Counted from the first letter of the stretch, positions 1-64,000 are shown. The stretch is 64,000 nt of DNA from an uncultured Micavibrio sp. (GCA_965216405.1 OZ244161.1:376917-440916); one strand, 5' to 3'. Notes: a model not told the origin generated them from the sequence alone. Numbers and translations: made by a program.

Positions 1-413
1 AAATGCAGGGTATCGCATTGTTGCTGCAACGGAATTTTCTGCCAGTTAAGCTGGGGATGCCCCATCTCGACCCGTATCCGGCCATCGGGCTCTTTCCAGC
101 AATTAAGCCCCCCATTTAAGGTTTCAATGATGCAGCTATCAGTGTTTTCCTCCGTCATGATAAGATCAGCCACACAGCGCGTGCCGTTACCGCAGGCCTC
201 GATCTCCGAGCCATCTGAATTTATCAGATGGACAAAAGTGGTTTCCTGGAAATGCTTGGAATATTTAAGCAATAAGACCTGATCACATCCTACGCCGGTC
301 TTCCTGTCCGCGATAAAGCGCACCTGCGCGGGTGTAAGCTTGATCCCTGTTTCCCGACCGTCAATTACGACGAAATCATTGCCCAGACCATGCATCTTCT
401 TGAAGTTAATCAT
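1..413 (-). CDS. dapF: diaminopimelate epimerase, N-terminal part (CDS continues beyond the left window edge)
   Basis: Own reverse-strand translation from ATG at 413-411 gives MINFKKMHGLGNDFVVIDGRETG...NSDGSEIEACGNGTRCVA. This is the canonical DapF N-terminus and first active-site Cys motif. It is absent from the ORF track because the window edge truncates it. Confidence 0.85.
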   Translation of the reverse strand, partial: MINFKKMHGLGNDFVVIDGRETGIKLTPAQVRFIADRKTGVGCDQVLLLKYSKHFQETTFVHLINSDGSEIEACGNGTRCVADLIMTEENTDSCIIETLNGGLNCWKEPDGRIRVEMGHPQLNWQKIPLQQQCDTLH

Positions 414-510
414 GGAACGAACTATGCTTCAATTCGTTGCTACTACACAAGGATATTTAACCCGCCGCCGCGTGACCGTACGCCTGCGCCAAACTAACAA
501 GGAGATACAA

Positions 511-966
511 ATGATTAACAAACACGCATCCGCCAAATGGAATGGCACCATTAAAGAAGGCAAAGGCAGCATTTCAATGGAAAGCGGCGCGCTGGAAGAG
601 CAGCCCTATGGGTTTAACACCCGCTTTGAAGACAAAAAAGGCACGAATCCTGAAGAACTTATCGCGGCTGCTCATGCCTCTTGTTTTACGATGGCCCTGT
701 CCATGATTTTGGAAAAAAACGGCATTGACCCGACACAGCATGAACTGGAAACCAAATGCATTATCAGCCTTGATAAAGAAGGTGAAGGCTTTGCGATCAA
801 GAAAAGCCACCTGATTTTTGAAACCGCTTTAAATGGGGCCGATCAGGACGCCTTTGAACAATCCTTGCAACAAGCCAAGGAAGGTTGCCCGATTTCCAAG
901 CTTTTGGACACTGAAATCACCCTCGAAGTAAAATTCAAAAACAGTGCCAGTTCCCAGGCGGCGTAA
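511..966 (+). CDS. osmC: OsmC family peroxiredoxin
   Basis: MINKHASAKWNGTIKEGKGSISMESGALEEQPYGFNTRFEDKKGTNPEELIAAAHASCFTMALS closely resembles E. coli OsmC. GGAG at 501-504 precedes the ATG at 511. The ORF-track start at 340 is an unsupported upstream extension. Confidence 0.9.
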   Translation: MINKHASAKWNGTIKEGKGSISMESGALEEQPYGFNTRFEDKKGTNPEELIAAAHASCFTMALSMILEKNGIDPTQHELETKCIISLDKEGEGFAIKKSHLIFETALNGADQDAFEQSLQQAKEGCPISKLLDTEITLEVKFKNSASSQAA

Positions 967-1199
967 GCCTTGACTTTGGAAGAGAAATAGCGCTATAACC
1001 CTCCTAATTCACTGACATTGTTAAATGTTAGTGCTTAACGGTACCCCTCAGTCGGCGAAATTACGCTCACTGGGGCTGTTTCCGTTATGAATTAGTTTTA
1101 CCGCCCGTAGCGGGTTTACCCGCCTGAGGGCAAAGAAAAATGGAGGCCGTAGCACACTTGCGTGCCTGAGGCGCAAGTGAACGAGAGTGAACGTAAAAG

Positions 1200-2822
1200 A
1201 TGTTTGAGTCATTGAGCGATAAATTAGGCGGTGTTTTCGACAAGTTGCGTGGTAAAGGCAGCTTAAGCGAGGATGACGTCAACGCCGCTGCCCGCGAGAT
1301 CCGCGTGGCGTTGCTCGAGGCGGACGTCGCTCTGCCTGTCGTCAAGCAATTCATTGAAATCGTTAAAGAGCGTGCGATTGGCGCCGAAGTCGTTAAATCC
1401 GTCCAACCAGGTCAACAAGTTGTCAAAATTGTTCATGACACCATGGTCGAAATGCTCGGCGGTGATGAGATTGAAGATCTGAATATCAATGCCGCGCCCC
1501 CTGCCGCTTTCCTGATGGTCGGCCTTCAAGGTTCCGGTAAAACGACATCGACCGCAAAAATATCCAAATTCCTGACCGACAAGCATAAGAAAAAAGTGCT
1601 GATGGCGTCCCTCGACGTGCACCGCCCTGCCGCGCAGGATCAATTGGCCGTTCTTGGGGAGCAAACAGGCGTTGCCACGCTTGAGATTATAAAAGGCCAA
1701 ACCCCGATCGAGATCACCAAACGCGCCATGGAAGAAGCCCGCCTTGGCGGCTTTGATATCCTGATGCTCGACACCGCCGGACGCTTGGCGATTGATAAGG
1801 AATTGATGGACGAAGTGGCTGCCGTTTCCAAACTGGCCAAACCATCCGAAACACTGCTAGTTGTCGATGCGATGACTGGACAGGATGCTGTCAACGTCGC
1901 CTCTGAATTTGACCAAAAAGTCGGCATTACCGGTATCATGATGACCCGTATTGATGGCGATGCGCGTGGCGGTGCCGCCATGTCGATGAAGGCCATTACC
2001 GGCAAGCCGGTCAAATTAATGGGAACAGGCGAACAGTGGGACAAGATTGAACCATTTTATCCTGACCGTATCGCGGGCCGCATCCTCGGCATGGGAGACG
2101 TTGTTTCCCTGGTCGAAAAAGCGACCGAGAATATTGAACAAGAAGACGCCGCCGAAATGGCCGCGAAATTCAAAAAAGGCCAGTTTGACTTTAACGACCT
2201 TTTGAAACAGATGCGCCAGATGTCCAAAATGGGCGGCGCAGGTGCCCTCATGAAAATGCTGCCGGGCCTTGGTAAAATGGCCGCACAGCTTGAAAATAAC
2301 GATCTTGCCGATAGCGTCATGAAAAAGCACGAAGCCATCATCCTGTCGATGACCAAGGCAGAGCGCGAAAAACCAACCTTAATGAATGCCTCACGCAAAA
2401 AACGTATTGCTGCCGGATCGGGCACATCCGTTCAGGACATCAACAAACTCTGCAAACAACAACAGCAAATGCAAACCGTCATGAAGAAAATGAAAAAGAT
2501 GGGTATGGGCGGCATGATGAAACAGATGAAAGGCCTGATGGGTGGTAAAGGGGATGAACTTGAAATGCTCGCCCAAGGTATGGAAGGCGGCGATATGGAT
2601 TTTGAAGCGCTCGCCAAAGACATGAATAGCGACGGCCCGCTTGGCCCGAACCCGTTTGATGATCAAGGCAATATGAGCGGCGGCGCACCGACAATGCCCG
2701 GCCTTTCAGGCTTAGGCGGCCCCGGTATGCACCCCTCAATGGGCGGAATGCCCGGCATGCCGACCCGTGGCGGCTCAAAGAAAAACCGCAAGCCCAAAAA
2801 CAAAAAGGGCAAACGAAAATAA
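1200..2822 (+). CDS. ffh: signal recognition particle protein Ffh (SRP54), with a long Met/Gly/Pro-rich and basic C-terminal tail
   Basis: N-terminus MFESLSDKLGGVFDKLRGKG, GTPase motifs GLQGSGKTT and DTAGR, and a Met-rich M domain. At 540 aa it is longer than typical Ffh and ends in KKNRKPKNKKGKRK. Confidence 0.95.
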   Translation: MFESLSDKLGGVFDKLRGKGSLSEDDVNAAAREIRVALLEADVALPVVKQFIEIVKERAIGAEVVKSVQPGQQVVKIVHDTMVEMLGGDEIEDLNINAAPPAAFLMVGLQGSGKTTSTAKISKFLTDKHKKKVLMASLDVHRPAAQDQLAVLGEQTGVATLEIIKGQTPIEITKRAMEEARLGGFDILMLDTAGRLAIDKELMDEVAAVSKLAKPSETLLVVDAMTGQDAVNVASEFDQKVGITGIMMTRIDGDARGGAAMSMKAITGKPVKLMGTGEQWDKIEPFYPDRIAGRILGMGDVVSLVEKATENIEQEDAAEMAAKFKKGQFDFNDLLKQMRQMSKMGGAGALMKMLPGLGKMAAQLENNDLADSVMKKHEAIILSMTKAEREKPTLMNASRKKRIAAGSGTSVQDINKLCKQQQQMQTVMKKMKKMGMGGMMKQMKGLMGGKGDELEMLAQGMEGGDMDFEALAKDMNSDGPLGPNPFDDQGNMSGGAPTMPGLSGLGGPGMHPSMGGMPGMPTRGGSKKNRKPKNKKGKRK

Positions 2823-2867
2823 TTTTTAACTTAATTGCAAAACTATTTAACTAAAAGGAGAACTAAA

Positions 2868-3404
2868 ATGGCACTAGCAATGAGACTATCAAGAGGCGGA
2901 CGTAAGTCCCGTCCATTCTACCGTATCGTGGTGGCAGACAAACGTATGGCCCGTGACGGCCGTTACATCGAACGTCTGGGAACTTACAACCCGCTACTTG
3001 GCAAAGATGATGAAAACCGCGTGAAGCTGAATGAAGACCGCATCAAACACTGGCTTGGTGAAGGCGCACAGCCATCTTACCGTGTTGCTGTTTTCTTAGG
3101 TAAAGCGGGTATCGCCCCGATGCCTGAGCAACGCAACAACCCGCAAAAAGCGGAGCAGTCTGAAAAGACAAAAATGCGTATTTCCGATAAGGAAGAAAAG
3201 AAAAAAGCTGCTGCAGAAGCCGCTAAAGCTGCTGAAGAAGAGGCCAAAGCTGCCGAAGCTGCTGCAAAAGAAGAAGCGGCCGCCGCTCCTGCGGACGAAG
3301 CTCCTGCGGAAGCACCAGCTGAAGAGGCTCCTGCCGAAGAAGCAAAAGCGGACGAAGCCCCTGCTGAAGAAGCAAAAGCTGAAGAAGAGAAAAAAGAAGG
3401 CTAA
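2868..3404 (+). CDS. rpsP: 30S ribosomal protein S16 with an Ala/Glu/Lys-rich C-terminal extension
   Basis: [42 protein letters not shown] is the S16 core. AAGGAG at 2855-2860 precedes the ATG at 2868. The track start at 2835 is probably too early. Confidence 0.93.
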
Positions 3405-3407
3405 TAT

Positions 3408-3935
3408 TTGTCTTCTGACGTGCCAGTTTCCAACGAGCCCCCAACGCGTCTATGCGCCGCAAAAATTGCGACCGCACATGGCGTGAAAGGGCTCGTTAAA
3501 CTGCATGTCTTTTTAGAAAATATTGATCTGCTCAACGGCCCTGTCTTTACAAATGACACAGGCGAAACAACCCTCACCCTGACACTCAAAAACGCGACCG
3601 CCAAACATTGGCTTGCCGAAATTGACGGCATCACCGACCGCACCGAGGCTGAAAAATTACGCGGCACCAATCTTTATATTGATAAATCCGCCCTGCCCGA
3701 AACCGATGACGGGGAATTTTATATTGGTGATTTGATTGGGCTGCCCTGCCTCAATAGTGATGGAGAAAAAATTGGCGCCGTTATTGGCGTTGAAAATTTT
3801 GGCGCCAGCGATTTACTGGATATCAAACCATCGACAGGGGAAAGTTTTTATCTCCCTTTCACCGATGAAACCGTACTGGAAATTTTAGACGATAGAATTA
3901 TTGTTTCCATTCCCGAAGGTCTAAGAGATGAGTAA
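3408..3935 (+). CDS. rimM: ribosome maturation factor RimM
   Basis: Sits in the rpsP-rimM-trmD position. IATAHGVKGLVKLHVF and a C-terminal PRC-barrel-like FYIGDLIGL match RimM. Uses a TTG start 3 nt after the rpsP stop. Confidence 0.8.
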   Translation: MSSDVPVSNEPPTRLCAAKIATAHGVKGLVKLHVFLENIDLLNGPVFTNDTGETTLTLTLKNATAKHWLAEIDGITDRTEAEKLRGTNLYIDKSALPETDDGEFYIGDLIGLPCLNSDGEKIGAVIGVENFGASDLLDIKPSTGESFYLPFTDETVLEILDDRIIVSIPEGLRDE

Positions 3936-4173
3936 GGACAAACTTGTTCTGCTCGGCTCCTCATTCAATTCTTTTTATGCCCATGTCATTCGCGGTAAGC
4001 TGGAGGCGAATGATATCGAATGCCATTTGTTTGATATTGAAAGCTTTAATGCCATGTCCCATCTCAGCCTTGCAATCGGGGGCATCCGTATCATGGTCCT
4101 TGAAAGCGATCTTGAAAAAGCGCAGGCGCTTATTAAAGAAGCGATAGAAGAAGAAGAAAATAAAACCGACTGA
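3928..4173 (+). CDS. DUF2007-like small protein (putative signal-transducing fold)
   Basis: 81 aa. The pattern L..G...n...a.vi.gkLe.n.Ie..l.D...........igGiRimV.e.dlekAqaLi resembles the DUF2007 family as I recall it. Overlaps the rimM end by 8 nt. Confidence 0.55.
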   Translation: MSKDKLVLLGSSFNSFYAHVIRGKLEANDIECHLFDIESFNAMSHLSLAIGGIRIMVLESDLEKAQALIKEAIEEEENKTD

Positions 4174-4176
4174 CCC

Positions 4177-5103
4177 TTAAGAAGGCCTTGCCGCAGGATC
4201 AGCCACAGGAATCCTTTTGCCTGTCGGATAGCGCGTAAAGAACTTATCCAGCACCGGATTATCATTCGCCAGATCATCTTTGATGGCCTTTTGGATAACA
4301 CGTGTAGCTTTGGCACGTTCATGCAAATGGCTTTTGGGATCGGTAACAGGTTGCCCATAATCATAATAAATAAACCGGGTATCTTCTTTGTCGGGTACTT
4401 CGTACGTCAGCAAGCCTGGCGGAATTTTAATGGAAGTAAACACATCAGCGCCTGCCCCTTCCTGAAAAATAAGCACGGACATATCCTGTTCATACGCCCA
4501 CCGTGTCCGGTCGGCAGGTTCCACCTGAGCTCTTCTAATCTCCGCAGGCGTCAGTTGCTCGCTTCTGAAGTTCCTGACACAACGCGCAATTTCATTAATG
4601 ATGTTTTTGCGTTCGCTTTCCGGATAATGGCCGAACCAACCGGCAATTTTTTCAGGCAACATGTCATAAAGACGGGATTCCCGTTGCATGGCCTCATGTA
4701 ATTTCAGCCACACAATCGGATGATCAACGTCGGTTAATTCTGCCGCTTTCTTGACAATCGAAATCAGTTTCTTGGGGCTGATCGTGGCCTCGGCAAAAAC
4801 GGTTCTTAAATTATAGGTCGAATGCGTATGGATCACCTGATTTACAAACTCGTTACCTGTGGTGTGATTGATTTCACCGGACGGTTCGTAATAAGTTTCG
4901 GATTCAACAACACTTTCGGAATCAACGCCGTTTTTGAAAATTTTAGGCAATACATAATGCAATGTGCCGACCGTGGTACCGGCTATTAATCCGGCCGTAA
5001 TGTGGCCAGCATGAATGAGCAACCCATGCTCGATCACGTACCAGGCTTTATTGGCAAATGCCTCTATCAGTGATTGTTCGCCGCCATGTGGTTGACCTGC
5101 CAT
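4177..5103 (-). CDS. hypothetical protein (308 aa), no recognisable domain
   Basis: Long ORF with normal composition. It converges on the DUF2007 gene with a 3 nt gap and lies between rimM and trmD. Confidence 0.7.
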   Translation of the reverse strand: MAGQPHGGEQSLIEAFANKAWYVIEHGLLIHAGHITAGLIAGTTVGTLHYVLPKIFKNGVDSESVVESETYYEPSGEINHTTGNEFVNQVIHTHSTYNLRTVFAEATISPKKLISIVKKAAELTDVDHPIVWLKLHEAMQRESRLYDMLPEKIAGWFGHYPESERKNIINEIARCVRNFRSEQLTPAEIRRAQVEPADRTRWAYEQDMSVLIFQEGAGADVFTSIKIPPGLLTYEVPDKEDTRFIYYDYGQPVTDPKSHLHERAKATRVIQKAIKDDLANDNPVLDKFFTRYPTGKRIPVADPAARPS

Positions 5104-5199
5104 ATTCTACCCCTGTAAATTATTTGCCGTAATAATAATTATTTATGTCAATATGTCTAGAATTCTTTGATATTGCCCAAAATTTTGTTAAGAAACGCC

Positions 5200-5898
5200 A
5201 TGAACAAGCTGCATTTTAATCTTCTAACCCTCTTTCCCGATATGTTTCCGGGCATGTTAGGGGCTTCCTTGGCAGGTAAAGCACTGGAACGGAACGACTG
5301 GTCTTTTAACGCCATCAATATTCGTGACTTTGCCACAGACAATCATAAAACCGTGGACGATACCCCTTATGGCGGCGGAGCAGGCATGGTCATGCGCGCG
5401 GATGTTATTGAAGCCGCGCTTTTATCTGTAAAGCCCCCCGGCAAAAAGATTTACCTCTCTCCCCGCGGCAAGGTTTTTAATCAGGCCATGGCAAAACAGT
5501 TATCACAGGAAGTAAACCTGACCATCCTCTGTGGCCGCTATGAAGGGGTTGACCAGCGCGTCCTTGATGCCCATGAATTCGAAGAAATCTCTATCGGTGA
5601 TTATGTCTTAAGCGGCGGTGAACCCGCGGCAATGATCCTGATGGATGCTTGCATCCGCTTGCTCCCCGGTGTCATGGGCAACGATGATACCGCCGACAAT
5701 GAAAGCTTTGGAGCGAATACGGGCGGCCTGCTGGAATACCCGCATTACACCCGCCCTGCCGAATGGACAGACGCAAACGGCATCACACACCAAGTCCCCG
5801 ATGTGCTAAAAAATGGCAACCACGCCCATATCGAAGAATGGCGCCAAAAGGAAAGTCTTGAGATTACTAAACGCGTGCGACCGGAGCTTTTAAAATAA
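5200..5898 (+). CDS. trmD: tRNA (guanine37-N1)-methyltransferase TrmD
   Basis: [18 protein letters not shown]...[13 protein letters not shown]...GRYEGVDQR...[11 protein letters not shown] are TrmD hallmarks. I prefer the ATG at 5200 to the TTG at 5167. Confidence 0.93.
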
Positions 5899-5901
5899 AT
5901 A

Positions 5902-6354
5902 TTATTGCTCTAACCCCCTGCTAGGTTTTCTGCCCATATTTCTATGCATTTCCGCATCCGGCGCTTCCCCGTAGCCGTAACGGAAATCATTGCCTGCTCC
6001 CGCCTCAACTAAATCCAGCTTTGGATTCCTGCGGCAGGCATCCACGAACGAACGTTTGGCTTCGCTTGCCAGTTCCTGTGAACGCATGCTGACATAAACA
6101 ACGCCGCCTTTGCCTCTTGCGGTGGGTGCAACATTCCGCTCTAGATAAGTATCGGATTGCTGCGTCTGAGTAAAAAATGTCGCCATCATAAAAGATACGG
6201 CGTTTTTGTTTAAACATGCGGTCACGGCTGCGCTGTGCTTACCACCATTATCAGGATTTCCAAGACTTAAAGTCTCATCCCCTAGTTTTGCGAATGCCGG
6301 AGAACCGGCAGTAACCACGGTTGCTGCCGCAAGTAGTGTTTTTAAACCCCTCAT
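5902..6354 (-). CDS. hypothetical exported protein
   Basis: N-terminus MRGLKTLLAAATVVTAGSPAFA looks like a Sec signal peptide. AGGAG lies 8 nt upstream of the ATG at 6354. No recognisable domain. Confidence 0.65.
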   Translation of the reverse strand: MRGLKTLLAAATVVTAGSPAFAKLGDETLSLGNPDNGGKHSAAVTACLNKNAVSFMMATFFTQTQQSDTYLERNVAPTARGKGGVVYVSMRSQELASEAKRSFVDACRRNPKLDLVEAGAGNDFRYGYGEAPDAEMHRNMGRKPSRGLEQ

Positions 6355-6504
6355 ACTCATTACTCCTGTACACATTTAACTATGCAAAAAATAAAGACCT
6401 GAATTACGATAATGTCAAACGTAAAATGGGCGCACGAAGTGTTTTCTACAAAATTTTAACAAAAAACAGAAGTTACAAACTTGCAACAAGCAGCTTTCCA
6501 ACCT

Positions 6505-7248
6505 CTAGAGGCTCAACTCCACCACGCGCATTCTATATGATTTTAAGGTGGATAGGGCCTTATCAGGCAGGCTGGAATATTGCCGCATTGTTACCCAGGC
6601 TTTTTGCAGACGGGTGCATCTTTCATCCATCGTGAGGGTTAGACCTTCAATACGGTGCTCCATTTCCGGGAAACGCTGTATAGAACCGCAGGCATGCATC
6701 ACACCGTGACGGGGTTGGATCCGGTAAGTTCTTAAGGCCAGATCTGTCTCAGCTTCCGGCGGACCGTAAATATGCCCTTTCCGATCCATGAGCAATCCAT
6801 TCATAGAGGCATCATAGTCGTGATCTTCAAACCATCGGTGATCATGGTCTCGTAGGCATAAATCAATTTCTTCGGCTTGCCCCAAACCGCTACGAAACTG
6901 AAAACGCAGGCTGATACGGTCTTTGTTATGCCCGACACTTTTAAATTCCAGTCCCTTTTCCTGAAAAAGACCGCATAGAGTTTTTGGTTTAAAAAAACTG
7001 GCTTTAGGAAAGCCGCCAATTGCCGGCGTCTGAAACACACATTCATAGACATCCCCCCAAAAGCCTTCAGCTTCCGGCAGGAAGGCATTGACGTCTATAT
7101 CCTTGTGCCGAATCCCGAGAAGATGATCGCGAATGGCGCCGCCATGAAAGAGAAAATCATCGACCCCTAAAGAAAGCAGGACTGCCTCCGCATCACGAAA
7201 ATGCTGCGGCAACTGCTCCACTCTCTTTATGAGACGATAATCAGCCAT
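6505..7248 (-). CDS. divergent nucleotidyltransferase, poly(A) polymerase/CCA-adding-enzyme head-domain-like (247 aa)
   Basis: GGAIRDHLLGIRHKDIDV matches the class II NTase signature GGxVRDxLLGxxxxDxD. The later DYDASMNGLLMDRKGHIYGP resembles the RRDFTINAL...D element. The protein is much shorter than bona fide CCA enzymes. Confidence 0.6.
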   Translation of the reverse strand: MADYRLIKRVEQLPQHFRDAEAVLLSLGVDDFLFHGGAIRDHLLGIRHKDIDVNAFLPEAEGFWGDVYECVFQTPAIGGFPKASFFKPKTLCGLFQEKGLEFKSVGHNKDRISLRFQFRSGLGQAEEIDLCLRDHDHRWFEDHDYDASMNGLLMDRKGHIYGPPEAETDLALRTYRIQPRHGVMHACGSIQRFPEMEHRIEGLTLTMDERCTRLQKAWVTMRQYSSLPDKALSTLKSYRMRVVELSL

Positions 7249-7496
7249 TTCTATCCTCCTGCCAGAAGAGTAATTAAATCCTAATAACCTCGCCTTTATT
7301 TACCATAAGATTGGAATTGTCAAGATTATTTTGCTTGCATACCCCCTGTGTTTCTGTCATAAACTGCCCAGTTTTTATAGTTAAAACGAAATAGAGGCTG
7401 CTGGCTGCTACACAGCTAATTATCGAGCTTCGGAGCGTCCCCGCATTATGCGCATGACGACTTTAAACAAATGTATAAATAAACAAGGATAAGAAA

Positions 7497-8096
7497 ATGA
7501 ATACATTACAAAAATTTGAAGCACGCCAGACAGAAAAATACCTGTCAGAAAACAATATTCCGGATTTCGCGCCCGGCGATACCGTAAGAGTAAATGTAAA
7601 AATTCGTGAAGGCACACGTGAGCGTGTACAGGCTTACGAAGGTGTCTGTATTGCCCGTTCCGGTAAAAATGAGCCAAGTGCCAGCTTTACTGTCCGTAAG
7701 ATCAGCCTGGGTGAAGGCGTGGAGCGTGTGTTCCCTCTTTTCTCCCCCCGTATCGATTCTATCGAACTTGTGCGCCGTGGTTCTGTGCGCCGTGCGAAGC
7801 TTTACTACTTACGTGACCGCCGCGGTAAATCTGCCCGTATTGCCGAGCGTACAACAGGCTACGGCATGGACGTAAACGAAGCGGAAGAGAAAAGCAAAGT
7901 CTCTAAGACACAAAAAGCTGCTGACAAAAAAGCGGCGAAAAAAGCAGCCCGCGAAGAAAACAAAGCCGCTGAAGAAAAGCGTAAAGCTGAAAAAGCGGCT
8001 GCGAAGAAAGCAGAAGCCGATGCTAAAGCCGCCGAAGCTGCTGCTGCAGAAGCCGCCGCCAATGCCCCGGCTGAAGAAGGCAACTCAGAAGCCTAA
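7497..8096 (+). CDS. rplS: 50S ribosomal protein L19 with a Lys/Ala/Glu-rich C-terminal extension
   Basis: [35 protein letters not shown]...[19 protein letters not shown] is the L19 core. It is 199 aa with a roughly 75 aa low-complexity tail. Confidence 0.95.
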
Positions 8097-8151
8097 TTGG
8101 TTGACTTGCCCTCTGACACAGCGTCAGATGACAATAAATAAAGAATTCAAA

Positions 8152-8180
8152 AACCCGCAGCATTTCAGCGGGTTTTTTTA
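8152..8180 (+). terminator. Rho-independent terminator after rplS
   Basis: Stem AACCCGC (8152-8158) pairs with GCGGGTT (8168-8174) across a 9 nt loop, followed by a T-run at 8173-8179. Confidence 0.8.
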
Positions 8181-8297
8181 TTGTCCGGATATGCAGATTG
8201 TGACGTGAGAGCAAAGAAAGACAGCCGCCCGGGCCATTATTTGGATGAAACGAATGCGGAAAGAGGAGCATAAATTCCTGAAAACCGCTTCTAAGAT

Positions 8298-8340
8298 AAA
8301 AAAAGCGCGGCCTCCCCCACAACTAATTGGGCCGCGCTTT
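8298..8340 (-). terminator. Rho-independent terminator for the minus-strand gene ending at 8359
   Basis: GCGCGGCC (8305-8312) pairs with GGCCGCGC (8329-8336) across a 16 nt loop. The A-run at 8298-8304 gives a T-run on the minus strand. Confidence 0.6.
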
Positions 8341-8358
8341 AACTTTTATGTTTTTTAT

Positions 8359-8979
8359 TTAATTACCGCCAGGAACAAACTGACGTGCCGGCATTTCATA
8401 GACAGCCAATGGCCCTTGCGCGGATCTAACAGCAACGATAGCTGTTCCAAGTTCTGGAGTATCTACTTGAGCACCATCCGGATGTGTTTCATCACCTGCG
8501 TGAACATGGTGAATAGCATCAGAAAATACGCCAGACATTAAAACTGGCACACCATCACCTTGCTTGATTTCATCGCCTGCTTCATCCTGAAAACTAATAC
8601 GTCCGTATTGATCAAAACTTGCTTCAAGCATATCGAAAGGATTAGCGGCACCTCTTTCGGCTTGGGCCACATAAACTTCTTCCCATTTTTCTGCTGAATA
8701 ACCTGCCGCCGCTTGCGCTAATTCAGCGGCTGCAGAACGTGAATTTAAAAGATCGTAATAATCACCTGCCGTACCACCGCCATGTGATACGTAACAACCT
8801 TCTCCATCTGCAGTAAAATTTAACGGGATAATTGGATCTGCCGAAATAGTACCATCGTCATATTGAAAATGAGCCCGCCCTTCGATATTTAGACAACCAT
8901 CAATGCCGTCATCAAAAACTTGTGCAACCACTGCACTTCCTGCTGCTAACGCTAATGCTCCTGCTATATAACCCTTCAT
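8359..8979 (-). CDS. hypothetical exported protein
   Basis: MKGYIAGALALAAGSAVVAQV looks like a signal peptide. GAGGAG lies 8 nt upstream of the ATG at 8979. No recognisable domain. Confidence 0.65.
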   Translation of the reverse strand: MKGYIAGALALAAGSAVVAQVFDDGIDGCLNIEGRAHFQYDDGTISADPIIPLNFTADGEGCYVSHGGGTAGDYYDLLNSRSAAAELAQAAAGYSAEKWEEVYVAQAERGAANPFDMLEASFDQYGRISFQDEAGDEIKQGDGVPVLMSGVFSDAIHHVHAGDETHPDGAQVDTPELGTAIVAVRSAQGPLAVYEMPARQFVPGGN

Positions 8980-9049
8980 ATCACACACTCCTCTATTTGA
9001 AAGTTGGAGTAATATATAGTTTTATGGAAAATATGTCAAGGGTTACTTT

Positions 9050-9469
9050 TTATCCTTTTTTGGGCGGCGTTGGTTGTCCCCCCGGTGGCTGGCTTGCAAG
9101 GGCCAGACACCTTTCGCCAAACTCCTGTAAGCTCATACGGCCAATAACATGCATTTTCATCGGTAATGCCCCTTTCGTAGCCGGTAGCTCATATACATCA
9201 TCTTTCAAAGCCGCACTGTCACTACAGGCATCCACCATAATCTGATCGCCGCGGATTAAGATCGAATGTATCGCACCACTTTCCTTTGTCGCGCCTAAAA
9301 GAACGATTTCATCGGAGGGTTGAAGTGTTTCATTTTCCCTTATTTCATGACAGACATGCCCGTAACAAGATTGCGTATAGGCTAAAGGGTGGCGCGGATT
9401 GGCCACGCTTAACACCATTCGGCTAAACGTATCTTCCGGCAAGGCAATGTTAAAAAAGCTTTTTGTCAT
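9050..9469 (-). CDS. hypothetical protein (139 aa)
   Basis: ORF only; no recognisable motifs. It has a Pro/Gly-rich basic C-terminal end. Confidence 0.5.
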   Translation of the reverse strand: MTKSFFNIALPEDTFSRMVLSVANPRHPLAYTQSCYGHVCHEIRENETLQPSDEIVLLGATKESGAIHSILIRGDQIMVDACSDSAALKDDVYELPATKGALPMKMHVIGRMSLQEFGERCLALASQPPGGQPTPPKKG

Positions 9470-9635
9470 GTTTTTTCTGCTCTAGGCATTTTATTTTACA
9501 TACATTAAGGATGACTTAAAATTTAACAGGCATGGATGCTTATTTACGCGCAAACTTTCAAAAAAAACCAGCAGAAGAGTTTTATAACCTAAAATCAATT
9601 ACTTACGAATTTTTCTTCAACGAGATTCAATCTAT

Positions 9636-9665
9636 TTGCCAAGCCCCCTTTTCGCCTGTTATAAC
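9636..9665 (+). promoter_or_regulatory. candidate sigma70-type promoter for leuC
   Basis: TTGCCA (9636-9641), an 18 nt spacer, then TATAAC (9660-9665), 31 nt upstream of the leuC ATG. Pattern match only. Confidence 0.3.
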
Positions 9666-9696
9666 AGCAGCTTAATTATATATACACGAGAATACG

Positions 9697-11130
9697 ATGC
9701 CCTTAGACGGACCCGATAAGAATAATCAGCCCCGCACATTATTCCAGAAAATCTGGGATGATCATGTCATTCATACGGATGAAAATGGCACCAGCCTGAT
9801 CTATATCGACCGCCATTTGGTCCATGAAGTGACCTCACCGCAAGCTTTTGAAGGCTTAAGGCTTGCAGGGCGTCCCATTCACAGCATTAATGCCACGCTG
9901 GCCGTCTGTGACCATAACGTCCCGACTACTCCTGACCGCGCCAAAGGGGTCATGGGTGAAGACAGCCGGATACAGGTTGAAACTCTTTCCCGCAATTGTG
10001 AGGAATTCGGCGTGCAACTCTTCGACATGATGGATAAACGGCAGGGCATTGTACATATTATCGGGCCCGAGCAAGGCTTTACCCAGCCCGGCATGACCAT
10101 CGTCTGTGGCGATTCCCATACCTCCACCCATGGAGCCTTTGGGGCGCTGGCCTTCGGGATCGGCACGTCAGAGGTTGAGCATGTCCTTGCCACCCAGACC
10201 TTGATCCAGAAACCGGCCAAGTCCATGCGTATTACCGTAAACGGCACCCTGCCTGACGGGGTGACGGCAAAAGACATGATTCTGGCGATTATCGGAGAAA
10301 TTGGCACTGCCGGCGGCACTGGCTATGTGCTTGAATATGCGGGCGAAGCCGTGCGTAACCTGTCGATGGAAGGACGCATGACCATGTGTAATATGTCGAT
10401 CGAGGGCGGCGCCCGCGCCGGCCTGATTGCCCCGGATGAAACGACCTTCGCCTATCTGAAAGGGCGCCCGATGGCACCATCAGAGGCGGAATGGGATAAA
10501 GCGGTGGCGTACTGGAAAACCCTGCGCAGTGATGACGGCGCGACCTATGATAAGGAAGTGGTATTAAATGCCGAAGATATCGCCCCCACAGTGACATGGG
10601 GTACCACGCCTGAAGATGTTATGCCCATCACTGGCCATGTCCCTGCGCCTGAGGATTTTGACGGCGACGCCAAGCAAAAATCTGTCGCTCGCATGCTTGA
10701 TTATATGGGCTTGGCCGCAGGAACAAAATTAACCGAAATAGAAGTCGACAAAGTTTTCATCGGCTCCTGCACCAATGGCCGTATAGAAGACTTACGCGCC
10801 GTTGCCAAAATCGTGGAAGGCAAAACCATTGCCCCGAATATCAAGCTCGCCATGGTTGTGCCCGGCTCCGGCCTTGTAAAACAGCAGGCGGAAGAGGAAG
10901 GCATTGCCGAAATCCTGATTAATGCGGGCTTTGAATGGCGTGAAGCCGGCTGCTCGATGTGCCTTGCCATGAATCCGGACAAGCTTGAGCCGGGGGAGCG
11001 CTGCGCCTCCACTTCAAACCGTAACTTTGAAGGCCGTCAGGGCCGCGGCGGACGCACACATTTAATGTCCCCTGCCATGGCCGCCGCTGCGGCGATCACA
11101 GGGCACCTTACCGACGTGCGCGAGCTTTAA
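9697..11130 (+). CDS. leuC: 3-isopropylmalate dehydratase large subunit
   Basis: [11 protein letters not shown]...[17 protein letters not shown]...VCDHNVPT...CGDSHT...[12 protein letters not shown] are aconitase-family LeuC motifs. Confidence 0.96.
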
Positions 11131-11148
11131 CTCTCCCCGTAAAAAGGT

Positions 11149-11173
11149 AAAAAAAGCGCCTCCGAAGAGGCGC
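11149..11173 (-). terminator. Rho-independent terminator for the OmpA-like gene
   Basis: GCGCCTC (11156-11162) pairs with GAGGCGC (11167-11173) around a 4 nt loop. The A-run at 11149-11155 gives TTTTTTT on the minus strand. There is no T-run on the plus strand. Confidence 0.8.
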
Positions 11174-11207
11174 AAATTAATTTCAAAGGAGTTTGATAAA
11201 AATTCTT

Positions 11208-11768
11208 TTAGTCCGGTCTTAAAGCAGAGCGGACAGTATGATCTACTGCACAACCTCTTTGGGCTAAACAAGCACGAATTGACGCCTCATCCCCGATAAC
11301 TGCATAAGACGCACGCGCCTCAGGATTATCGCGAATATGTTGCGGGGCCGTACTTTCACCGATGGACGCTATATGAAGAACACTCACACCGCGTTGCTGT
11401 AAAGCTCCAGCCAAAGCCGTTGCCCGTCTTTGCCCCAAACGGATATTATACTCATCGCTAGCGCGCGGATCAGTCTCCCCGATAACAAAAGCGGTAAGCC
11501 TTTCCCCGGGATTTTCTGCTCTGGCCAATGCAATAGCACGGTCAATTGCAGCATAGTGATCCCCATTCATCTGACAACGGTCAGTCTTAAAGAATGTCCG
11601 GACGCCAATAAGATCATCATCCTGCTCAATAGCCACATCAGTACAATGCGTAATAGCAAGCGGCAAGTGACTGGCGCTAGGCCCTTGCTGGGCTTGCGCA
11701 ACACCTGCTGCCACCACGAAAGGAGCAGCAAGTGTTAATCTGGTAATAAATTCAGGTAATTTTAACAT
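11208..11768 (-). CDS. OmpA/MotB-family peptidoglycan-binding domain protein, exported
   Basis: The signal-like N-terminus ends in AAGVAQAQ. FVIGETDPRASDEYNIRLGQRRATALAGALQQRGV matches the OmpA_C pattern (GxTD...YN..L...RA.a....L...G). Confidence 0.75.
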   Translation of the reverse strand: MLKLPEFITRLTLAAPFVVAAGVAQAQQGPSASHLPLAITHCTDVAIEQDDDLIGVRTFFKTDRCQMNGDHYAAIDRAIALARAENPGERLTAFVIGETDPRASDEYNIRLGQRRATALAGALQQRGVSVLHIASIGESTAPQHIRDNPEARASYAVIGDEASIRACLAQRGCAVDHTVRSALRPD

Positions 11769-11806
11769 ATTATTCTCTTAGCCTAAATTTTTGAAAATGA
11801 AAAGTC

Positions 11807-12325
11807 TTATCTTAGACCCTGACCAGGTTGTAAAAGAGGTAAGGAAGGACCTTGGAAAAAACCACAGCTACGAGGTTGCTGATGTGTCAATTCACTAATA
11901 ATGCCATTTGGATTACGCTCTCTATCCCCTAAAGTTGGAATAGAACCACGTGTCACCGTTGTACAATGACGAGCCCATGAACCAGTACATCCTTCCATAG
12001 AAGCTTGTACACCTGTCACATTTTGTCCTCTTGCAGTTACATTATTTGCTGTATGCGCTGCAATACTCCAAAGAACCTGTAATGCATCGTTAAATGATGG
12101 CGATCCTTGGTTGTTAGATATGCGTTTTCCTACAACTTCACCATCAACACATGCTGAAACATAATCTCCACGTCCAAGTGTAATGGAGTCTGTTGCACAA
12201 TCATTGCCGTTTATACAAACTGTAACTGTTGCATCTGCGTTCGCTGCAGTTGGTGTAAAACTGGCTGCTACTGATCCTAAAACTGCTAAGCTTGCTGCTG
12301 CTGCTGTATTTTTAAAAAAGTTCAT
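11807..12325 (-). CDS. hypothetical exported Cys-rich protein
   Basis: MNFFKNTAAAASLAVLGSVAASFTPTAANA looks like a signal peptide. The mature part has 7 Cys. GGAGGG lies upstream of the ATG. Confidence 0.65.
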   Translation of the reverse strand: MNFFKNTAAAASLAVLGSVAASFTPTAANADATVTVCINGNDCATDSITLGRGDYVSACVDGEVVGKRISNNQGSPSFNDALQVLWSIAAHTANNVTARGQNVTGVQASMEGCTGSWARHCTTVTRGSIPTLGDRERNPNGIISELTHQQPRSCGFFQGPSLPLLQPGQGLR

Positions 12326-12615
12326 TGTAATACCCTCCTACGGATTAATACTGGTTTTAAAATAAAATTGCTTATGTAAACTTTGCGCGGACTATCTCAT
12401 GGATTACCATAATCGTCAAAGGTTTTTTTTACTTTTTGTTAACTATTCATATTTTCAAAGAAAATTATTATTCTATATCAATAACTTAAGGTGGAAAAAA
12501 TTTAAAATTTATTATATGACAAGATTATTCTTATACTTGCGCAGTGAAGACAAGAAAATCCTTTTTATGACCAAAAAAGCCTTTAAATGCCAGAGACTCA
12601 TGATTATAAAGCCCT

Positions 12616-13320
12616 ATGCTCAAAACCTCTTTCGGCGATATTGATGAGCTTCTGGAAAGCTATGATGTACAGAATGATCCCGTTCTGATTACCCACTGGC
12701 AGCCTATCGAAAGCCTGTTATGGAAGAAAATTGAGAATTATGGCGGTGAGATCAATGATTATGGTGCCATTATGGGTAAACATTTAATGCGCACCTCTGC
12801 CATTGGGATGCAATATCTTTCCACAGAACTGGGATTTTCCGAAAAAGCCGCCCGTAACTTCTATGATGCCAACCTGCTTCATGATCTGGGAAAAACGCAT
12901 CCTTCTTACGACCCAAATATATGGCAATTGCCACACAGACCCACATCTGAAGAGCGTCTGGAAAAGCGCGAACATACGCAATTAGGTGTCGAACTGGTAG
13001 ATTTATCCTTAACCAAAGCCCCGCCGGAATTACAAAATCATCCGCATATCCATGTTGTGCAGGCCTTACAACGGCTTCACCATGAACGGATAGACGGTGA
13101 AGGCTACGAAGGTATGAAAGCCGGAGAACTGGGGAAGGCCATTCAGGCAATCTGCATTATCGATGCTTTTGACGGTGATATGATCCACCGTCCCCATCAA
13201 CCATCGCGCCGCACCCCGGAAGAAGCCTTAAAAAGAATGCAAACCGGTAAAAAATACGAAGGGGCGTTTGATCCTGAAAACCTGCAGCGTTTTATTGATT
13301 TTCAACTGGCCGCAGGGTAA
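12616..13320 (+). CDS. stand-alone HD-GYP-type phosphohydrolase domain protein (GYP replaced by GYE)
   Basis: LLHDLGKTH ... HTQLGVEL ... [14 protein letters not shown] ... [15 protein letters not shown] follows the HD-GYP pattern (HDxGK ... HHExxDGxGYP ... DxxDA). No receiver or sensor domain is present. Confidence 0.75.
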
Positions 13321-13328
13321 AACACTTC

Positions 13329-13943
13329 ATGGAAAAATTCACAACATTGACGGGCGTAGCGGCCCCCTTGCGGATGATTAATGTCGATACAGACATTATT
13401 ATCCCGAAGCAGTTCTTAAAAACCGTAAAACGCACGGGGCTTGGCGTTCATGCTTTTCATGATATCCGTTATAACGAAGATGGCAGCGATAAAGCTGACT
13501 TTGTGATGAACCAACCGGAATACCGGAATGCCAGCATCCTTATCACCGGCGACAATTTTGGCTGCGGCTCCTCACGCGAACATGCCCCATGGGCCATTCT
13601 GGATATGGGGATCCGCTGCATCATCGCCCCCAGCTTCGCCGACATCTTCTACAACAACAGTTTTAAAAACGGCATTTTGCCAATTGCCTTGCCCAAGGAA
13701 CAGGTAGAGCAACTGATGGAAGAAGCCGAAAGCAACCCTGACGCCCCTTTAGAAATTGATCTGGAAAAGCAGACAATTAAACGCGGTAATAAATTCAGCT
13801 TTGATTTCGATATCGATTCTTTTCGTAAGCATTGCCTGCTGAACGGGCTGGACGATATCGGCCTGACCCTAGAGAAAAAAGCACATATCTCCACTTTTGA
13901 GAAAAAGGACAAAGAAAAGCGCAGCTGGTTATACACATCCTAA
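13329..13943 (+). CDS. leuD: 3-isopropylmalate dehydratase small subunit
   Basis: [31 protein letters not shown]...[16 protein letters not shown] are LeuD hallmarks. Confidence 0.95.
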
Positions 13944-13960
13944 GATAGATTAAGACCCGT

Positions 13961-15205
13961 ATGCGATTATCAAACAAAGACCTGTATAAAAACCATTGGT
14001 TGCTACTGCTGACCGGATTCATGCTGGTGTTTTTCAGTGGTTTTGGCCAAACCGTGTTTATCGGGGTGCACATTCCTTTTATCCGCGAAAGCTTCAACCT
14101 CTCCCATACACAACTAAGCGGCTTATATAGTGCAGCCACTTTGTTAAGCGGCATCCTTCTGTTCTTCAGCGGGAAATTTTTAGATAAAATTGCGCCCCGC
14201 TATTTTGTTGCCATTACTTTAACAGGGCTGGCGATGGGAGCATTTCTTTTATCTTGGAGTACTGTGCCCGGCGTCCTTCTCATCGCCTTTTTCCTCATAA
14301 GACAATTCGGACAAGGACTCATGACCTTAACCAACAGTGTGTCCATGAACCGCTATCTGGAAAATGCACGGGGCCGTGCTATGGCTCTCACCAGTTTCGG
14401 CATGCCGGTGCAATTGCTTGTCTTCCCTTTCATGGCCGCGATTTTGATTGAACAGATGGGATGGGAAAGCGCCTATCGCTTATATGGATATTTTATTCTT
14501 TTTATTTTGTTACCGATGTTCTTTCTGTTATTCCGCCATCATGATCGTACCGTTCATGCGGCCTGGAAAAAAACAGTCGATGAGGAAGAAAGTGCGGCGA
14601 TCGAAAACCCCATCAAGCAATGGACGCGTCTGGCTGTTTTAAAAGACTGGCGTCTTTATATTCTTTTGATGGTGATGATTGTTGATCCGTGTTTTTCAAC
14701 GGCGATTTTTTATTATCAGGGGGAATTATCTTTAAGCAAAGGCCTTGAAGCCACAGATATAGTCTCCGCCTTCCCCTTTTTCACTATCGCTTCGGTTTGC
14801 ACCATGTACATCGCCGGTAGTCTCCTAGACAGGTTTGGAGAAAAATACCTCCTCATCTGTGCCCCGCTTTTTTACATTGCCGGTTTGTCCTGCCTAATCT
14901 TTATCGATGGAATGGCCTCACTCTATTCCGGGTTGATTGCTTTTGGCATCTCAATGGGCACGATGAGCGTTCTTGGCGGCCCTTTACTTGCCCATTTATA
15001 TGGAACCAAACATTTAAGCAGCATTAAATCCATTTTATCGTCGGTTTTTATCGTCGGAACCGCCATTTCTCCGCTTTTGGTAGGCTATAGCCTCGATCAA
15101 GGCGTTGCCATTACGCAAATCCTTATGATTTTTGCGGTATATGCTTTTCTTGCATGGTTGATTATGATTATATTTTTACGCAATCATTTGAACCAATATA
15201 ATTAA
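13961..15205 (+). CDS. MFS-type transporter
   Basis: 414 aa with about 12 hydrophobic segments. The split 6+6 layout with a central charged loop (HHDRTVHAAWKKTVDEEE) is typical of the major facilitator superfamily. Substrate unknown. Confidence 0.75.
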   Translation: MRLSNKDLYKNHWLLLLTGFMLVFFSGFGQTVFIGVHIPFIRESFNLSHTQLSGLYSAATLLSGILLFFSGKFLDKIAPRYFVAITLTGLAMGAFLLSWSTVPGVLLIAFFLIRQFGQGLMTLTNSVSMNRYLENARGRAMALTSFGMPVQLLVFPFMAAILIEQMGWESAYRLYGYFILFILLPMFFLLFRHHDRTVHAAWKKTVDEEESAAIENPIKQWTRLAVLKDWRLYILLMVMIVDPCFSTAIFYYQGELSLSKGLEATDIVSAFPFFTIASVCTMYIAGSLLDRFGEKYLLICAPLFYIAGLSCLIFIDGMASLYSGLIAFGISMGTMSVLGGPLLAHLYGTKHLSSIKSILSSVFIVGTAISPLLVGYSLDQGVAITQILMIFAVYAFLAWLIMIIFLRNHLNQYN

Positions 15206-15241
15206 ATTAACCCTTATCAATAAGAGTAAACGGAACCTTTC

Positions 15242-16348
15242 ATGACGCAGTATACCCTGACAATTCTTCCCGGTGACGGCATTGGCCCTGAAGCCATGAC
15301 CGAAGTACGCAAAGTCATTGACTGGTTGCAGACCGAAGAAGGGTTATCTTTTACCCTGCATGAGGACGATATCGGCGGCGCGGCCTATGACCGGTATGGT
15401 GTGCCTCTGGCAGATGAGACGCTTGCAAAATGTCAAAGTAGCGATGCGGTCATTATGGGATCAGTGGGCGGTCCGCAATGGGACAGTGTTGATTATGACA
15501 AGCGTCCTGAGGCCGGCCTCTTACGGTTACGCAAGGAAATGCAGCTTTTTGCCAATTTACGCCCTGCGCTTGTCTTTAACGCCCTCATCGATGCCTCCAC
15601 CTTGAAAGCAGATGTTATTCGCGGACTTGATATCTTAATAGTGCGGGAGCTAACCGGGGGCGTATATTTCGGCGAACCCCGCGGCATTGAAGATTTGGGC
15701 AATGGTCAACGCCGCGGCGTTAATACCCAAGTTTATGAAACTTATGAAATTGAACGTGTCGGCCGCGTGGCCTTTGACCTTGCCCGTAAGCGCAATAATA
15801 AAGTCACGTCATGTGAAAAAGCCAATGTCATGGAAAGCGGCAAATTGTGGCGGGAGGAAATCACGAAAATCCATCAGGCGGATTACAATGATGTTACCCT
15901 TGAACATATGTATGCCGATAATGCCGCCATGCAGCTTTTGCGCAAACCATCACAATTTGACGTTATTGTAACTGACAACCTGTTTGGCGACCTGCTGTCT
16001 GATGCGGCGGCAATGCTTACCGGGTCTTTGGGCATGCTCCCCTCCGCCTCGTTGGGAGACTCTGGAAAACCTGGCCTCTATGAGCCTGTTCACGGCTCCG
16101 CGCCTGATATTGCCGGCCAAGGCAAAGCCAATCCTCTGGCAACTATTTTGAGCTTCGCAATGGCGTTACGTTACTCATTGGATTGCGGTGAGCAGGCCGA
16201 TGCGATTGAAAGAGCCGTCGAACAAGTTTTAGAAAACGGTATCCGCACCCCTGATATTATGGCCGAGGGCTGCACCGAGGTTTCGACAACCTCCATGGGG
16301 GATGCCCTTATTGAAACATTACAACAAAGAAAGGCACAAGCGGCATGA
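15242..16348 (+). CDS. leuB: 3-isopropylmalate dehydrogenase
   Basis: [10 protein letters not shown]...[13 protein letters not shown]...[13 protein letters not shown]...NLFGDLLSD...GSAPDIAG are LeuB motifs. Confidence 0.96.
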
Positions 16349-16854
16349 TTGCTTCACTACTTCTTGCATTGTACTTAATGGGCGGCATCGACACGGATAG
16401 TGTTGTTGCTCTTCTTTTTATCTCCGGCGCCTTGTTGATCGGCGCTGAAATCTTTCTGGGAACCTTTGGTTTTGCTGCCGTCAACGGCTTTGTCGCCATT
16501 TATGTTGGTAATTCTATTAAAAGCGGCGAAGTCATGTTCCTCGGCCTTGGAATTGATTGGGGCCTGTTTTTTGGTATTGCTGCCTTTGAGCTGTTTTTAG
16601 TCGCCGCCATGTTTGGCGCTTATATCCGGCAAAGAGGCAAACCCGCGACCACCGGGCCGGAAAGCATGATTGGAAAAATGGCGCGCATCGAAGAATGGTA
16701 CGGCACAACAGGCCGCGTCATCATCCACGGAGAATCATGGAAAGCACAATGCCCTATACCCCAGGAATTGAGTAAAAAAGACAAGGTCAAAATTGAGTCT
16801 GTCGGTGACTTAATTCTGACCATCGAACCCATTTATGAAGAAAAGGATCATTAA
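16345..16854 (+). CDS. NfeD-family membrane protein
   Basis: Hydrophobic N-terminal half plus a C-terminal OB-like segment ([13 protein letters not shown]...[15 protein letters not shown]). Lies immediately upstream of an SPFH gene, the classic NfeD-stomatin pairing. ATGA overlap with leuB. Confidence 0.8.
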
Positions 16855-16855
16855 C

Positions 16856-17593
16856 ATGCAGTTTATCGGAATTCTCATTATCTTATTTTTACTTTATGCT
16901 GCTGGCTCAGTACGCATTATCCGCGAATATGATCGTGGAGTGGTTTATACGCTGGGTAAATTTACTGGTATGCGTTCGCCTGGCTTGAACTTTGTGTGGC
17001 TCTTTTTACAACAAATGGTCATTGTTGATATGCGTATCCGTACAGAAGATATTCCTTCACAAGATGTAATTTCCAAAGATAACGTATCGGTAAAGGTAAA
17101 TGCCGTCGTCTATTACCGTGTGGTGGACCCTGCCTACGCCATCAACCGCGTCGAAAATTTTGGTCAGGCCACCAGCCAATTAGCACAGACAACTTTGCGT
17201 TCCGTTTTAGGAAAACATGAACTGGATGATATGCTTTCAAAGCGCGATCAATTAAATAGCGATGTGCAGGAAATACTGGACAGCCAGACGGAAGGATGGG
17301 GTATTAAAATTGCCAATGTTGAAATCAAGCATGTTGATATTGACCCGACAATGGTGCGCGCGATCGCAAAACAAGCCGAAGCTGAGCGTGAACGGCGCGC
17401 CAAAATCATTAATGCGGAAGGAGAATTACAGGCCGCGCAACAATTGGATGAAGCTGCCACCATATTGGCAAAACGTCCTGAAACCATGCAACTGCGTTAT
17501 TTAGGCACATTGGGAGAATTTGTGAATGCGAAAGGTTCCACCACTGTCCTCCCAATCCCAATGGATTTACTTCAAGCCATCGTAAAAAAATAA
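16856..17593 (+). CDS. SPFH/band 7 (stomatin-like) protein
   Basis: IIREYDRGVVYTLGKF...GLNFV...DVISKDNVSVKVNAVVYYRVVDP...EAERERRAKIINAEGE is the stomatin/prohibitin pattern. The ATG at 16856 has AAGGA 8 nt upstream. An alternative in-frame ATG lies at 16835. Confidence 0.88.
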   Translation: MQFIGILIILFLLYAAGSVRIIREYDRGVVYTLGKFTGMRSPGLNFVWLFLQQMVIVDMRIRTEDIPSQDVISKDNVSVKVNAVVYYRVVDPAYAINRVENFGQATSQLAQTTLRSVLGKHELDDMLSKRDQLNSDVQEILDSQTEGWGIKIANVEIKHVDIDPTMVRAIAKQAEAERERRAKIINAEGELQAAQQLDEAATILAKRPETMQLRYLGTLGEFVNAKGSTTVLPIPMDLLQAIVKK

Positions 17594-17627
17594 CATCTTT
17601 CCTTATATAAAATAGAGATACAAAAAA

Positions 17628-17652
17628 AGGCCTCGCAATTGAGGCCTTTTTT
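17628..17652. terminator. bidirectional Rho-independent terminator between the convergent SPFH and pilin genes
   Basis: AGGCCTC (17628-17634) pairs with GAGGCCT (17641-17647) across a 6 nt loop. An A-run lies upstream and a T-run downstream. Confidence 0.85.
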
Positions 17653-17674
17653 ATTGAATATGGTTTGGGCTAAA

Positions 17675-18445
17675 TTAGCCTTGTACTCTTACATAAAGGG
17701 CACAACGTGCGGCTCCTGCTGCTGCTTCGTTATAAGCCGTACCAACGATACATTGTACCGTTCTGGCAGGCTGAACATTACCGGTTGTCGGCACGCCATC
17801 ATCCAGTTTGAAATCAATCTGACTGGCCTGTGTTGGCGTTAAATACGCAGCATTTGCGTTAGTAACGGAAGTGGCGGCTGAAGAAGCAAGTGACAAATAA
17901 TGTCCTGCTCTCAACGTGCCATTAGGAAGACCGCCATCTGCGTTACCGTTAATGGTATAGCCCACTCTAAAGTGTCCGTTTGTACCAATTTCAGTTGCTA
18001 ACAGGTCGTCACCCACAATTAAAGGGGAGTTACCGTTTGGTGCCACGGCACGGTTTGGATCCACACCGGAAATCAGGTCACCGGCGGCCAAATGAAGAAA
18101 TGCTTTATATTCTTCAATACCACCAGCCATATTACGTCCCAAGTTACCGGTCCTGATCTGCCCATCGCCGTTGGAGTTTGTTGCACAGTTCCCTGTACAT
18201 CCTCTCAATCGGTTACCTGAGTTGTTCATATCACCCGGCAAAGCGTTATACTTATCAACAAATGTCGACATCGCCCCGTCAAGAGATTTAATCTGTGCCA
18301 CTGTTGCCGTAACACGCGCGTTGGCTACCAATTCTTGACCTTTTAGAATACCGCCAATCAGCAATCCAATAATAATCATCACAATAGCCAATTCGACCAG
18401 TGTAAAACCAGCCTGACTATCTTTAGATTTTCTTAAACATTTCAT
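17675..18445 (-). CDS. pilA: type IV pilin (prepilin with class III signal peptide)
   Basis: MKCLRKSKDSQAG/FTLVELAIVMIIIGLLIGGIL has the Gly-Phe cleavage site, Glu5 and the hydrophobic alpha-1 helix. AGGAG lies 7 nt upstream of the ATG at 18445. The track start at 18460 is less likely. Confidence 0.85.
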   Translation of the reverse strand: MKCLRKSKDSQAGFTLVELAIVMIIIGLLIGGILKGQELVANARVTATVAQIKSLDGAMSTFVDKYNALPGDMNNSGNRLRGCTGNCATNSNGDGQIRTGNLGRNMAGGIEEYKAFLHLAAGDLISGVDPNRAVAPNGNSPLIVGDDLLATEIGTNGHFRVGYTINGNADGGLPNGTLRAGHYLSLASSAATSVTNANAAYLTPTQASQIDFKLDDGVPTTGNVQPARTVQCIVGTAYNEAAAGAARCALYVRVQG

Positions 18446-18510
18446 AGTTTTCTCCTTCAAAATTAACTTTCTAATATATTACCCAAGATTTAAACATCTT
18501 CATACAAGCA

Positions 18511-18565
18511 TTTATACATCACTCGCACTCTACCCAACTATAATATCAAGTAAAAGGTTAACAAA
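18511..18565 (-). promoter_or_regulatory. pilin upstream element: TTTGTTAACCTTTT - TGATA - TGGGTA - N14 - TATAAA (read on the minus strand)
   Basis: The 14-mer at 18552-18565 is identical to one upstream of pilB (34356-34369). The same ordered sub-motifs follow it. TATAAA lies at 18511-18516, 66 nt upstream of the pilin ATG. Its function is inferred. Confidence 0.4.
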
Positions 18566-18614
18566 ACTAACTAAAAAGAGCTTTTATACACCCATAATGA
18601 CAAAATGAGAGGCG

Positions 18615-19661
18615 CTACTTTACAGAGGTACGGTACTCAGAAGGAGTGACCCCTGCTATATCCTTAAACACACGGTTAAAAGTGGCCATAGAATTAAATC
18701 CTGCTTCATCTGCCACGGTACCTGTATCCGCATCTGTCTGCCTTAACAGCATCTTCGCATCTTCAACCCGATACTCATTCAAGAGTTGCGGCACACTTTT
18801 TACAAAATAAATGTTAACAATTTTTGAAAGCAGGGATTCGGTAATTTCCAATTCTCTGGCAAGGTCGGAACGACCATAACTCGGCTCCTGGTAAACCTTT
18901 TCAAGATGTAAAAGGTTTTCGATTTTCATAGCATAATCGATTTCAAGATCAGATAGGCTTTCGGTCGGCTTTTTTCCTTTTGTATGGGTAAGCATAAGAG
19001 CCTGCGGATAAAGACGAAACAGACTGGTTGAGGCAATATAAGTAAAGGAGATCCCTAACATCGTGCGAATAAAATCGGCGTCTGCCAAAGTTAAACTGCC
19101 ATTAATAAAGAAAAGACTGATAGAGAGCATTCCCACATTTAAAATTACAAGACTGATAATAAGCCAGAAACGCTCCTTACCGTTTTTATGATTATATATA
19201 TTGTCCAGCCAGGCCCGGTGAGTCCAGATAGTTAAAAGGCTGATGCCCCCGACCACAACTCCTGTCACATGCAGCCAGGTTTCAAATTCTCCAAAAAAAC
19301 TGTCCATACTCAGCGATATTGCATAAGCCATCGGCACAAGAAGCAAAATATTCCAATAAGAATACGCCGGAACTTTGGTAATTCTTGCAATCTGTAAGAC
19401 CAAGAGCGCACTGATCGGAACGCAGGTCGTCCAAAAGAGCCAGACCAAATCTGTATAATAAGGAACCAGAGGCTCCCAGTAGCGCCGCGCTAAATTAAGC
19501 AGAAAAGCGAGAGCTAAAAAAGAAAAGAAAAGAATAGGCAAAATCGACTTTGCCACGTTTTCGATTCTGGAAGCCATATACACAAGAGTAAAAAGACACT
19601 GCGCCAGCCCCAGTAATGCTAACAACTCGTGAAGATTAAACTGTAACACGTCAGAGGGCAT
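18615..19661 (-). CDS. AraC/XylS-family transcriptional regulator with an N-terminal polytopic membrane domain
   Basis: The C-terminal roughly 100 aa (SDLARELEITESLLSKIV...EAGFNSMATFNRVFKDIAGVTPSEYR) is an AraC HTH. The first roughly 230 aa contain several (about 6-7 by eye) hydrophobic segments. Confidence 0.8.
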   Translation of the reverse strand: MPSDVLQFNLHELLALLGLAQCLFTLVYMASRIENVAKSILPILFFSFLALAFLLNLARRYWEPLVPYYTDLVWLFWTTCVPISALLVLQIARITKVPAYSYWNILLLVPMAYAISLSMDSFFGEFETWLHVTGVVVGGISLLTIWTHRAWLDNIYNHKNGKERFWLIISLVILNVGMLSISLFFINGSLTLADADFIRTMLGISFTYIASTSLFRLYPQALMLTHTKGKKPTESLSDLEIDYAMKIENLLHLEKVYQEPSYGRSDLARELEITESLLSKIVNIYFVKSVPQLLNEYRVEDAKMLLRQTDADTGTVADEAGFNSMATFNRVFKDIAGVTPSEYRTSVK

Positions 19662-19663
19662 GG

Positions 19664-20398
19664 CTATCTTTCCTCATTTTGAGAGCAGAGTTTTTCATTA
19701 TATAGATCGGGTCGATCTTCTGTAATTATATCGCATAAATAGTGATACATATAATTAATCTCGTTCGGATGCATCGTATCCACATTATCTATAAGGATAT
19801 TAAACATTATATCATAAGCGAGTTCTTCCTCACCCCGTTCTTCCAAAACAAAAACCGGCATTTGCCGTGCCCAACTCCCCAACCGGGGGTTCGGATTAGA
19901 AGCCAATTTGTACGCAAGTTCTAATGCGCGGTCTAAATCTTCCTGCTCATGGCGGGCCATATAAACGGCATGAGCCAGCCATCGCCATTTCTGGCCGTAA
20001 GGCTTATCGCCTGCCGATTCCAGATAGTCGATTATATAAGCCCTTTTTTCCTTGTCCGGTACGCCGCCAAAATAATAGGCGGCCATCATCGGCATGACGT
20101 CAGATACCGGATCAAGCTTATCTTGTAAAAACAACCACTTTTGTAATCTATCATAGTCATAATCGAGTAAGGATTTATATTGCCCACCAGTATTTCCCAG
20201 GTTTTGCAACATCATTGCATTAACCCTGTAAGCAGTTTGCTCATCACCTAATGTCATTAGACTGTCCGTTTGCGCTTCGGGCACAGGCGGCACGTTTGCC
20301 CAACTGCTTCGGATAAATCTTGAATAATTCCAAAAGAACAAATTAGCTATAAGAAAGCTCGTAAAAACAATGATAGCTATCTTTTGTGATTTTCCCAT
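19664..20398 (-). CDS. hypothetical membrane-anchored protein (244 aa)
   Basis: Single N-terminal hydrophobic segment (IAIIVFTSFLIANLFFW). TAATG overlap with the upstream ABC-2 permease gene suggests translational coupling. No domain recognised. Confidence 0.65.
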   Translation of the reverse strand: MGKSQKIAIIVFTSFLIANLFFWNYSRFIRSSWANVPPVPEAQTDSLMTLGDEQTAYRVNAMMLQNLGNTGGQYKSLLDYDYDRLQKWLFLQDKLDPVSDVMPMMAAYYFGGVPDKEKRAYIIDYLESAGDKPYGQKWRWLAHAVYMARHEQEDLDRALELAYKLASNPNPRLGSWARQMPVFVLEERGEEELAYDIMFNILIDNVDTMHPNEINYMYHYLCDIITEDRPDLYNEKLCSQNEER

Positions 20399-21165
20399 TA
20401 GAATTGCCGTCGGTTTAAATCGATATAAGCCGCACCAAAGATCAGGCCACTAAAAATTGCGCCCTGCAAAAAGAGAAAAGGGAAACCTATCCCGCCATCA
20501 ACCCCGTAGATCAACCATGAGGTTTGTCCCATGATATCCAGTCTTGGAATAAAAATGGAAACAACAAGCATAACTTTTTCAAGTACTAAAAATGGAAGGG
20601 TTTCTCCTGCCTTCTCGATAATGCCGAGGATATCTCCTATTAAACGCGCAAGCACATAAAAAGCAAAAATGATTAAAGTCGAAATCACTGCACTGGATAA
20701 GTAGACAGCAAAAAATAAGGCCACCATCGCAACAATAATTAGTTCGATCCAAAAACTGACCGCCCACATTATCTGGCCGGCCTGAAAATAATTATAAGAC
20801 AGCGCAAAAATTGCCAATGAAGTGGCAAGAAAAATAACCGTGGCAAGGCAGGAAAAAGCCAGAGCGTGGGCAAACAAAAACTGAAAGCGCGTAACCGGAC
20901 GGCTCAGCATATACTCCACATCGCGGGTTTCGAAAGACCGTCTTAAATAAAAAACAATGAAAAGCGTCAATGTAATAACGCCCGCTATCCTTAAACCCGA
21001 TGCGGCAAACACCATAGAAAACTGATCTTTTTCAGTGATAGCAGATGAGCCCAAAAATATAGAAAGACTTAAGGCAATCGCGATCAGGAGAATATAGCCA
21101 ATAAATAACTTGTCCCGGAACGCTGCCGTAACAACGTATTTTGCTAAAAGCCCTGTTGTTGACAT
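20398..21165 (-). CDS. ABC-2-type transporter permease-like membrane protein
   Basis: About 6 hydrophobic segments with a long first extracytoplasmic loop, as in ABC-2/NosY-like permeases. I prefer the ATG at 21165 to the TTG at 21180. Confidence 0.6.
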   Translation of the reverse strand: MSTTGLLAKYVVTAAFRDKLFIGYILLIAIALSLSIFLGSSAITEKDQFSMVFAASGLRIAGVITLTLFIVFYLRRSFETRDVEYMLSRPVTRFQFLFAHALAFSCLATVIFLATSLAIFALSYNYFQAGQIMWAVSFWIELIIVAMVALFFAVYLSSAVISTLIIFAFYVLARLIGDILGIIEKAGETLPFLVLEKVMLVVSIFIPRLDIMGQTSWLIYGVDGGIGFPFLFLQGAIFSGLIFGAAYIDLNRRQF

Positions 21166-21183
21166 CTCAACTTCTCTCAACTG

Positions 21184-23052
21184 TTAAAAACGAAGAGGTC
21201 TGCGATCACTGGAGAATGTCCGATACAGGTCTTTATCCGTATTGTGAACCGTATTGCCCCCTTCAACAATGGTAGCTTTCAAGAAAACAACAAGCTCCGT
21301 TTTTTGTATTTGATCTTGCTGGTTTCTAAATAATCCGCCGATAATAGGTGTTTCGCCGAGAACAGGAACAGCATTGCGTGTTGATGATATACGGTCTTGA
21401 ATCAATCCACCCATAACCACAGCCTGACCGTTATTCATTTGCAGGATAGAATCAAATTCCTGCACGTTTACATTCGGCACAGGCGATTCCACACCGGCAA
21501 TCGCCAGATCTGGATTTGGATCATTCACAAAGCTGGTAATGGTAGTAATAGTTGGCCTAATCGCCATTGATATGGTCTGGTTATCTTCATCAATGGCAGG
21601 TTGAACATTAATAAGAACCCCCTCTGGCACAGTCTGCGCATCGGTATCAAACGTGGTTGTTGTGACGCCGTCCGTTGTTGTTGTATCAACATCAACTTCA
21701 AAGAACACAACATTTTCAGCGACACTCAGCGCGGCAGACTGATTGTTTAAAACCGTCAGACGCGGACTGGCCAATGCTTTCACCGTACCGAAACGCGAGA
21801 GCATATCAACAGCCGCCGATAAATCATTCCCATCATAATTGATCCCGAAATTTGACACAGGGTCAGATACCGGATTAAGAATTCCCCGAACCAAGCCTGT
21901 TGCGGCACCGGAAGCATCAAAGGATTGGGAACTAAAACCAAAGCCTGTCAATTCCCCTCCTAAAAGACCTATCACGCTCCAATCAATACCGGTTGCGAAC
22001 TCATCATTAAGGGCAACTTCAAGAACTTTTGCCTCAATAAGAACTTGGGCCGTCACTGATTTTTTCAGATCACTTAGATAGGACCTGACTTTTTTATGAA
22101 CTCTTTCCGGTGCAAAAACAGAAATAAGGCCGGCTTGTCTGTTAAGAGAAAAGCGCGCCGCAAAAGGATCTTCGTCTTCACCGCCAAAATTGTCTTCTTC
22201 CTCTTCTTCAACCAGTCCGACATTCAGGTTCGCCTGTGGCGCTTGCACCTGAACCGTTGGTCCGGTTTCGGAAATATTACCGTCTTCATCCATGATCAAA
22301 GGATCAACCGGCGCCGGATTAGCATCTGCCACAGTAACACGCGGATCACGTTCCGTGGCCAATCTATTGGAATCTCGATTGGATTCTACAATTTGAGTCA
22401 GGTTTTGCTCTAACTCTAACCAGAAATCTATCACGCTTTCGTTAGAGGCCGAAAATGAAGATCCTGTATCCGCACCATCCCCTGAAACAACGGATATATC
22501 CGTGCTAATAGAACTCGCATTTGTCCGGGTAAGTGCCAGATAGTTGATTTTATATGTTTCGTGGTAAGGCGTATCTAATTCGACCCGTAAAATGCTGTCA
22601 TCAAAGTTGTAACGCAGACCGGCAATGTTCGAAATACGCTCAATCACCACATCCAAAGGCCTGTTACGGGCTGAAAAAATAATCGATCCCCGGATACGTG
22701 GATCAAGTTCGACGTCATAATCAGCCTGCTCTGCGATTTCGTATATCACATCGCGTAAAGGAACGGTCTGATTGACGGAAATTGAGACTAGAGGCATGGC
22801 CTGATAATTAGAATCAGGCTCCGCGACATATGGCTTTAGAGCGGGAATGTCCGCGCTCGATGCGTTCGCCGAATGATCGACTTCTATTTCACGTGGCGCC
22901 AAAGCATCACGGTAATCCTGCTGCTCCAGACTTTTTTCCCGGTCATGTTTGGTATAATTTTGTGCCAATTCACAAGAACTTATAATCAAAGAACACAAGA
23001 AGAGAAGAACCACAAAGGGTAGCCTGGCTCTTAAAGACAATAAACTATTCAT
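21184..23052 (-). CDS. secretin (GspD/PilQ/MshL family), probable lipoprotein
   Basis: The C-terminal secretin signature is present (NAVPVLGETPIIGGLFRNQQDQIQKTELVVFLKATIV). The N-terminus MNSLLSLRARLPFVVLLFLCSLIISSC ends in a lipobox-like ISSC. No AMIN-type repeats are evident. Confidence 0.88.
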   Translation of the reverse strand: MNSLLSLRARLPFVVLLFLCSLIISSCELAQNYTKHDREKSLEQQDYRDALAPREIEVDHSANASSADIPALKPYVAEPDSNYQAMPLVSISVNQTVPLRDVIYEIAEQADYDVELDPRIRGSIIFSARNRPLDVVIERISNIAGLRYNFDDSILRVELDTPYHETYKINYLALTRTNASSISTDISVVSGDGADTGSSFSASNESVIDFWLELEQNLTQIVESNRDSNRLATERDPRVTVADANPAPVDPLIMDEDGNISETGPTVQVQAPQANLNVGLVEEEEEDNFGGEDEDPFAARFSLNRQAGLISVFAPERVHKKVRSYLSDLKKSVTAQVLIEAKVLEVALNDEFATGIDWSVIGLLGGELTGFGFSSQSFDASGAATGLVRGILNPVSDPVSNFGINYDGNDLSAAVDMLSRFGTVKALASPRLTVLNNQSAALSVAENVVFFEVDVDTTTTDGVTTTTFDTDAQTVPEGVLINVQPAIDEDNQTISMAIRPTITTITSFVNDPNPDLAIAGVESPVPNVNVQEFDSILQMNNGQAVVMGGLIQDRISSTRNAVPVLGETPIIGGLFRNQQDQIQKTELVVFLKATIVEGGNTVHNTDKDLYRTFSSDRRPLRF

Positions 23053-23085
23053 ACTGAAATAATCCCCTTCATACTGAAACAATCC
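23048..23085. repeat. 18 nt direct repeat (1 mismatch, period 20) across the secretin start
   Basis: TTCATACTGAAATAATCC at 23048-23065 and TTCATACTGAAACAATCC at 23068-23085. The first copy contains the chosen ATG (23052-23050, minus strand). Confidence 0.9.
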
Positions 23086-23189
23086 TCTCAATCAAATTCC
23101 CAATATATTTAAAAATGTAAATCCCTACCAAAAACTATATGATTTCTATCTTTGAAGCTATAGCCAGAAAAACTTATCCTAAATTCATT

Positions 23190-24317
23190 TTAATCCGATA
23201 CAGAAAAAATTGAGGTGTCAATGTTATGCAAACCTGAATCCGCGTTGCCTAGCCTGACTTGTTGTAACTTTACCTTCATATCACTGGCTTTATCTGCCTG
23301 GGATATAACTGTTTCTTCTGTAATAAGTCCTTTTGCAAACAAATCCAGTAAAGACTGATCAAAACTGCACATTCCCATTGGATTGTTTTGTTCAATAACG
23401 TCCGTAATCTTTTCATAGCTACCCTTCATAATCAGGTCCCTGATCAAGGCCTCGTTCAGCATGATTTCCAGGGCAGGCACAAGCCCCCCTTCTGTAGAAT
23501 TCAATAAACGCTGTGAAATGATCGCTTTTAGATTCATCGACAAATTCAAACGGACCTGATTTTTCTGATCCTCTGAGAAGAAATTAACGATACGTTCAAT
23601 AGCCTGATAAGAGTTGTTAGTGTGCAGCGTTGCCAGACAAAGATGCCCTGTTTCCGCAATTGTTAGGGCCTGCTCCATTACCTCACGGTCCCTGATCTCT
23701 CCAATAAGAATGACATCGGGGCGCTGACGCAAAGAATTTTTCAACGCGATTGAATAAGATTCCGTATCGACCCCAACTTCCCGTTGAGTAATAACGCTTT
23801 TCTTATGCTCATGATAATATTCGATCGGATCTTCAATGGTCAGGATATGACCAGCCTGACGCTCGTTCCGGTGGTTTATCATGGAAGCCAAAGTCGTTGA
23901 TTTTCCCGAGCCCGTCATCCCCGTTAAGAGAATAAGGCCGCGTTTTTCCAGACAAAGTTTTTCCAAAATCGGCGGCAATTTCAAATCGGCAATCGCCGGA
24001 ATTGTTGAAATAATACGACGGATAACCAAGCCCGGATTTTGACGCTGGCGCATAATATTCACCCGGAAACGCCCGTATTTTCCAACGTCGAGCGATGTGT
24101 TCAACTCCCACTTTAATTCGAAATCACGTCGTTGCTTCGGTGTTAAAATGTTATAAATGACATCATTGATCTCATCGATACCCAGTGGTTCAGGCGCAAT
24201 TTCAAAAAGATTATCGTCCACACGGATAGTTGGCGGCCGGTTCACCGTCAGATAAAGGTCGCTGGCCCCTTTCTCATTCATTTCATTCAGATACTGGAAA
24301 GCGACAGGAATGCTCAA
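23190..24317 (-). CDS. pilU: type IV pilus retraction ATPase, PilU-like
   Basis: ASDLYLT...GRFRVN...Walker A GMTGSGKST...TIEDPIEY...REVGVDTESY..ALKNSLRQRPDVILIGEIRD...ETGHLCLATLH closely parallels P. aeruginosa PilU as I recall it. Confidence 0.88.
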   Translation of the reverse strand: MSIPVAFQYLNEMNEKGASDLYLTVNRPPTIRVDDNLFEIAPEPLGIDEINDVIYNILTPKQRRDFELKWELNTSLDVGKYGRFRVNIMRQRQNPGLVIRRIISTIPAIADLKLPPILEKLCLEKRGLILLTGMTGSGKSTTLASMINHRNERQAGHILTIEDPIEYYHEHKKSVITQREVGVDTESYSIALKNSLRQRPDVILIGEIRDREVMEQALTIAETGHLCLATLHTNNSYQAIERIVNFFSEDQKNQVRLNLSMNLKAIISQRLLNSTEGGLVPALEIMLNEALIRDLIMKGSYEKITDVIEQNNPMGMCSFDQSLLDLFAKGLITEETVISQADKASDMKVKLQQVRLGNADSGLHNIDTSIFSVSD

Positions 24318-25459
24318 AACGAATACCCCTCTTCACTGTCTTCTGATGTCGTCGTTTCATTAAATTTGGAAGGATCAACCCTTGTTGATTCCTCATCTTT
24401 TGTTTTAACTTCTTCTCCAAAGCCTTCATCACTGGCCTTCATAAGATGGATTTTTGCTTCCTCAGGCGTAATGATTCTTTGCTGAAGCAAGTTGTTAATT
24501 GCTTCTTCCATGGTGATCATGCCGTAACGCGATCCTGTTTGCATCATGGAGAAGATTTGCGGAATCTGATTTTCACGAATAAGATTTCGAACCGCATTCG
24601 TTCCGACAAGAATTTCAAACACCCCTGTCCGTCCTGTGCCATCCGCTCTTTTCATCAAGGTTTGGGCCACCACACCTTCCAGCGCACTGGAAAGCATCGA
24701 CCGGACCATTTCCTTATCACCGGTCGGGAACACATCAATAATACGGTCAACTGTCTTTGCCGCCGTGTTTGCGTGTAACGTGCCAAGCACAAGGTGACCG
24801 GTTTCAGCAGCCGTTAAAGCCAGAGAGATTGTTTCATAATCACGCATCTCCCCCACCAGAATAACATCGGGGTCTTCACGCAAAGCACTTTTCAATGCCT
24901 GCCTGAAGGAATGGGTGTCGCGCATCACCTCCCTGTGGTTAATAAGACTTTTTTGGGACGTATGAAAAAATTCAACCGGATCTTCGATGGTCAGGATATG
25001 TTTTCTTTTCTTCATATTAATATCATTGACGATTGAGGCCAGCGTGGTTGATTTACCACTCCCGGTAGCTCCTGTAACAAGAACCAGTCCCTTTTCAAGC
25101 TCCGCAAATTTTCGGATCGCTGGCGGCAGATCTAATTGATCCATTGTCGGTATTTCACTGGGAATGGTTCTAAAAACGGCCGCGGCGCCAGTCCGGGTAT
25201 TAAAGCCATTCACACGGAAACGGGCTTTTTCACCAAAAGAAATCGCAAAATCGATCTCGAGATCTTGTTCGTAGACGCTTCGTTGGTCTTCCGACATCAC
25301 CGAATAAAGCATAGAGCGGATATCATCGCTGGAAAGGGTCTCCGACTTAATACGCTTCATATCCCCGTTGACCCTGATAATAGGCGGACTATCGGCGCTC
25401 AAATGCAAGTCCGATGCCTTGTTTTTCATTGAAAAAGCCAGAAGCTGTGTTAAATCCAA
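24314..25459 (-). CDS. pilT: type IV pilus retraction ATPase PilT, with an acidic C-terminal tail
   Basis: MDLTQLLAFSMKNKASDLHLSADSPP...GATGSGKSTT...TIEDPVEF...EMRDYETI..ALTAAETGHLVLGTLH...AVRNLIRENQ are PilT hallmarks. TTG start with AGGAG 6 nt upstream. 4 nt overlap with pilU. Confidence 0.9.
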   Translation of the reverse strand: MDLTQLLAFSMKNKASDLHLSADSPPIIRVNGDMKRIKSETLSSDDIRSMLYSVMSEDQRSVYEQDLEIDFAISFGEKARFRVNGFNTRTGAAAVFRTIPSEIPTMDQLDLPPAIRKFAELEKGLVLVTGATGSGKSTTLASIVNDINMKKRKHILTIEDPVEFFHTSQKSLINHREVMRDTHSFRQALKSALREDPDVILVGEMRDYETISLALTAAETGHLVLGTLHANTAAKTVDRIIDVFPTGDKEMVRSMLSSALEGVVAQTLMKRADGTGRTGVFEILVGTNAVRNLIRENQIPQIFSMMQTGSRYGMITMEEAINNLLQQRIITPEEAKIHLMKASDEGFGEEVKTKDEESTRVDPSKFNETTTSEDSEEGYSF

Positions 25460-25488
25460 AACGCTCTCCTTAAGATAGATATTATTTT

Positions 25489-25517
25489 ATTATACTAGAA
25501 CAGTAAGCGGTACCCAG
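25489..25517 (-). promoter_or_regulatory. pilT upstream element CTGGGTA-N3-CTTACTGT-N5-TATAAT (minus strand)
   Basis: Same ordered blocks and same total length as CTGGGTA-N1-CTTACTGT-N7-TATAAA upstream of pilB (34310-34338). TATAAT lies 30 nt upstream of the pilT start. Confidence 0.4.
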
Positions 25518-25570
25518 AACATCATATTGAGAGTTTGTGCTATTCCCCATGAAGGGTCAATAGAGTCCCC

Positions 25571-26047
25571 CTATGCGATAAACATCTCTATAAGAATATA
25601 TAGGCTAACCAGTATAGAAATGGTTAATAAAAGGGGTTTTGAAACGATATTTTTTCTTGAATAAACAATAAGTTGTGCCAAAACAAACGGCATTATCGCA
25701 ATTAAGAAGAAGCTCAGGCAAGAAACCCCGAAAACAAACAGAAAAAACACGGAAAGCGTGATACAGGTCAGTTCAACGCTCGGATAAAAAGCTGAAATTT
25801 TCGCGCCGCAATAACGGCAGCGTCCTTTTTGCCAAAGATAGGAAAGCACAGGGATCAAATCCTTTGTGTGCAGTGAATGCGCACATTTCGGACATTCGGA
25901 ACGCGCCGCCCCTCCCTTTGCGGACTTGATCCAGGAGGTTCCTGACATTGTGCGAGAGATAACCGCAGTGGCAAAACTGCCCATGGTTGCTCCCAGAAAC
26001 ATAAAAACAATGATATAAAAAAATAAGTCTGCTGAAAAAGTGGTCAA
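25571..26047 (-). CDS. prepilin peptidase N-terminal (DiS-P-DiS / methyltransferase-region) domain protein lacking the A24 aspartyl-peptidase domain
   Basis: The motif CPKCAHSLHTKDLIPVLSYLWQKGRCRYCGAKIS is the PilD N-terminal four-Cys element. The protein is only 158 aa and shows no GxGDxK-type catalytic Asp region. Confidence 0.7.
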   Translation of the reverse strand: MTTFSADLFFYIIVFMFLGATMGSFATAVISRTMSGTSWIKSAKGGAARSECPKCAHSLHTKDLIPVLSYLWQKGRCRYCGAKISAFYPSVELTCITLSVFFLFVFGVSCLSFFLIAIMPFVLAQLIVYSRKNIVSKPLLLTISILVSLYILIEMFIA

Positions 26048-26054
26048 TGTCTAC

Positions 26055-27110
26055 TTACAGACGTCTTAAATGCGCCAAACGGTCATAGACCTCATCACGT
26101 GGAATTGTATGGCCGCCACCATAAGTAATATCAATCTCAAGAGCTTTTTGGTAATAATCAACCGCGCCTTTGTAATTGCCGGCACGGTCTGAGATAACGG
26201 CCATATTATAGTAATGCGTAGCATTTCCAGGTTCCAGGGTAGATGCAATTTCAAGGAACCGGGTCGCCTCCTCGATATTCCCCATTGAGGCACTGGTCAG
26301 GCCTATTTGGGCTGCGATCCCAGCATTTTGAGTATTTTCACTCCAAAGCTCTTTTAACCGTCTATAGGCAACAGCGGGATAACGCTGATTCAGCAACCCA
26401 AGCATGTTTAAAGAAGCATTCAAATTATCAGGATCAATTTTTAGAAGTTCTTCATACGTGGCAATGGCGGATTCAGTAAATCCGCTGTTTTGCTGCGCGA
26501 CAGCCAATCCTAAGAGAATATACTTGTTTTTAGGCTCTTTCTTATAAAGCTGTTCATATAATTCCAACGCGGCAGAATAGCGCCCTAATTTCAGCGCTCT
26601 TTGGGCGGACACCAAACGGGCCTGAACACTGTCAGGACCGGCATCTTTACGCACAACGACAAAACTAGAACCTGGTTGATATTTTGGGTCAACCTGTGTT
26701 GGACCGGCTGCTTTTCCCAAAACAGAGCTCGGCACCACAGCATCCGCATCATAATATTGTCCGGAATACGGAAGAGAACGGACGATTTCAGGCTGTTCCG
26801 CAGCGGTTTGTGCCTGTGTCCCTGCCTGTTGTTGGGCCGTTGCCGGTTGGGCGGGGGCCTCCAGATTATTCGGTGCCGGCGCCTGAACAGCAGGCTCTGC
26901 TGGTATTTCGATCACGCTTTCTTCAACGACAGTCTGATCTTCAATGATCGTAGTCGGCGTAGGCTGCGGCGTATCCTCATCAAAATCAATTTCCAGATCT
27001 TGAAACAAGCTTTCATCATTTTGATCTTGCGAAAAACTGCTGCTGGGGAAACCAGCCATTGCAGAAATGATCAATATGGAGAATATTGTATTTTTAATAG
27101 ACACAAACAT
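26055..27110 (-). CDS. exported TPR-repeat protein (PilF/MshN-like position in the pilus locus)
   Basis: Signal-like N-terminus and a Pro/Ala/Gln-rich linker. The C-terminal half has repeated TPR-like A..Y..AL...P patterns (ALELYEQLYKKEPKN, AIATYEELLKIDPDN, AVDYYQKALEID). Confidence 0.75.
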   Translation of the reverse strand: MFVSIKNTIFSILIISAMAGFPSSSFSQDQNDESLFQDLEIDFDEDTPQPTPTTIIEDQTVVEESVIEIPAEPAVQAPAPNNLEAPAQPATAQQQAGTQAQTAAEQPEIVRSLPYSGQYYDADAVVPSSVLGKAAGPTQVDPKYQPGSSFVVVRKDAGPDSVQARLVSAQRALKLGRYSAALELYEQLYKKEPKNKYILLGLAVAQQNSGFTESAIATYEELLKIDPDNLNASLNMLGLLNQRYPAVAYRRLKELWSENTQNAGIAAQIGLTSASMGNIEEATRFLEIASTLEPGNATHYYNMAVISDRAGNYKGAVDYYQKALEIDITYGGGHTIPRDEVYDRLAHLRRL

Positions 27111-27195
27111 TATTTACCGTTTAGGAAATTACAATTCTATTACATACTACATCGTCACGAGAATCTTACAATTACTATAATACGACAAAAATGAG

Positions 27196-27894
27196 TTATG
27201 CCGCAATAAGTGCTAAAAAAGCCTTTTCCAAATTCTGGTTTTCTCCTTTTTTCTTAAGCATCTCAGGCGTATCAAGAAATATAATCCGATTATTGTGAAA
27301 AACCGCCACCCTGTCACATAGCTCTTCTACATCAGCCAGAATATGGGAGCTCATAAAAACAGATTTTCCCTTATTTCTAACCGCCTGGATGATTTCTTTC
27401 ACTTCTTGCCTTGCTTTAGGATCAAGCCCGCTCATCGGCTCATCAAGAATTAATAGAGGACAATCTACCAGTGTGCTCGCCAACAATCCCAGTTTTTGCC
27501 GCATTCCTTTGGAATAAGTGTTGGTATATTTCCCCAGATAATCCACATTCAGAGAAACACTCTGCGCTGCGCGCTCTATTTCATCATTCGTAATCGTCCG
27601 ATTATACAGCTTCATTGAAAATCGGATGAAATCATATCCATTCAAAAACCATGGCGGTTCAAAGCGTTCAGGTAAATAAGAAATATTCTCGCTGCCACTG
27701 CCGATGATATCGCCGGCATAGCGCTCCCTTAGCCCCAAAATTGTTTTGATTAACGTGGTTTTACCTGCCCCGTTCAGACCAACAAGACCAAAGACCTCGC
27801 CTTCCGTAATATCAAAGCTAACGTTATCAACGATCGTGTTGCCGTCATATCCCGCAGATAATGATTGAACTGAAATAACTGGCGTATTTGTCAT
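27196..27894 (-). CDS. ABC transporter ATP-binding protein
   Basis: Walker A GLNGAGKTT, signature YSKGMRQKL and Walker B LLILDEP. The ATG at 27894 lies 1 nt after the upstream gene's stop. The track start at 28017 overlaps that upstream gene and is unlikely. Confidence 0.88.
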   Translation of the reverse strand: MTNTPVISVQSLSAGYDGNTIVDNVSFDITEGEVFGLVGLNGAGKTTLIKTILGLRERYAGDIIGSGSENISYLPERFEPPWFLNGYDFIRFSMKLYNRTITNDEIERAAQSVSLNVDYLGKYTNTYSKGMRQKLGLLASTLVDCPLLILDEPMSGLDPKARQEVKEIIQAVRNKGKSVFMSSHILADVEELCDRVAVFHNNRIIFLDTPEMLKKKGENQNLEKAFLALIAA

Positions 27895-27895
27895 T

Positions 27896-28558
27896 TTAAC
27901 CCGGCAGGAAAATTCTTGTATCAATGTTAAATCTCTGATGCGCCCTGATTTTAATAGGGAACACCTGATTTGTGAAGGCATCATACCACTTAATCTTGAT
28001 AAATTCCTTTGAGACACGAATATCCAGAATTTCGGGTGGCAGATTATCAGGACCGATTTTTTGACCGTTCAGCCAGACTGCCCAATCCCCTTTTGAGACA
28101 TAGACGATACCACCAAGAGCAATCTCCCTCGGTCCCATTGGCGGCGGCTCCGTATTAACTGTTCCTTCAGGAGGACGGGTCATAAAACCTGCCTTGGCCT
28201 CCATAATCAGGCTGTGCTGACTAGCCGTAAAAAGCAAGGAAGCAAACTCGTTTAGTTTAAGTTCCGGATTTTTTAAGGCAATACGGCGGTACATATCCGC
28301 AATAGCCCGTTCTGCCGGAGATTGTCTTTGAGACGGATCGCCTTCATTAGCAGGAGTCGAGGGGCCGTTGGTATTTATACTTGGCTCGGCGGGATTTGCC
28401 TCCGGGGCAGATTGGTCTGCGGCCATGAGCGACCCTTCGCCGGGCCCACGCACTTCTTGCCCGTCAGCCACCTGAGCATGAGCCGACATGTTACAGGTCA
28501 CAAGGAATCCAAGAAGAAGGAACAAGAGCATAATTTGACGGGAATAATTAATCATCAT
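27896..28558 (-). CDS. exported pilus-locus protein, possibly PilP-like
   Basis: Signal-like MMINYSRQIMLLFLLLGFLVTCNMSAHA and a Pro-rich linker. The C-terminal IALGGIVYVSKGDWAVWLNGQKIGPDN loosely resembles the PilP beta-domain pattern. ATGATGA overlap with the upstream gene. Confidence 0.6.
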   Translation of the reverse strand: MMINYSRQIMLLFLLLGFLVTCNMSAHAQVADGQEVRGPGEGSLMAADQSAPEANPAEPSINTNGPSTPANEGDPSQRQSPAERAIADMYRRIALKNPELKLNEFASLLFTASQHSLIMEAKAGFMTRPPEGTVNTEPPPMGPREIALGGIVYVSKGDWAVWLNGQKIGPDNLPPEILDIRVSKEFIKIKWYDAFTNQVFPIKIRAHQRFNIDTRIFLPG

Positions 28559-29229
28559 TGCACCGGTTCTTCCAGATATTCTTGTGTGGTACCGTTAGAT
28601 AAGGAAATGCTGTCATCCGGTATCATGGTTTGCCAAAAAATCACGGCCCTGCCGGTTACCAGTCCCTCCCGTTGTTCGGTTGTGCCGATCTCTCTTAAAA
28701 TAGGCTGAGTAACATTTACTATGCGCTTTAAACTGACCGATTTGAAAGTCACCTGCCCCGGAAAACCATATTGTAAAAGATATAAAAATTTATAAATGCT
28801 TGTGTCTTCTAATGACTGAAAGTCAAAAGCAATCTGGGTACTGATAAGCTGGTGCCCCACTTCTTTTGCCTGTTCGCTCTCAATTTTAACGGCCGGTTTT
28901 ATTTCATAACGCAAAGAAACAAGGTCTGCCTCATCACTCAGCGATTCCAATAAGGGCTGTATGGCAAATCTATTCTGGCTATCAAAGAACTGTGTTTGCT
29001 GCATCAGAACAAACGTCTCTTTATATTGCGCAAACAAATCCATGCCAGACCGGATATTTTGAATTTTTTCTTCCAAATTCACATTTTCATTTAAGATTGC
29101 CGCATATTCCTGCTTTTTCTGAACCAATCCCCGATTAAGAAAAAAAGTATCAGCCATAACAAAAAACACTGCTATCGCACTTAACAGCAACAAACCGACG
29201 AGCCTTGCAATACCAATGGTTTTTATCAT
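28555..29229 (-). CDS. PilO-like bitopic pilus alignment protein
   Basis: One N-terminal TM (LVGLLLLSAIAVFFVMA) followed by a coiled-coil-like segment and a globular C-terminal part. Position and 4 nt overlaps fit a pilMNOP-type module. The function call rests on architecture only. Confidence 0.6.
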   Translation of the reverse strand: MIKTIGIARLVGLLLLSAIAVFFVMADTFFLNRGLVQKKQEYAAILNENVNLEEKIQNIRSGMDLFAQYKETFVLMQQTQFFDSQNRFAIQPLLESLSDEADLVSLRYEIKPAVKIESEQAKEVGHQLISTQIAFDFQSLEDTSIYKFLYLLQYGFPGQVTFKSVSLKRIVNVTQPILREIGTTEQREGLVTGRAVIFWQTMIPDDSISLSNGTTQEYLEEPVQ

Positions 29230-30872
29230 TCAAATGTCCTGGTTATACTTATTTCCGCGATATATTCTTCGGGCTTGTTGGCTTCGCCTGCGGTATCACC
29301 AACGAAATTTCCCGTGTAACTTAGATCGGCTATCTGACGGGCAACAGACACCTTATAATCAGGTAGTACGCTTTGAAGATTATCCTTAAACTTATTAATT
29401 CTCTGGACACCCTCTTCAAGATTGATCGTATTGGGAAAAGAAAGGAATAAGGCTGCCGATAAAAGGGCATCCATGCTATCCGGGCTACCAGTATAATCTT
29501 TGGCCTGTTCATTAGCATCAAATGATTGTGAACTAAAGATATCCATCACCGGCGCAGCACTCTCTTCTTCCTCTTTAGGAACTTCCTTGCGAAGAACTTG
29601 TACCTCATCCAACCGCAAGTCAGGTCCCATTGCCTTGGCAATCCGGCTAAACAAGATGGTAGGAAAAACCTTTTTATTTTCTATTGATTTGTAGACTTCC
29701 GTAGAATTATTAACAAATAAAAGATCATAGCCGAGACGTTTTTGTTCCATCAGCAACCGCCTGTATTCACTGCGATTTGCATTTAAGGTTTGGTTGGAGA
29801 TTGTATTTTTTTCATTTACGACATATGTCTCTTGCCATTTTTGAAACGTACTAAAGCCAAAATATGCGATGGCTCCTGCCAATAAAACCAGTATGAATGT
29901 GGCAGCACGACGCGGTAAAATAAAACTGTTCAGATTTTTTATATGTAACGGAAGGCGTAATTTTACCTTTTTTGCAAAATAAGCGGCATACAGATGGTCC
30001 GCATAACGGTCATCTTTTTGGTTACTTAACGTGACACCCAATAAAGAGGATAGTTCCTGAATGTTGAAAACTTCAAGCTTGCAATCTATATTAATCAGGT
30101 TGTTGAGAGGCTCTTTCGCACTGTCATTGGCCGCAATAACGATATCAAGCCCGTCTCCTTCTTTATAACCGAGACGGGTTAGATAGCTCATTGTTGCCAC
30201 AAGCTCTGATACGACTTCCTTCGCCCATAAATCTGGCTCGACATCGGTATCAATAATCGGCGTCATACGCGTTAAGGCTAAATTTCCATTACGCGTGACA
30301 ACCTGACGTAAACCACCATTCTCATGCTGCCCGATAAAAGCCGCCCATTGTGAGATTCCACTTCCTCTTTCCCTGATTTTGGAAGAAAGAGTTTTGACCA
30401 TATCTGCCGCTTCAATCGGCAAGAGGTAAACGCCCACAATCCGTGTCATTGATGATTGAACCGCTGCAAGCGTTTTTGATATAGACTCGTTCATGCCTAT
30501 GGCGGCAAAAAGATAATTACCACCACTGCCTTTTTCTTTTCCCTTGCCTTCACCAACAAGTTTTAAAGCGGCACGGATTTTATAATTCGGGAACGCTACA
30601 GATAACCGCCGCTTTAGAACATTCTGGCGATCAACAATACTGACCTTGGGGAGACGTTCTTTTCGGTAATGCTGTTCCACCATGTCATTAACAATAATAA
30701 CAGGGCTGCGGCGGCACTTATCGACGATAATATCGGAAACGGCCGCCGTAAATTCATCTGTTTCCCAGGGAATAAGATCAACATACTTTACCGCGAACTT
30801 ATTAGCGTAAAATATCTGCAGACCTTCATCCTTTAAGATGAGAATGGTTCTGGAAGACGATAATAAAGGCAA
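29226..30872 (-). CDS. PilM-PilN fusion-like (MshI-like) pilus assembly protein
   Basis: 548 aa: a roughly 330 aa cytoplasmic part, a single TM (AATFILVLLAGAIAYFGF), then a roughly 200 aa periplasmic part. Located between pilC and the PilO-like gene. The call rests on architecture and context. Confidence 0.6.
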   Translation of the reverse strand: MPLLSSSRTILILKDEGLQIFYANKFAVKYVDLIPWETDEFTAAVSDIIVDKCRRSPVIIVNDMVEQHYRKERLPKVSIVDRQNVLKRRLSVAFPNYKIRAALKLVGEGKGKEKGSGGNYLFAAIGMNESISKTLAAVQSSMTRIVGVYLLPIEAADMVKTLSSKIRERGSGISQWAAFIGQHENGGLRQVVTRNGNLALTRMTPIIDTDVEPDLWAKEVVSELVATMSYLTRLGYKEGDGLDIVIAANDSAKEPLNNLINIDCKLEVFNIQELSSLLGVTLSNQKDDRYADHLYAAYFAKKVKLRLPLHIKNLNSFILPRRAATFILVLLAGAIAYFGFSTFQKWQETYVVNEKNTISNQTLNANRSEYRRLLMEQKRLGYDLLFVNNSTEVYKSIENKKVFPTILFSRIAKAMGPDLRLDEVQVLRKEVPKEEEESAAPVMDIFSSQSFDANEQAKDYTGSPDSMDALLSAALFLSFPNTINLEEGVQRINKFKDNLQSVLPDYKVSVARQIADLSYTGNFVGDTAGEANKPEEYIAEISITRTFE

Positions 30873-30890
30873 AATAATTATCCCTCTTGG

Positions 30891-32105
30891 TTAGAAGTCA
30901 AGGTTTTCAAAACTTGCATAGACAGGCCCAAAGACCCCAACCGCAATCCAAAGGATCATAACACCAAGTATGGCAGTAAGTGAAGGTTCAATCATGGCGA
31001 TCACTTTTTCGACCTCTTCATCAACATCATTGGTATAAAACTCTGCCACCTGATCTAAAACAACCGTTAAATTACCAGATTCCTCTCCCACTTTGACCAT
31101 CCGAATAACCATAGAAGGAAACTGTCCACTTTTATTAAGGGCCACAGAAAAAGGGTCCCCTTCCTTAACAAATTGCTCCACCCGCTCCAAACTTTCTTTT
31201 ATAACGCGGTTTCCAACTGTCAACGAAGAAGCTTCAAGCGCTTTTAATACGTCGATCCCGCCTGCAAAAAGCGCACCGAATGTTTGTGAAAACCTGGCAA
31301 TATTAATTTTCCGCACCAGAGTCCCCATAACAGGGAGGCGTAAAATCAATGAATCCACTTTATAGGCAAAACCTTCTGATACCTTCCTTAAAATCGAAAG
31401 AAAGATATACACCCCAATAGGAACCGTAAGAATATAAAGCCAGTAAGCAACAAAAAAGTCTGAAACAGCCATCAACGAGGTCGTCGCAAAAGGCAGGTCC
31501 TGGTCCATACTTTCAATAAAACCAACAATTTGCGGTACGACAATTGCCATCATCACCACAATTGTCGCAATCACGGCTATTAAAAGGATCGTCGGGTAGC
31601 GTGTCGCTTTTCGAACGCGGGTCTGCATCACATCCACCCACTTGAGATACTTCACAAGTTGCGCACAGGATGATTTTATATCCCCGTTTTCTTCTCCGGC
31701 AGAAATAAGTGAAACCTGAAGCTTAGAAAAAGCTTTAGGTTGTCTTGCGAGAGCCTCGGAAAACGAACTTCCTTCGGACACATCCCTGTAAATTTCCGAC
31801 ATGATATCGCGGAACGTGGAATTATCCGATGTATCACGGATATCGGCCAGAGAATCCAGCAAAGGAATACCGGCATTTTGCATTTGTTGTAACTGCACAA
31901 AAAATTGGATCAGGTCCCTGACAGTGACCTTTTGCATAAAACCGATAGAAAATACGCCGCTACTGCTTTTGATCTTTTTACAATCAATCAGTTCAAGTCT
32001 GGCGTCCTTTAATTGTTTATATAAGTCAGATTCATTGGCAGCCGACAACACGCCCCGAATAGGCCTGCCGCTGTCATTTATTGCTCTGTACTTATATTTT
32101 TCCAA
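30891..32105 (-). CDS. pilC: type IV pilus platform protein PilC (GspF family)
   Basis: MEKYKYRAINDSGRPIRGVLSAANESDLYKQL and two GspF-type repeats (SFSEALARQPKAF / PFSVALNKSGQFP) with 3 TM segments. Confidence 0.88.
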   Translation of the reverse strand: MEKYKYRAINDSGRPIRGVLSAANESDLYKQLKDARLELIDCKKIKSSSGVFSIGFMQKVTVRDLIQFFVQLQQMQNAGIPLLDSLADIRDTSDNSTFRDIMSEIYRDVSEGSSFSEALARQPKAFSKLQVSLISAGEENGDIKSSCAQLVKYLKWVDVMQTRVRKATRYPTILLIAVIATIVVMMAIVVPQIVGFIESMDQDLPFATTSLMAVSDFFVAYWLYILTVPIGVYIFLSILRKVSEGFAYKVDSLILRLPVMGTLVRKINIARFSQTFGALFAGGIDVLKALEASSLTVGNRVIKESLERVEQFVKEGDPFSVALNKSGQFPSMVIRMVKVGEESGNLTVVLDQVAEFYTNDVDEEVEKVIAMIEPSLTAILGVMILWIAVGVFGPVYASFENLDF

Positions 32106-32128
32106 TGAAAAACCCTGTTAGAAAAGGA

Positions 32129-34234
32129 CTACTTGGTCATATCAACCACTTTACAAGCGCCTTCAAGTGAAATGATTCCCTCTTTGATTTTGAGAATAGC
32201 ATCATCCTTCATATTCTTAAATCCATTCTTCATGGCAGCTTCCTTAATTTGCGCTTTTGTACCGCCAACGGCAACTATATCATCCATTTCCTCATTAAAA
32301 CTCAAGATCTCTGCCAGGGCGATACGCCCTTTATCCCCACGTCCTTCACAAGCCTCACACCCGCCTTGTCTTGATTTGTATATTTCAATTGGCTCATCAA
32401 AATCTAAAAGCTTACATTCCTCCTCGTTCGGCATATAGGCTTCTTTACAACTCGGACATAGCTTTTTCGCCAAACGTTGAGCAAAAATAGAGATAATGTT
32501 ACCGGCAACCATCCCCGGCACCATTCCAAGGTCAAATAATCGTGGCAACGCCCCAAAAGAATCATTGGTGTGAAGGGTCGTATAAACTTGGTGACCTGTC
32601 ATCGCCGCCTGCAGCGCCATTTCGGCGGTTGTTTTATCCCTGATCTCCCCGATAAAGATAATATCAGGGTCTTGCCGCAACATAGCCCGGATACCATCTG
32701 CAAATTCCAAAACCCCTTCTTTCACTGCCGTTTGACGAATCATTGGCAGGGAATATTCAACCGGGTCTTCCAATGTTTGGATATTCACATCCACTGTATT
32801 AATCTCATTCAACATGGAATAAAGACTGGTCGTCTTACCGCTTCCCGTTGGACCGGTAACAATAATGATCCCTTCGGGGCGCTTTTGTGATTTTTTGATT
32901 AATTCGAGATTACTCGGACTAAAGCCCAAGGCAGAAAGCGGCATAATACTGGATTGCTTATCCAGAACCCGCATAACAATATTTTCACCCCAAACAGTAG
33001 GTAAGGAAGACACACGGAAATCAACTTCCCTTCCGCCAACATTCATATTAATACGTCCGTCCTGCGGCGTTAGTTTATCGGCAATATTCAAAGAAGACAT
33101 CAACTTGATCCGCTGCCCAATACCGCTCCAGTGTTTTTTGTGCAATATCTGAGCAGTCGATAACACCCCATCCACACGGTATCTTAAGCGGACAAAGTTT
33201 TCTTCAGGTTCGAAGTGCAAATCAGAGGCCCCGATTTTAACCGCCTCAAAAATAAGAGCATTCACCAAACGGACCAGCGGGTGGCTGTAGGCTTCCTCTT
33301 CGGAAAGGCCGGCAACATCATCCAGATCATCAGCATTTTGGCCTTCAAGCTCTTTTAGAATGGCGCTAACAGAACTGGCATATCCATAAGCGGCATCAAT
33401 GGCATCAGATAAAATTTGCGGGGTCGTCACCGACGGGTGAACTTTTAATTTCCGCGGTATATAACGCTTGAGCATATCAAGCGCCATAACGTCATATGGA
33501 TCGGCCATAGCGACAAGCAATTCGTTTTCATTCATGGAAAACGGCATGATCAGATATTTGGACGCAATCTTTTTATCAATCAGATTCAGGACTTCGGAAT
33601 CAATAATAGTAGATTTAGGGTCGAATACCTGAAAACCCGAAGACTTGGCAAGGAAAGCACTTAAAGTAGCGGCTTCGATAAAGCCCAGATCCACCATGAT
33701 CTCCCCAATCATCTTGTCTGAGACTTTTTGTTCCTGCAGCGCCACATTTAACTGATCTGGAGTGATCAGTTCCTTGGCGACAAGTTCGTCGCCAAAACGC
33801 TCGCGCTTTTTATTTGTTAAGTCGTGCTTTTCAGTCACCTGCAATTCACGGCTTTGTGATTCTCTCGCCTCCGCCTCAGAGGCATCAAATTGTTCCGGTT
33901 CTGCGTTTATTTCCGGTTTTTCTTCCGTTTCCGCTTCTGCCTCTACTTCATAGTCCTCATCTTCCAGCGTGAAATCACCCAAAACCTCTTTTGGCTGGGA
34001 AATCTCATTGTCCGTTGGATCTTCAGCCTCCAATTCAACCATCTCCGGCTCAGGCATCATGTCTTCTGCCGATTTTTCGACCTGCGGATCCATTCTCTCA
34101 GGCTCGGAAATTTGTGTCTTGGAAACATCCTCGACCTCCCTCTTCTTCGGTTGGGAAGGTTCTTTAGCAGGGCCCGTTTTTTTCTTCACAACAGGAGCTG
34201 CAGGTGCCTCAAATGAAATGTCATTATTATCCAT
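32129..34234 (-). CDS. pilB: type IV pilus extension ATPase (PilB/MshE-like) with an acidic N-terminal extension and an MshEN-type domain
   Basis: Walker A GPTGSGKTT, an Asp box, Walker B, and the tetracysteine CPSC...CEAC. A GSPII_E N-terminal domain is preceded by a roughly 145 aa Glu/Asp-rich region. Confidence 0.92.
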   Translation of the reverse strand: MDNNDISFEAPAAPVVKKKTGPAKEPSQPKKREVEDVSKTQISEPERMDPQVEKSAEDMMPEPEMVELEAEDPTDNEISQPKEVLGDFTLEDEDYEVEAEAETEEKPEINAEPEQFDASEAEARESQSRELQVTEKHDLTNKKRERFGDELVAKELITPDQLNVALQEQKVSDKMIGEIMVDLGFIEAATLSAFLAKSSGFQVFDPKSTIIDSEVLNLIDKKIASKYLIMPFSMNENELLVAMADPYDVMALDMLKRYIPRKLKVHPSVTTPQILSDAIDAAYGYASSVSAILKELEGQNADDLDDVAGLSEEEAYSHPLVRLVNALIFEAVKIGASDLHFEPEENFVRLRYRVDGVLSTAQILHKKHWSGIGQRIKLMSSLNIADKLTPQDGRINMNVGGREVDFRVSSLPTVWGENIVMRVLDKQSSIMPLSALGFSPSNLELIKKSQKRPEGIIIVTGPTGSGKTTSLYSMLNEINTVDVNIQTLEDPVEYSLPMIRQTAVKEGVLEFADGIRAMLRQDPDIIFIGEIRDKTTAEMALQAAMTGHQVYTTLHTNDSFGALPRLFDLGMVPGMVAGNIISIFAQRLAKKLCPSCKEAYMPNEEECKLLDFDEPIEIYKSRQGGCEACEGRGDKGRIALAEILSFNEEMDDIVAVGGTKAQIKEAAMKNGFKNMKDDAILKIKEGIISLEGACKVVDMTK

Positions 34235-34309
34235 GCTTATAACTTTGCCAGAATATATTAAATATAAGTTTAATGATTAATGTTCCGAATTTCAAAAAAT
34301 AGAAATATT

Positions 34310-34369
34310 TTTATATGGAAATACAGTAAGTTACCCAGATATACAGTATCATATAAAAAGGTTAACAAA
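34310..34369 (-). promoter_or_regulatory. pilB upstream element: TTTGTTAACCTTTT - TGATA - CTGGGTA - CTTACTGT - TATAAA (minus strand)
   Basis: The 14-mer at 34356-34369 is identical to the one upstream of the pilin gene. CTGGGTA lies at 34332-34338, CTTACTGT at 34323-34330, and TATAAA at 34310-34315, 76 nt upstream of the pilB ATG. Confidence 0.4.
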
Positions 34370-34393
34370 TATATATGGTGTTATGAAAAGAAA

Positions 34394-34470
34394 TGGCGCG
34401 CCCGGGAGGATTCGAACCCCCAACCTTCTGATCCGTAGTCAGATACTCTATCCAGTTGAGCTACGGGCGC
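34394..34470 (-). tRNA. tRNA-Arg (anticodon ACG), CCA encoded
   Basis: Reverse complement GCGCCCGTAGCTCAACTGGATAGAGTATCTGACTACGGATCAGAAGGTTGGGGGTTCGAATCCTCCCGGGCGCGCCA. Perfect 7 bp acceptor stem, anticodon loop CTACGGA, and a GTTCGAATC T-loop. Confidence 0.95.
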
Positions 34471-34718
34471 AGACTTCAGACACAGAAGTATTTGCCTGAA
34501 TGCGCAGGCACCCTACAATAAGCATGGCAAAGATAGCAAGTTAAAAAAGTGCAAAAGCGTTCGGTTTTTATCCTCCCGCTTTTTACGAAAAAAAGTGTCT
34601 TTTTCTTGACTCATGATGGGAATTAAGGTGAGTTAAGGCGTTTTAGTACTAATATTGAATCATTTAAGGCACCCTTTATGTGTGCCGGATGGTCCTTAAC
34701 AAATCGGGCGAACCTGTC

Positions 34719-35945
34719 ATGGAGAAATCCTTTATTAAAAACAATGGCCTACGAGGGCTTCTTGCAACAATTCTATGCATTGGCTTTGCTTCGACAGCCA
34801 TGGCGCAAATTGATATGGGGCAAAAACCCGTTTTAGTCATTACCAATAAGCAAATGGCGCCGACGAATCCCGGCCCGATTTACAGCAATCCCGTGCGCGC
34901 CCCTGAAATCACCCAACAACAAATCGCCAGTGCTGCCTATTACGGCCCGGAATCGACGATGGTTGGCCGCAAGCTGGATGAAATCAATAAGGATTACTTT
35001 GCGCTACAATCCTCTATCAACCGCATGTCAGAAAAATTAAGGTCAATTCAAACCCGAAACCGGGATGTTGCTGCAGGTTATTATGCGAGTATTGCGACTA
35101 TTAACACGCAGTTACAAAGCGGTACAACCCCTGGAAACCCTCGCCTTATTGCAAAACTGGATGTGGCCCAAAACAATCTTGATGTTCTGGCCAATAATAT
35201 TAATGCCCTCAACAATATGGCCGTCGAGCTTGCAAATGCGGCTTCCCAAGCAACCTTTTTGGTTGAAAATGTGCGCGCAGCCTTTAGCCTCTCCGGCGCT
35301 ATCGAGGAAGATCATGCCCGTCTGGCCATGATTGAAGATCAAGTCAATAATACAATGGTCACAATTGACCGTCTTTTAAATAACGTCAATGATGACATTA
35401 CCCGCACCAATGCTTACGTTGCTTCGGAAAGAAATGACCTGCGGACATTGGCATTGGCTGTTTCCAATGGCGATCTTTACGGCAAGAACCTGTCTAATAA
35501 CCCGTTCTCCCAGGCGCCGACAAGCCCGATGATGCAACAGGCAAGCTACGGCGCTGCCCCTGCAGCTCCTGTTATGCAGGCCCCACAAATGATGGGCGCA
35601 CCAGGTATGCCTATGCCTTCTGCGCCAATGGCAACACCTTCTTCTCCGCGTCCGTTGGCCAAGATTAAATTCGATAAAGCCAATATTGACTATGAACAGC
35701 CTATTTACATGGCAGTACAAGAAGCGCTTCAGCGTTATCCCAATGCCCGTTTTGAGTTGATTGCCGTTCATCCGACCAGCGGAAATCCTGCGCAGGCGGC
35801 CATAGAAAGCACACGGGCGCGCCGTAATGCGGAGCGCGTGTTGCGGACCTTGACCCAAATGGGCGTGTCTTTAGATCAGGTTGATCTATCCAACTCAGCC
35901 AGTCCTGAAGCTCAAACAAGTGAAGTTCACTTATACGTAAGGTAA
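34719..35945 (+). CDS. exported coiled-coil protein with a degenerate OmpA-like C-terminal domain
   Basis: From the ATG at 34719: MEKSFIKNNGLRGLLATILCIGFASTAMAQ, signal-like. A long Asn/Ala/Leu-rich helical region and a Pro/Met-rich linker follow. The C-terminal IKFDKANIDYEQ...ELIAVHP...RARRNAERVLRTLTQMGV resembles OmpA_C. Confidence 0.65.
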   Translation: MEKSFIKNNGLRGLLATILCIGFASTAMAQIDMGQKPVLVITNKQMAPTNPGPIYSNPVRAPEITQQQIASAAYYGPESTMVGRKLDEINKDYFALQSSINRMSEKLRSIQTRNRDVAAGYYASIATINTQLQSGTTPGNPRLIAKLDVAQNNLDVLANNINALNNMAVELANAASQATFLVENVRAAFSLSGAIEEDHARLAMIEDQVNNTMVTIDRLLNNVNDDITRTNAYVASERNDLRTLALAVSNGDLYGKNLSNNPFSQAPTSPMMQQASYGAAPAAPVMQAPQMMGAPGMPMPSAPMATPSSPRPLAKIKFDKANIDYEQPIYMAVQEALQRYPNARFELIAVHPTSGNPAQAAIESTRARRNAERVLRTLTQMGVSLDQVDLSNSASPEAQTSEVHLYVR

Positions 35946-35949
35946 GCGC

Positions 35950-36942
35950 GTGAAACAGCTTCGCCAATTGGGGACGATTATTGTTTTATTTGTTGTCCTT
36001 ATTCTTATCGGCTTACTGGCAAGAAATTATCTTGAAGGAACAGATATAAGTTCTGTATCCACACCGGTTAAAACCACCGAAGATGATCAAAAACTCTTTA
36101 AAAAAGCAGATTATATTGCCGCCCTTCCCCATTTTGGCCCCCTAATCCATACGCAAGATATATCCGTGACTTATGCTGACGGCAAAGCGATGGCAACATT
36201 GAGCAATGCGGAAGACTCCAAAATCCGCGTTGGGCAAAAAGTCATTTTATTCAACCAGAAGCACGAGATACTTCCCCTTGCCGGAAAAGTAGAAATTGTC
36301 GATGGCGAACACATCATTATCGCTCTGCCGGAAGAAACGGATACGGCGCTGTTAAGCCCGGACCTGCAAGTGATCACTTTAAAAACAGTGGGGACAAAAC
36401 GCATCCCTTTAAATGCCACATTGCAGGACAATGAAGGAAAAGCATATGTATGGGTAGCCGAAGCCACTGAAAACGGGCATAAAAAGCGCCCCGTTAAAAA
36501 ACACGAAATCGATATCACCTTAAAAGACGACCATTATCTTGATCCCGGCTTTTCGATTAATGCGATGGATTGGGTCATTCTTAATCCGGATGAAAAACTC
36601 CGCGCTGATAAAAAATACCGTGTTGCTGAAACAAAACTTGAGGCGCCCCTACATGATCCCGTCCGGCAGGCTTGGGGAGAGTTTGAGTTAAGACGCCTCG
36701 AAGAGCAACAAGAAGAACTCTTACAACGTTACCTGAATTGTAAAAATGGCGTGCCAAATACATATGCAGATGTGGCCCAAGGCACCGCCTCGCTGGCAGA
36801 TGGCAGTACCTCAAGCAGTTGTGGCGCCTCTGAAGAAATCCTGAATGATCCGGTGGCCATCTTTAATTCCCTGATTAACAACCTTGATAATGCAGGCGGC
36901 GCTTCCGCCTGTGGCAACGTAAGTTCTGCCTGCGGCCCGTAA
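35950..36942 (+). CDS. membrane-anchored hypothetical protein, possibly with a HlyD-like beta-barrel
   Basis: GTG start and one N-terminal TM (LGTIIVLFVVLILIGLLA). Segments such as RVGQKVILFNQ...GKVEIVDGEHIIIALPE and GKAYVWVAE loosely recall periplasmic adaptor barrels. The functional call is weak. Confidence 0.55.
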   Translation: MKQLRQLGTIIVLFVVLILIGLLARNYLEGTDISSVSTPVKTTEDDQKLFKKADYIAALPHFGPLIHTQDISVTYADGKAMATLSNAEDSKIRVGQKVILFNQKHEILPLAGKVEIVDGEHIIIALPEETDTALLSPDLQVITLKTVGTKRIPLNATLQDNEGKAYVWVAEATENGHKKRPVKKHEIDITLKDDHYLDPGFSINAMDWVILNPDEKLRADKKYRVAETKLEAPLHDPVRQAWGEFELRRLEEQQEELLQRYLNCKNGVPNTYADVAQGTASLADGSTSSSCGASEEILNDPVAIFNSLINNLDNAGGASACGNVSSACGP

Positions 36943-36943
36943 A

Positions 36944-37405
36944 TCAGGTTTTTAAATGACGGAATAAGCCGGAAACTCCCTCTTCAATAATATCCAACAC
37001 ATCTTCAAATGTCTGCGGATTGCCGTAATATGGATCGGGAACGCCCTGCCCCTGATAAATATCACAATAATCCACAAATCTTGTGAGAGAGGCTTTTGTG
37101 TTTGCAGGCATGATATCTTGCAAGATTGTATAATGTCCCTCATCCATCGCGATAATCATATCAAAATTTGTAAAATCATCGATGCCCACTTTTCGGGCGA
37201 TCTGCCCATCCATTGAAATACCGCGGTCTTTGGCTGCACGCATACCACGCGGGTCAGGGGGTTCACCGATATGATAGCCATGCGTACCTGCCGACTCAAT
37301 TAAAAAGCTAAGGTGACCGCCATGCGCTTTCACATAGTGCTTCATCACCGCCTCTGCCGCTGAAGACCGGCAAATATTCCCCGTACAGACAAAAAGTATT
37401 TTCAT
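36944..37405 (-). CDS. low-molecular-weight protein-tyrosine phosphatase
   Basis: MKILFVCTGNICRSSAAEAV contains the CX5R(S) P-loop, and DPYYG lies near the C-terminal end. I prefer the ATG at 37405. Confidence 0.88.
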   Translation of the reverse strand: MKILFVCTGNICRSSAAEAVMKHYVKAHGGHLSFLIESAGTHGYHIGEPPDPRGMRAAKDRGISMDGQIARKVGIDDFTNFDMIIAMDEGHYTILQDIMPANTKASLTRFVDYCDIYQGQGVPDPYYGNPQTFEDVLDIIEEGVSGLFRHLKT

Positions 37406-37493
37406 GCGATGTTTCCCTATTTTAACAAGCATAAGCCAGAAAGCTTGGGCGTTATATCTTGATTATTCGCGGGGAATATTGAAGGATGGGAAC

Positions 37494-38315
37494 ATGACAA
37501 AACTCCCTTATGATCCCGACCAGATACAAGTCAGGTTAGCGATCAACACAAATGAAATCAAGGCTGCACAAGCCTTACGATATAAAGTGTTTTACGATGA
37601 GTATGGCGCCACGCCAACCGAAGAAATGAAACGTGAGAAACGCGACATTGATTCTTATGATGATATTACAGACCATCTGGTGGTATTAGATCGTGACCTG
37701 CCTGAAGGACCGGATCAAATTATCGGCACCTACCGTCTCCTGCGCCGGGAGATCGCCGAGAAGCACGGCCAGTTTTACACCAGCGATGAATATGATATCC
37801 AACCCCTACTTGATTACGATAAAGATTTGCTTGAATTGGGTCGCTCCTGTGTCTTGCCCTTATATAGGACACGGCCGGTCTTACAAAAGCTCTGGCAGGG
37901 AATTGCCCATTATGTGGCCGACCATAATATTGGCCTGATGTTTGGCTGCGCAAGTTTGCGCGGAACAGATATACAGGCGCTCTCCCAACAATTAGCGTAT
38001 TTATATCATTATCATAAAGCCCCGCGTCATCTATGCCCAAAAGCCCTTGCTAGCCGTTATGTCGATATGAATCTTCATGATAAAGAATCGATTGATGTCA
38101 AAGCCGTTTTCAGCTCCATGCCGCCATTGATTAAAGGCTACATACGACTGGGGGCTTATATCGGAGAAGGCGCAGTCGTGGATGAGCAATTTAATACCAC
38201 CGATGTCTGTATCGTCATGCCGACCTCTCTGGTCAAAGAAAAATATATCAAACATTATGAGCGCGTGACGAAAAAGGTCATTCCCGCAGGAGAGCGCATG
38301 GAAAGCGTTCAATAA
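37494..38315 (+). CDS. olsB: ornithine-acyl-ACP N-acyltransferase-like GNAT (OlsB family)
   Basis: VRLAINTNEIKAAQALRYKVFYDEYGATP...RDIDSYDDITDHLVVLD...IGTYRLL matches the OlsB/hemolysin-like GNAT family pattern. An acyltransferase gene follows directly. ATG at 37494 with GAAGGA upstream. Confidence 0.8.
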   Translation: MTKLPYDPDQIQVRLAINTNEIKAAQALRYKVFYDEYGATPTEEMKREKRDIDSYDDITDHLVVLDRDLPEGPDQIIGTYRLLRREIAEKHGQFYTSDEYDIQPLLDYDKDLLELGRSCVLPLYRTRPVLQKLWQGIAHYVADHNIGLMFGCASLRGTDIQALSQQLAYLYHYHKAPRHLCPKALASRYVDMNLHDKESIDVKAVFSSMPPLIKGYIRLGAYIGEGAVVDEQFNTTDVCIVMPTSLVKEKYIKHYERVTKKVIPAGERMESVQ

Positions 38316-39122
38316 ATGCGCCCGCTTATTGCTATTGTTAAATTATTGGCACTGGCGCTTGTTTGTTTATTTACCCTGATCTCCCAAACGCTTGTTTTGC
38401 TCATTCCCGGTAATGAGCGCTTTTTCTATCTCGTGCCTACCATATTCTGCCGCTCGATGTGTTTTATCTTCAGGATCAAAGTGCAAACACAAGGCGATAT
38501 TGCAACAGGCCACGTGATGTATGTGGGCAATCACCTCTCTTATATCGATATCCCTGTTCTAGGCAGTGTGCTTAAAGCGTCTTTCATTTCTAAAGCCTCT
38601 GTAAAAAAATGGCCTGTTTTTGGCTGGATCGCGACGCTGGGCAAAACTATCTATATCCAGCGCACAAGATCCGCAGCATCCAAAGCGATTAAAGATATTG
38701 CCCATTCTTTATCAAAAGGGCGTTCCCTTATTTTATTTCCCGAAGGCACATCCACGCAAGGAATCAGCGTTCTGCCTTTTAAATCAACGGTTTTTGAGCT
38801 TTTTTTAAGTGATGAGTTAAAAAACAAACTTGTGGTCCAGCCCTTTACCCTGACGCTCAAGGGTATTAACGCCCATAAACCACCGCGTGATATTAAGGCG
38901 CATGATATTTACGCCTGGCACGGAGATATGGGGTTAGAGCCTCATATGTGGGCACTGGCCCTTTCAAAAGGGGTTGATATTTTAATAACGTTTCACCCGC
39001 CGGTAAAAGCCGCAAACCAAAACGACAGAAAGGTTTTTGCCGGTAAATGCCACGACCTTACCGCAAACGGGCTGGCAAATACTTTGGCGACCCCCCTTGA
39101 TTTCCCCTTAAAAGGCCCCTAA
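38316..39122 (+). CDS. olsA: lysophospholipid/lyso-ornithine lipid O-acyltransferase (PlsC family, OlsA-like)
   Basis: HX4D motif NHLSYIDIP plus FPEGTST. Starts 1 nt after the olsB stop. Confidence 0.78.
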   Translation: MRPLIAIVKLLALALVCLFTLISQTLVLLIPGNERFFYLVPTIFCRSMCFIFRIKVQTQGDIATGHVMYVGNHLSYIDIPVLGSVLKASFISKASVKKWPVFGWIATLGKTIYIQRTRSAASKAIKDIAHSLSKGRSLILFPEGTSTQGISVLPFKSTVFELFLSDELKNKLVVQPFTLTLKGINAHKPPRDIKAHDIYAWHGDMGLEPHMWALALSKGVDILITFHPPVKAANQNDRKVFAGKCHDLTANGLANTLATPLDFPLKGP

Positions 39123-39153
39123 ACCTATCAACATGACAAACGCGGAGAAAATT

Positions 39154-39375
39154 ATGGTTGAGATTAGCCCAGACGAACTTGTAAAAGTACAGGCCTATTT
39201 AAGGTCAAAATTTGATAATCCCGGACTGGCGGTCAGACCCCGTTCACAGACGGCAGATTCTATTGAAGTGTTGTTGAATGGTGAATTTATCGGCCTTGTT
39301 TATAAAGACACGGATGAGGGCGAAACGTCTTATGATTTCAACATGTCAATTTTAGACATTGATTTACCAGAGTAA
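39154..39375 (+). CDS. DUF3126-family small protein
   Basis: ISPDELVKVQAYLRSKFDNPGLAVRPRSQTADSIEVLLNGEFIGLVYKDTDEGETSYDFNMSIL matches the alphaproteobacterial DUF3126 pattern. GGAG lies 6 nt upstream of the ATG at 39154. An alternative ATG lies at 39133. Confidence 0.7.
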   Translation: MVEISPDELVKVQAYLRSKFDNPGLAVRPRSQTADSIEVLLNGEFIGLVYKDTDEGETSYDFNMSILDIDLPE

Positions 39376-39389
39376 GCTATAATCGGGGC

Positions 39390-39827
39390 ATGACTCGCCT
39401 CTTCCTCATCACCGCTATTATACTCCCCCTTATTTACAATGCAGCATGGGCACAAAGCGCATTAAGGTTTCGCGCACCTGAAGGCATTAAAGAAATACGG
39501 CTGCTAAATCACATAAAGAAAACCCGCCAAATTCCTGATATTCAGTACATTATTGCGCCCACAGACTTAAACAATGATCTGATAAATGAATATATTATCA
39601 GACCGAAATCAAACCGAGATTGTAGCGGTAGCCGCCTTTGTCCGTATTACGTAATCGCCCTCCAAGAGCGCACGCCTATCACACTTGGAAAATTTAATGC
39701 CCATAAAATAGTGGTTTCTTCTAAAAAAACCTACGGAGTTCGGGATATCATCGTCTATAATGATCATTACAACGATTTCAAAACCAACACGGTCACTTGG
39801 CACCCGTATGAGTTTAAGTATAAGTAA
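39390..39827 (+). CDS. exported hypothetical protein, family P (paralog of 40612-41241)
   Basis: Signal-like MTRLFLITAIILPLIYNAAWAQ. Shares TDLNNDLINEYII / C..LCPYYVI / YGVRDIIVYND blocks with the 40612 product. Confidence 0.65.
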   Translation: MTRLFLITAIILPLIYNAAWAQSALRFRAPEGIKEIRLLNHIKKTRQIPDIQYIIAPTDLNNDLINEYIIRPKSNRDCSGSRLCPYYVIALQERTPITLGKFNAHKIVVSSKKTYGVRDIIVYNDHYNDFKTNTVTWHPYEFKYK

Positions 39828-39897
39828 TCCAAATCAGTAAAACAGGGCACTTTTGCTCCTGATCAATAAAAAAGGCTATAATTTATAAGGTGAGATA

Positions 39898-40602
39898 ATG
39901 GGAAAATTACATCTGATAAAAATATTAGCCTGCCGGACCTACGGTCTTGTAGTCTTACTGAGCCTTTTAAGCTTGAGCGTCCCTGTTCAGGCGCAGGGTG
40001 ATATTGAGTTAACACCAGCCCCGCCGTCGGGCGCTGCAACGCCGGAACTTTCGGGCTGCGCAACTGATACGTGGGCCGCCATGGTGAATCAGGCCGTGAT
40101 GCAGACCCGGCGCGAAGACATTATGAATAAACGTTATATTGTGAAACCAGACTCTGTCCTGCAATATAGCTGTTTTAGAGATCCATTACGCCGCTTTGCA
40201 TGGGAAATCCCCCGTATTTTCAGTAACGGTGACCAATGGTCCAACAGAGAAGTCGATATCCTCGCGGATGAGCCCCTTTACATCAAAATTTATCAAAAAG
40301 ATTATCCAGAGGTTGAGGAGAATTACAACATTACCGACTGGCAAACACCTTCACTGGAAGAAGCCCTGACATTAATGATCGATGAAGCGATGGTACGGTA
40401 TATTAACCAGCACTATGATCATCGGATTTTAGCCGGCGCAACAGGATTGGGCCAAGCCTCTGACGTCTGTGTCAGCATGGAACAGATGTGGCAATCGGCA
40501 AAATGTAAAAACTTCGATGGAACGCAGGTATTTTATACCTTTGAGGATTTGATCAATTTCGACCCGCGAGAATTCCCCCCCAATATGCCGTGCACCCCGT
40601 AA
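39898..40602 (+). CDS. exported Cys-containing hypothetical protein, family A (paralog of 42435-43367)
   Basis: The signal peptide ends in VPVQAQ. Shares C.T..W..M.....M...RE..M.N...I.KPDSVL.Y.CF and C..M...W..AKC.NF blocks with the 42435 product. Confidence 0.7.
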   Translation: MGKLHLIKILACRTYGLVVLLSLLSLSVPVQAQGDIELTPAPPSGAATPELSGCATDTWAAMVNQAVMQTRREDIMNKRYIVKPDSVLQYSCFRDPLRRFAWEIPRIFSNGDQWSNREVDILADEPLYIKIYQKDYPEVEENYNITDWQTPSLEEALTLMIDEAMVRYINQHYDHRILAGATGLGQASDVCVSMEQMWQSAKCKNFDGTQVFYTFEDLINFDPREFPPNMPCTP

Positions 40603-40611
40603 GGAAAGAAA

Positions 40612-41241
40612 ATGACACCTATGAAAGACTGCATATCATCACCAAAAGCTTTTTATAGCGCATTTTTTGTTCTCTTCTTGAACTTGACCCTTTTACTCCC
40701 CCTTCCCCCAGCACAAGCCCAAACGCTGGATTACTATTATTGTAATGGTCCCCAAGAACCTTCCTGCATTCTGGCTTTTCAAAAAATCGCGCAATTGCGT
40801 AACCCGATGAGCAAAGAAAAAAACAGATTTTTTAATAACGGCATCCATAATATGACAACCCAAGAAGGGGAACTGATTGCCTTTCCAGCTATCTATGTGA
40901 CAGAAACGGATATTGACAGAGACGGTTATAATGAAATCATTGCAAAAGTAACTGAAGCTACCGAGGAAGAAGAAGGACTATTTTGCCCTGAAACCAAGGC
41001 GGGAGTAAAACAGTGCCCGCATTTTATTATTCAGGACCGGAACATCAGCGGGGAAGAAAGCAACTTGAAAAATTTCCGGATCATGGGCCCGATATATGCC
41101 TACTTCATCGGACTGTCCACCAACGAACGCTTTGGCGGGTACCGCTCTCTGGTCGCGTACAGGGATACGAATTTTAAAACGTTTGCTGTCTACCAATATG
41201 ACAAAAAAACGGATAAGTACTTCCGTATTGAGGGGCCATAA
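40612..41241 (+). CDS. exported hypothetical protein, family P (paralog of 39390-39827)
   Basis: The hydrophobic N-terminus ends in PPAQAQ. Carries the blocks TDIDRDGYNEIIA / C......CPHFII / FGGYRSLVAYRD. Confidence 0.65.
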   Translation: MTPMKDCISSPKAFYSAFFVLFLNLTLLLPLPPAQAQTLDYYYCNGPQEPSCILAFQKIAQLRNPMSKEKNRFFNNGIHNMTTQEGELIAFPAIYVTETDIDRDGYNEIIAKVTEATEEEEGLFCPETKAGVKQCPHFIIQDRNISGEESNLKNFRIMGPIYAYFIGLSTNERFGGYRSLVAYRDTNFKTFAVYQYDKKTDKYFRIEGP

Positions 41242-41246
41242 ACAAT

Positions 41247-42365
41247 ATGAAATTTGTACGCCTCTTCTTAGTTTTACTTTTTGTGCTGATGGCAGATACC
41301 GCCCTCTCACCGGCAAAAGCGCAGGATATGTGTGAACGTGGCGGCGGTGTAATTCCCCCGCCTACAGACGTAGGTATTTCCAGTAACATGGGACCGCGTA
41401 ATTGTGCAGGATGTAGTACAAACCACCCCGGAACGGATTATTTAACACCAGATGGTACACGCGTCGCTGGTCCGCCTGAGGGCTGTGTAAACACCTCCGG
41501 CGGCAGCAGCACACCAGCCCAACCCGGCGCAGACCCGAATGGGAACAGCGGCTACGGGTACCGGACCTATTTCGACTGCGGTAATGGTATTACAATTCAA
41601 TATAGTCACTTAAACAACGCCAATTCTTATGATCCTGCTTCAAACACAATAACTACGGGGTGTTCGGGTGCTGGCGGGTGTCACCTTGATTACATTATCC
41701 GTGTAGATGGAGTCCCTGTGGATGCCCAATGTGTGGTTGGCAATGTTTCTACTGACATCAACGATTACAGCTATGGCAACAGTTCAACCCGCCATAACGC
41801 TGCCTGCCCTATCGGCGGCACCGTCAATCTGTGCGACGAAGCAACTCAACAAGCATTAATCGATCACTCAAATCAGGTTTTCTCAGGCAATCCGCCCACA
41901 AGGGTACCGCCAGCGCCTACCGATCCGGAACCTCCTGGACCTGGACCTGGACCCGGACCTGGACCTGGACCCGGACCTGGACCCGGACCTGGACCTGGAC
42001 CCGGACCCGGACCTGGACCTGGACCTGGACCTGGACCTGGGCCTGGGCCTGGGCCCGGACCTGGACCCGGACCCGGACCTACACCGCCAGCGCCATGTAC
42101 CAATTCAACTTGTATCGTGCAGCCCATGATTGATATATCCAATAATGAATCAGCTGAGTATGATACATCTGATCCGCATCTCGATTTAACGGAACCGCCT
42201 GATGCTAGCGCGTCCCCGCCGATATCCTGCGGCGCGCGTGAGACGAACGTTATTGTCGAAAGGCAGGAAGAATCTCAAACACGGGAATATAATGATTCTT
42301 TTTGTACCAATCAGGGATGTCACTATGAAAACAATGCCTCCGGCACCGCAGAATGTGTACAATAG
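41247..42365 (+). CDS. exported M23 (LytM)-like peptidase-fold protein with a (Pro-Gly)24 linker and a Cys-rich C-terminal module
   Basis: The signal peptide ends in SPAKAQ. NHPGTDY (HxxxD), DGTRVAGPPEG, GYGYRTYFDCGNGITIQYSHL and GCSGAGGCHLDYIIRVDGVPVD follow the M23 order of motifs, but HxH reads HLD. A PG repeat and CTNQGCHY...C follow. Confidence 0.75.
   Translation: MKFVRLFLVLLFVLMADTALSPAKAQDMCERGGGVIPPPTDVGISSNMGPRNCAGCSTNHPGTDYLTPDGTRVAGPPEGCVNTSGGSSTPAQPGADPNGNSGYGYRTYFDCGNGITIQYSHLNNANSYDPASNTITTGCSGAGGCHLDYIIRVDGVPVDAQCVVGNVSTDINDYSYGNSSTRHNAACPIGGTVNLCDEATQQALIDHSNQVFSGNPPTRVPPAPTDPEPPGPGPGPGPGPGPGPGPGPGPGPGPGPGPGPGPGPGPGPGPGPGPGPGPTPPAPCTNSTCIVQPMIDISNNESAEYDTSDPHLDLTEPPDASASPPISCGARETNVIVERQEESQTREYNDSFCTNQGCHYENNASGTAECVQ
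41934..42080 (+). repeat. 147 nt tandem hexanucleotide repeat (CCN GGA)n encoding about 24 Pro-Gly dipeptides
   Basis: Read directly: cctggacctggacccgga... with only third-position variation (cct/ccc, gga/ggg). Confidence 0.95.
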
Positions 42366-42434
42366 TGCGTAAAGAAATAACCATGTTTGCCAAAGGACGG
42401 CTTTTTTGGGTAAAATAATGAAGAAGGAAAATTC

Positions 42435-43367
42435 ATGAAAAAAACATTGTTTCTATTAAGCTTGGGTCTGTTAGGTATCCTGCCGCTTACGGTGAAGGCG
42501 CAGGACATTGCTCCGCAACCTTGCGATACAGGTTTTTGGAATCAAATGAAGTCCAAAGCATGGATGGAAGCCGAACGCGAAATCATGCAAAATCAGAATC
42601 TGATTTTTAAACCGGACAGTGTTCTGGAATATACCTGTTTTGACCAGTTTGCTGCCATTAACGCCTGGCAGGGCGGGGATATTTTTGTTCACTCCAATTA
42701 TTTCGGATCGGAAATCATTACACGCGGATCGACTTACGCCATGGAAAAAGCCATGGAAAATGTGGTTTACAATGCCTTGCTTGCTTATAGAAACCTGAGT
42801 TTTAACAACCAGTATTTAAGCGGTCGGGCGCAGGATATGGGCCTGAGTAACCGAAACAGTGTCAGCGCTGCGGACGGTGATTATTTTAAAAAACCTGAAC
42901 AGAGTAATGCCTCCTATACTTGTACAACAATGCAGGATGTCTGGAAGGCAGCCAAATGTGCCAACTTTATCGATAACGCTGCTGTGGCAGGGACAGATGG
43001 GTTTTATCCCTTTGCAACTTTAGCCGGGTTTAACGGTTCCCCTGAAGTGGGCGGCTATGAAGATAAAACTGAAGATGTACGTAAATGGCCGGAGAGTCTG
43101 GCCTGTGGAACATCAACCGGGGTACACAGCTGGACAGACCAGATTGTTTCTGCAGAAAACAAAAACCAGGATCACTACCAGTTCCAGACTCCCTTGGGTC
43201 AGATTTACGTCGATGTCGGTGACCGTCTTGAACCCGGAAATTGTTCAGGTCCCGGGAATGAGGCTATAAAAACAGGTGTTCAGGTCATCACCAGAGAGGG
43301 TGAACACCCTGACGGTGTCTGTACCAATCCTGGATGTAGTTATCAAGAAGACGGTACCTGTTCTTAA
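42435..43367 (+). CDS. exported Cys-containing hypothetical protein, family A (longer paralog), ending in the CTNPGCSY...C motif
   Basis: MKKTLFLLSLGLLGILPLTVKAQ is signal-like. Family A blocks are shared with 39898-40602. The C-terminal GVCTNPGCSYQEDGTCS resembles the end of the 41247 product. Confidence 0.7.
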   Translation: MKKTLFLLSLGLLGILPLTVKAQDIAPQPCDTGFWNQMKSKAWMEAEREIMQNQNLIFKPDSVLEYTCFDQFAAINAWQGGDIFVHSNYFGSEIITRGSTYAMEKAMENVVYNALLAYRNLSFNNQYLSGRAQDMGLSNRNSVSAADGDYFKKPEQSNASYTCTTMQDVWKAAKCANFIDNAAVAGTDGFYPFATLAGFNGSPEVGGYEDKTEDVRKWPESLACGTSTGVHSWTDQIVSAENKNQDHYQFQTPLGQIYVDVGDRLEPGNCSGPGNEAIKTGVQVITREGEHPDGVCTNPGCSYQEDGTCS

Positions 43368-43368
43368 G

Positions 43369-43773
43369 CTATTTACTCGCTTTTTTGATTGTTTCGATGA
43401 TTTTATCTTTGCCCTGCGGTTTTAAGGCAAGCAGCTTGGCCATCACTTCCATATTCTTCTGCTGATTAATCGTTTCGTTTTTATCTGCCTCTGATCGCGG
43501 AGGCTGCTGCGTTTGTTGCGGTGCGGCTGCCTGTTTTTCTTTAGGGGGATTTACCGCTTTGGAGGTCCTCGGCGTGGATCGCTTTGGCTTTAAATCATCC
43601 TCTACCCCCAATTTTTTCATAATTTCAGGGCTGGACGCTATCATACGGCGGATTTTATGGATGACAGCAGGATCCATCTGCCCTCGCGCCTTGCGCATTG
43701 CCTCAAAAGCCTTATCAAGTATACGCTGTCGTTTTTCGGTTATTTGTGGGGTTTTCGGTGGTTGTTCTTCCAC
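43369..43773 (-). CDS. hypothetical Lys/Gln/Pro-rich protein (134 aa)
   Basis: GTG start with AAGGA 6 nt upstream. Low-complexity basic composition with no recognisable domain. Confidence 0.5.
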   Translation of the reverse strand: MEEQPPKTPQITEKRQRILDKAFEAMRKARGQMDPAVIHKIRRMIASSPEIMKKLGVEDDLKPKRSTPRTSKAVNPPKEKQAAAPQQTQQPPRSEADKNETINQQKNMEVMAKLLALKPQGKDKIIETIKKASK

Positions 43774-43855
43774 TTGATATCCTTTGCATTATAATGAGAA
43801 TATCCTTATATCGTACCACGTTTAACCGCGAAACCGAGAGTGATTTGGCTTTTTT

Positions 43856-45142
43856 ATGCTAAAACTTTATAAAATTCTGACGTCTATCAGCGCTCCTTTT
43901 TTGCGCCTGCTTCTACATTTTCGCCTAAAACGCGGGAAAGAAGATGCCAAGCGTCTGCAAGAGCGTCAGGGCCACCCTTCCGCCAAACGTCCAGTAGGCG
44001 AACTGGTCTGGATCCATGCCGCCAGTGTCGGTGAATGCCAATCTGCCCTGATCTTAATTGATTATATCACCCGGCAAAAACCGGATATCAACTTTCTTGT
44101 CACCAGCGGTACGGTTACTTCGGCCAAATTAATGGCAGAGCGCCTGCCCGCCAATGCACTGCACCAGTATATTCCTTTAGATCATCCGCAGTGGGTTGAG
44201 AATTTTCTCCATCACTGGAAACCTGATCTGGCTTTATGGATGGAATCCGAATTATGGCCCAATTTATTACTGAGCATTCGTGAAAAAAACATCTCCGCCA
44301 TTCTGGTGAATGCCCGCTTATCAGACAAATCATTTCGTCATTGGAAACGGTTGAAATTTCAGACAAAAAGATTACTGAAAAGCTTTGATGCAGTTTTAGC
44401 GCAAACGGATCAGGATAAAATACGATATGAGTTACTCGGCGCGAAAAATGTCATTACGGCCGGCAATCTGAAACAAAGTGCCAATCCCCTGCCTTTCGGT
44501 ACAACAGAATTTAACAACCTTAAAGAGGTCATTGGGAAAAGACCTGTCTGGCTTTATGCCAGCACCCATAACGGAGAAGAAACACTTGCCGCCCGCCTCC
44601 ACGAAGACTTACAGCAAACCACAGAAAATATTTTGACGATCATCGCCCCACGCCACCCTGACCGCCGGGATGGGATTCAATCAGAATTAAATCTTATGGG
44701 TCTTCATACGGTTTTCCGTGGTAAAGAAAAAAAACTGCCGACCGAGCAAACGGATATTTATATTGCCGATACGCTTGGTGAATTGGGATTGTTTTATACC
44801 TTGAGCGATATTGCCGTCATAGGACGTTCTTTCAGCTTTGATGGCGGTGGCGGACATAACCCTGTTGAGGCCGCGCAATTAAACTGTGCCGTTCTGACGG
44901 GCCCGAATGTTCAGTTTCAAGAAGAGCTTTTTAACGAAATGTTTGAAGCAAATGCAGCGCATCAGGTTCATACTGAAGAAGAATTACTCCTCGCTATAAA
45001 ATCTCTTTTGGACAATCCTAAACATTTAAAACAAGCAATCGATAATGCCGCAGCTTACGCAAAATCAAAAAACAACATTATTGATGGGTATATGCAACAT
45101 CTCATTCCCTTTTTAACGCCACATACTAAAAAGGCCGCATGA
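43856..45142 (+). CDS. waaA: 3-deoxy-D-manno-octulosonic acid (Kdo) transferase
   Basis: VWIHAASVGECQSA, the typical 428 aa length, and the GT30 pattern. lpxK follows directly. Confidence 0.9.
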   Translation: MLKLYKILTSISAPFLRLLLHFRLKRGKEDAKRLQERQGHPSAKRPVGELVWIHAASVGECQSALILIDYITRQKPDINFLVTSGTVTSAKLMAERLPANALHQYIPLDHPQWVENFLHHWKPDLALWMESELWPNLLLSIREKNISAILVNARLSDKSFRHWKRLKFQTKRLLKSFDAVLAQTDQDKIRYELLGAKNVITAGNLKQSANPLPFGTTEFNNLKEVIGKRPVWLYASTHNGEETLAARLHEDLQQTTENILTIIAPRHPDRRDGIQSELNLMGLHTVFRGKEKKLPTEQTDIYIADTLGELGLFYTLSDIAVIGRSFSFDGGGGHNPVEAAQLNCAVLTGPNVQFQEELFNEMFEANAAHQVHTEEELLLAIKSLLDNPKHLKQAIDNAAAYAKSKNNIIDGYMQHLIPFLTPHTKKAA

Positions 45143-46098
45143 TGCCGTTGCGGACTCCTTCTTTCTGGTTTCAAAAACGGGGGATTTTCTCCACACTGCT
45201 CACGCCTGTTTCTTGGCTTTATCAAATTGGGCATATCATTCATCAAAAATTCTCTGGCACGCCTTATCAGTCTTCCCTGCCTGTCATTTGTGTTGGCAAC
45301 GCTATCGCAGGCGGCAGCGGTAAAACCCCGACAGTCATTACCCTTGCGGAAATTTTAAAAGCGCACAACCCTGTTGCCTTAACACGTGGATATGGAGGGG
45401 CCATCACGACAGCCACCCTCGTCGATCCTGAAAAACACATCGCTCAGAATGTGGGGGACGAGGCGTTATTATTATCCCGCCATTTACCTGTAATCGTTGG
45501 TCCCGACCGTGCAGAAAGCGCAAAACTGGCAGAAAAAGAAAAATTTGATCTCATCATCATGGACGATGGCCTGCAAAATAATACTCTTGCAAAAACCATC
45601 ACGTTGCTTGTGATTGATCGCCAGTTGGATTTTGGTAATGCTAAAATGATTCCGGCAGGTCCTTTACGTGAACCGCTGATAAAAATTCTTCAAAAAAGTG
45701 ATGCTGTCATCTGTATCGGAAGGCCGCTTCAATCTGATCTTCCCGTGTTTGAAGCATCCATTCAGCCACAAGATAGCTTTGATGTTTCCAAAAATTACAT
45801 CGCTTTTGCCGGTTTGGGTATTCCGGCCAAATTTAAAAACACCTTACTGGATTTAAATGCCAATCTTGTAGGCTGGTATAGCTTTGCTGACCACCATCCA
45901 TATAGCCCAGCCAACATTCAAAAATTAAAAGAGGAAGCAGCTTCTAAAAACGCCACCTTAATCACCACAGAAAAGGACTATATGCGCCTGCCGAAAGAAC
46001 TTGCCGAGACAATCACAACCCTCCCCATAAAATTAACCTTTAGTGCCCCCCAAGCCCTTGCGGAGTTCATTGAAAATAAAATAAAATCAGGCTCATGA
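45139..46098 (+). CDS. lpxK: tetraacyldisaccharide 4'-kinase
   Basis: PVICVGNAIAGGSGKTP P-loop and MDDGLQN. ATGA overlap with waaA. Confidence 0.9.
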   Translation: MMPLRTPSFWFQKRGIFSTLLTPVSWLYQIGHIIHQKFSGTPYQSSLPVICVGNAIAGGSGKTPTVITLAEILKAHNPVALTRGYGGAITTATLVDPEKHIAQNVGDEALLLSRHLPVIVGPDRAESAKLAEKEKFDLIIMDDGLQNNTLAKTITLLVIDRQLDFGNAKMIPAGPLREPLIKILQKSDAVICIGRPLQSDLPVFEASIQPQDSFDVSKNYIAFAGLGIPAKFKNTLLDLNANLVGWYSFADHHPYSPANIQKLKEEAASKNATLITTEKDYMRLPKELAETITTLPIKLTFSAPQALAEFIENKIKSGS

Positions 46099-46961
46099 AG
46101 CAAATCCGCTACTTTATCGAAGCCGTGTTACTGGCTTTCATTTTTATCCTTTCAAAATGCCTGCCTGTTCACTGGGCTTCTGATTTCGGTGGATGGATTG
46201 GACGCAGTCTCGGGCCAAAATTGGCGGCATCCCGTAAAGCGATGAAAAATCTGAGGACGATTTTTCCAGGTCTGCCTGAGGATGAAGCCAAGAATATCAT
46301 TGTCGGCATGTGGGACAATTTGGGACGGGTCATGATGGAATATCCGCATTTACAACACATTGGGCGCGACAGAACAGAAATTATCGGCGCGGAACTTCTG
46401 GACAATTATAAAGGACAGCCCATTATTTTCATTTCCGCACATTTAGGAAATTGGGAATGCTGCCCGCCGGCTATGTTTTTACAGCTTAATTGCCATAGCA
46501 ATCCCGTTTACCGGGCCCCGAACAACCCTTTTTCAGACTGGCTTTTAAAGAAAGTCCGTATTATGGGAGGAAAACTGTCCGTTCTGCCGAAATCAAAAGC
46601 AGGCACCCGCCATATGGTTCAGGTTTTGAAAAATAATGAATGCATTGCAATGTTGATCGACCAAAAATACAACGAAGGCATTGTGACTGATTTTATGGGG
46701 AAACCAGCCATGACCTCCACCGTTTATGCCCAACTTGCCCAGAAGTTTGATTGCCCTCTTATTCCCTTACAGATCGAACGGTTGGGTAAAGCGCCCAACT
46801 TCCGTATCACCATAAATCCGCCTTTGCGCACAAAAGACCGGACTGCAGAAGAAATTGTTGCTGAAAGCCATGACCTTTTGGAAAAATGGATAAAAATGCA
46901 TCCCGCACAATGGCTATGGCTGCACCGTCGATGGGATTCAAATCATTTAAAAGGAAAATAA
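46095..46961 (+). CDS. lipid A biosynthesis late acyltransferase (LpxL/HtrB family)
   Basis: HLGNWE (the HX4E catalytic motif of the family), 288 aa, and the position after waaA-lpxK. Confidence 0.8.
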   Translation: MKQIRYFIEAVLLAFIFILSKCLPVHWASDFGGWIGRSLGPKLAASRKAMKNLRTIFPGLPEDEAKNIIVGMWDNLGRVMMEYPHLQHIGRDRTEIIGAELLDNYKGQPIIFISAHLGNWECCPPAMFLQLNCHSNPVYRAPNNPFSDWLLKKVRIMGGKLSVLPKSKAGTRHMVQVLKNNECIAMLIDQKYNEGIVTDFMGKPAMTSTVYAQLAQKFDCPLIPLQIERLGKAPNFRITINPPLRTKDRTAEEIVAESHDLLEKWIKMHPAQWLWLHRRWDSNHLKGK

Positions 46962-46962
46962 A

Positions 46963-48330
46963 ATGCCAAACCATAACTATGACTATGATTACTTCGTCAT
47001 TGGCGGCGGCTCCGGCGGTGTTCGCTCTGCCAGAATAGCCGCAGGGCACGGCGCCAAAGTCGGTCTGGCCGAAGAACGCTATCTCGGCGGCACCTGTGTC
47101 AATGTCGGATGCGTTCCCAAAAAGCTATTTGCCTACGCGGCCGATTATCGTGCCATGTTTGAAGATGCAAAAGGCTATGGGTGGGACAGTCATGTGCCCG
47201 CCTTTGACTGGCACAATCTGATCGCGCACAAAAACAATGAAATCAACCGGTTAAACGGCATTTATCGTTCTTTACTTGAAAAAGCAGGAGTGAGAATTCA
47301 TGAAGGTAAAGCCAGCTTTAAAGATAAGCACACCCTTCTGATAAATGATGAAGAAATTACAGCCGATAAAATCCTGATTGCCACTGGCGGAAAACCTCGT
47401 CATCCGACCTATGAAGGGGCGGAGCATGCCATTGTCTCTGATGATGCCTTTTATCTGGATGCCCTCCCTGACAGCGTCGCCATTGAAGGCGCAGGATACA
47501 TTGCCGTCGAATTCGCGCATATTTTCCATGGCTTGGGGGTTAAAACAACCATAATTTACCGTGGAGATGCTATTTTAAATGGATTTGACCACGATATACG
47601 GAATTTTCTCGCCTCTGAGATGCACAAACAAGGCATAAACGTCATTTTAGAAGCAAATATTACGAGAATTGAAGATAAAAACGGTAAAAAGGCTGTTTTT
47701 ACTGACACAAATGAGGAGATTTCCTGCGATTTAGTATTAAGTGCTATCGGCCGTATCCCCAATACGGATAGCCTGAATTTGGCAAATGTAGGCATTGATC
47801 ATAAAGAAAACGGACAAGTGATCGTCCACGACCATTACCAAACCAATCTGGAACATATTTTTGCCGTGGGCGATGTCACAGACCGCGTGAATTTGACTCC
47901 TGTTGCGATTGCAGAAGGACACTGGCTGGCAGATTACCTCTTTAAACCCGAAGAATGTAAGAACGAGGTTAATTACCACGCCATACCTACGGCTGTTTTC
48001 TCCTCTCCCCCCGTCTCCACCGTTGGCCTGACCGAAGAAGAAGCCCGCAAAGAAGGCTGCCCGGTAGATGTCTATGTCTCGGATTTCAAACCCTTGCGTC
48101 ACACCATGACAGACCGTGATGAACGCACCCTGATGAAACTGATTGTGAATAAAGACACAGATCAGGTCTTGGGAGCCCATATGTGCGGCGCGGATGCGCC
48201 GGAAATCATGCAAGGAATTGGGCTTGCCTTCCAATGCGGCGCCACAAAAGCAGACTTTGACCGCACCGTTGGCATTCATCCCACGGCCGCCGAAGAATTT
48301 GTGACCATGCGCACACCGCGGCAAGCTTAA
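46963..48330 (+). CDS. gor: glutathione-disulfide reductase
   Basis: YDYFVIGGGSGGVRSAR...GGTCVNVGCVPKK redox-active disulfide motif, with a C-terminal HPT..EE dimerisation motif. Confidence 0.9.
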   Translation: MPNHNYDYDYFVIGGGSGGVRSARIAAGHGAKVGLAEERYLGGTCVNVGCVPKKLFAYAADYRAMFEDAKGYGWDSHVPAFDWHNLIAHKNNEINRLNGIYRSLLEKAGVRIHEGKASFKDKHTLLINDEEITADKILIATGGKPRHPTYEGAEHAIVSDDAFYLDALPDSVAIEGAGYIAVEFAHIFHGLGVKTTIIYRGDAILNGFDHDIRNFLASEMHKQGINVILEANITRIEDKNGKKAVFTDTNEEISCDLVLSAIGRIPNTDSLNLANVGIDHKENGQVIVHDHYQTNLEHIFAVGDVTDRVNLTPVAIAEGHWLADYLFKPEECKNEVNYHAIPTAVFSSPPVSTVGLTEEEARKEGCPVDVYVSDFKPLRHTMTDRDERTLMKLIVNKDTDQVLGAHMCGADAPEIMQGIGLAFQCGATKADFDRTVGIHPTAAEEFVTMRTPRQA

Positions 48331-48369
48331 TTGCTTGCCAGTTTCGGCGAAATCCCTTACATAAAACCT

Positions 48370-49752
48370 ATGACAAAACCAGACCTAAAAGCCGTAAAAA
48401 CTCCCCCTGCTCCTTGGACTCCCGATAGCTGGCGTAACAAACCCGCCCAGCAATTGCCGAAATATCCGGATCAAGCAAAACTGGAATGGGCGGAAGAGGT
48501 TATTGGTAACATGCCCCCTTTGGTGTTTGCCGGAGAGGCCCGCCGTTTAAAAGCGCAACTGGCCGATGTTTGTGCAGGCAATGCTTTTGTCCTGCAAGGC
48601 GGCGATTGCGCCGAAAGCTTTGCCGAATTTAACGCCAATAAAATCCGTGATACCTTCCGCGTGCTTTTGCAAATGGCGGTCATTATGACCTTTGGCGGCT
48701 CTATGCCGATTATAAAGATGGGCCGTATGGCCGGACAATTTGCCAAACCGCGTTCCTCTGATGATGAAACAATTGACGGTGTCACCCTGCCTAGCTACCG
48801 CGGGGATATCATTAACAAGCTTGATTTTACGGAAGAAGCACGGGTGCCGGACCCGGAGCGCATGATCCGTGCTTATAACCAGTCCGCATCGACGTTAAAC
48901 CTTTTACGGGCTTTTGCCCAAGGGGGATATGCCGACCTGAACGAGGTACACCGCTGGAATCTGGACTTTGTGAATGACAGCCCATTGGGAGAACGCTACG
49001 AGAAACTGGCGGCAGATATTGATCGCGCCCTGACCTTCATGAAATCATGCGGCATTACGGGCGATAAAGTCCCCAGTATGCGCGAAACGGATTTCTACAC
49101 TTGTCATGAAGCCCTTCTACTTCCTTATGAAGAATCTATGACGCGCATAGACAGCACCACGGGCGATTACTACGACACATCGGCACATTTCCTATGGATT
49201 GGTGCCCGTACCCAGCAAACAGACGGCGCCCAAATCGAATTTGCCCGCGGCCTTAACAATCCGATCGGCATGAAGGTGCCACCTGAACTGGATGCGGATA
49301 CTTTAATAAGACTGATAGACACCCTCAACCCGAACAATGAAGCTGGCCGTCTGTCCCTGATTGCCCGCATGGGCGCCAAACAGGTGGAAGAAAAACTCAC
49401 TCCGCTTGTACGTAAGGTCAAAGAAGAAGGACGGAACGTGGCCTGGATTTGTGATCCGATGCACGGCAACATTGAAAAATCATCCACCGGCTACAAAACC
49501 CGCCGCTTTGATAATATTCTATCCGAAGTGAAAGGCTTTTTCGCCGTTCATAACGCCGAAGGCACGCATCCGGGCGGCGTGCATTTTGAAATGACAGGCC
49601 AGAACGTGACCGAATGTGTAGGCGGGGCTTATGATGTGACAGAAGAAGATTTATCAAGCCGTTATCACACTGCCTGTGATCCGCGTTTGAATGCCAATCA
49701 GGCCCTCGAACTGGCCTTCCTTGTGGCAGATGAATTAAAGGCATTAAAATAG
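48370..49752 (+). CDS. class II 3-deoxy-7-phosphoheptulonate (DAHP) synthase
   Basis: WTPDSWR.KPA.Q.P.YPD ... [12 protein letters not shown] ... [13 protein letters not shown] ... DPMHGN are class II (plant-like) DAHP synthase motifs. I prefer the ATG at 48370 to the TTG at 48331. Confidence 0.9.
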
Positions 49753-49760
49753 GCGCCGGT

Positions 49761-51350
49761 ATGACGCTCCCCCTTGATATTGTACTGGCCCAGATCAACC
49801 CGACTGTGGGCGACCTTGATGGTAATATTGCCAAAATCCGCGAAGTTTGCGCGCAATATAAAGACGCCGACCTGATCGTTTTCCCCGAAATGATTATCAC
49901 GGGCTATCCAACCGATGATTTGGTACTTAATCCCCATTTTATGGATTGTGTAGAGGAAAAGGTCCAGGAACTTGCCCTTGAAAGCCAAGAGACCGCTCTG
50001 TTGCTTCCCACGCCATGGCGCAAGGAAGGCAACCTATATAATGCCGCCTTACTCATTCATAATGGCCAGATACAGCATAGCGTTTTTAAACATCACTTAC
50101 CTAATTATGGCGTCTTTGATGAAAAACGAATTTTTGCCAAAGGTGACGTGGCACAGCCTGTCGCCCTCAAAGGCACCAAGCTTGGCATCATGGTTTGTGA
50201 AGATATGTGGTTTCCTAACGTCGCTGCGCAGTTGAAAGACCACGGCGCGGATATCCTCATCGTGCCTAACGGGAGCCCGTTTCAAAATGATATTCACATT
50301 ATGCGTCAGGAACAGGCCGCCGCCCGCGTGAAAGAAACCTCCCTGCCGCTCCTCTACGTTAATCAAGTTGGCGGACAGGATGAGCTTGTCTTCGATGGCG
50401 GCTCTTTTGCCATGGACGGTAAAGGGAATATGACACACCGTTTTCCTTTGTTTGAAGAACACACCGCCGCGCTTTCACAGGCCATAAATCATGAGCGCCC
50501 CAAAGAAACGGAAGTCATTTACAGGGCCGTCACCTTAGGTTTACGGGATTATGTTCAGAAAAATAATTTCCCCGGCGTGCTGATCGGCTTATCGGGCGGA
50601 ATCGACAGTGCCCTGTCCGCCGCTATCGCCGTGGATGCCATCGGCGCCGAGAATGTCCATTGTGTGATGATGCCCTCGCCCTACACATCGCAGGACAGCC
50701 TCGATGATGCGCAAGAGTGCGCAAAATTACTGGGCGTGAAACTGGAGACGGTTTCTATTGAACCTGCCATGACCGCCTTCGGCGATATGTTGACAGAAAA
50801 CATTGATGAAACAAATGCCGGCACCACCTTTGAAAACATTCAATCGCGCGCCCGTGGACTTCTGCTGATGGCATTATCAAACGCCTCTGGCAAAATGGTT
50901 TTATCAACGGGCAATAAATCCGAAATGGCGGTGGGATATGCCACCCTTTACGGCGATATGTGCGGCGGATTTAATGCCCTAAAAGATCTCTACAAGGGGC
51001 AGGTTTATGCCTTATCGGAATGGCGCAACACACAAAGCCCGGCAATTCCAGAACGCATCCTTACCAAAGCACCCAGCGCCGAATTAAAACCTAACCAGAC
51101 GGATCAGGATACACTGCCCGCTTATGAAGTGCTGGACGATATTCTGCAAAGCCTAATTGAAAAGAATATGGCGCCTTCCGATATCCCCTATGACCGTGCC
51201 ATTGTCGACCGTGTCTGGAAAATGCTGGACATGGCCGAATATAAACGCCGCCAAGCCCCGCCGGGAGTAAAGATCACCGCCAAGGCGTTTGGCCGCAACC
51301 GCCGTTATCCTATTACCAATGGTTTTTTCAAATCGACGCGAAATGCTTGA
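49761..51350 (+). CDS. nadE: glutamine-dependent NAD+ synthetase
   Basis: N-terminal CN-hydrolase domain (FPEM.ITGY, VCEDMW) plus a C-terminal NAD synthase domain (GLSGGIDSA P-loop). Confidence 0.93.
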   Translation: MTLPLDIVLAQINPTVGDLDGNIAKIREVCAQYKDADLIVFPEMIITGYPTDDLVLNPHFMDCVEEKVQELALESQETALLLPTPWRKEGNLYNAALLIHNGQIQHSVFKHHLPNYGVFDEKRIFAKGDVAQPVALKGTKLGIMVCEDMWFPNVAAQLKDHGADILIVPNGSPFQNDIHIMRQEQAAARVKETSLPLLYVNQVGGQDELVFDGGSFAMDGKGNMTHRFPLFEEHTAALSQAINHERPKETEVIYRAVTLGLRDYVQKNNFPGVLIGLSGGIDSALSAAIAVDAIGAENVHCVMMPSPYTSQDSLDDAQECAKLLGVKLETVSIEPAMTAFGDMLTENIDETNAGTTFENIQSRARGLLLMALSNASGKMVLSTGNKSEMAVGYATLYGDMCGGFNALKDLYKGQVYALSEWRNTQSPAIPERILTKAPSAELKPNQTDQDTLPAYEVLDDILQSLIEKNMAPSDIPYDRAIVDRVWKMLDMAEYKRRQAPPGVKITAKAFGRNRRYPITNGFFKSTRNA

Positions 51351-51411
51351 GCATTGATATATCATCAAAAAACCGTTAATGAAGAACCAGATTTAAGAAA
51401 GAACAAAAACC

Positions 51412-52752
51412 ATGGCTGTTAAAATTCGTTTTGCCCCGTCACCAACCGGTTTCCTGCATGTAGGAAATGCTCGTACCGCTGTCATATGCTGGCTTTTTGC
51501 CCGCAAAGAAAACGGTCACTTCCTGCTACGCATCGACGATACGGATCAGGAGCGTTCAAAAGACGAATACGAACAAGCCATCATGGATGGCCTGCAATGG
51601 CTTGGCCTTGACTGGGATGATAAAGTAAACCAGAAAGACCGCACAGACCGTTATGATGCGGTCATTGAAAAATTAAAAGCTGATGGCCGTTTATATCCCT
51701 GTTACGAAACGCCGGATGAATTGGGCCTGAAGCGCAAGACACAGCTTTCCCGCGGTGTGCCTCCAACATATGACCGGGCAGGTTTAAGCCTGAGTGACGA
51801 TCAGATTGCCAAATACGAAGCCGAAGGGCGTAAGCCCCACTGGCGGTTCAAATTGAACCATGACCCCATTCAGTGGAATGACCTGATCCGCGGCCCTGTA
51901 GAATTTAATGGTGCAGATTTATCCGACCCGGTCGTTTTACGTGAAGATGGCCGCCCGCTTTACCATCTCTGTTCGGTTATTGATGATGTGGATTTTGCCA
52001 TTACCCATGTGGTGCGCGGTGAAGACCATGTTTCCAATACCGCCACCCATGTGCAAATGTTTGAAGCCATCAGCGATAAAGCCCCTGAATTCGCCCATCT
52101 CTCCCTTATTGCCGATGCGGAAGGCGGAAAACTTTCCAAGCGCCTAGGCTCCTTAAGCGTGAAAGCCGTCAAGGAAGAAGAAGGGTTGGAACCGATGTCC
52201 GTTGTCTCTTTGATGGCGCGTTTAGGCACGTCAGATCCGATCGAAGCTTTCACTGAAATTCAGCCTTTAATCGATTCCTTTGATTTTTCCAAATTCTCGC
52301 GTAATCCGCCGAAATTCGATACGGAAGAACTATACCGTTTAAATGCAAAAATATTACACCAAACCAACTACACGGAAGTCAAAGACCGCTTGGACGCGAT
52401 GGGATTGGCAGACCTCGATGAAAATTTCTGGACAGCTGTACGCCCGAACCTTGAAAAACTCGAAAATATCAAGGAATGGTGGGAAGTTGTAAATGGCCCT
52501 GTGACGCCAGTCATCGCCAATGACAATAAGGATTTCACGGCGCAGGCCGCCGATCTTCTTCCGCCCGCGCCATGGGATGAAAACACCTGGAATGATTGGA
52601 TCAACAAGATTAAAGAGAACACAGACCGTAAAGGCAAAAACCTGTTTATGCCCTTGCGTCAGGCTTTAACAGGCATGGACCATGGCCCTGAATTACCTAC
52701 CCTTTTACCATTATTAGGGCCTGAAAAAGTAAAAAGCCGCCTCGTTGGATAA
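51412..52752 (+). CDS. gltX: glutamate--tRNA ligase
   Basis: RFAPSPTGFLHVGNARTA (HIGH region) and KLSKR (KMSKS region). Confidence 0.95.
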   Translation: MAVKIRFAPSPTGFLHVGNARTAVICWLFARKENGHFLLRIDDTDQERSKDEYEQAIMDGLQWLGLDWDDKVNQKDRTDRYDAVIEKLKADGRLYPCYETPDELGLKRKTQLSRGVPPTYDRAGLSLSDDQIAKYEAEGRKPHWRFKLNHDPIQWNDLIRGPVEFNGADLSDPVVLREDGRPLYHLCSVIDDVDFAITHVVRGEDHVSNTATHVQMFEAISDKAPEFAHLSLIADAEGGKLSKRLGSLSVKAVKEEEGLEPMSVVSLMARLGTSDPIEAFTEIQPLIDSFDFSKFSRNPPKFDTEELYRLNAKILHQTNYTEVKDRLDAMGLADLDENFWTAVRPNLEKLENIKEWWEVVNGPVTPVIANDNKDFTAQAADLLPPAPWDENTWNDWINKIKENTDRKGKNLFMPLRQALTGMDHGPELPTLLPLLGPEKVKSRLVG

Positions 52753-52757
52753 ACTTC

Positions 52758-53294
52758 ATGACCCGTAAAGTCAGCCTTATTGTTTTTGTTTCCCTGCTTC
52801 TTGCAGGCTGTGCGTCACAGGCGCCTGCCCCTGTGGTCAAACCGCCGCTTAAACCGCCTGCCGCAAAACCGATGAGCCTCTCCCAAAAAAGCTTCCATAA
52901 GCTTGACCAGCAAATCCAGTGCGTGCCTTACGCCCGTGAAGTTTCCGGCATCCCGATCCGTGGGGACGCACACACGTGGTGGAATCAGGCCCAAGCAATG
53001 GGCTATAAACGCGGCAGCGAACCGAAACCCGGCGCCGTTTTTGTTTTATCTAAAACACCGCGGTTGCGTTACGGCCACCTATCTGTTGTCAAACGCATAG
53101 TCGACAAGCGTCATATCGAAGTTGAACACACCAACTGGGGCGGAAATCTTGCAACCAGATGTATTGTCTACAAAGAAATGCCTGTCGTCGATATTTCCAA
53201 GAACAATGATTGGACGTCCGTGCGTTTCTGGGATTACCCTTCTGAAAGTTATGGCAGTGTCTATAAAGGTTCGGGTTTTATTTATCAAAAATAA
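52758..53294 (+). CDS. CHAP-domain lipoprotein (putative peptidoglycan amidase/peptidase)
   Basis: Lipobox LLLAGCAS. QCVPYAREVSGI ... GAVFVL ... YGHLSVV fits the CHAP Cys...His arrangement. Confidence 0.75.
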   Translation: MTRKVSLIVFVSLLLAGCASQAPAPVVKPPLKPPAAKPMSLSQKSFHKLDQQIQCVPYAREVSGIPIRGDAHTWWNQAQAMGYKRGSEPKPGAVFVLSKTPRLRYGHLSVVKRIVDKRHIEVEHTNWGGNLATRCIVYKEMPVVDISKNNDWTSVRFWDYPSESYGSVYKGSGFIYQK

Positions 53295-53299
53295 GAACC

Positions 53300-53923
53300 A
53301 TGCAAACACCTCACACCCTTTACAGTTACCGCCGTTGCCCTTATGCCATGCGTGCCAGAATGGCATTGATCACCGCGCAAGTACAATGCGATGTGTATGA
53401 TATAAATTTTCGCGATAAGCCAGATGCCATGCTTGCCGCCTCCCCAAAGGGAACGGTGCCCGTTCTTATCACGAATGATAATCAGGTCATTGATGAAAGT
53501 CTGGATATTATGCGTTGGGCTTTAAAGATAAATGATCCTCAAGACTGGATAGCACAACAACCCGCAGAGCAGCTTGCCCTTATTGCACAAAATGACGGGG
53601 AGTTTAAAAAATCCCTCGACCGCTACAAATATCCCAACCGGTTTGAAAATGAAGACTGCTCCGCCGCAAAGGAAAATGGCCTCGCTTTTCTGCAAAAATT
53701 AAATGACCGCCTTTCCGGCTCCAAAAACCTTATGGAAGACAGGAGCCAAATAGCCGATATCGCCATTTTTCCCTTTATCCGTCAATTTGCGAATGTTGAC
53801 CGTGCATGGTTTGACGCGCTGCCTTTGCCGCATTTACAGACGTGGCTAATGCATCATTTATCAAGCCCCCTTTTTAAAACCATCTTTAAAAAGCATGAAG
53901 AGCAGCCTTACGCCCTGCTGTAA
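53300..53923 (+). CDS. glutathione S-transferase family protein
   Basis: N-terminal thioredoxin-like LYSYRRCPYAMRARMAL...KGTVPVL...ESLDIMRW plus a helical C-terminal domain. Confidence 0.75.
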   Translation: MQTPHTLYSYRRCPYAMRARMALITAQVQCDVYDINFRDKPDAMLAASPKGTVPVLITNDNQVIDESLDIMRWALKINDPQDWIAQQPAEQLALIAQNDGEFKKSLDRYKYPNRFENEDCSAAKENGLAFLQKLNDRLSGSKNLMEDRSQIADIAIFPFIRQFANVDRAWFDALPLPHLQTWLMHHLSSPLFKTIFKKHEEQPYALL

Positions 53924-53974
53924 CCCCTCCCCTTTGATGACCGAATAAGGGCACAGAAAGAGAGGTCATTTCCT

Positions 53975-54673
53975 ATGATTAAAATTCATGACAGAGACTT
54001 ACGCGGTGCAGGAAAAACAGGGTGGCTGAACAGTCACCACACTTTTTCTTTCGGCAGCTTTCACGATCCCGCCCGCATGGGCTTTAAATCATTACGGGTC
54101 ATTAACGATGATTATGTTATCGGCGGCGCAGGCTTTCCGATGCATGGTCACAAGGACATGGAGATTATCACCTATGTCCTTGATGGCGTCTTGGAACATA
54201 AAGACAGCATAGGCACGCAAGGCATTATCAAGCCGGGTGATATCCAGCGGATGAGTGCCGGCAGCGGGATCGAGCATTCAGAATTCAATCATTCCAAAGA
54301 CGATGAATTACATCTTCTTCAAATCTGGATTTTGCCTGAAACGAAGAATATCGAACCGGGCTATGAACAAAAACACGTTGCCGCAGATATTGAACACGGC
54401 ACCTTTAAGCTCGTGGGAGACAGGCATGGCACAGATGGCGCCATCATAATCCATCAGGATGTTAAAATGCTTGTTGCTCTACTTCATGAAGGACAGGAGA
54501 CTTCCTATGACTTTGATAAAGGGCGCGGTGGATTTTTGCAGATTGCCAGAGGAAAGATCACCCTGAATGGGGAGGTTTTGAAAGAAGGCGACGGGGCTGA
54601 AATTACCGACACGTCTTCTATTACGATAAAAGCGGAAGCCGATAGTGAACTGATTTTATTTGATATGGCTTAA
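53975..54673 (+). CDS. pirin family protein
   Basis: GWLNSHHTFSFGSFHDP...GFPMHGHKDMEIITYVLDGVLEHKDS.G ... AGSGIEHSE is the pirin cupin metal-site pattern. Confidence 0.9.
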   Translation: MIKIHDRDLRGAGKTGWLNSHHTFSFGSFHDPARMGFKSLRVINDDYVIGGAGFPMHGHKDMEIITYVLDGVLEHKDSIGTQGIIKPGDIQRMSAGSGIEHSEFNHSKDDELHLLQIWILPETKNIEPGYEQKHVAADIEHGTFKLVGDRHGTDGAIIIHQDVKMLVALLHEGQETSYDFDKGRGGFLQIARGKITLNGEVLKEGDGAEITDTSSITIKAEADSELILFDMA

Positions 54674-54680
54674 ACAACAA

Positions 54681-54714
54681 AGAGCAGCATAGGGTTATAT
54701 GCTGCTCTTTTATT
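54681..54714 (+). terminator. Rho-independent terminator after the pirin gene
   Basis: AGAGCAGCATA (54681-54691) pairs with TATGCTGCTCT (54698-54708) across a 6 nt loop, followed by TTTTATT. Confidence 0.85.
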
Positions 54715-54744
54715 ACAAAATCCGCTGAAAACTTTCTCTGTCGC

Positions 54745-55509
54745 TTACTCTTGCGCCTGTGGTCCAAAAATCTTCTTTAACAAATCTGTTGTCTGCCGCA
54801 CCGGATCTTGGCGGATGGCTTTCTCCTGTTCTGCCAGATAGAAGAATATACCATTAATCCCCTGATCCACCACATACTCTGTCAGGTCGGTTTTTACATC
54901 CGGCACCAACGGAATGTTTTTATATTTTGCCATCGCAGAGTCATAGGCACTGATCACCCCTGCCTCGGCAATCGCCTCATTCACAATCGGTGTCATTTTA
55001 TCTGCCAGAGGCACGGACATCTTCTTACGGAAATAACTTGTAGCAGAATCCGGCGGTCCTTTATAAAGGGCAATCACATCCTCAAAGGTCATTTCTTTAA
55101 TGGCATTCAGGAATAATTCCTTGGCTTGCGGTGTAGCAATCTCCGCGGCGCGGTTCAGACGCGTTTCCAGATCATCCAGTAAAAACGACATGCCTGCCGC
55201 CTCCATCACACCTTGTACTTTTGCCAACGAATTCGGCAACGGGATATGCACTTGCGGATCCAGATTAAAACCACCCTGCACGCCTAATTGTTCGACCACT
55301 TCGGAGGTTCCGATGCTTAAAGCCTGCTTGAAAGCCGCAATCATCTCTCCATGTGGTGTCTCCGCTGCCGCCGCGGCGTCTTTATTTACATTACTGAAAA
55401 TACTGTTCCCTAAAGCAGCGATATCATTACTCAATGTCTGTGTCGTGGTCTGGCACCCCGCCAGCCCCAGCACAGCACCAAAAACAGGGATGAGATACAG
55501 CTTTTTCAT
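54745..55509 (-). CDS. DUF4197-family lipoprotein
   Basis: MKKLYLIPVFGAVLGLAGCQ carries a lipobox. ALSIGTSEVVEQLG..GGF..DP.V.IPLP ... NRAAE.ATP.A ... resembles DUF4197 as I recall it. The track start at 55605 is an upstream extension. Confidence 0.7.
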   Translation of the reverse strand: MKKLYLIPVFGAVLGLAGCQTTTQTLSNDIAALGNSIFSNVNKDAAAAAETPHGEMIAAFKQALSIGTSEVVEQLGVQGGFNLDPQVHIPLPNSLAKVQGVMEAAGMSFLLDDLETRLNRAAEIATPQAKELFLNAIKEMTFEDVIALYKGPPDSATSYFRKKMSVPLADKMTPIVNEAIAEAGVISAYDSAMAKYKNIPLVPDVKTDLTEYVVDQGINGIFFYLAEQEKAIRQDPVRQTTDLLKKIFGPQAQE

Positions 55510-55588
55510 AGGATTTTCCTGTGTTTCTATGGGTTTTTCGCGAATTTCGGCCATCATACCCAAAACATGGCAAAATGCGCTTAAATTC

Positions 55589-55617
55589 TTGACAATTATC
55601 CCCAAACCCTTATAAAT
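55589..55617 (+). promoter_or_regulatory. candidate sigma70-type promoter for rpsD
   Basis: Consensus TTGACA (55589-55594), a 16 nt spacer, then TATAAAT (55611-55617). This leaves a leader of roughly 145 nt before the rpsD ATG, which contains the hairpin AGCAGC-gatttt-GCTGCT. Confidence 0.5.
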
Positions 55618-55771
55618 CCCTTCATTCCCAAGAAAGCAGCGATTTTGCTGCTGCTGCGAGAATTTCTCCAGTCCATGTTGGCAATTGGGACAATAAATAT
55701 GAAGCTCGTTCCGGCGGAAATCCGCTCTTTAATGAAGAACGACTTCAAACAAAATAGAAGGAACTATTACC

Positions 55772-56389
55772 ATGAGTGAAAAGAGACCTCAGTCCAAATA
55801 CAAAATTGACCGCCGCCTGGGTTGTAACCTTTGGGGCCGTCCGAAATCTCCATTTAACACACGCCAGACAGGCCCGGGTATGCACGGCGCGCGCCGCAGC
55901 AAGCCGACTGATTACGGTATTCAGCTTTTTGCCAAACAAAAACTAAAAGGCCACTACGGTAACATCGGGGAACGTAAATTCCGCCGTTATTATCAAGAAG
56001 CCAACCGCATGCGCGGCGATACTGGTCAAAACCTTATCGGCCTGCTGGAAAGCCGTCTTGATGCGGTTATTTACCGGGCAAAGTTTGTCCCGACAGTGTT
56101 TGCTGCCCGTCAGTTTGTAAACCACAAGCACGTGACAGTTAACGGCCAAAAAGTAAACATTCCGTCTTTCCAAGTGAAAGCAGGCGATGTGATCGAAGTA
56201 AAAGATTCTTCTTTGAAAATGCCAATGGTTATTCAGGCGATTGAATCACCTGAGCGCGATGTTCCTGAATATATCGAAGCCGATCACAAAAAAGGAAAGG
56301 CTACTTTCCTTCGCGTTCCTGAATTGGCAGACGTGCCTTTTGCTGTTGAAATGGAACCGCATCTCATCGTCGAATTCTATTCACGTTAA
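55772..56389 (+). CDS. rpsD: 30S ribosomal protein S4
   Basis: [13 protein letters not shown] ... YG.QL..KQK....YG ... LESRLD.V.YR..F..T...ARQ.V.H.H..VNG.KVNIPS is the S4 pattern. Confidence 0.95.
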
Positions 56390-56411
56390 GATTAAGCTTC
56401 ATAAGAATTTT

Positions 56412-56458
56412 AAAACCGCCTTTTGTCCGCGCGACATTGAAAAGGCGGTTTTTATTTT
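56412..56458. terminator. bidirectional Rho-independent terminator between rpsD and the methyltransferase gene
   Basis: AAAACCGCCTTTT (56412-56424) pairs with AAAAGGCGGTTTT (56440-56452) across a 15 nt loop. U-runs are available in both orientations. Confidence 0.8.
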
Positions 56459-57198
56459 ATCTTCTTCCCAATCAGCGCAGAAATAATGCCATGAAAGGTA
56501 CGAACCTCTTGCTCTGTCATATCGACACGGGAAAAAATGTTGCGGATATTGCGCATCATGGTTGGGCGCATATCTTCATTGCGAAAGAAATTATGCGCCT
56601 GAAGCTCATCTTCCAACCGCTCCACCATCTCGTTTAATTCTTCATGACTTGCTGACCGCGACTCTCCTACTGGTAAGTCTGTTGCAGGCGGCAGTTTCTT
56701 GTTGTGCGTCAGATTAATCTCATACGCCATGAGTAGGACTGTTTGCGCCAAATTAAGGGAGGCAAATTCTTCATTTACCGGCACTGAAATAATATGATGC
56801 GCTTGCGCCACATCCTCATTACTCAGCCCCGCCCGCTCACCACCAAATAATATAGCGCTCCGCTTTCCTGTGCTAGCATCCTGAGTCATTGTTTGAGCCG
56901 CTTCGCGCGGTGTAAAAACTTTTTTACGCATATCCCGTGACCGCGCTGTCGTAGCATACACGACATGAAATTCTTTGAGCGCATCCGCCGTGTTATCAAA
57001 GACCTGAACCGGTGAAATCATGTCGAGCGCCCCGACGGCGTTAGCTTCCGCTATTTTACTGGGCCAGCCATCGCGCGGATTCACCAGCCGTAAATCGTGT
57101 AAATTAAAATTAGCCATACCACGGGCCGCCGCGCCGATATTCTCCCCCATTTGAGGGGATACAAGGATAATGGACGGAGATATTGTTTTAGACATCAT
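56452..57198 (-). CDS. SpoU/TrmH-class RNA 2'-O-methyltransferase (TrmJ-like)
   Basis: IILVSPQMGENIGAAARGMANFNLHDLRLVNPR ... FGGERAGLSNEDV ... NLAQTV match the TrmJ/SPOUT motifs. Confidence 0.8.
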   Translation of the reverse strand: MMSKTISPSIILVSPQMGENIGAAARGMANFNLHDLRLVNPRDGWPSKIAEANAVGALDMISPVQVFDNTADALKEFHVVYATTARSRDMRKKVFTPREAAQTMTQDASTGKRSAILFGGERAGLSNEDVAQAHHIISVPVNEEFASLNLAQTVLLMAYEINLTHNKKLPPATDLPVGESRSASHEELNEMVERLEDELQAHNFFRNEDMRPTMMRNIRNIFSRVDMTEQEVRTFHGIISALIGKKIK

Positions 57199-57270
57199 AT
57201 AAAAGCTTATAGCTTATAAAAGCATGAGACGCTGTATTTTTTAGCCACACTTCGTCTCTCTGACAGTATT

Positions 57271-58059
57271 TTATTTTAGACCTGGTAACGGCTGCGTTTT
57301 CAGACCCATATATGCCCCCATATAATATAAATCTTCCCTGCCGCTATCGGTTTTTAAGTAACGGGCCTCAGGAAATGTCAGCGCATCCAGACCAAATCCC
57401 GCCTGATTCTCAAACCATTTTCTTAAATCTTCGCCCAAATGCTTTGCCAATGCGTCGACCTGCTCCGCTTTCGGGGAAAGATTGAAACTGTTCCCACTGG
57501 GCGCAGCCAGCGCAAATGTCATCGCAAAAGTTGCTCCACCTCTTTCAATATGACTTCTTAAACCTGCTAGAGTCGATCCGGTTTCGGCCACATCATCAAT
57601 AGCGATATAAAAAGCATCCTTTTTAACCTTGCCTGAAAAAGCCGGGGTTTGGAAAATACGGTCCAGTTTGTTCTTATCACATGATTTGGTGCCTGCTTCC
57701 TGTTGAATATTGGTCACAAGTTCCAGACCAAATTCCCGCGACAACTCTCGTGCCATCGTAATAGCCAGTTTGTTGTTACTAGCTTTTTTGGAAGGCACCA
57801 CTAAGACGGGATTGGTTACACCGCGCTCTTTAAGAATATTCAGGGCCATGCCAATACGGGCCTTATAAGCATCATCAAGACAATCCTTGACGACTTTCTG
57901 TGCAGCCTGCACATCACCGTTATTTTTAGCATAACAATAAGATGGGTGGTCCGTGAGTCCTGCTCCCTCACCTTGTCTCCAATTCGCTTTTGTTGCCGTA
58001 GCGGCAAAAACAGGATAAATGCGGCCTTCCCGCCACGCTATTCTTTTAGAAACACTCAT
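57271..58059 (-). CDS. phosphoribosyltransferase (type I PRT)-motif protein of unknown function
   Basis: DAFYIAIDDVAETGSTLAGL matches the PRPP-binding loop pattern (hydrophobic-x-hydrophobic-DD-hydrophobic-x-T/S-G-x-T). The N- and C-terminal regions are not recognisable. Confidence 0.6.
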   Translation of the reverse strand: MSVSKRIAWREGRIYPVFAATATKANWRQGEGAGLTDHPSYCYAKNNGDVQAAQKVVKDCLDDAYKARIGMALNILKERGVTNPVLVVPSKKASNNKLAITMARELSREFGLELVTNIQQEAGTKSCDKNKLDRIFQTPAFSGKVKKDAFYIAIDDVAETGSTLAGLRSHIERGGATFAMTFALAAPSGNSFNLSPKAEQVDALAKHLGEDLRKWFENQAGFGLDALTFPEARYLKTDSGREDLYYMGAYMGLKTQPLPGLK

Positions 58060-58251
58060 AACACACCCAGAAACTACATATTATTAAAATGAAGCAGCAC
58101 TATAACCCATTTTTAATGTAATTTCATTACTTTTTTGCAAAAATATCCTCAAAAAGGATTTTTTTAACAATCTGGTTTTGAGTGTGCTGATTATAATGCA
58201 CAATCACTTTCAAGAATGTTCTATAGGAAAAATAAGCTAAAAGAGTAAATA

Positions 58252-58328
58252 TGGTGGGCCCGGAGGGATTTGAACCCCCGACCAATCCGTTATGAGCGGA
58301 CTGCTCTAACCAACTGAGCTACAGGCCC
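58252..58328 (-). tRNA. elongator-type tRNA with CAT anticodon (Met by naive decoding; possibly tRNA-Ile2), CCA encoded
   Basis: Reverse complement GGGCCTGTAGCTCAGTTGGTTAGAGCAGTCCGCTCATAACGGATTGGTCGGGGGTTCAAATCCCTCCGGGCCCACCA. Anticodon loop CTCATAA. It lacks the initiator features (no 1:72 mismatch, no GGG/CCC anticodon stem). Confidence 0.9.
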
Positions 58329-58375
58329 TAACCATCCCTCTTCTTGCCAAAAAAGGAAGGGAAAGTCTATTAATT

Positions 58376-59593
58376 TCAAGCAATTCGCTGCTGTTTATCC
58401 TGATTAATCGATAAACTCAGCCAACCGCAGATGACAAACGCTAGACCCAGCCACCAGCTTTGCCAAATTCCGTAAGAAAAGCAGCTGACAAATAAAAAGC
58501 TCATTAGCATCGTCAAAGCAGTATGGCGGTGATTTCCTGACAAATTTATGTATAAAAAACGCAGGAACATGCCTAGTCCCGTGAGAAAAACAAGAATGCC
58601 GCAAAGCCCGAATTCAATCCATAGCTGCAAAATAAAATTATGCGGATGCAAGACGGTTGTGACATTGGTGTAACGCTGTTGAGAGTCAAAATCTTTGAAA
58701 TTTTTTGTAAATTCCAGCCCGTGCCCCCAGATCGGGTTCTCATATATTTTGCGGCTAACATAGTCCCAGATTTCAAACCGTGGGCCGACATATCCTTGCC
58801 GAAAGAAAGTGACGTCATTAACAAACGCAGGCAAATTGTTGAATAGGTAAGGCACCACAAACGGCGCGGATAAAGCCGCAATGACAATGCCTCCATACAG
58901 GACAACCCAACCCATTTTAGAGGTGGTGGGCCATAAAAAATAAAAAGCCAGCACGACCCCAAAAATCAATTGAGCGGATTGGCTCTCCCCCAGAAAAAGC
59001 ATAATTACAATCGCAGTAAAGGCAGCATAAACGGAAATTTGTTTTTTATTATTGAGTAAAAAGCCCGCTAATGCCGCTAAAAAAGTAATGCTCAAAGAAC
59101 CACGGTTGTAAACGGCCGTCGACACATGCTCTTGCGGCCCCAGTTGCCTGATAAAACGGTATAACACCTCCCCGGAAAGGATTTCAAAGGAAGTTAACAC
59201 TGCTCCAAGCGCACAAAACCACAGCATAAGGTGGAGATATTTTTCCTGTATAGGCGGCAACATTTTCAAAGAAGCCAAAAACAGGATACCGCAAGTAACA
59301 ATAATGGATAGTTTCGTTAAGCGTTCATAGGCGTCATCATGATATTGTGCCAGACAAAAACTATGCAGGAACATCAACACCAGACAAATGGCAAAAAAAA
59401 CGGCTGGCTTTGTAAAAGAGCGTAATGGTTCTGCACGCGTCTTTAAAAAGGCAGGCAAGGCAAATAAAAGAGTAATTAATGGCAAAAAGGCCAATACCCT
59501 TGGAAATTCAACAGCCAACAGCGGTGCAAAGCACAAGGGAAGCACCATCCCTAGAAGAATTATTTTTCCTGAAAGGTTAACGCGGTCTTGCAT
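58376..59593 (-). CDS. O-antigen ligase (Wzy_C)-family polytopic membrane protein
   Basis: 405 aa with about 10-12 TM segments and a larger loop (RQGYVGPRFEIWDYV...GHGL) in the position typical of WaaL/O-antigen-ligase-like proteins. Starts 14 nt after the rpoD stop. Confidence 0.65.
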   Translation of the reverse strand: MQDRVNLSGKIILLGMVLPLCFAPLLAVEFPRVLAFLPLITLLFALPAFLKTRAEPLRSFTKPAVFFAICLVLMFLHSFCLAQYHDDAYERLTKLSIIVTCGILFLASLKMLPPIQEKYLHLMLWFCALGAVLTSFEILSGEVLYRFIRQLGPQEHVSTAVYNRGSLSITFLAALAGFLLNNKKQISVYAAFTAIVIMLFLGESQSAQLIFGVVLAFYFLWPTTSKMGWVVLYGGIVIAALSAPFVVPYLFNNLPAFVNDVTFFRQGYVGPRFEIWDYVSRKIYENPIWGHGLEFTKNFKDFDSQQRYTNVTTVLHPHNFILQLWIEFGLCGILVFLTGLGMFLRFLYINLSGNHRHTALTMLMSFLFVSCFSYGIWQSWWLGLAFVICGWLSLSINQDKQQRIA

Positions 59594-59607
59594 TGCATTG
59601 GCAACGA

Positions 59608-61950
59608 TTAAGTATCAAGGAAGCTACGCAATTTTCTGGAGCGGCTTGGATGTTTTAGTTTGCGCAAAGCTTTTGCTTCAATCTGGCGGATACGCTCACG
59701 CGTAACGTTAAACTGCTGTCCCACCTCTTCCAATGTATGGTCGGTATTCATCCCAATACCAAAACGCATCCGCAACACACGTTCTTCACGGGGCGTCAAC
59801 GAGGCCAACACACGTGTCGTTGTTTCGCGTAAATTAGAATGGATGGCACTTTCCACCGGTAAAATAGCATTCACATCTTCAATAAAATCTCCCAAAGAAG
59901 AATCTTCTTCATCACCAATCGGTGTTTCAAGGGAGACTGGCTCCTTGGCGATTTTCAAGACCTTCCGGACTTTATCCAGCGGCATATGAAGACGTTCGGC
60001 CAGTTCTTCGGGTGTCGGCTCACGCCCGATCTCATGCATCATCTGGCGGCTTGTCCGTACCAGTTTGTTGATCGTTTCAATCATATGAACAGGAATACGG
60101 ATAGTTCTAGCCTGATCCGCGATAGAACGCGTAATCGCCTGTCTGATCCACCATGTCGCATAAGTTGAAAACTTGTACCCGCGGCGGTATTCGAACTTAT
60201 CAACCGCCTTCATCAAACCAATATTTCCTTCTTGGATAAGGTCAAGGAATTGCAAACCACGGTTCGTATATTTCTTGGCGATTGAAATAACCAAACGCAG
60301 ATTGGCTTCCACCATTTCTTTTTTCGCCCGCGCCGCTTCTTTTTCACCGCGCTGAACAGTGGAAACAATGCGGCGGAATTCTTTGATAGGCAATGCAGAA
60401 TCTTCTGTAACCAGCGCAACCTGCTCCCTGATCTCGTTGATTTTGTCTTCGTTGCGGGTTGCAAATTTTTCCCACTTGGCGTCAATTTTCTTCACACGGT
60501 CAAGCCATTTTGGATCCTGCTCCGATCCATAATAATTCTCAAGGAATGACTCCCGCTTCACTTTACAATCTACCGCCATACGAAGAAGTTTTCCTTCAAG
60601 CGAAACAAGTTCACGGTTAATCTTATAAAGGGCTTCAACCAATTGTTCGATACGCGCGTTGTGAAGTTTGACTTCGTCCATCAACTTCACCATTTCGCCT
60701 TTTAGCTTATCGTATTTTTTATTCGTCGCGGCATCGGGTTCTTTTCCTTTTTGGATCGCATCGATACGATCCGCCTGCACCTTTTTAATTTTGTTATAGG
60801 TTTTCTTGATCTTACCAAAAACTTCAAAAACAACAGGCTTTAATTCTTCTTCCATCGCGGCAAGAGAAACGTTCTCTTCGTCCGCATCATCGCCGCCGCT
60901 TTCACCATCGCCTGACTCATCATCTGAAGAAGTTTCCTCATCATCTTCTTCTTCGTCATCATCGTCTTTAGCCGCTGGTTTTGGGCGGGAGTTATCTTCT
61001 TCAGGTCCATCGCTATAGGTTGCATCCAGGTCGATAACCTCACGCAATAAAATGTCGCCTTTTTGCAAGGCCTCATACCAGGCAATCAATGATTCAATCG
61101 CAAGCGGACTTTCACAAATCCCGCCAATCATCATTTCACGTCCGGCTTCAATCCTTTTCGCAATAGCAATCTCACCTTCACGGGAAAGCAATTCTACTGT
61201 TCCCATTTCACGCAAATACATGCGCACAGGATCATCAGTCCGTCCGGTATCGTCAGAGCTGATGTTACCGCCTGACTCGTAACCGCTCTCATCATCGTCA
61301 TCGGAATCATCGCCTTCAGACATCTGAATTCCAACATCGGATAATGTCGACATCGCATCTTCAATCTGTTCGGAAGTAAATTCTTCGGCAGGCAAGGCCT
61401 TATTTAACTGATCGTAGGTAATATAACCTTTTTCCTTACCCTGCTTGACCAGCTTTTTAACAATCTGTGCCAAGGTTCCTTTAACGGTGCGTTTTGTCTG
61501 GCCTTCTTCTTCAGAAGATTCTTCATCATCATCTTCCTTGCCATTTTTATTTGCAGCCGTTTTTTTCGCCGCTATTTTCTTGGGCGTAGTCTTGGGAGAT
61601 TTTTTCTCTTCAATCTTTTTTTCTTTGGTTGTTGTTTTGGTCACGGTTTTTTTCGCTGCCTTTGTTGTCTTTTGTGCTGCCGTCTTGGTCGTTTTCTTTG
61701 CGGCTGTCTTCTTTACAGGAGTCGCTTTCTTATTGGAAGGTGTTTTTTGTGAAGTCTTTTTTGTCGACGTTTTCGCTGCTGTTTTTTTTGTCGATGTCTT
61801 TTTCGCCGACGCTTTCTTTTCAGGAGTCTTCTTTGCCGGTGCTTTTTTGGTCACGCTTTTTTTTGCTTTGGTTTTTGCAGCACTTTGCTTTGCGGACGTC
61901 TTTTTTGACGCCGCACTTTTCTTTGATGCTGTTTTTTTTGTCGATGCCAA
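59608..61950 (-). CDS. rpoD: RNA polymerase sigma factor RpoD with a roughly 135 aa Lys/Thr/Ala-rich N-terminal extension
   Basis: Regions 2-4 are present ([52 protein letters not shown]) along with acidic region 1.1/NCR inserts. Total length 780 aa. Confidence 0.96.
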
Positions 61951-62112
61951 AGCTTACTTACCGCCCACCAATTTTATTGCGTTTTTTTAAAGACCAAACC
62001 TGCAAACATACCTATAAACAAAATCAGGCGTCTTAACGCCCAAATGTTTATATATGATTCGTTCTTCTTCGTATAACGCCTTTATATATAAGCAAAATTC
62101 GTTTTTAAACCC

Positions 62113-63924
62113 CTATTCTGCGCCTTTTGCCATATTTTTTTGCTGCTCATGCGTTTCGATGCGTTTTTGCATCGCATCATACATGCCACGCCATCCTTCA
62201 CAGACTTCTTCATATTCGGCCTGCGGACGGGCAAAACGGGCCAGCGCATACAGATTATCAGACAAAAGAGCGCGTAATTCACTCTCAAATCCTGTTTTTT
62301 GCAGCTCACTAAGCAAATCTGCCCGTGAAATTTCGTGATTTTCGCTTATAATTGCGATATACGCCTGCCTTAAGGCATCAATACGCGGCTCCTTTACACT
62401 TAAAAAGCCAATTTCTTCTTCAAAAACGTCAAAAATCGCCGGATGATTGATCGCTGCAGCCATTAATTTATTGGCTTCTCCTGTAAACTGGGGCCGTTTG
62501 ATAGATACAATGCCTTGATTTTGTCCGGAATTAGCAAAGCTTTTGCCATACCCTCTTTTGTTGTAATTGCCGTTATTGTAATTACCGCGCCTTTGTGGAT
62601 AACTCTGTGTGTAACTCTGGGAAAAGGCCTTATTAATCTTTTCCCGAAAAGCCTGCTTGTAATAATGCTGCACCTCCCGCTCAGGTATCTTCAAGGCTTC
62701 CTGTTCCAGCGTTTTGGACAACCCCGCCCGTGCCTCCGGCGTATCGAACTTATGGCCTGCCGTATGATAAACCCATATAAATTCTACCAACGGCATTGCG
62801 GCCTCGATAATTCCTTCTAGTGCCTTTGATCCTGCACTATTCACCAGAGAGTCAGGATCCTGCCCATCAGGCAAAAACGCAAAACGCGCAGAATGATGCG
62901 CCTTTAACATCGGTAGTAATTTATCACATGCGCGTGCCGCAGCCCGGCGGCCAGCAGCATCACCATCAAAACACAAGACCGGAACCTTGCTGTCCTGTGG
63001 AATCATCCGCCATAGCACCATGATCTGCTCTTCGGTCAGGGCCGTGCCCATCGGCGCCATTGCTCCATCGAACCCCGCCTTGGCGCAGGCAATCACATCT
63101 ACATAACCTTCCACGACTATTAATGGCTGCCCCTCCAGCGCCGCTTGCCGTGCCCGCGGCTCCCCGTAAAGCATTCCGCCTTTATGAAACAGCGGCGTGT
63201 CGCTGGAATTCATATATTTGGCAGGCACGTAATCCCCTGTTTCAGGTGGCCGTAAATGATCGGGTAGTATCCGCCCGCCAAAGGCCACCACACGTCCACG
63301 GCGGTCCGGCACGGGAAACATAATCCTTTCCCGGAAGAAGGCATAAGGCTCCCGCCCGCTCTTACCGGGGCGTAAAACACCGGCCTCTATCATCTGTTTA
63401 TCCGTATATCCCTTGGCCTGTAACACCTTACGCAAGGCCTGCCTGTCTCCGGGCGCATAACCGACCCTGAACTTGCTTAGCTGTTCATCGGTATTCCCGC
63501 GCTCTGTTATATAACGATAAGCTTCTTTATTGGATGGATCGCGCAATTGTGCCTCCATCCAGCGCGTTGCCTCTTCCATGAGGGAATAAAGGTCTTTTTC
63601 CTCTTTGGCTTTTTTGATGTCCTGCGGTGATTGCTGGGGCACCTGCATCCCCGCTTCGCTCGCCAGTGCTTCAATGGCCTCGATAAAGGACAGATTATCA
63701 TGCTGCATTGCAAAACCAATGGCATCGCCATGCGCCCCACAACCAAAACAATGATAAAACTGCTTATCATCGTTCACATAGAATGACGCCGTTTTTTCAT
63801 TGTGAAACGGGCAGCAGCCTTTGAATTCGCGCCCCGCCCGCGTTAAATTGACCTTTCGGCCAATAATATCCGATAAGGTCAGCCGCCCACGCAGCTCCTC
63901 CATAAATCGCGGTGGAATCGTCAT
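62113..63924 (-). CDS. dnaG: DNA primase
   Basis: Zinc-finger CCPFHNEKTASFYVNDDKQFYHCFGCGAHGD and a Toprim region (VVEGYVDVI ... CFDGDAAG). Confidence 0.95.
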   Translation of the reverse strand: MTIPPRFMEELRGRLTLSDIIGRKVNLTRAGREFKGCCPFHNEKTASFYVNDDKQFYHCFGCGAHGDAIGFAMQHDNLSFIEAIEALASEAGMQVPQQSPQDIKKAKEEKDLYSLMEEATRWMEAQLRDPSNKEAYRYITERGNTDEQLSKFRVGYAPGDRQALRKVLQAKGYTDKQMIEAGVLRPGKSGREPYAFFRERIMFPVPDRRGRVVAFGGRILPDHLRPPETGDYVPAKYMNSSDTPLFHKGGMLYGEPRARQAALEGQPLIVVEGYVDVIACAKAGFDGAMAPMGTALTEEQIMVLWRMIPQDSKVPVLCFDGDAAGRRAAARACDKLLPMLKAHHSARFAFLPDGQDPDSLVNSAGSKALEGIIEAAMPLVEFIWVYHTAGHKFDTPEARAGLSKTLEQEALKIPEREVQHYYKQAFREKINKAFSQSYTQSYPQRRGNYNNGNYNKRGYGKSFANSGQNQGIVSIKRPQFTGEANKLMAAAINHPAIFDVFEEEIGFLSVKEPRIDALRQAYIAIISENHEISRADLLSELQKTGFESELRALLSDNLYALARFARPQAEYEEVCEGWRGMYDAMQKRIETHEQQKNMAKGAE

Positions 63925-64000
63925 ATATTATGTTTAGCACAGGATTTCGCTGTGACGAGAGGTTTTTAGCTTGCCAGTCTCTTTTTCACTGCGCCGCCGG

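Follow-up and report, generated by a model that had tools for sequence, protein, structure and literature searches.

The window analysed here is a 64,000-nucleotide stretch of DNA from an uncultured Micavibrio sp. (GCA_965216405.1 OZ244161.1:376917-440916), in which five consecutive plus-strand genes form a block between a DUF3126 gene and a convergent gene designated r (Table 1). The open reading frames lie exactly where the initial annotation had placed them, and the signal-peptide-like N-termini ending in Ala-Gln that it described can be read directly from all five translations: a basic n-region, a hydrophobic core and then A-x-A/Q (the slash marks the cleavage site), with AWA/Q, VQA/Q, AQA/Q, AKA/Q and VKA/Q in genes 1 to 5, respectively. 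The N-termini of all five block proteins lack a lipobox, and only Sec export signals were found in these proteins, with no signal for outer-surface secretion or anchoring. The Sec-type N-termini and the many conserved cysteines, which bear out the description of the products as exported and Cys-containing, indicate that the five proteins fold in the periplasm or beyond.

Table 1. Features of the five-gene block and of its flanking genes (positions counted from the first nucleotide of the window)
Feature	Position (nt)	Residues	Strand	Description
DUF3126 gene	39133-39375		+	Upstream boundary; Pfam E=8.3e-28; without signal peptide
Gene 1 (P)	39390-39827		+	ORF, 145 aa, 2 Cys; small, exported
Gene 2 (A)	39898-40602		+	ORF, 234 aa; exported
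Gene 2 AN domain	40054-40563	53-222	+	Domain HMM AN E=1.7e-35
Gene 3 (P')	40612-41241		+	ORF, 209 aa; longer P-family paralog
Gene 4	41247-42365		+	ORF, 372 aa; M23, linker and C module
Gene 4 M23 peptidase domain	41328-41888	28-214	+	N-terminal; Pfam and family profile
Gene 4 linker	41934-42080		+	TRF: hexanucleotide CCTGGA x24.5, encodes (PG)n
Gene 4 C module	42093-42359	283-371	+	Cys-rich, C-terminal, ...FCTNQGCHYE...C
Gene 5 (A')	42435-43367		+	ORF, 310 aa; AN-C protein
Gene 5 AN domain	42507-43097	25-221	+
Gene 5 C module	43119-43364	229-310	+
r gene	43369-43773		-	Downstream boundary; convergent, 134 aa, small, basic, without signal peptide

The DUF3126 gene is located directly 5' of the block in 58 loci and is probably outside the exported set; the r gene is retained beside the block in 49 loci. 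Gaps between the genes from olsA through gene 1 are 10-14 nt. The intergenic gaps of the block contain no plus-strand terminator-like sites, the two such sites within 39390-43367 being located inside gene 2 (40200-40215) and gene 5 (42662-42675).

Relationships within the block were assessed by BLASTP and by Smith-Waterman alignment against 1000 shuffles. A and A' are clearly paralogous (BLASTP E=2e-18; z=29.7, score reached by 0/1000 shuffles), and P and P' are also related (E=0.002; z=5.7, 1/1000 shuffles); iterated HMMs seeded with either P or P' converge, each on 76 ORFs in 56 loci. These values exceed the shuffled controls and sustain the proposal of two duplicated families, whose shared motifs were all found in the order originally described. 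In the shuffle comparisons P has no similarity to A, nor P' to A' (z about 1). Homology also links the last ~85 residues of gene 4 to the C-terminal module of A' (z=5.5, 0/1000 shuffles; domain HMM cross-hits), a kinship overlooked in the initial annotation.

Gene 5 encodes an AN-C protein with eight conserved cysteines and one further cysteine, for which the AF2 model (pLDDT 83.2) predicts a helical N-domain followed by a beta-hairpin C module. Its homologs number 353 among 90% clusters and 892 representatives among 50% clusters, and the invariant motif of the family is EREIMQNQNLIFKPDSVLEYTCF. In gene 2, domain HMMs did not detect a C module, and the mature protein contains five cysteines, an odd number. 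Pfam returned nothing across 122 AN-C family members, and NCBIfam, PADLOC and PHROGs gave no AN-C matches; the AN-C profile had 0 hits at E<=10 among PDB sequences, and in both PDB and BFVD a Foldseek search with the pLDDT-83 model found nothing at E<=0.001. The view that the non-M23 parts fall outside nameable families withstood these searches, and at the sequence level the block would consist of three domain families without known relatives plus a variant M23 enzyme. A' is conserved to about the same degree as OlsA and LpxK, indicating that it is under purifying selection; conservation of this degree resembles that of a housekeeping envelope component more than that of a rapidly evolving weapon.

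The gene 4 protein alone matches Pfam Peptidase_M23 at E=5.9e-4 (20.4 bits), under the 28.7-bit cut-off. A 17-sequence profile of its family aligns over the full domain with solved M23 peptidases (PDB 3slu/6muk; E=1.4e-11), consistent with the M23-like fold first suggested for one of the five genes, and among the matches listed precomputed PF01551 assignments fall on three gene 4 homologs. The HxxxD zinc motif is H60-P-G-T-D64, which aligns to HTGID of 3slu and in which H60 and D64 are each kept in at least 90% of homolog sequences; Y119-S-H121-L aligns to YAHL, so that the catalytic His of the YxHL segment is present. The HxH motif is replaced by H146-L-D148, aligned to HLH, and HLD is found in 17/17 homologs. 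In the M23 domains that are fused upstream of AN at other loci, HxH occurs as HIHY, HLHY or HLHF in 10 of 15 domains, and the search for HxH gave no match in L001, L020, L023, L037, L039 and L053. The HLD change could denote an inactive, regulatory LytM-type domain. The M23 domain of gene 4 is rich in conserved cysteines, and its homologs carry unrelated low-complexity sequence at the linker position. The C module (HMM XC E=1.7e-28; AC HMM cross-hit 5e-4) matched no SH3b, LysM or other Pfam domain. Gene 4 was also considered as a lysostaphin-type bacteriolysin and rejected as such, because its C-terminal module is not SH3b and is common to AN-C proteins instead.

The P family has the alignment core IAxxDLNxDGxxExI...C...C. 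Gene 1 combines a CxxxxxC pair with one FG-GAP-like loop (TDLNNDLINEYII), and gene 3 contains DIDRDGYNEII and an additional N-terminal Cys pair. Both the family consensus DLNxDGxxE and the P' sequence DIDRDGYNE fit the calcium-loop consensus Dx(D/N)xDGxxD/E, whereas the gene 1 loop, DLNNDLINE, has Leu in place of Gly; the FG-GAP-like loop of the family probably binds Ca2+. Classification of P and P' as FG-GAP repeat proteins was rejected, as the curated threshold is not reached and multiple propeller repeats are absent: FG-GAP Pfam models were significant for 0/47 P-family members (best E=0.0013, in 4/47), and the family profile against PDB gave only E>=0.12, to integrin alpha-V and an FG-GAP 'hemolysin-related' structure. 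Each P-family protein has one FG-GAP-like motif in about 120-170 mature residues. With one motif in a mature protein of ~120 residues, P alone cannot build a seven-bladed propeller.

A scan with two near-invariant family peptides, which would miss distant relatives, located the conserved block at 69 genome loci; almost all of these carry the label Micavibrio, Alphaproteobacteria or Pseudobdellovibrionaceae (the last being NCBI's placement of Micavibrio). A domain census took in 51 distinct related loci, almost exclusively from Micavibrio-like alphaproteobacteria. The block invariably has olsBA-DUF3126 on one side and waaA-lpxK-lpxL on the other. The co-occurrence of its members as neighbours in related genomes, a check proposed at the outset, is strongly conserved. 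The interval from DUF3126 to waaA is between 1.6 and 6.7 kb long and takes many architectures, of which P / AN-C / AN-C is the commonest; whatever the gene boundaries, the domain content is near-constant, with a pair of AN domains and a pair of small Cys-rich C modules. Some genomes (L072, L065, L055) retain a single AN-C gene. Of the 51 loci, 45 contain a P-family member, and where detected the first gene of the block is nearly always P; a second P occurs in 13 loci, every one of an expanded or split type, and is missing from all plain P / AN-C / AN-C loci. The recurrence of the exported proteins at the same chromosomal spot indicates a real, uncharacterised envelope module of this lineage.

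The constant partner across loci is gene 5, the second AN-C protein, and the first AN-C protein varies by lineage, bearing M23, a right-handed beta-helix/pectate-lyase-like domain (Beta_helix 1e-28 and NosD in L060; Pectate_lyase_4 2e-5 in L008) or long helical inserts. The M23 domain occurs in 18 of the 51 loci and is absent from 33; the set is therefore not built around this enzyme, as had been supposed. In sister lineages M23-AN-C is one protein, and an M23-AN fusion also occurs, suggesting that M23, AN and C are functionally linked. The AN domain of gene 2 scores on average 98.6 bits in BLAST against 'first' AN domains vs 54.8 bits against 'last' ones, and the C module of gene 4 scores 37.6 vs 24.1 bits against 'first' and 'last' C modules. 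By these scores, genes 2 and 4 are the AN and C halves of the first AN-C protein, split and with the second P between them, and the underlying arrangement is a long-standing pair of AN-C proteins with P ahead of them. The domain census and the orthology scores contradict the initial interpretation, in which a P-A module was duplicated and a hydrolase gene inserted; nor is the M23 domain a free-standing gene, being fused to the C half of the split AN-C protein.

Micavibrio is a predatory bacterium. In M. aeruginosavorus ARL-13, a cultured predator whose block lacks M23, the single-copy hypothetical gene GMV_1563 was paired to the block by matching position. The absence of M23 from this block and from 33/51 loci excludes wall cleavage as the core function. 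Only 33% of genes are transcribed in attack phase; GMV_1563 then has an expression index of 9.2 (13.4 in attachment phase), and the flanking ols, kdtA and lpxK have 0-0.3 (PMC3189940). GMV_1564, the counterpart of r by position and length, is biased to attack phase (43.5 vs 6.6; PMC3189940 supplement 4).

We tentatively favour the reading, to which we give a little less than even weight, that the block encodes an envelope or surface scaffold specific to Micavibrio-like bacteria, which tethers wall-degrading domains and acts at the surface or at predator-prey contact. Its conserved core is the small P protein and two ancient paralogous AN-C proteins, each with a helical AN domain and a disulfide-rich beta-hairpin C module; the first is a variable carrier, which here is divided between gene 2 (AN) and gene 4 (M23, a flexible (PG)n tether and C). 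AN-C and P would form a non-enzymatic scaffold, interaction among the five proteins being deduced solely from fusion, fission and co-occurrence, and the common C module might dock the gene 4 and gene 5 products onto one partner or structure. The M23 domain, with a complete catalytic set but Asp for the last Zn-binding His, is a putative zinc endopeptidase and may cut peptide links of peptidoglycan within reach of the scaffold. The leaning towards the cell surface or predator-prey contact zone over housekeeping of the own sacculus is the weakest step, and most MAG lineages are assumed to be predatory. It is a more speculative and rather doubtful extension that the AN-C/P set is a hitherto unrecognised envelope apparatus of epibiotic predators, in which a disulfide-stabilised scaffold on the predator's surface or at its contact site carries flexibly tethered, interchangeable lytic heads (M23 endopeptidase or beta-helix depolymerase) that breach or hold the prey envelope. 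If true, this would mark the first proposal of a molecular component of Micavibrio-type 'leeching'.

Somewhat unlikely is a housekeeping role in which a periplasmic AN-C/P scaffold positions or regulates M23 for growth or division of the own sacculus or for the vibrioid cell shape. The analogy would be to Helicobacter Csd1/Csd2/Csd3, which cooperate with partners that are not enzymes, and to the regulation of amidases by LytM factors. H. pylori is a curved bacterium whose cell-shape network likewise combines periplasmic M23 enzymes with non-enzymatic proteins specific to its lineage, although AN, C and P have no detected sequence relation to Csd proteins. Such a role would accord with the exclusively Sec-type export, the OlsA/LpxK-level conservation of A', the fixed site among envelope genes and a divergent homolog in L073 that adjoins an HldE-like gene, an FlgO-like gene and a Peptidase_S11 DD-carboxypeptidase gene. 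It accords less well with the optional M23, with a carrier that acquires beta-helix/pectate-lyase-like domains inactive on murein, and with hosts confined to Micavibrio or unclassified alphaproteobacterial or proteobacterial MAGs in the two-peptide scan, which would miss distant relatives. Expression points both ways: GMV_1563 has a slightly greater index in attachment, the growth phase, yet is still transcribed in attack phase, in which there is no growth and the envelope-biosynthesis genes on its flanks are all but silent (PMC3189940).

The constant position between lipid genes, the short gaps from olsA and the terminator-free intergenic gaps could also suggest that the exported proteins assist OlsB/OlsA, WaaA, LpxK and LpxL, for example in handling or modification of outer-membrane lipids. 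This is improbable: collinearity across the order extends over ~20 kb around the block and takes in unrelated pilus, phosphatase and NAD genes, so the adjacency reflects backbone synteny; the block proteins do not resemble lipid-binding or Lpt/Mla/Lol families; their fusion partners are M23 and beta-helix domains and not lipid enzymes; and GMV_1563 expression is very unlike that of the lipid genes (PMC3189940). That fast-evolving, lineage-specific exported hypotheticals without joint function have gathered at a permissive variable spot in a conserved backbone is about as improbable. The varied interval and the loci with one AN-C gene would fit this, but the content of two AN domains and two C modules survives fusions and fissions, the domain order is fixed in 51 distinct loci, M23-AN-C fusion proteins occur, and strong purifying selection acts on A', whose motifs are near-invariant.

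The block resembles carrier-plus-variable-domain proteins such as polymorphic effectors and modular phage tailspike-like depolymerases, in that the conserved, anchoring AN and C are paired in different lineages with different domains directed at walls or glycans (M23, beta-helix or pectate-lyase-like). The resemblance is one of architecture only: the block has no recognisable T6SS, CDI or T9SS CTD markers and no immunity-like gene, occupies one fixed chromosomal locus per genome and in many lineages has no enzymatic domain. The P consensus DLNxDGxxExI resembles the Ca2+ loop of FG-GAP/integrin-alpha-type repeats and of the PilY1 propeller site, but the P family differs in its single motif, its matches below significance and the missing loop Gly of gene 1. 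Gene 4 aligns across the whole catalytic domain of M23 endopeptidases (Neisseria NMB0315, 3slu; Vibrio ShyA, 6ue4; zoocin A, 5kvp) and shares their HxxxD, YxHL histidine and first His of HxH, differing in the invariant Asp where HxH has its Zn-ligand His. It is modular in the manner of lysostaphin or zoocin A, in which a catalytic domain is followed by a linker and a non-catalytic C-terminal module.

Five consecutive plus-strand genes at 39390-43367, encoding in order P, A, P′, an M23-containing protein (gene 4) and A′, specify exported, disulfide-rich proteins. All five open reading frames lie where the initial annotation had placed them (Table), and their N-termini, read by eye, bear out the signal peptides proposed there: a few basic residues precede a hydrophobic core and then A-x-A and Q, and no lipobox was seen in any of the five. 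The intergenic gaps are 70, 9, 5 and 69 nt in order; none contains a plus-strand terminator-like site, the only two such sites being within genes 2 and 5, and a promoter-like site lies directly upstream of gene 5. The cysteine counts of mature A and A′ are odd, and the candidate unpaired residues, C232 of A and C224 of A′, occupy a homologous end of the N-terminal domain (AN) in both; they might link the two paralogs to each other, or either to a different partner, by an intermolecular disulfide.

Table. Coordinates of features in and around the block
Feature	Position	Strand	Remarks
MSHA-type type IV pilus or T2SS-like cluster	23190-34234	-	
ORF adjoining PilT-like gene, of similar size	23190-24317	-	pilus cluster
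PilT-like ATPase	24314-25459	-	pilus cluster
TPR protein	26055-27110	-	pilus cluster
Three unannotated genes	27896-30872	-	pilus cluster
PilC/T2SSF-like gene	30891-32105	-	pilus cluster
MshE-like ATPase	32129-34234	-	pilus cluster; MshEN domain
tRNA gene	34397-34470	-	Rfam RF00005
Exported/membrane protein	34680-35945	+	421 aa; no Pfam match
Exported/membrane protein	35950-36942	+	330 aa; no Pfam match
OlsB-like ORF	37404-38315		listed ATG start
Gene 1 (P)	39390-39827	+	145 aa; 2 Cys in mature protein
Gene 2 (A)	39898-40602	+	234 aa; 5 Cys in mature protein
Terminator-like site	40200-40215	+	within gene 2
Gene 3 (P′)	40612-41241	+	209 aa; 4 Cys in mature protein
Gene 4 (M23, linker, C; 41247-42365)		+	372 aa; 16 Cys in mature protein
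Spurious long ORF	41831-42133	+	from hexanucleotide repeat
Spurious long ORF	41873-42142	-	from hexanucleotide repeat
(CCTGGA)x24.5 repeat	41934-42080		in frame; (PG)n linker
Gene 5 (A′)	42435-43367	+	310 aa; 9 Cys in mature protein
Terminator-like site	42662-42675	+	within gene 5
Small basic gene r	43369-43773	-	convergent with gene 5
tRNA gene	58255-58328	-	Rfam RF00005

The core of the block comprises three undescribed domain families, namely AN, a small Cys-rich C-terminal module (C) and P; it consists of P and an ancient pair of AN-C proteins. As first reported, genes 1, 2, 3 and 5 match no named family in Pfam, NCBIfam, PADLOC or PHROGs; when r was scanned with the block proteins in these libraries, the weak M23 match of gene 4 was the only one overall. 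On the PADLOC and PHROGs scans, a defence-system or phage origin of the block was rejected. Pfam gave no match for all 122 A-family members and only sub-threshold FG-GAP matches for 47 P-family members, whose core reads IAxxDLNxDGxxExI…C…C…. A word-indexed homolog search with P returned only three proteins, and the P family was therefore assembled from locus ORFs. For family A, a search of 90% clusters gave 353 homologs, of which all that bear source-given names are 'hypothetical'; an HMM scan of 1.84 billion 50% clusters, to which no taxonomy is attached, gave 892 representatives, and the family profile had no match in PDB at E<=10. The AF2 model of A′ from 122 sequences (pLDDT 83.2, pTM 0.59), used in place of one from 28 sequences discarded as too poor (pLDDT 64), predicts that AN (~25-221) is helical and that C (~229-310) is a beta-hairpin module; Foldseek with this model found no match in PDB or BFVD at E<=0.001. 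Literature searches found no description of the block proteins.

Both paralogies suspected within the block hold. A and A′ match at BLASTP E=2e-18, with a local-alignment score 29.7 SD over 1000 shuffles; P and P′ are related more weakly (E=0.002; z=5.7; 1 of 1000 shuffles reached the score), and iterated HMMs seeded with either on ORFs of related loci had equal yields of 76 ORFs in 56 loci. Shuffle-controlled alignment detected no similarity between P-type and A-type proteins. A relation previously missed is the homology of the gene 4 C-terminus (~85 residues; …FCTNQGCHYE…C) with the C module that ends A′ (…VCTNPGCSYQ…C), at z=5.5 and 0 of 1000 shuffles, the domain HMMs matching reciprocally.

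In 51 distinct complete loci, domain HMMs (AN, C, M23) almost always detected two AN and two C modules; in this census P is present in 45 loci and M23 in 18. The commonest architecture is P / AN-C / AN-C; others are P / P′ / M23-AN-C / AN-C, P / M23-AN / P′ / C or M23-C / AN-C, and a single AN-C in M. aeruginosavorus, and the type of the window, P / AN / P′ / M23-C / AN-C, recurs in two related loci (L010, L013). By BLAST scores, the gene 2 AN is orthologous to the first AN elsewhere (98.6 vs 54.8 bits), the gene 4 C module to the first C, including that of fused M23-AN-C proteins (37.6 vs 24.1 bits), and gene 5 to the last AN-C. Together with the census, this shows that the A/A′ duplication is ancient and that genes 2 and 4 are a split first AN-C protein bearing M23. 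The earlier proposal of a duplicated P-A module with an inserted hydrolase is not supported by this orthology of genes 2 and 4 to the halves of the first AN-C.

In other loci, the first AN-C protein has a right-handed beta-helix/NosD region (L060, 1e-28) or a pectate-lyase-like region (L008, 2e-5), and in further lineages long inserts or extensions of no recognisable type. Enlarged forms of 744-1139 aa (L060:6427-9846, L008:6580-8814, L045:6680-9709, L050:5166-8327) contain Beta_helix/NosD or pectate-lyase-like regions, or unrecognisable ~700-aa inserts cutting AN in two. The N-terminal extensions of ten longer A homologs contain no further enzyme domain; two inspected by eye are of low complexity.

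The M23-like fold noted in gene 4 is corroborated by a profile of 17 homologs, which matches solved M23 peptidases (3slu, 6muk, ShyA and zoocin A) over the whole catalytic domain with E down to 1.4e-11; as a single sequence, gene 4 matches Peptidase_M23 at E=5.9e-4, under the Pfam cut-off. H60xxxD64, Y119-x-H121-L and H146 are conserved in the domain. Where HxH of solved M23 has its second His, the family profile has Asp148 in 17 of 17 sequences. In LytM-type enzymes, this second His is the third zinc ligand, and Asp is a possible zinc ligand. Because Asp can ligate zinc, we infer a variant yet functional metal site in gene 4; alternatively, the domain may be inactive. Among readable domains, the motif is canonical HxH in M23 fused upstream of AN and the HLD variant in M23 joined to C.

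The M23 domain is followed by a (PG)n stretch, encoded by the hexanucleotide repeat, and then by the C module; gene 4 homologs have different low-complexity linkers at the (PG)n position. The exact gene 4 protein is missing from a 15-billion-protein collection in which exact matches for the other four block proteins were found; a different repeat length or a difference in assembly may account for this.

Near-invariant family peptides, used as scan patterns on a single genome for each species, yielded 69 loci; nearly all come from isolates or MAGs that carry the label Micavibrio, Alphaproteobacteria or Pseudobdellovibrionaceae (NCBI's placement of Micavibrio), and the complete M. aeruginosavorus HCB189 genome is included; distant relatives elsewhere would escape such a scan. 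As far as the scan reached, the block appears lineage-restricted, and its chromosomal location is fixed: in every locus long enough to judge, it lies between a DUF3126 gene and r, with olsB and olsA upstream and waaA-lpxK-lpxL beyond r. A′ matches OlsA and LpxK closely in degree of conservation, with median identities to the window proteins of 38.5% for A′, 40.7% for OlsA and 44.9% for LpxK; P and the first A evolve faster than A′ (33-34%). These sequence comparisons indicate that the block families are under purifying selection. A divergent AN-C homolog lies away from the usual locus on a Micavibrio sp. chromosome (L073:6931-13145, OZ246421.1), near an HldE-like bifunctional kinase/adenylyltransferase, an FlgO-like protein and a Peptidase_S11 DD-carboxypeptidase.

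About 20 kb are collinear across related genomes; this stretch takes in an ATPase of an MSHA-type pilus and two exported proteins without annotation. Many related loci have MshE-like and PilC-like genes upstream of the block, and 22 of 25 loci with enough flank have the 421-aa protein there. The latter combines a signal peptide with a coiled-coil-like region, a Pro/Met/Ala-rich stretch and a C-terminus OmpA-like in appearance; the 330-aa protein ends in a Cys/Ser/Gly-rich tail. The tRNA gene at 34397-34470 separates the pilus cluster from the conserved plus-strand gene run. The listed start of the OlsB-like ORF overlaps a divergent LMW phosphatase gene; as homologs are ~273-290 aa, the true start is probably an internal Met (MTKLPYDP…) near nt 37494. 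The gene r, conserved in 49 loci, encodes a low-complexity protein without signal peptide, and its stop codon is 1 nt from that of gene 5.

In M. aeruginosavorus ARL-13, an N-acyltransferase gene is followed in order by an acyltransferase gene, one of 240 bp, GMV_1563 (855-bp hypothetical), GMV_1564 (369-bp hypothetical), kdtA and lpxK (PMC3189940, supplement 4). This order agrees by position with the M. aeruginosavorus locus of our set (L072), as do the lengths of the 240-bp and 369-bp genes; the A-family ORF of L072, counted from the first possible start, measures 948 bp, versus 855 bp annotated for GMV_1563. Assignment of GMV_1563 as AN-C is by position, across two strains of one species, and GMV_1564 is the counterpart of r by position and length. 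In attack phase, transcription is confined to 33% of genes (PMC3189940). Expression of GMV_1563 is 9.2 in attack and 13.4 in attachment phase, and that of the flanking ols, kdtA and lpxK genes 0-0.3 and 0.6-3.5, respectively (PMC3189940, supplement 4). Transcription of GMV_1563 in both phases, with neighbours near-off in attack, indicates that the core gene is real, expressed and regulated apart from the lipid genes. GMV_1564 has a strong attack-phase bias (attack 43.5, attachment 6.6; PMC3189940, supplement 4). A flagellar role, hinted at by the FlgO-like neighbour in L073, was rejected since flagellar genes are off in attachment phase and GMV_1563 is not.

Overall, the block is regarded, at somewhat less than even probability, as a lineage-specific envelope module, with a leaning to a surface or prey role. 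AN-C and P would form a scaffold; the C module common to gene 4 and AN-C could be a shared docking element, and M23 on its flexible tether would cleave peptidoglycan near the scaffold, in the cell's own wall or that of prey. The leaning is based on three points: the block appears confined to the lineage, beta-helix and pectate-lyase-like domains have been recruited, and GMV_1563 is transcribed in attack phase. The same genes might instead serve housekeeping of the cell's own wall, consistent with purely Sec-type export signals, the conservation level of A′, the many loci without M23 (the majority) and the envelope genes nearby; this rival is rather unlikely. The adjoining ornithine-lipid and lipid A genes would suggest a role in outer-membrane lipids, which is improbable: as collinearity throughout the order extends over all of the ~20 kb, this adjacency is backbone synteny and weak evidence of function, and inference from the MSHA-type pilus genes is down-weighted likewise. 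That the block genes have no joint function is slightly more improbable still; the fusion/fission series, as read from the sequences, ties together M23, AN and C.

The searchable literature contained no molecular mechanism of M. aeruginosavorus attachment to or feeding on prey; for this species, the sole citation in a 2025 review on contact-dependent predation is the genome paper of 2011 (PMC12428579). The block is a concrete candidate for such a mechanism, apparently lineage-confined as far as the scan reached; domains that degrade walls or glycans have been recruited to its families more than once, and the counterpart gene in a cultured predator is expressed. Even if the role is housekeeping, the block defines three new domain families and documents a natural variant of the M23 metal site with Asp for His, and the fusion/fission series can guide interaction studies. 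The AN, C and P families and their block resemble no described family, fold or system in the libraries searched, whereas the M23 domain of gene 4 belongs to a known enzyme family in a previously unseen form.
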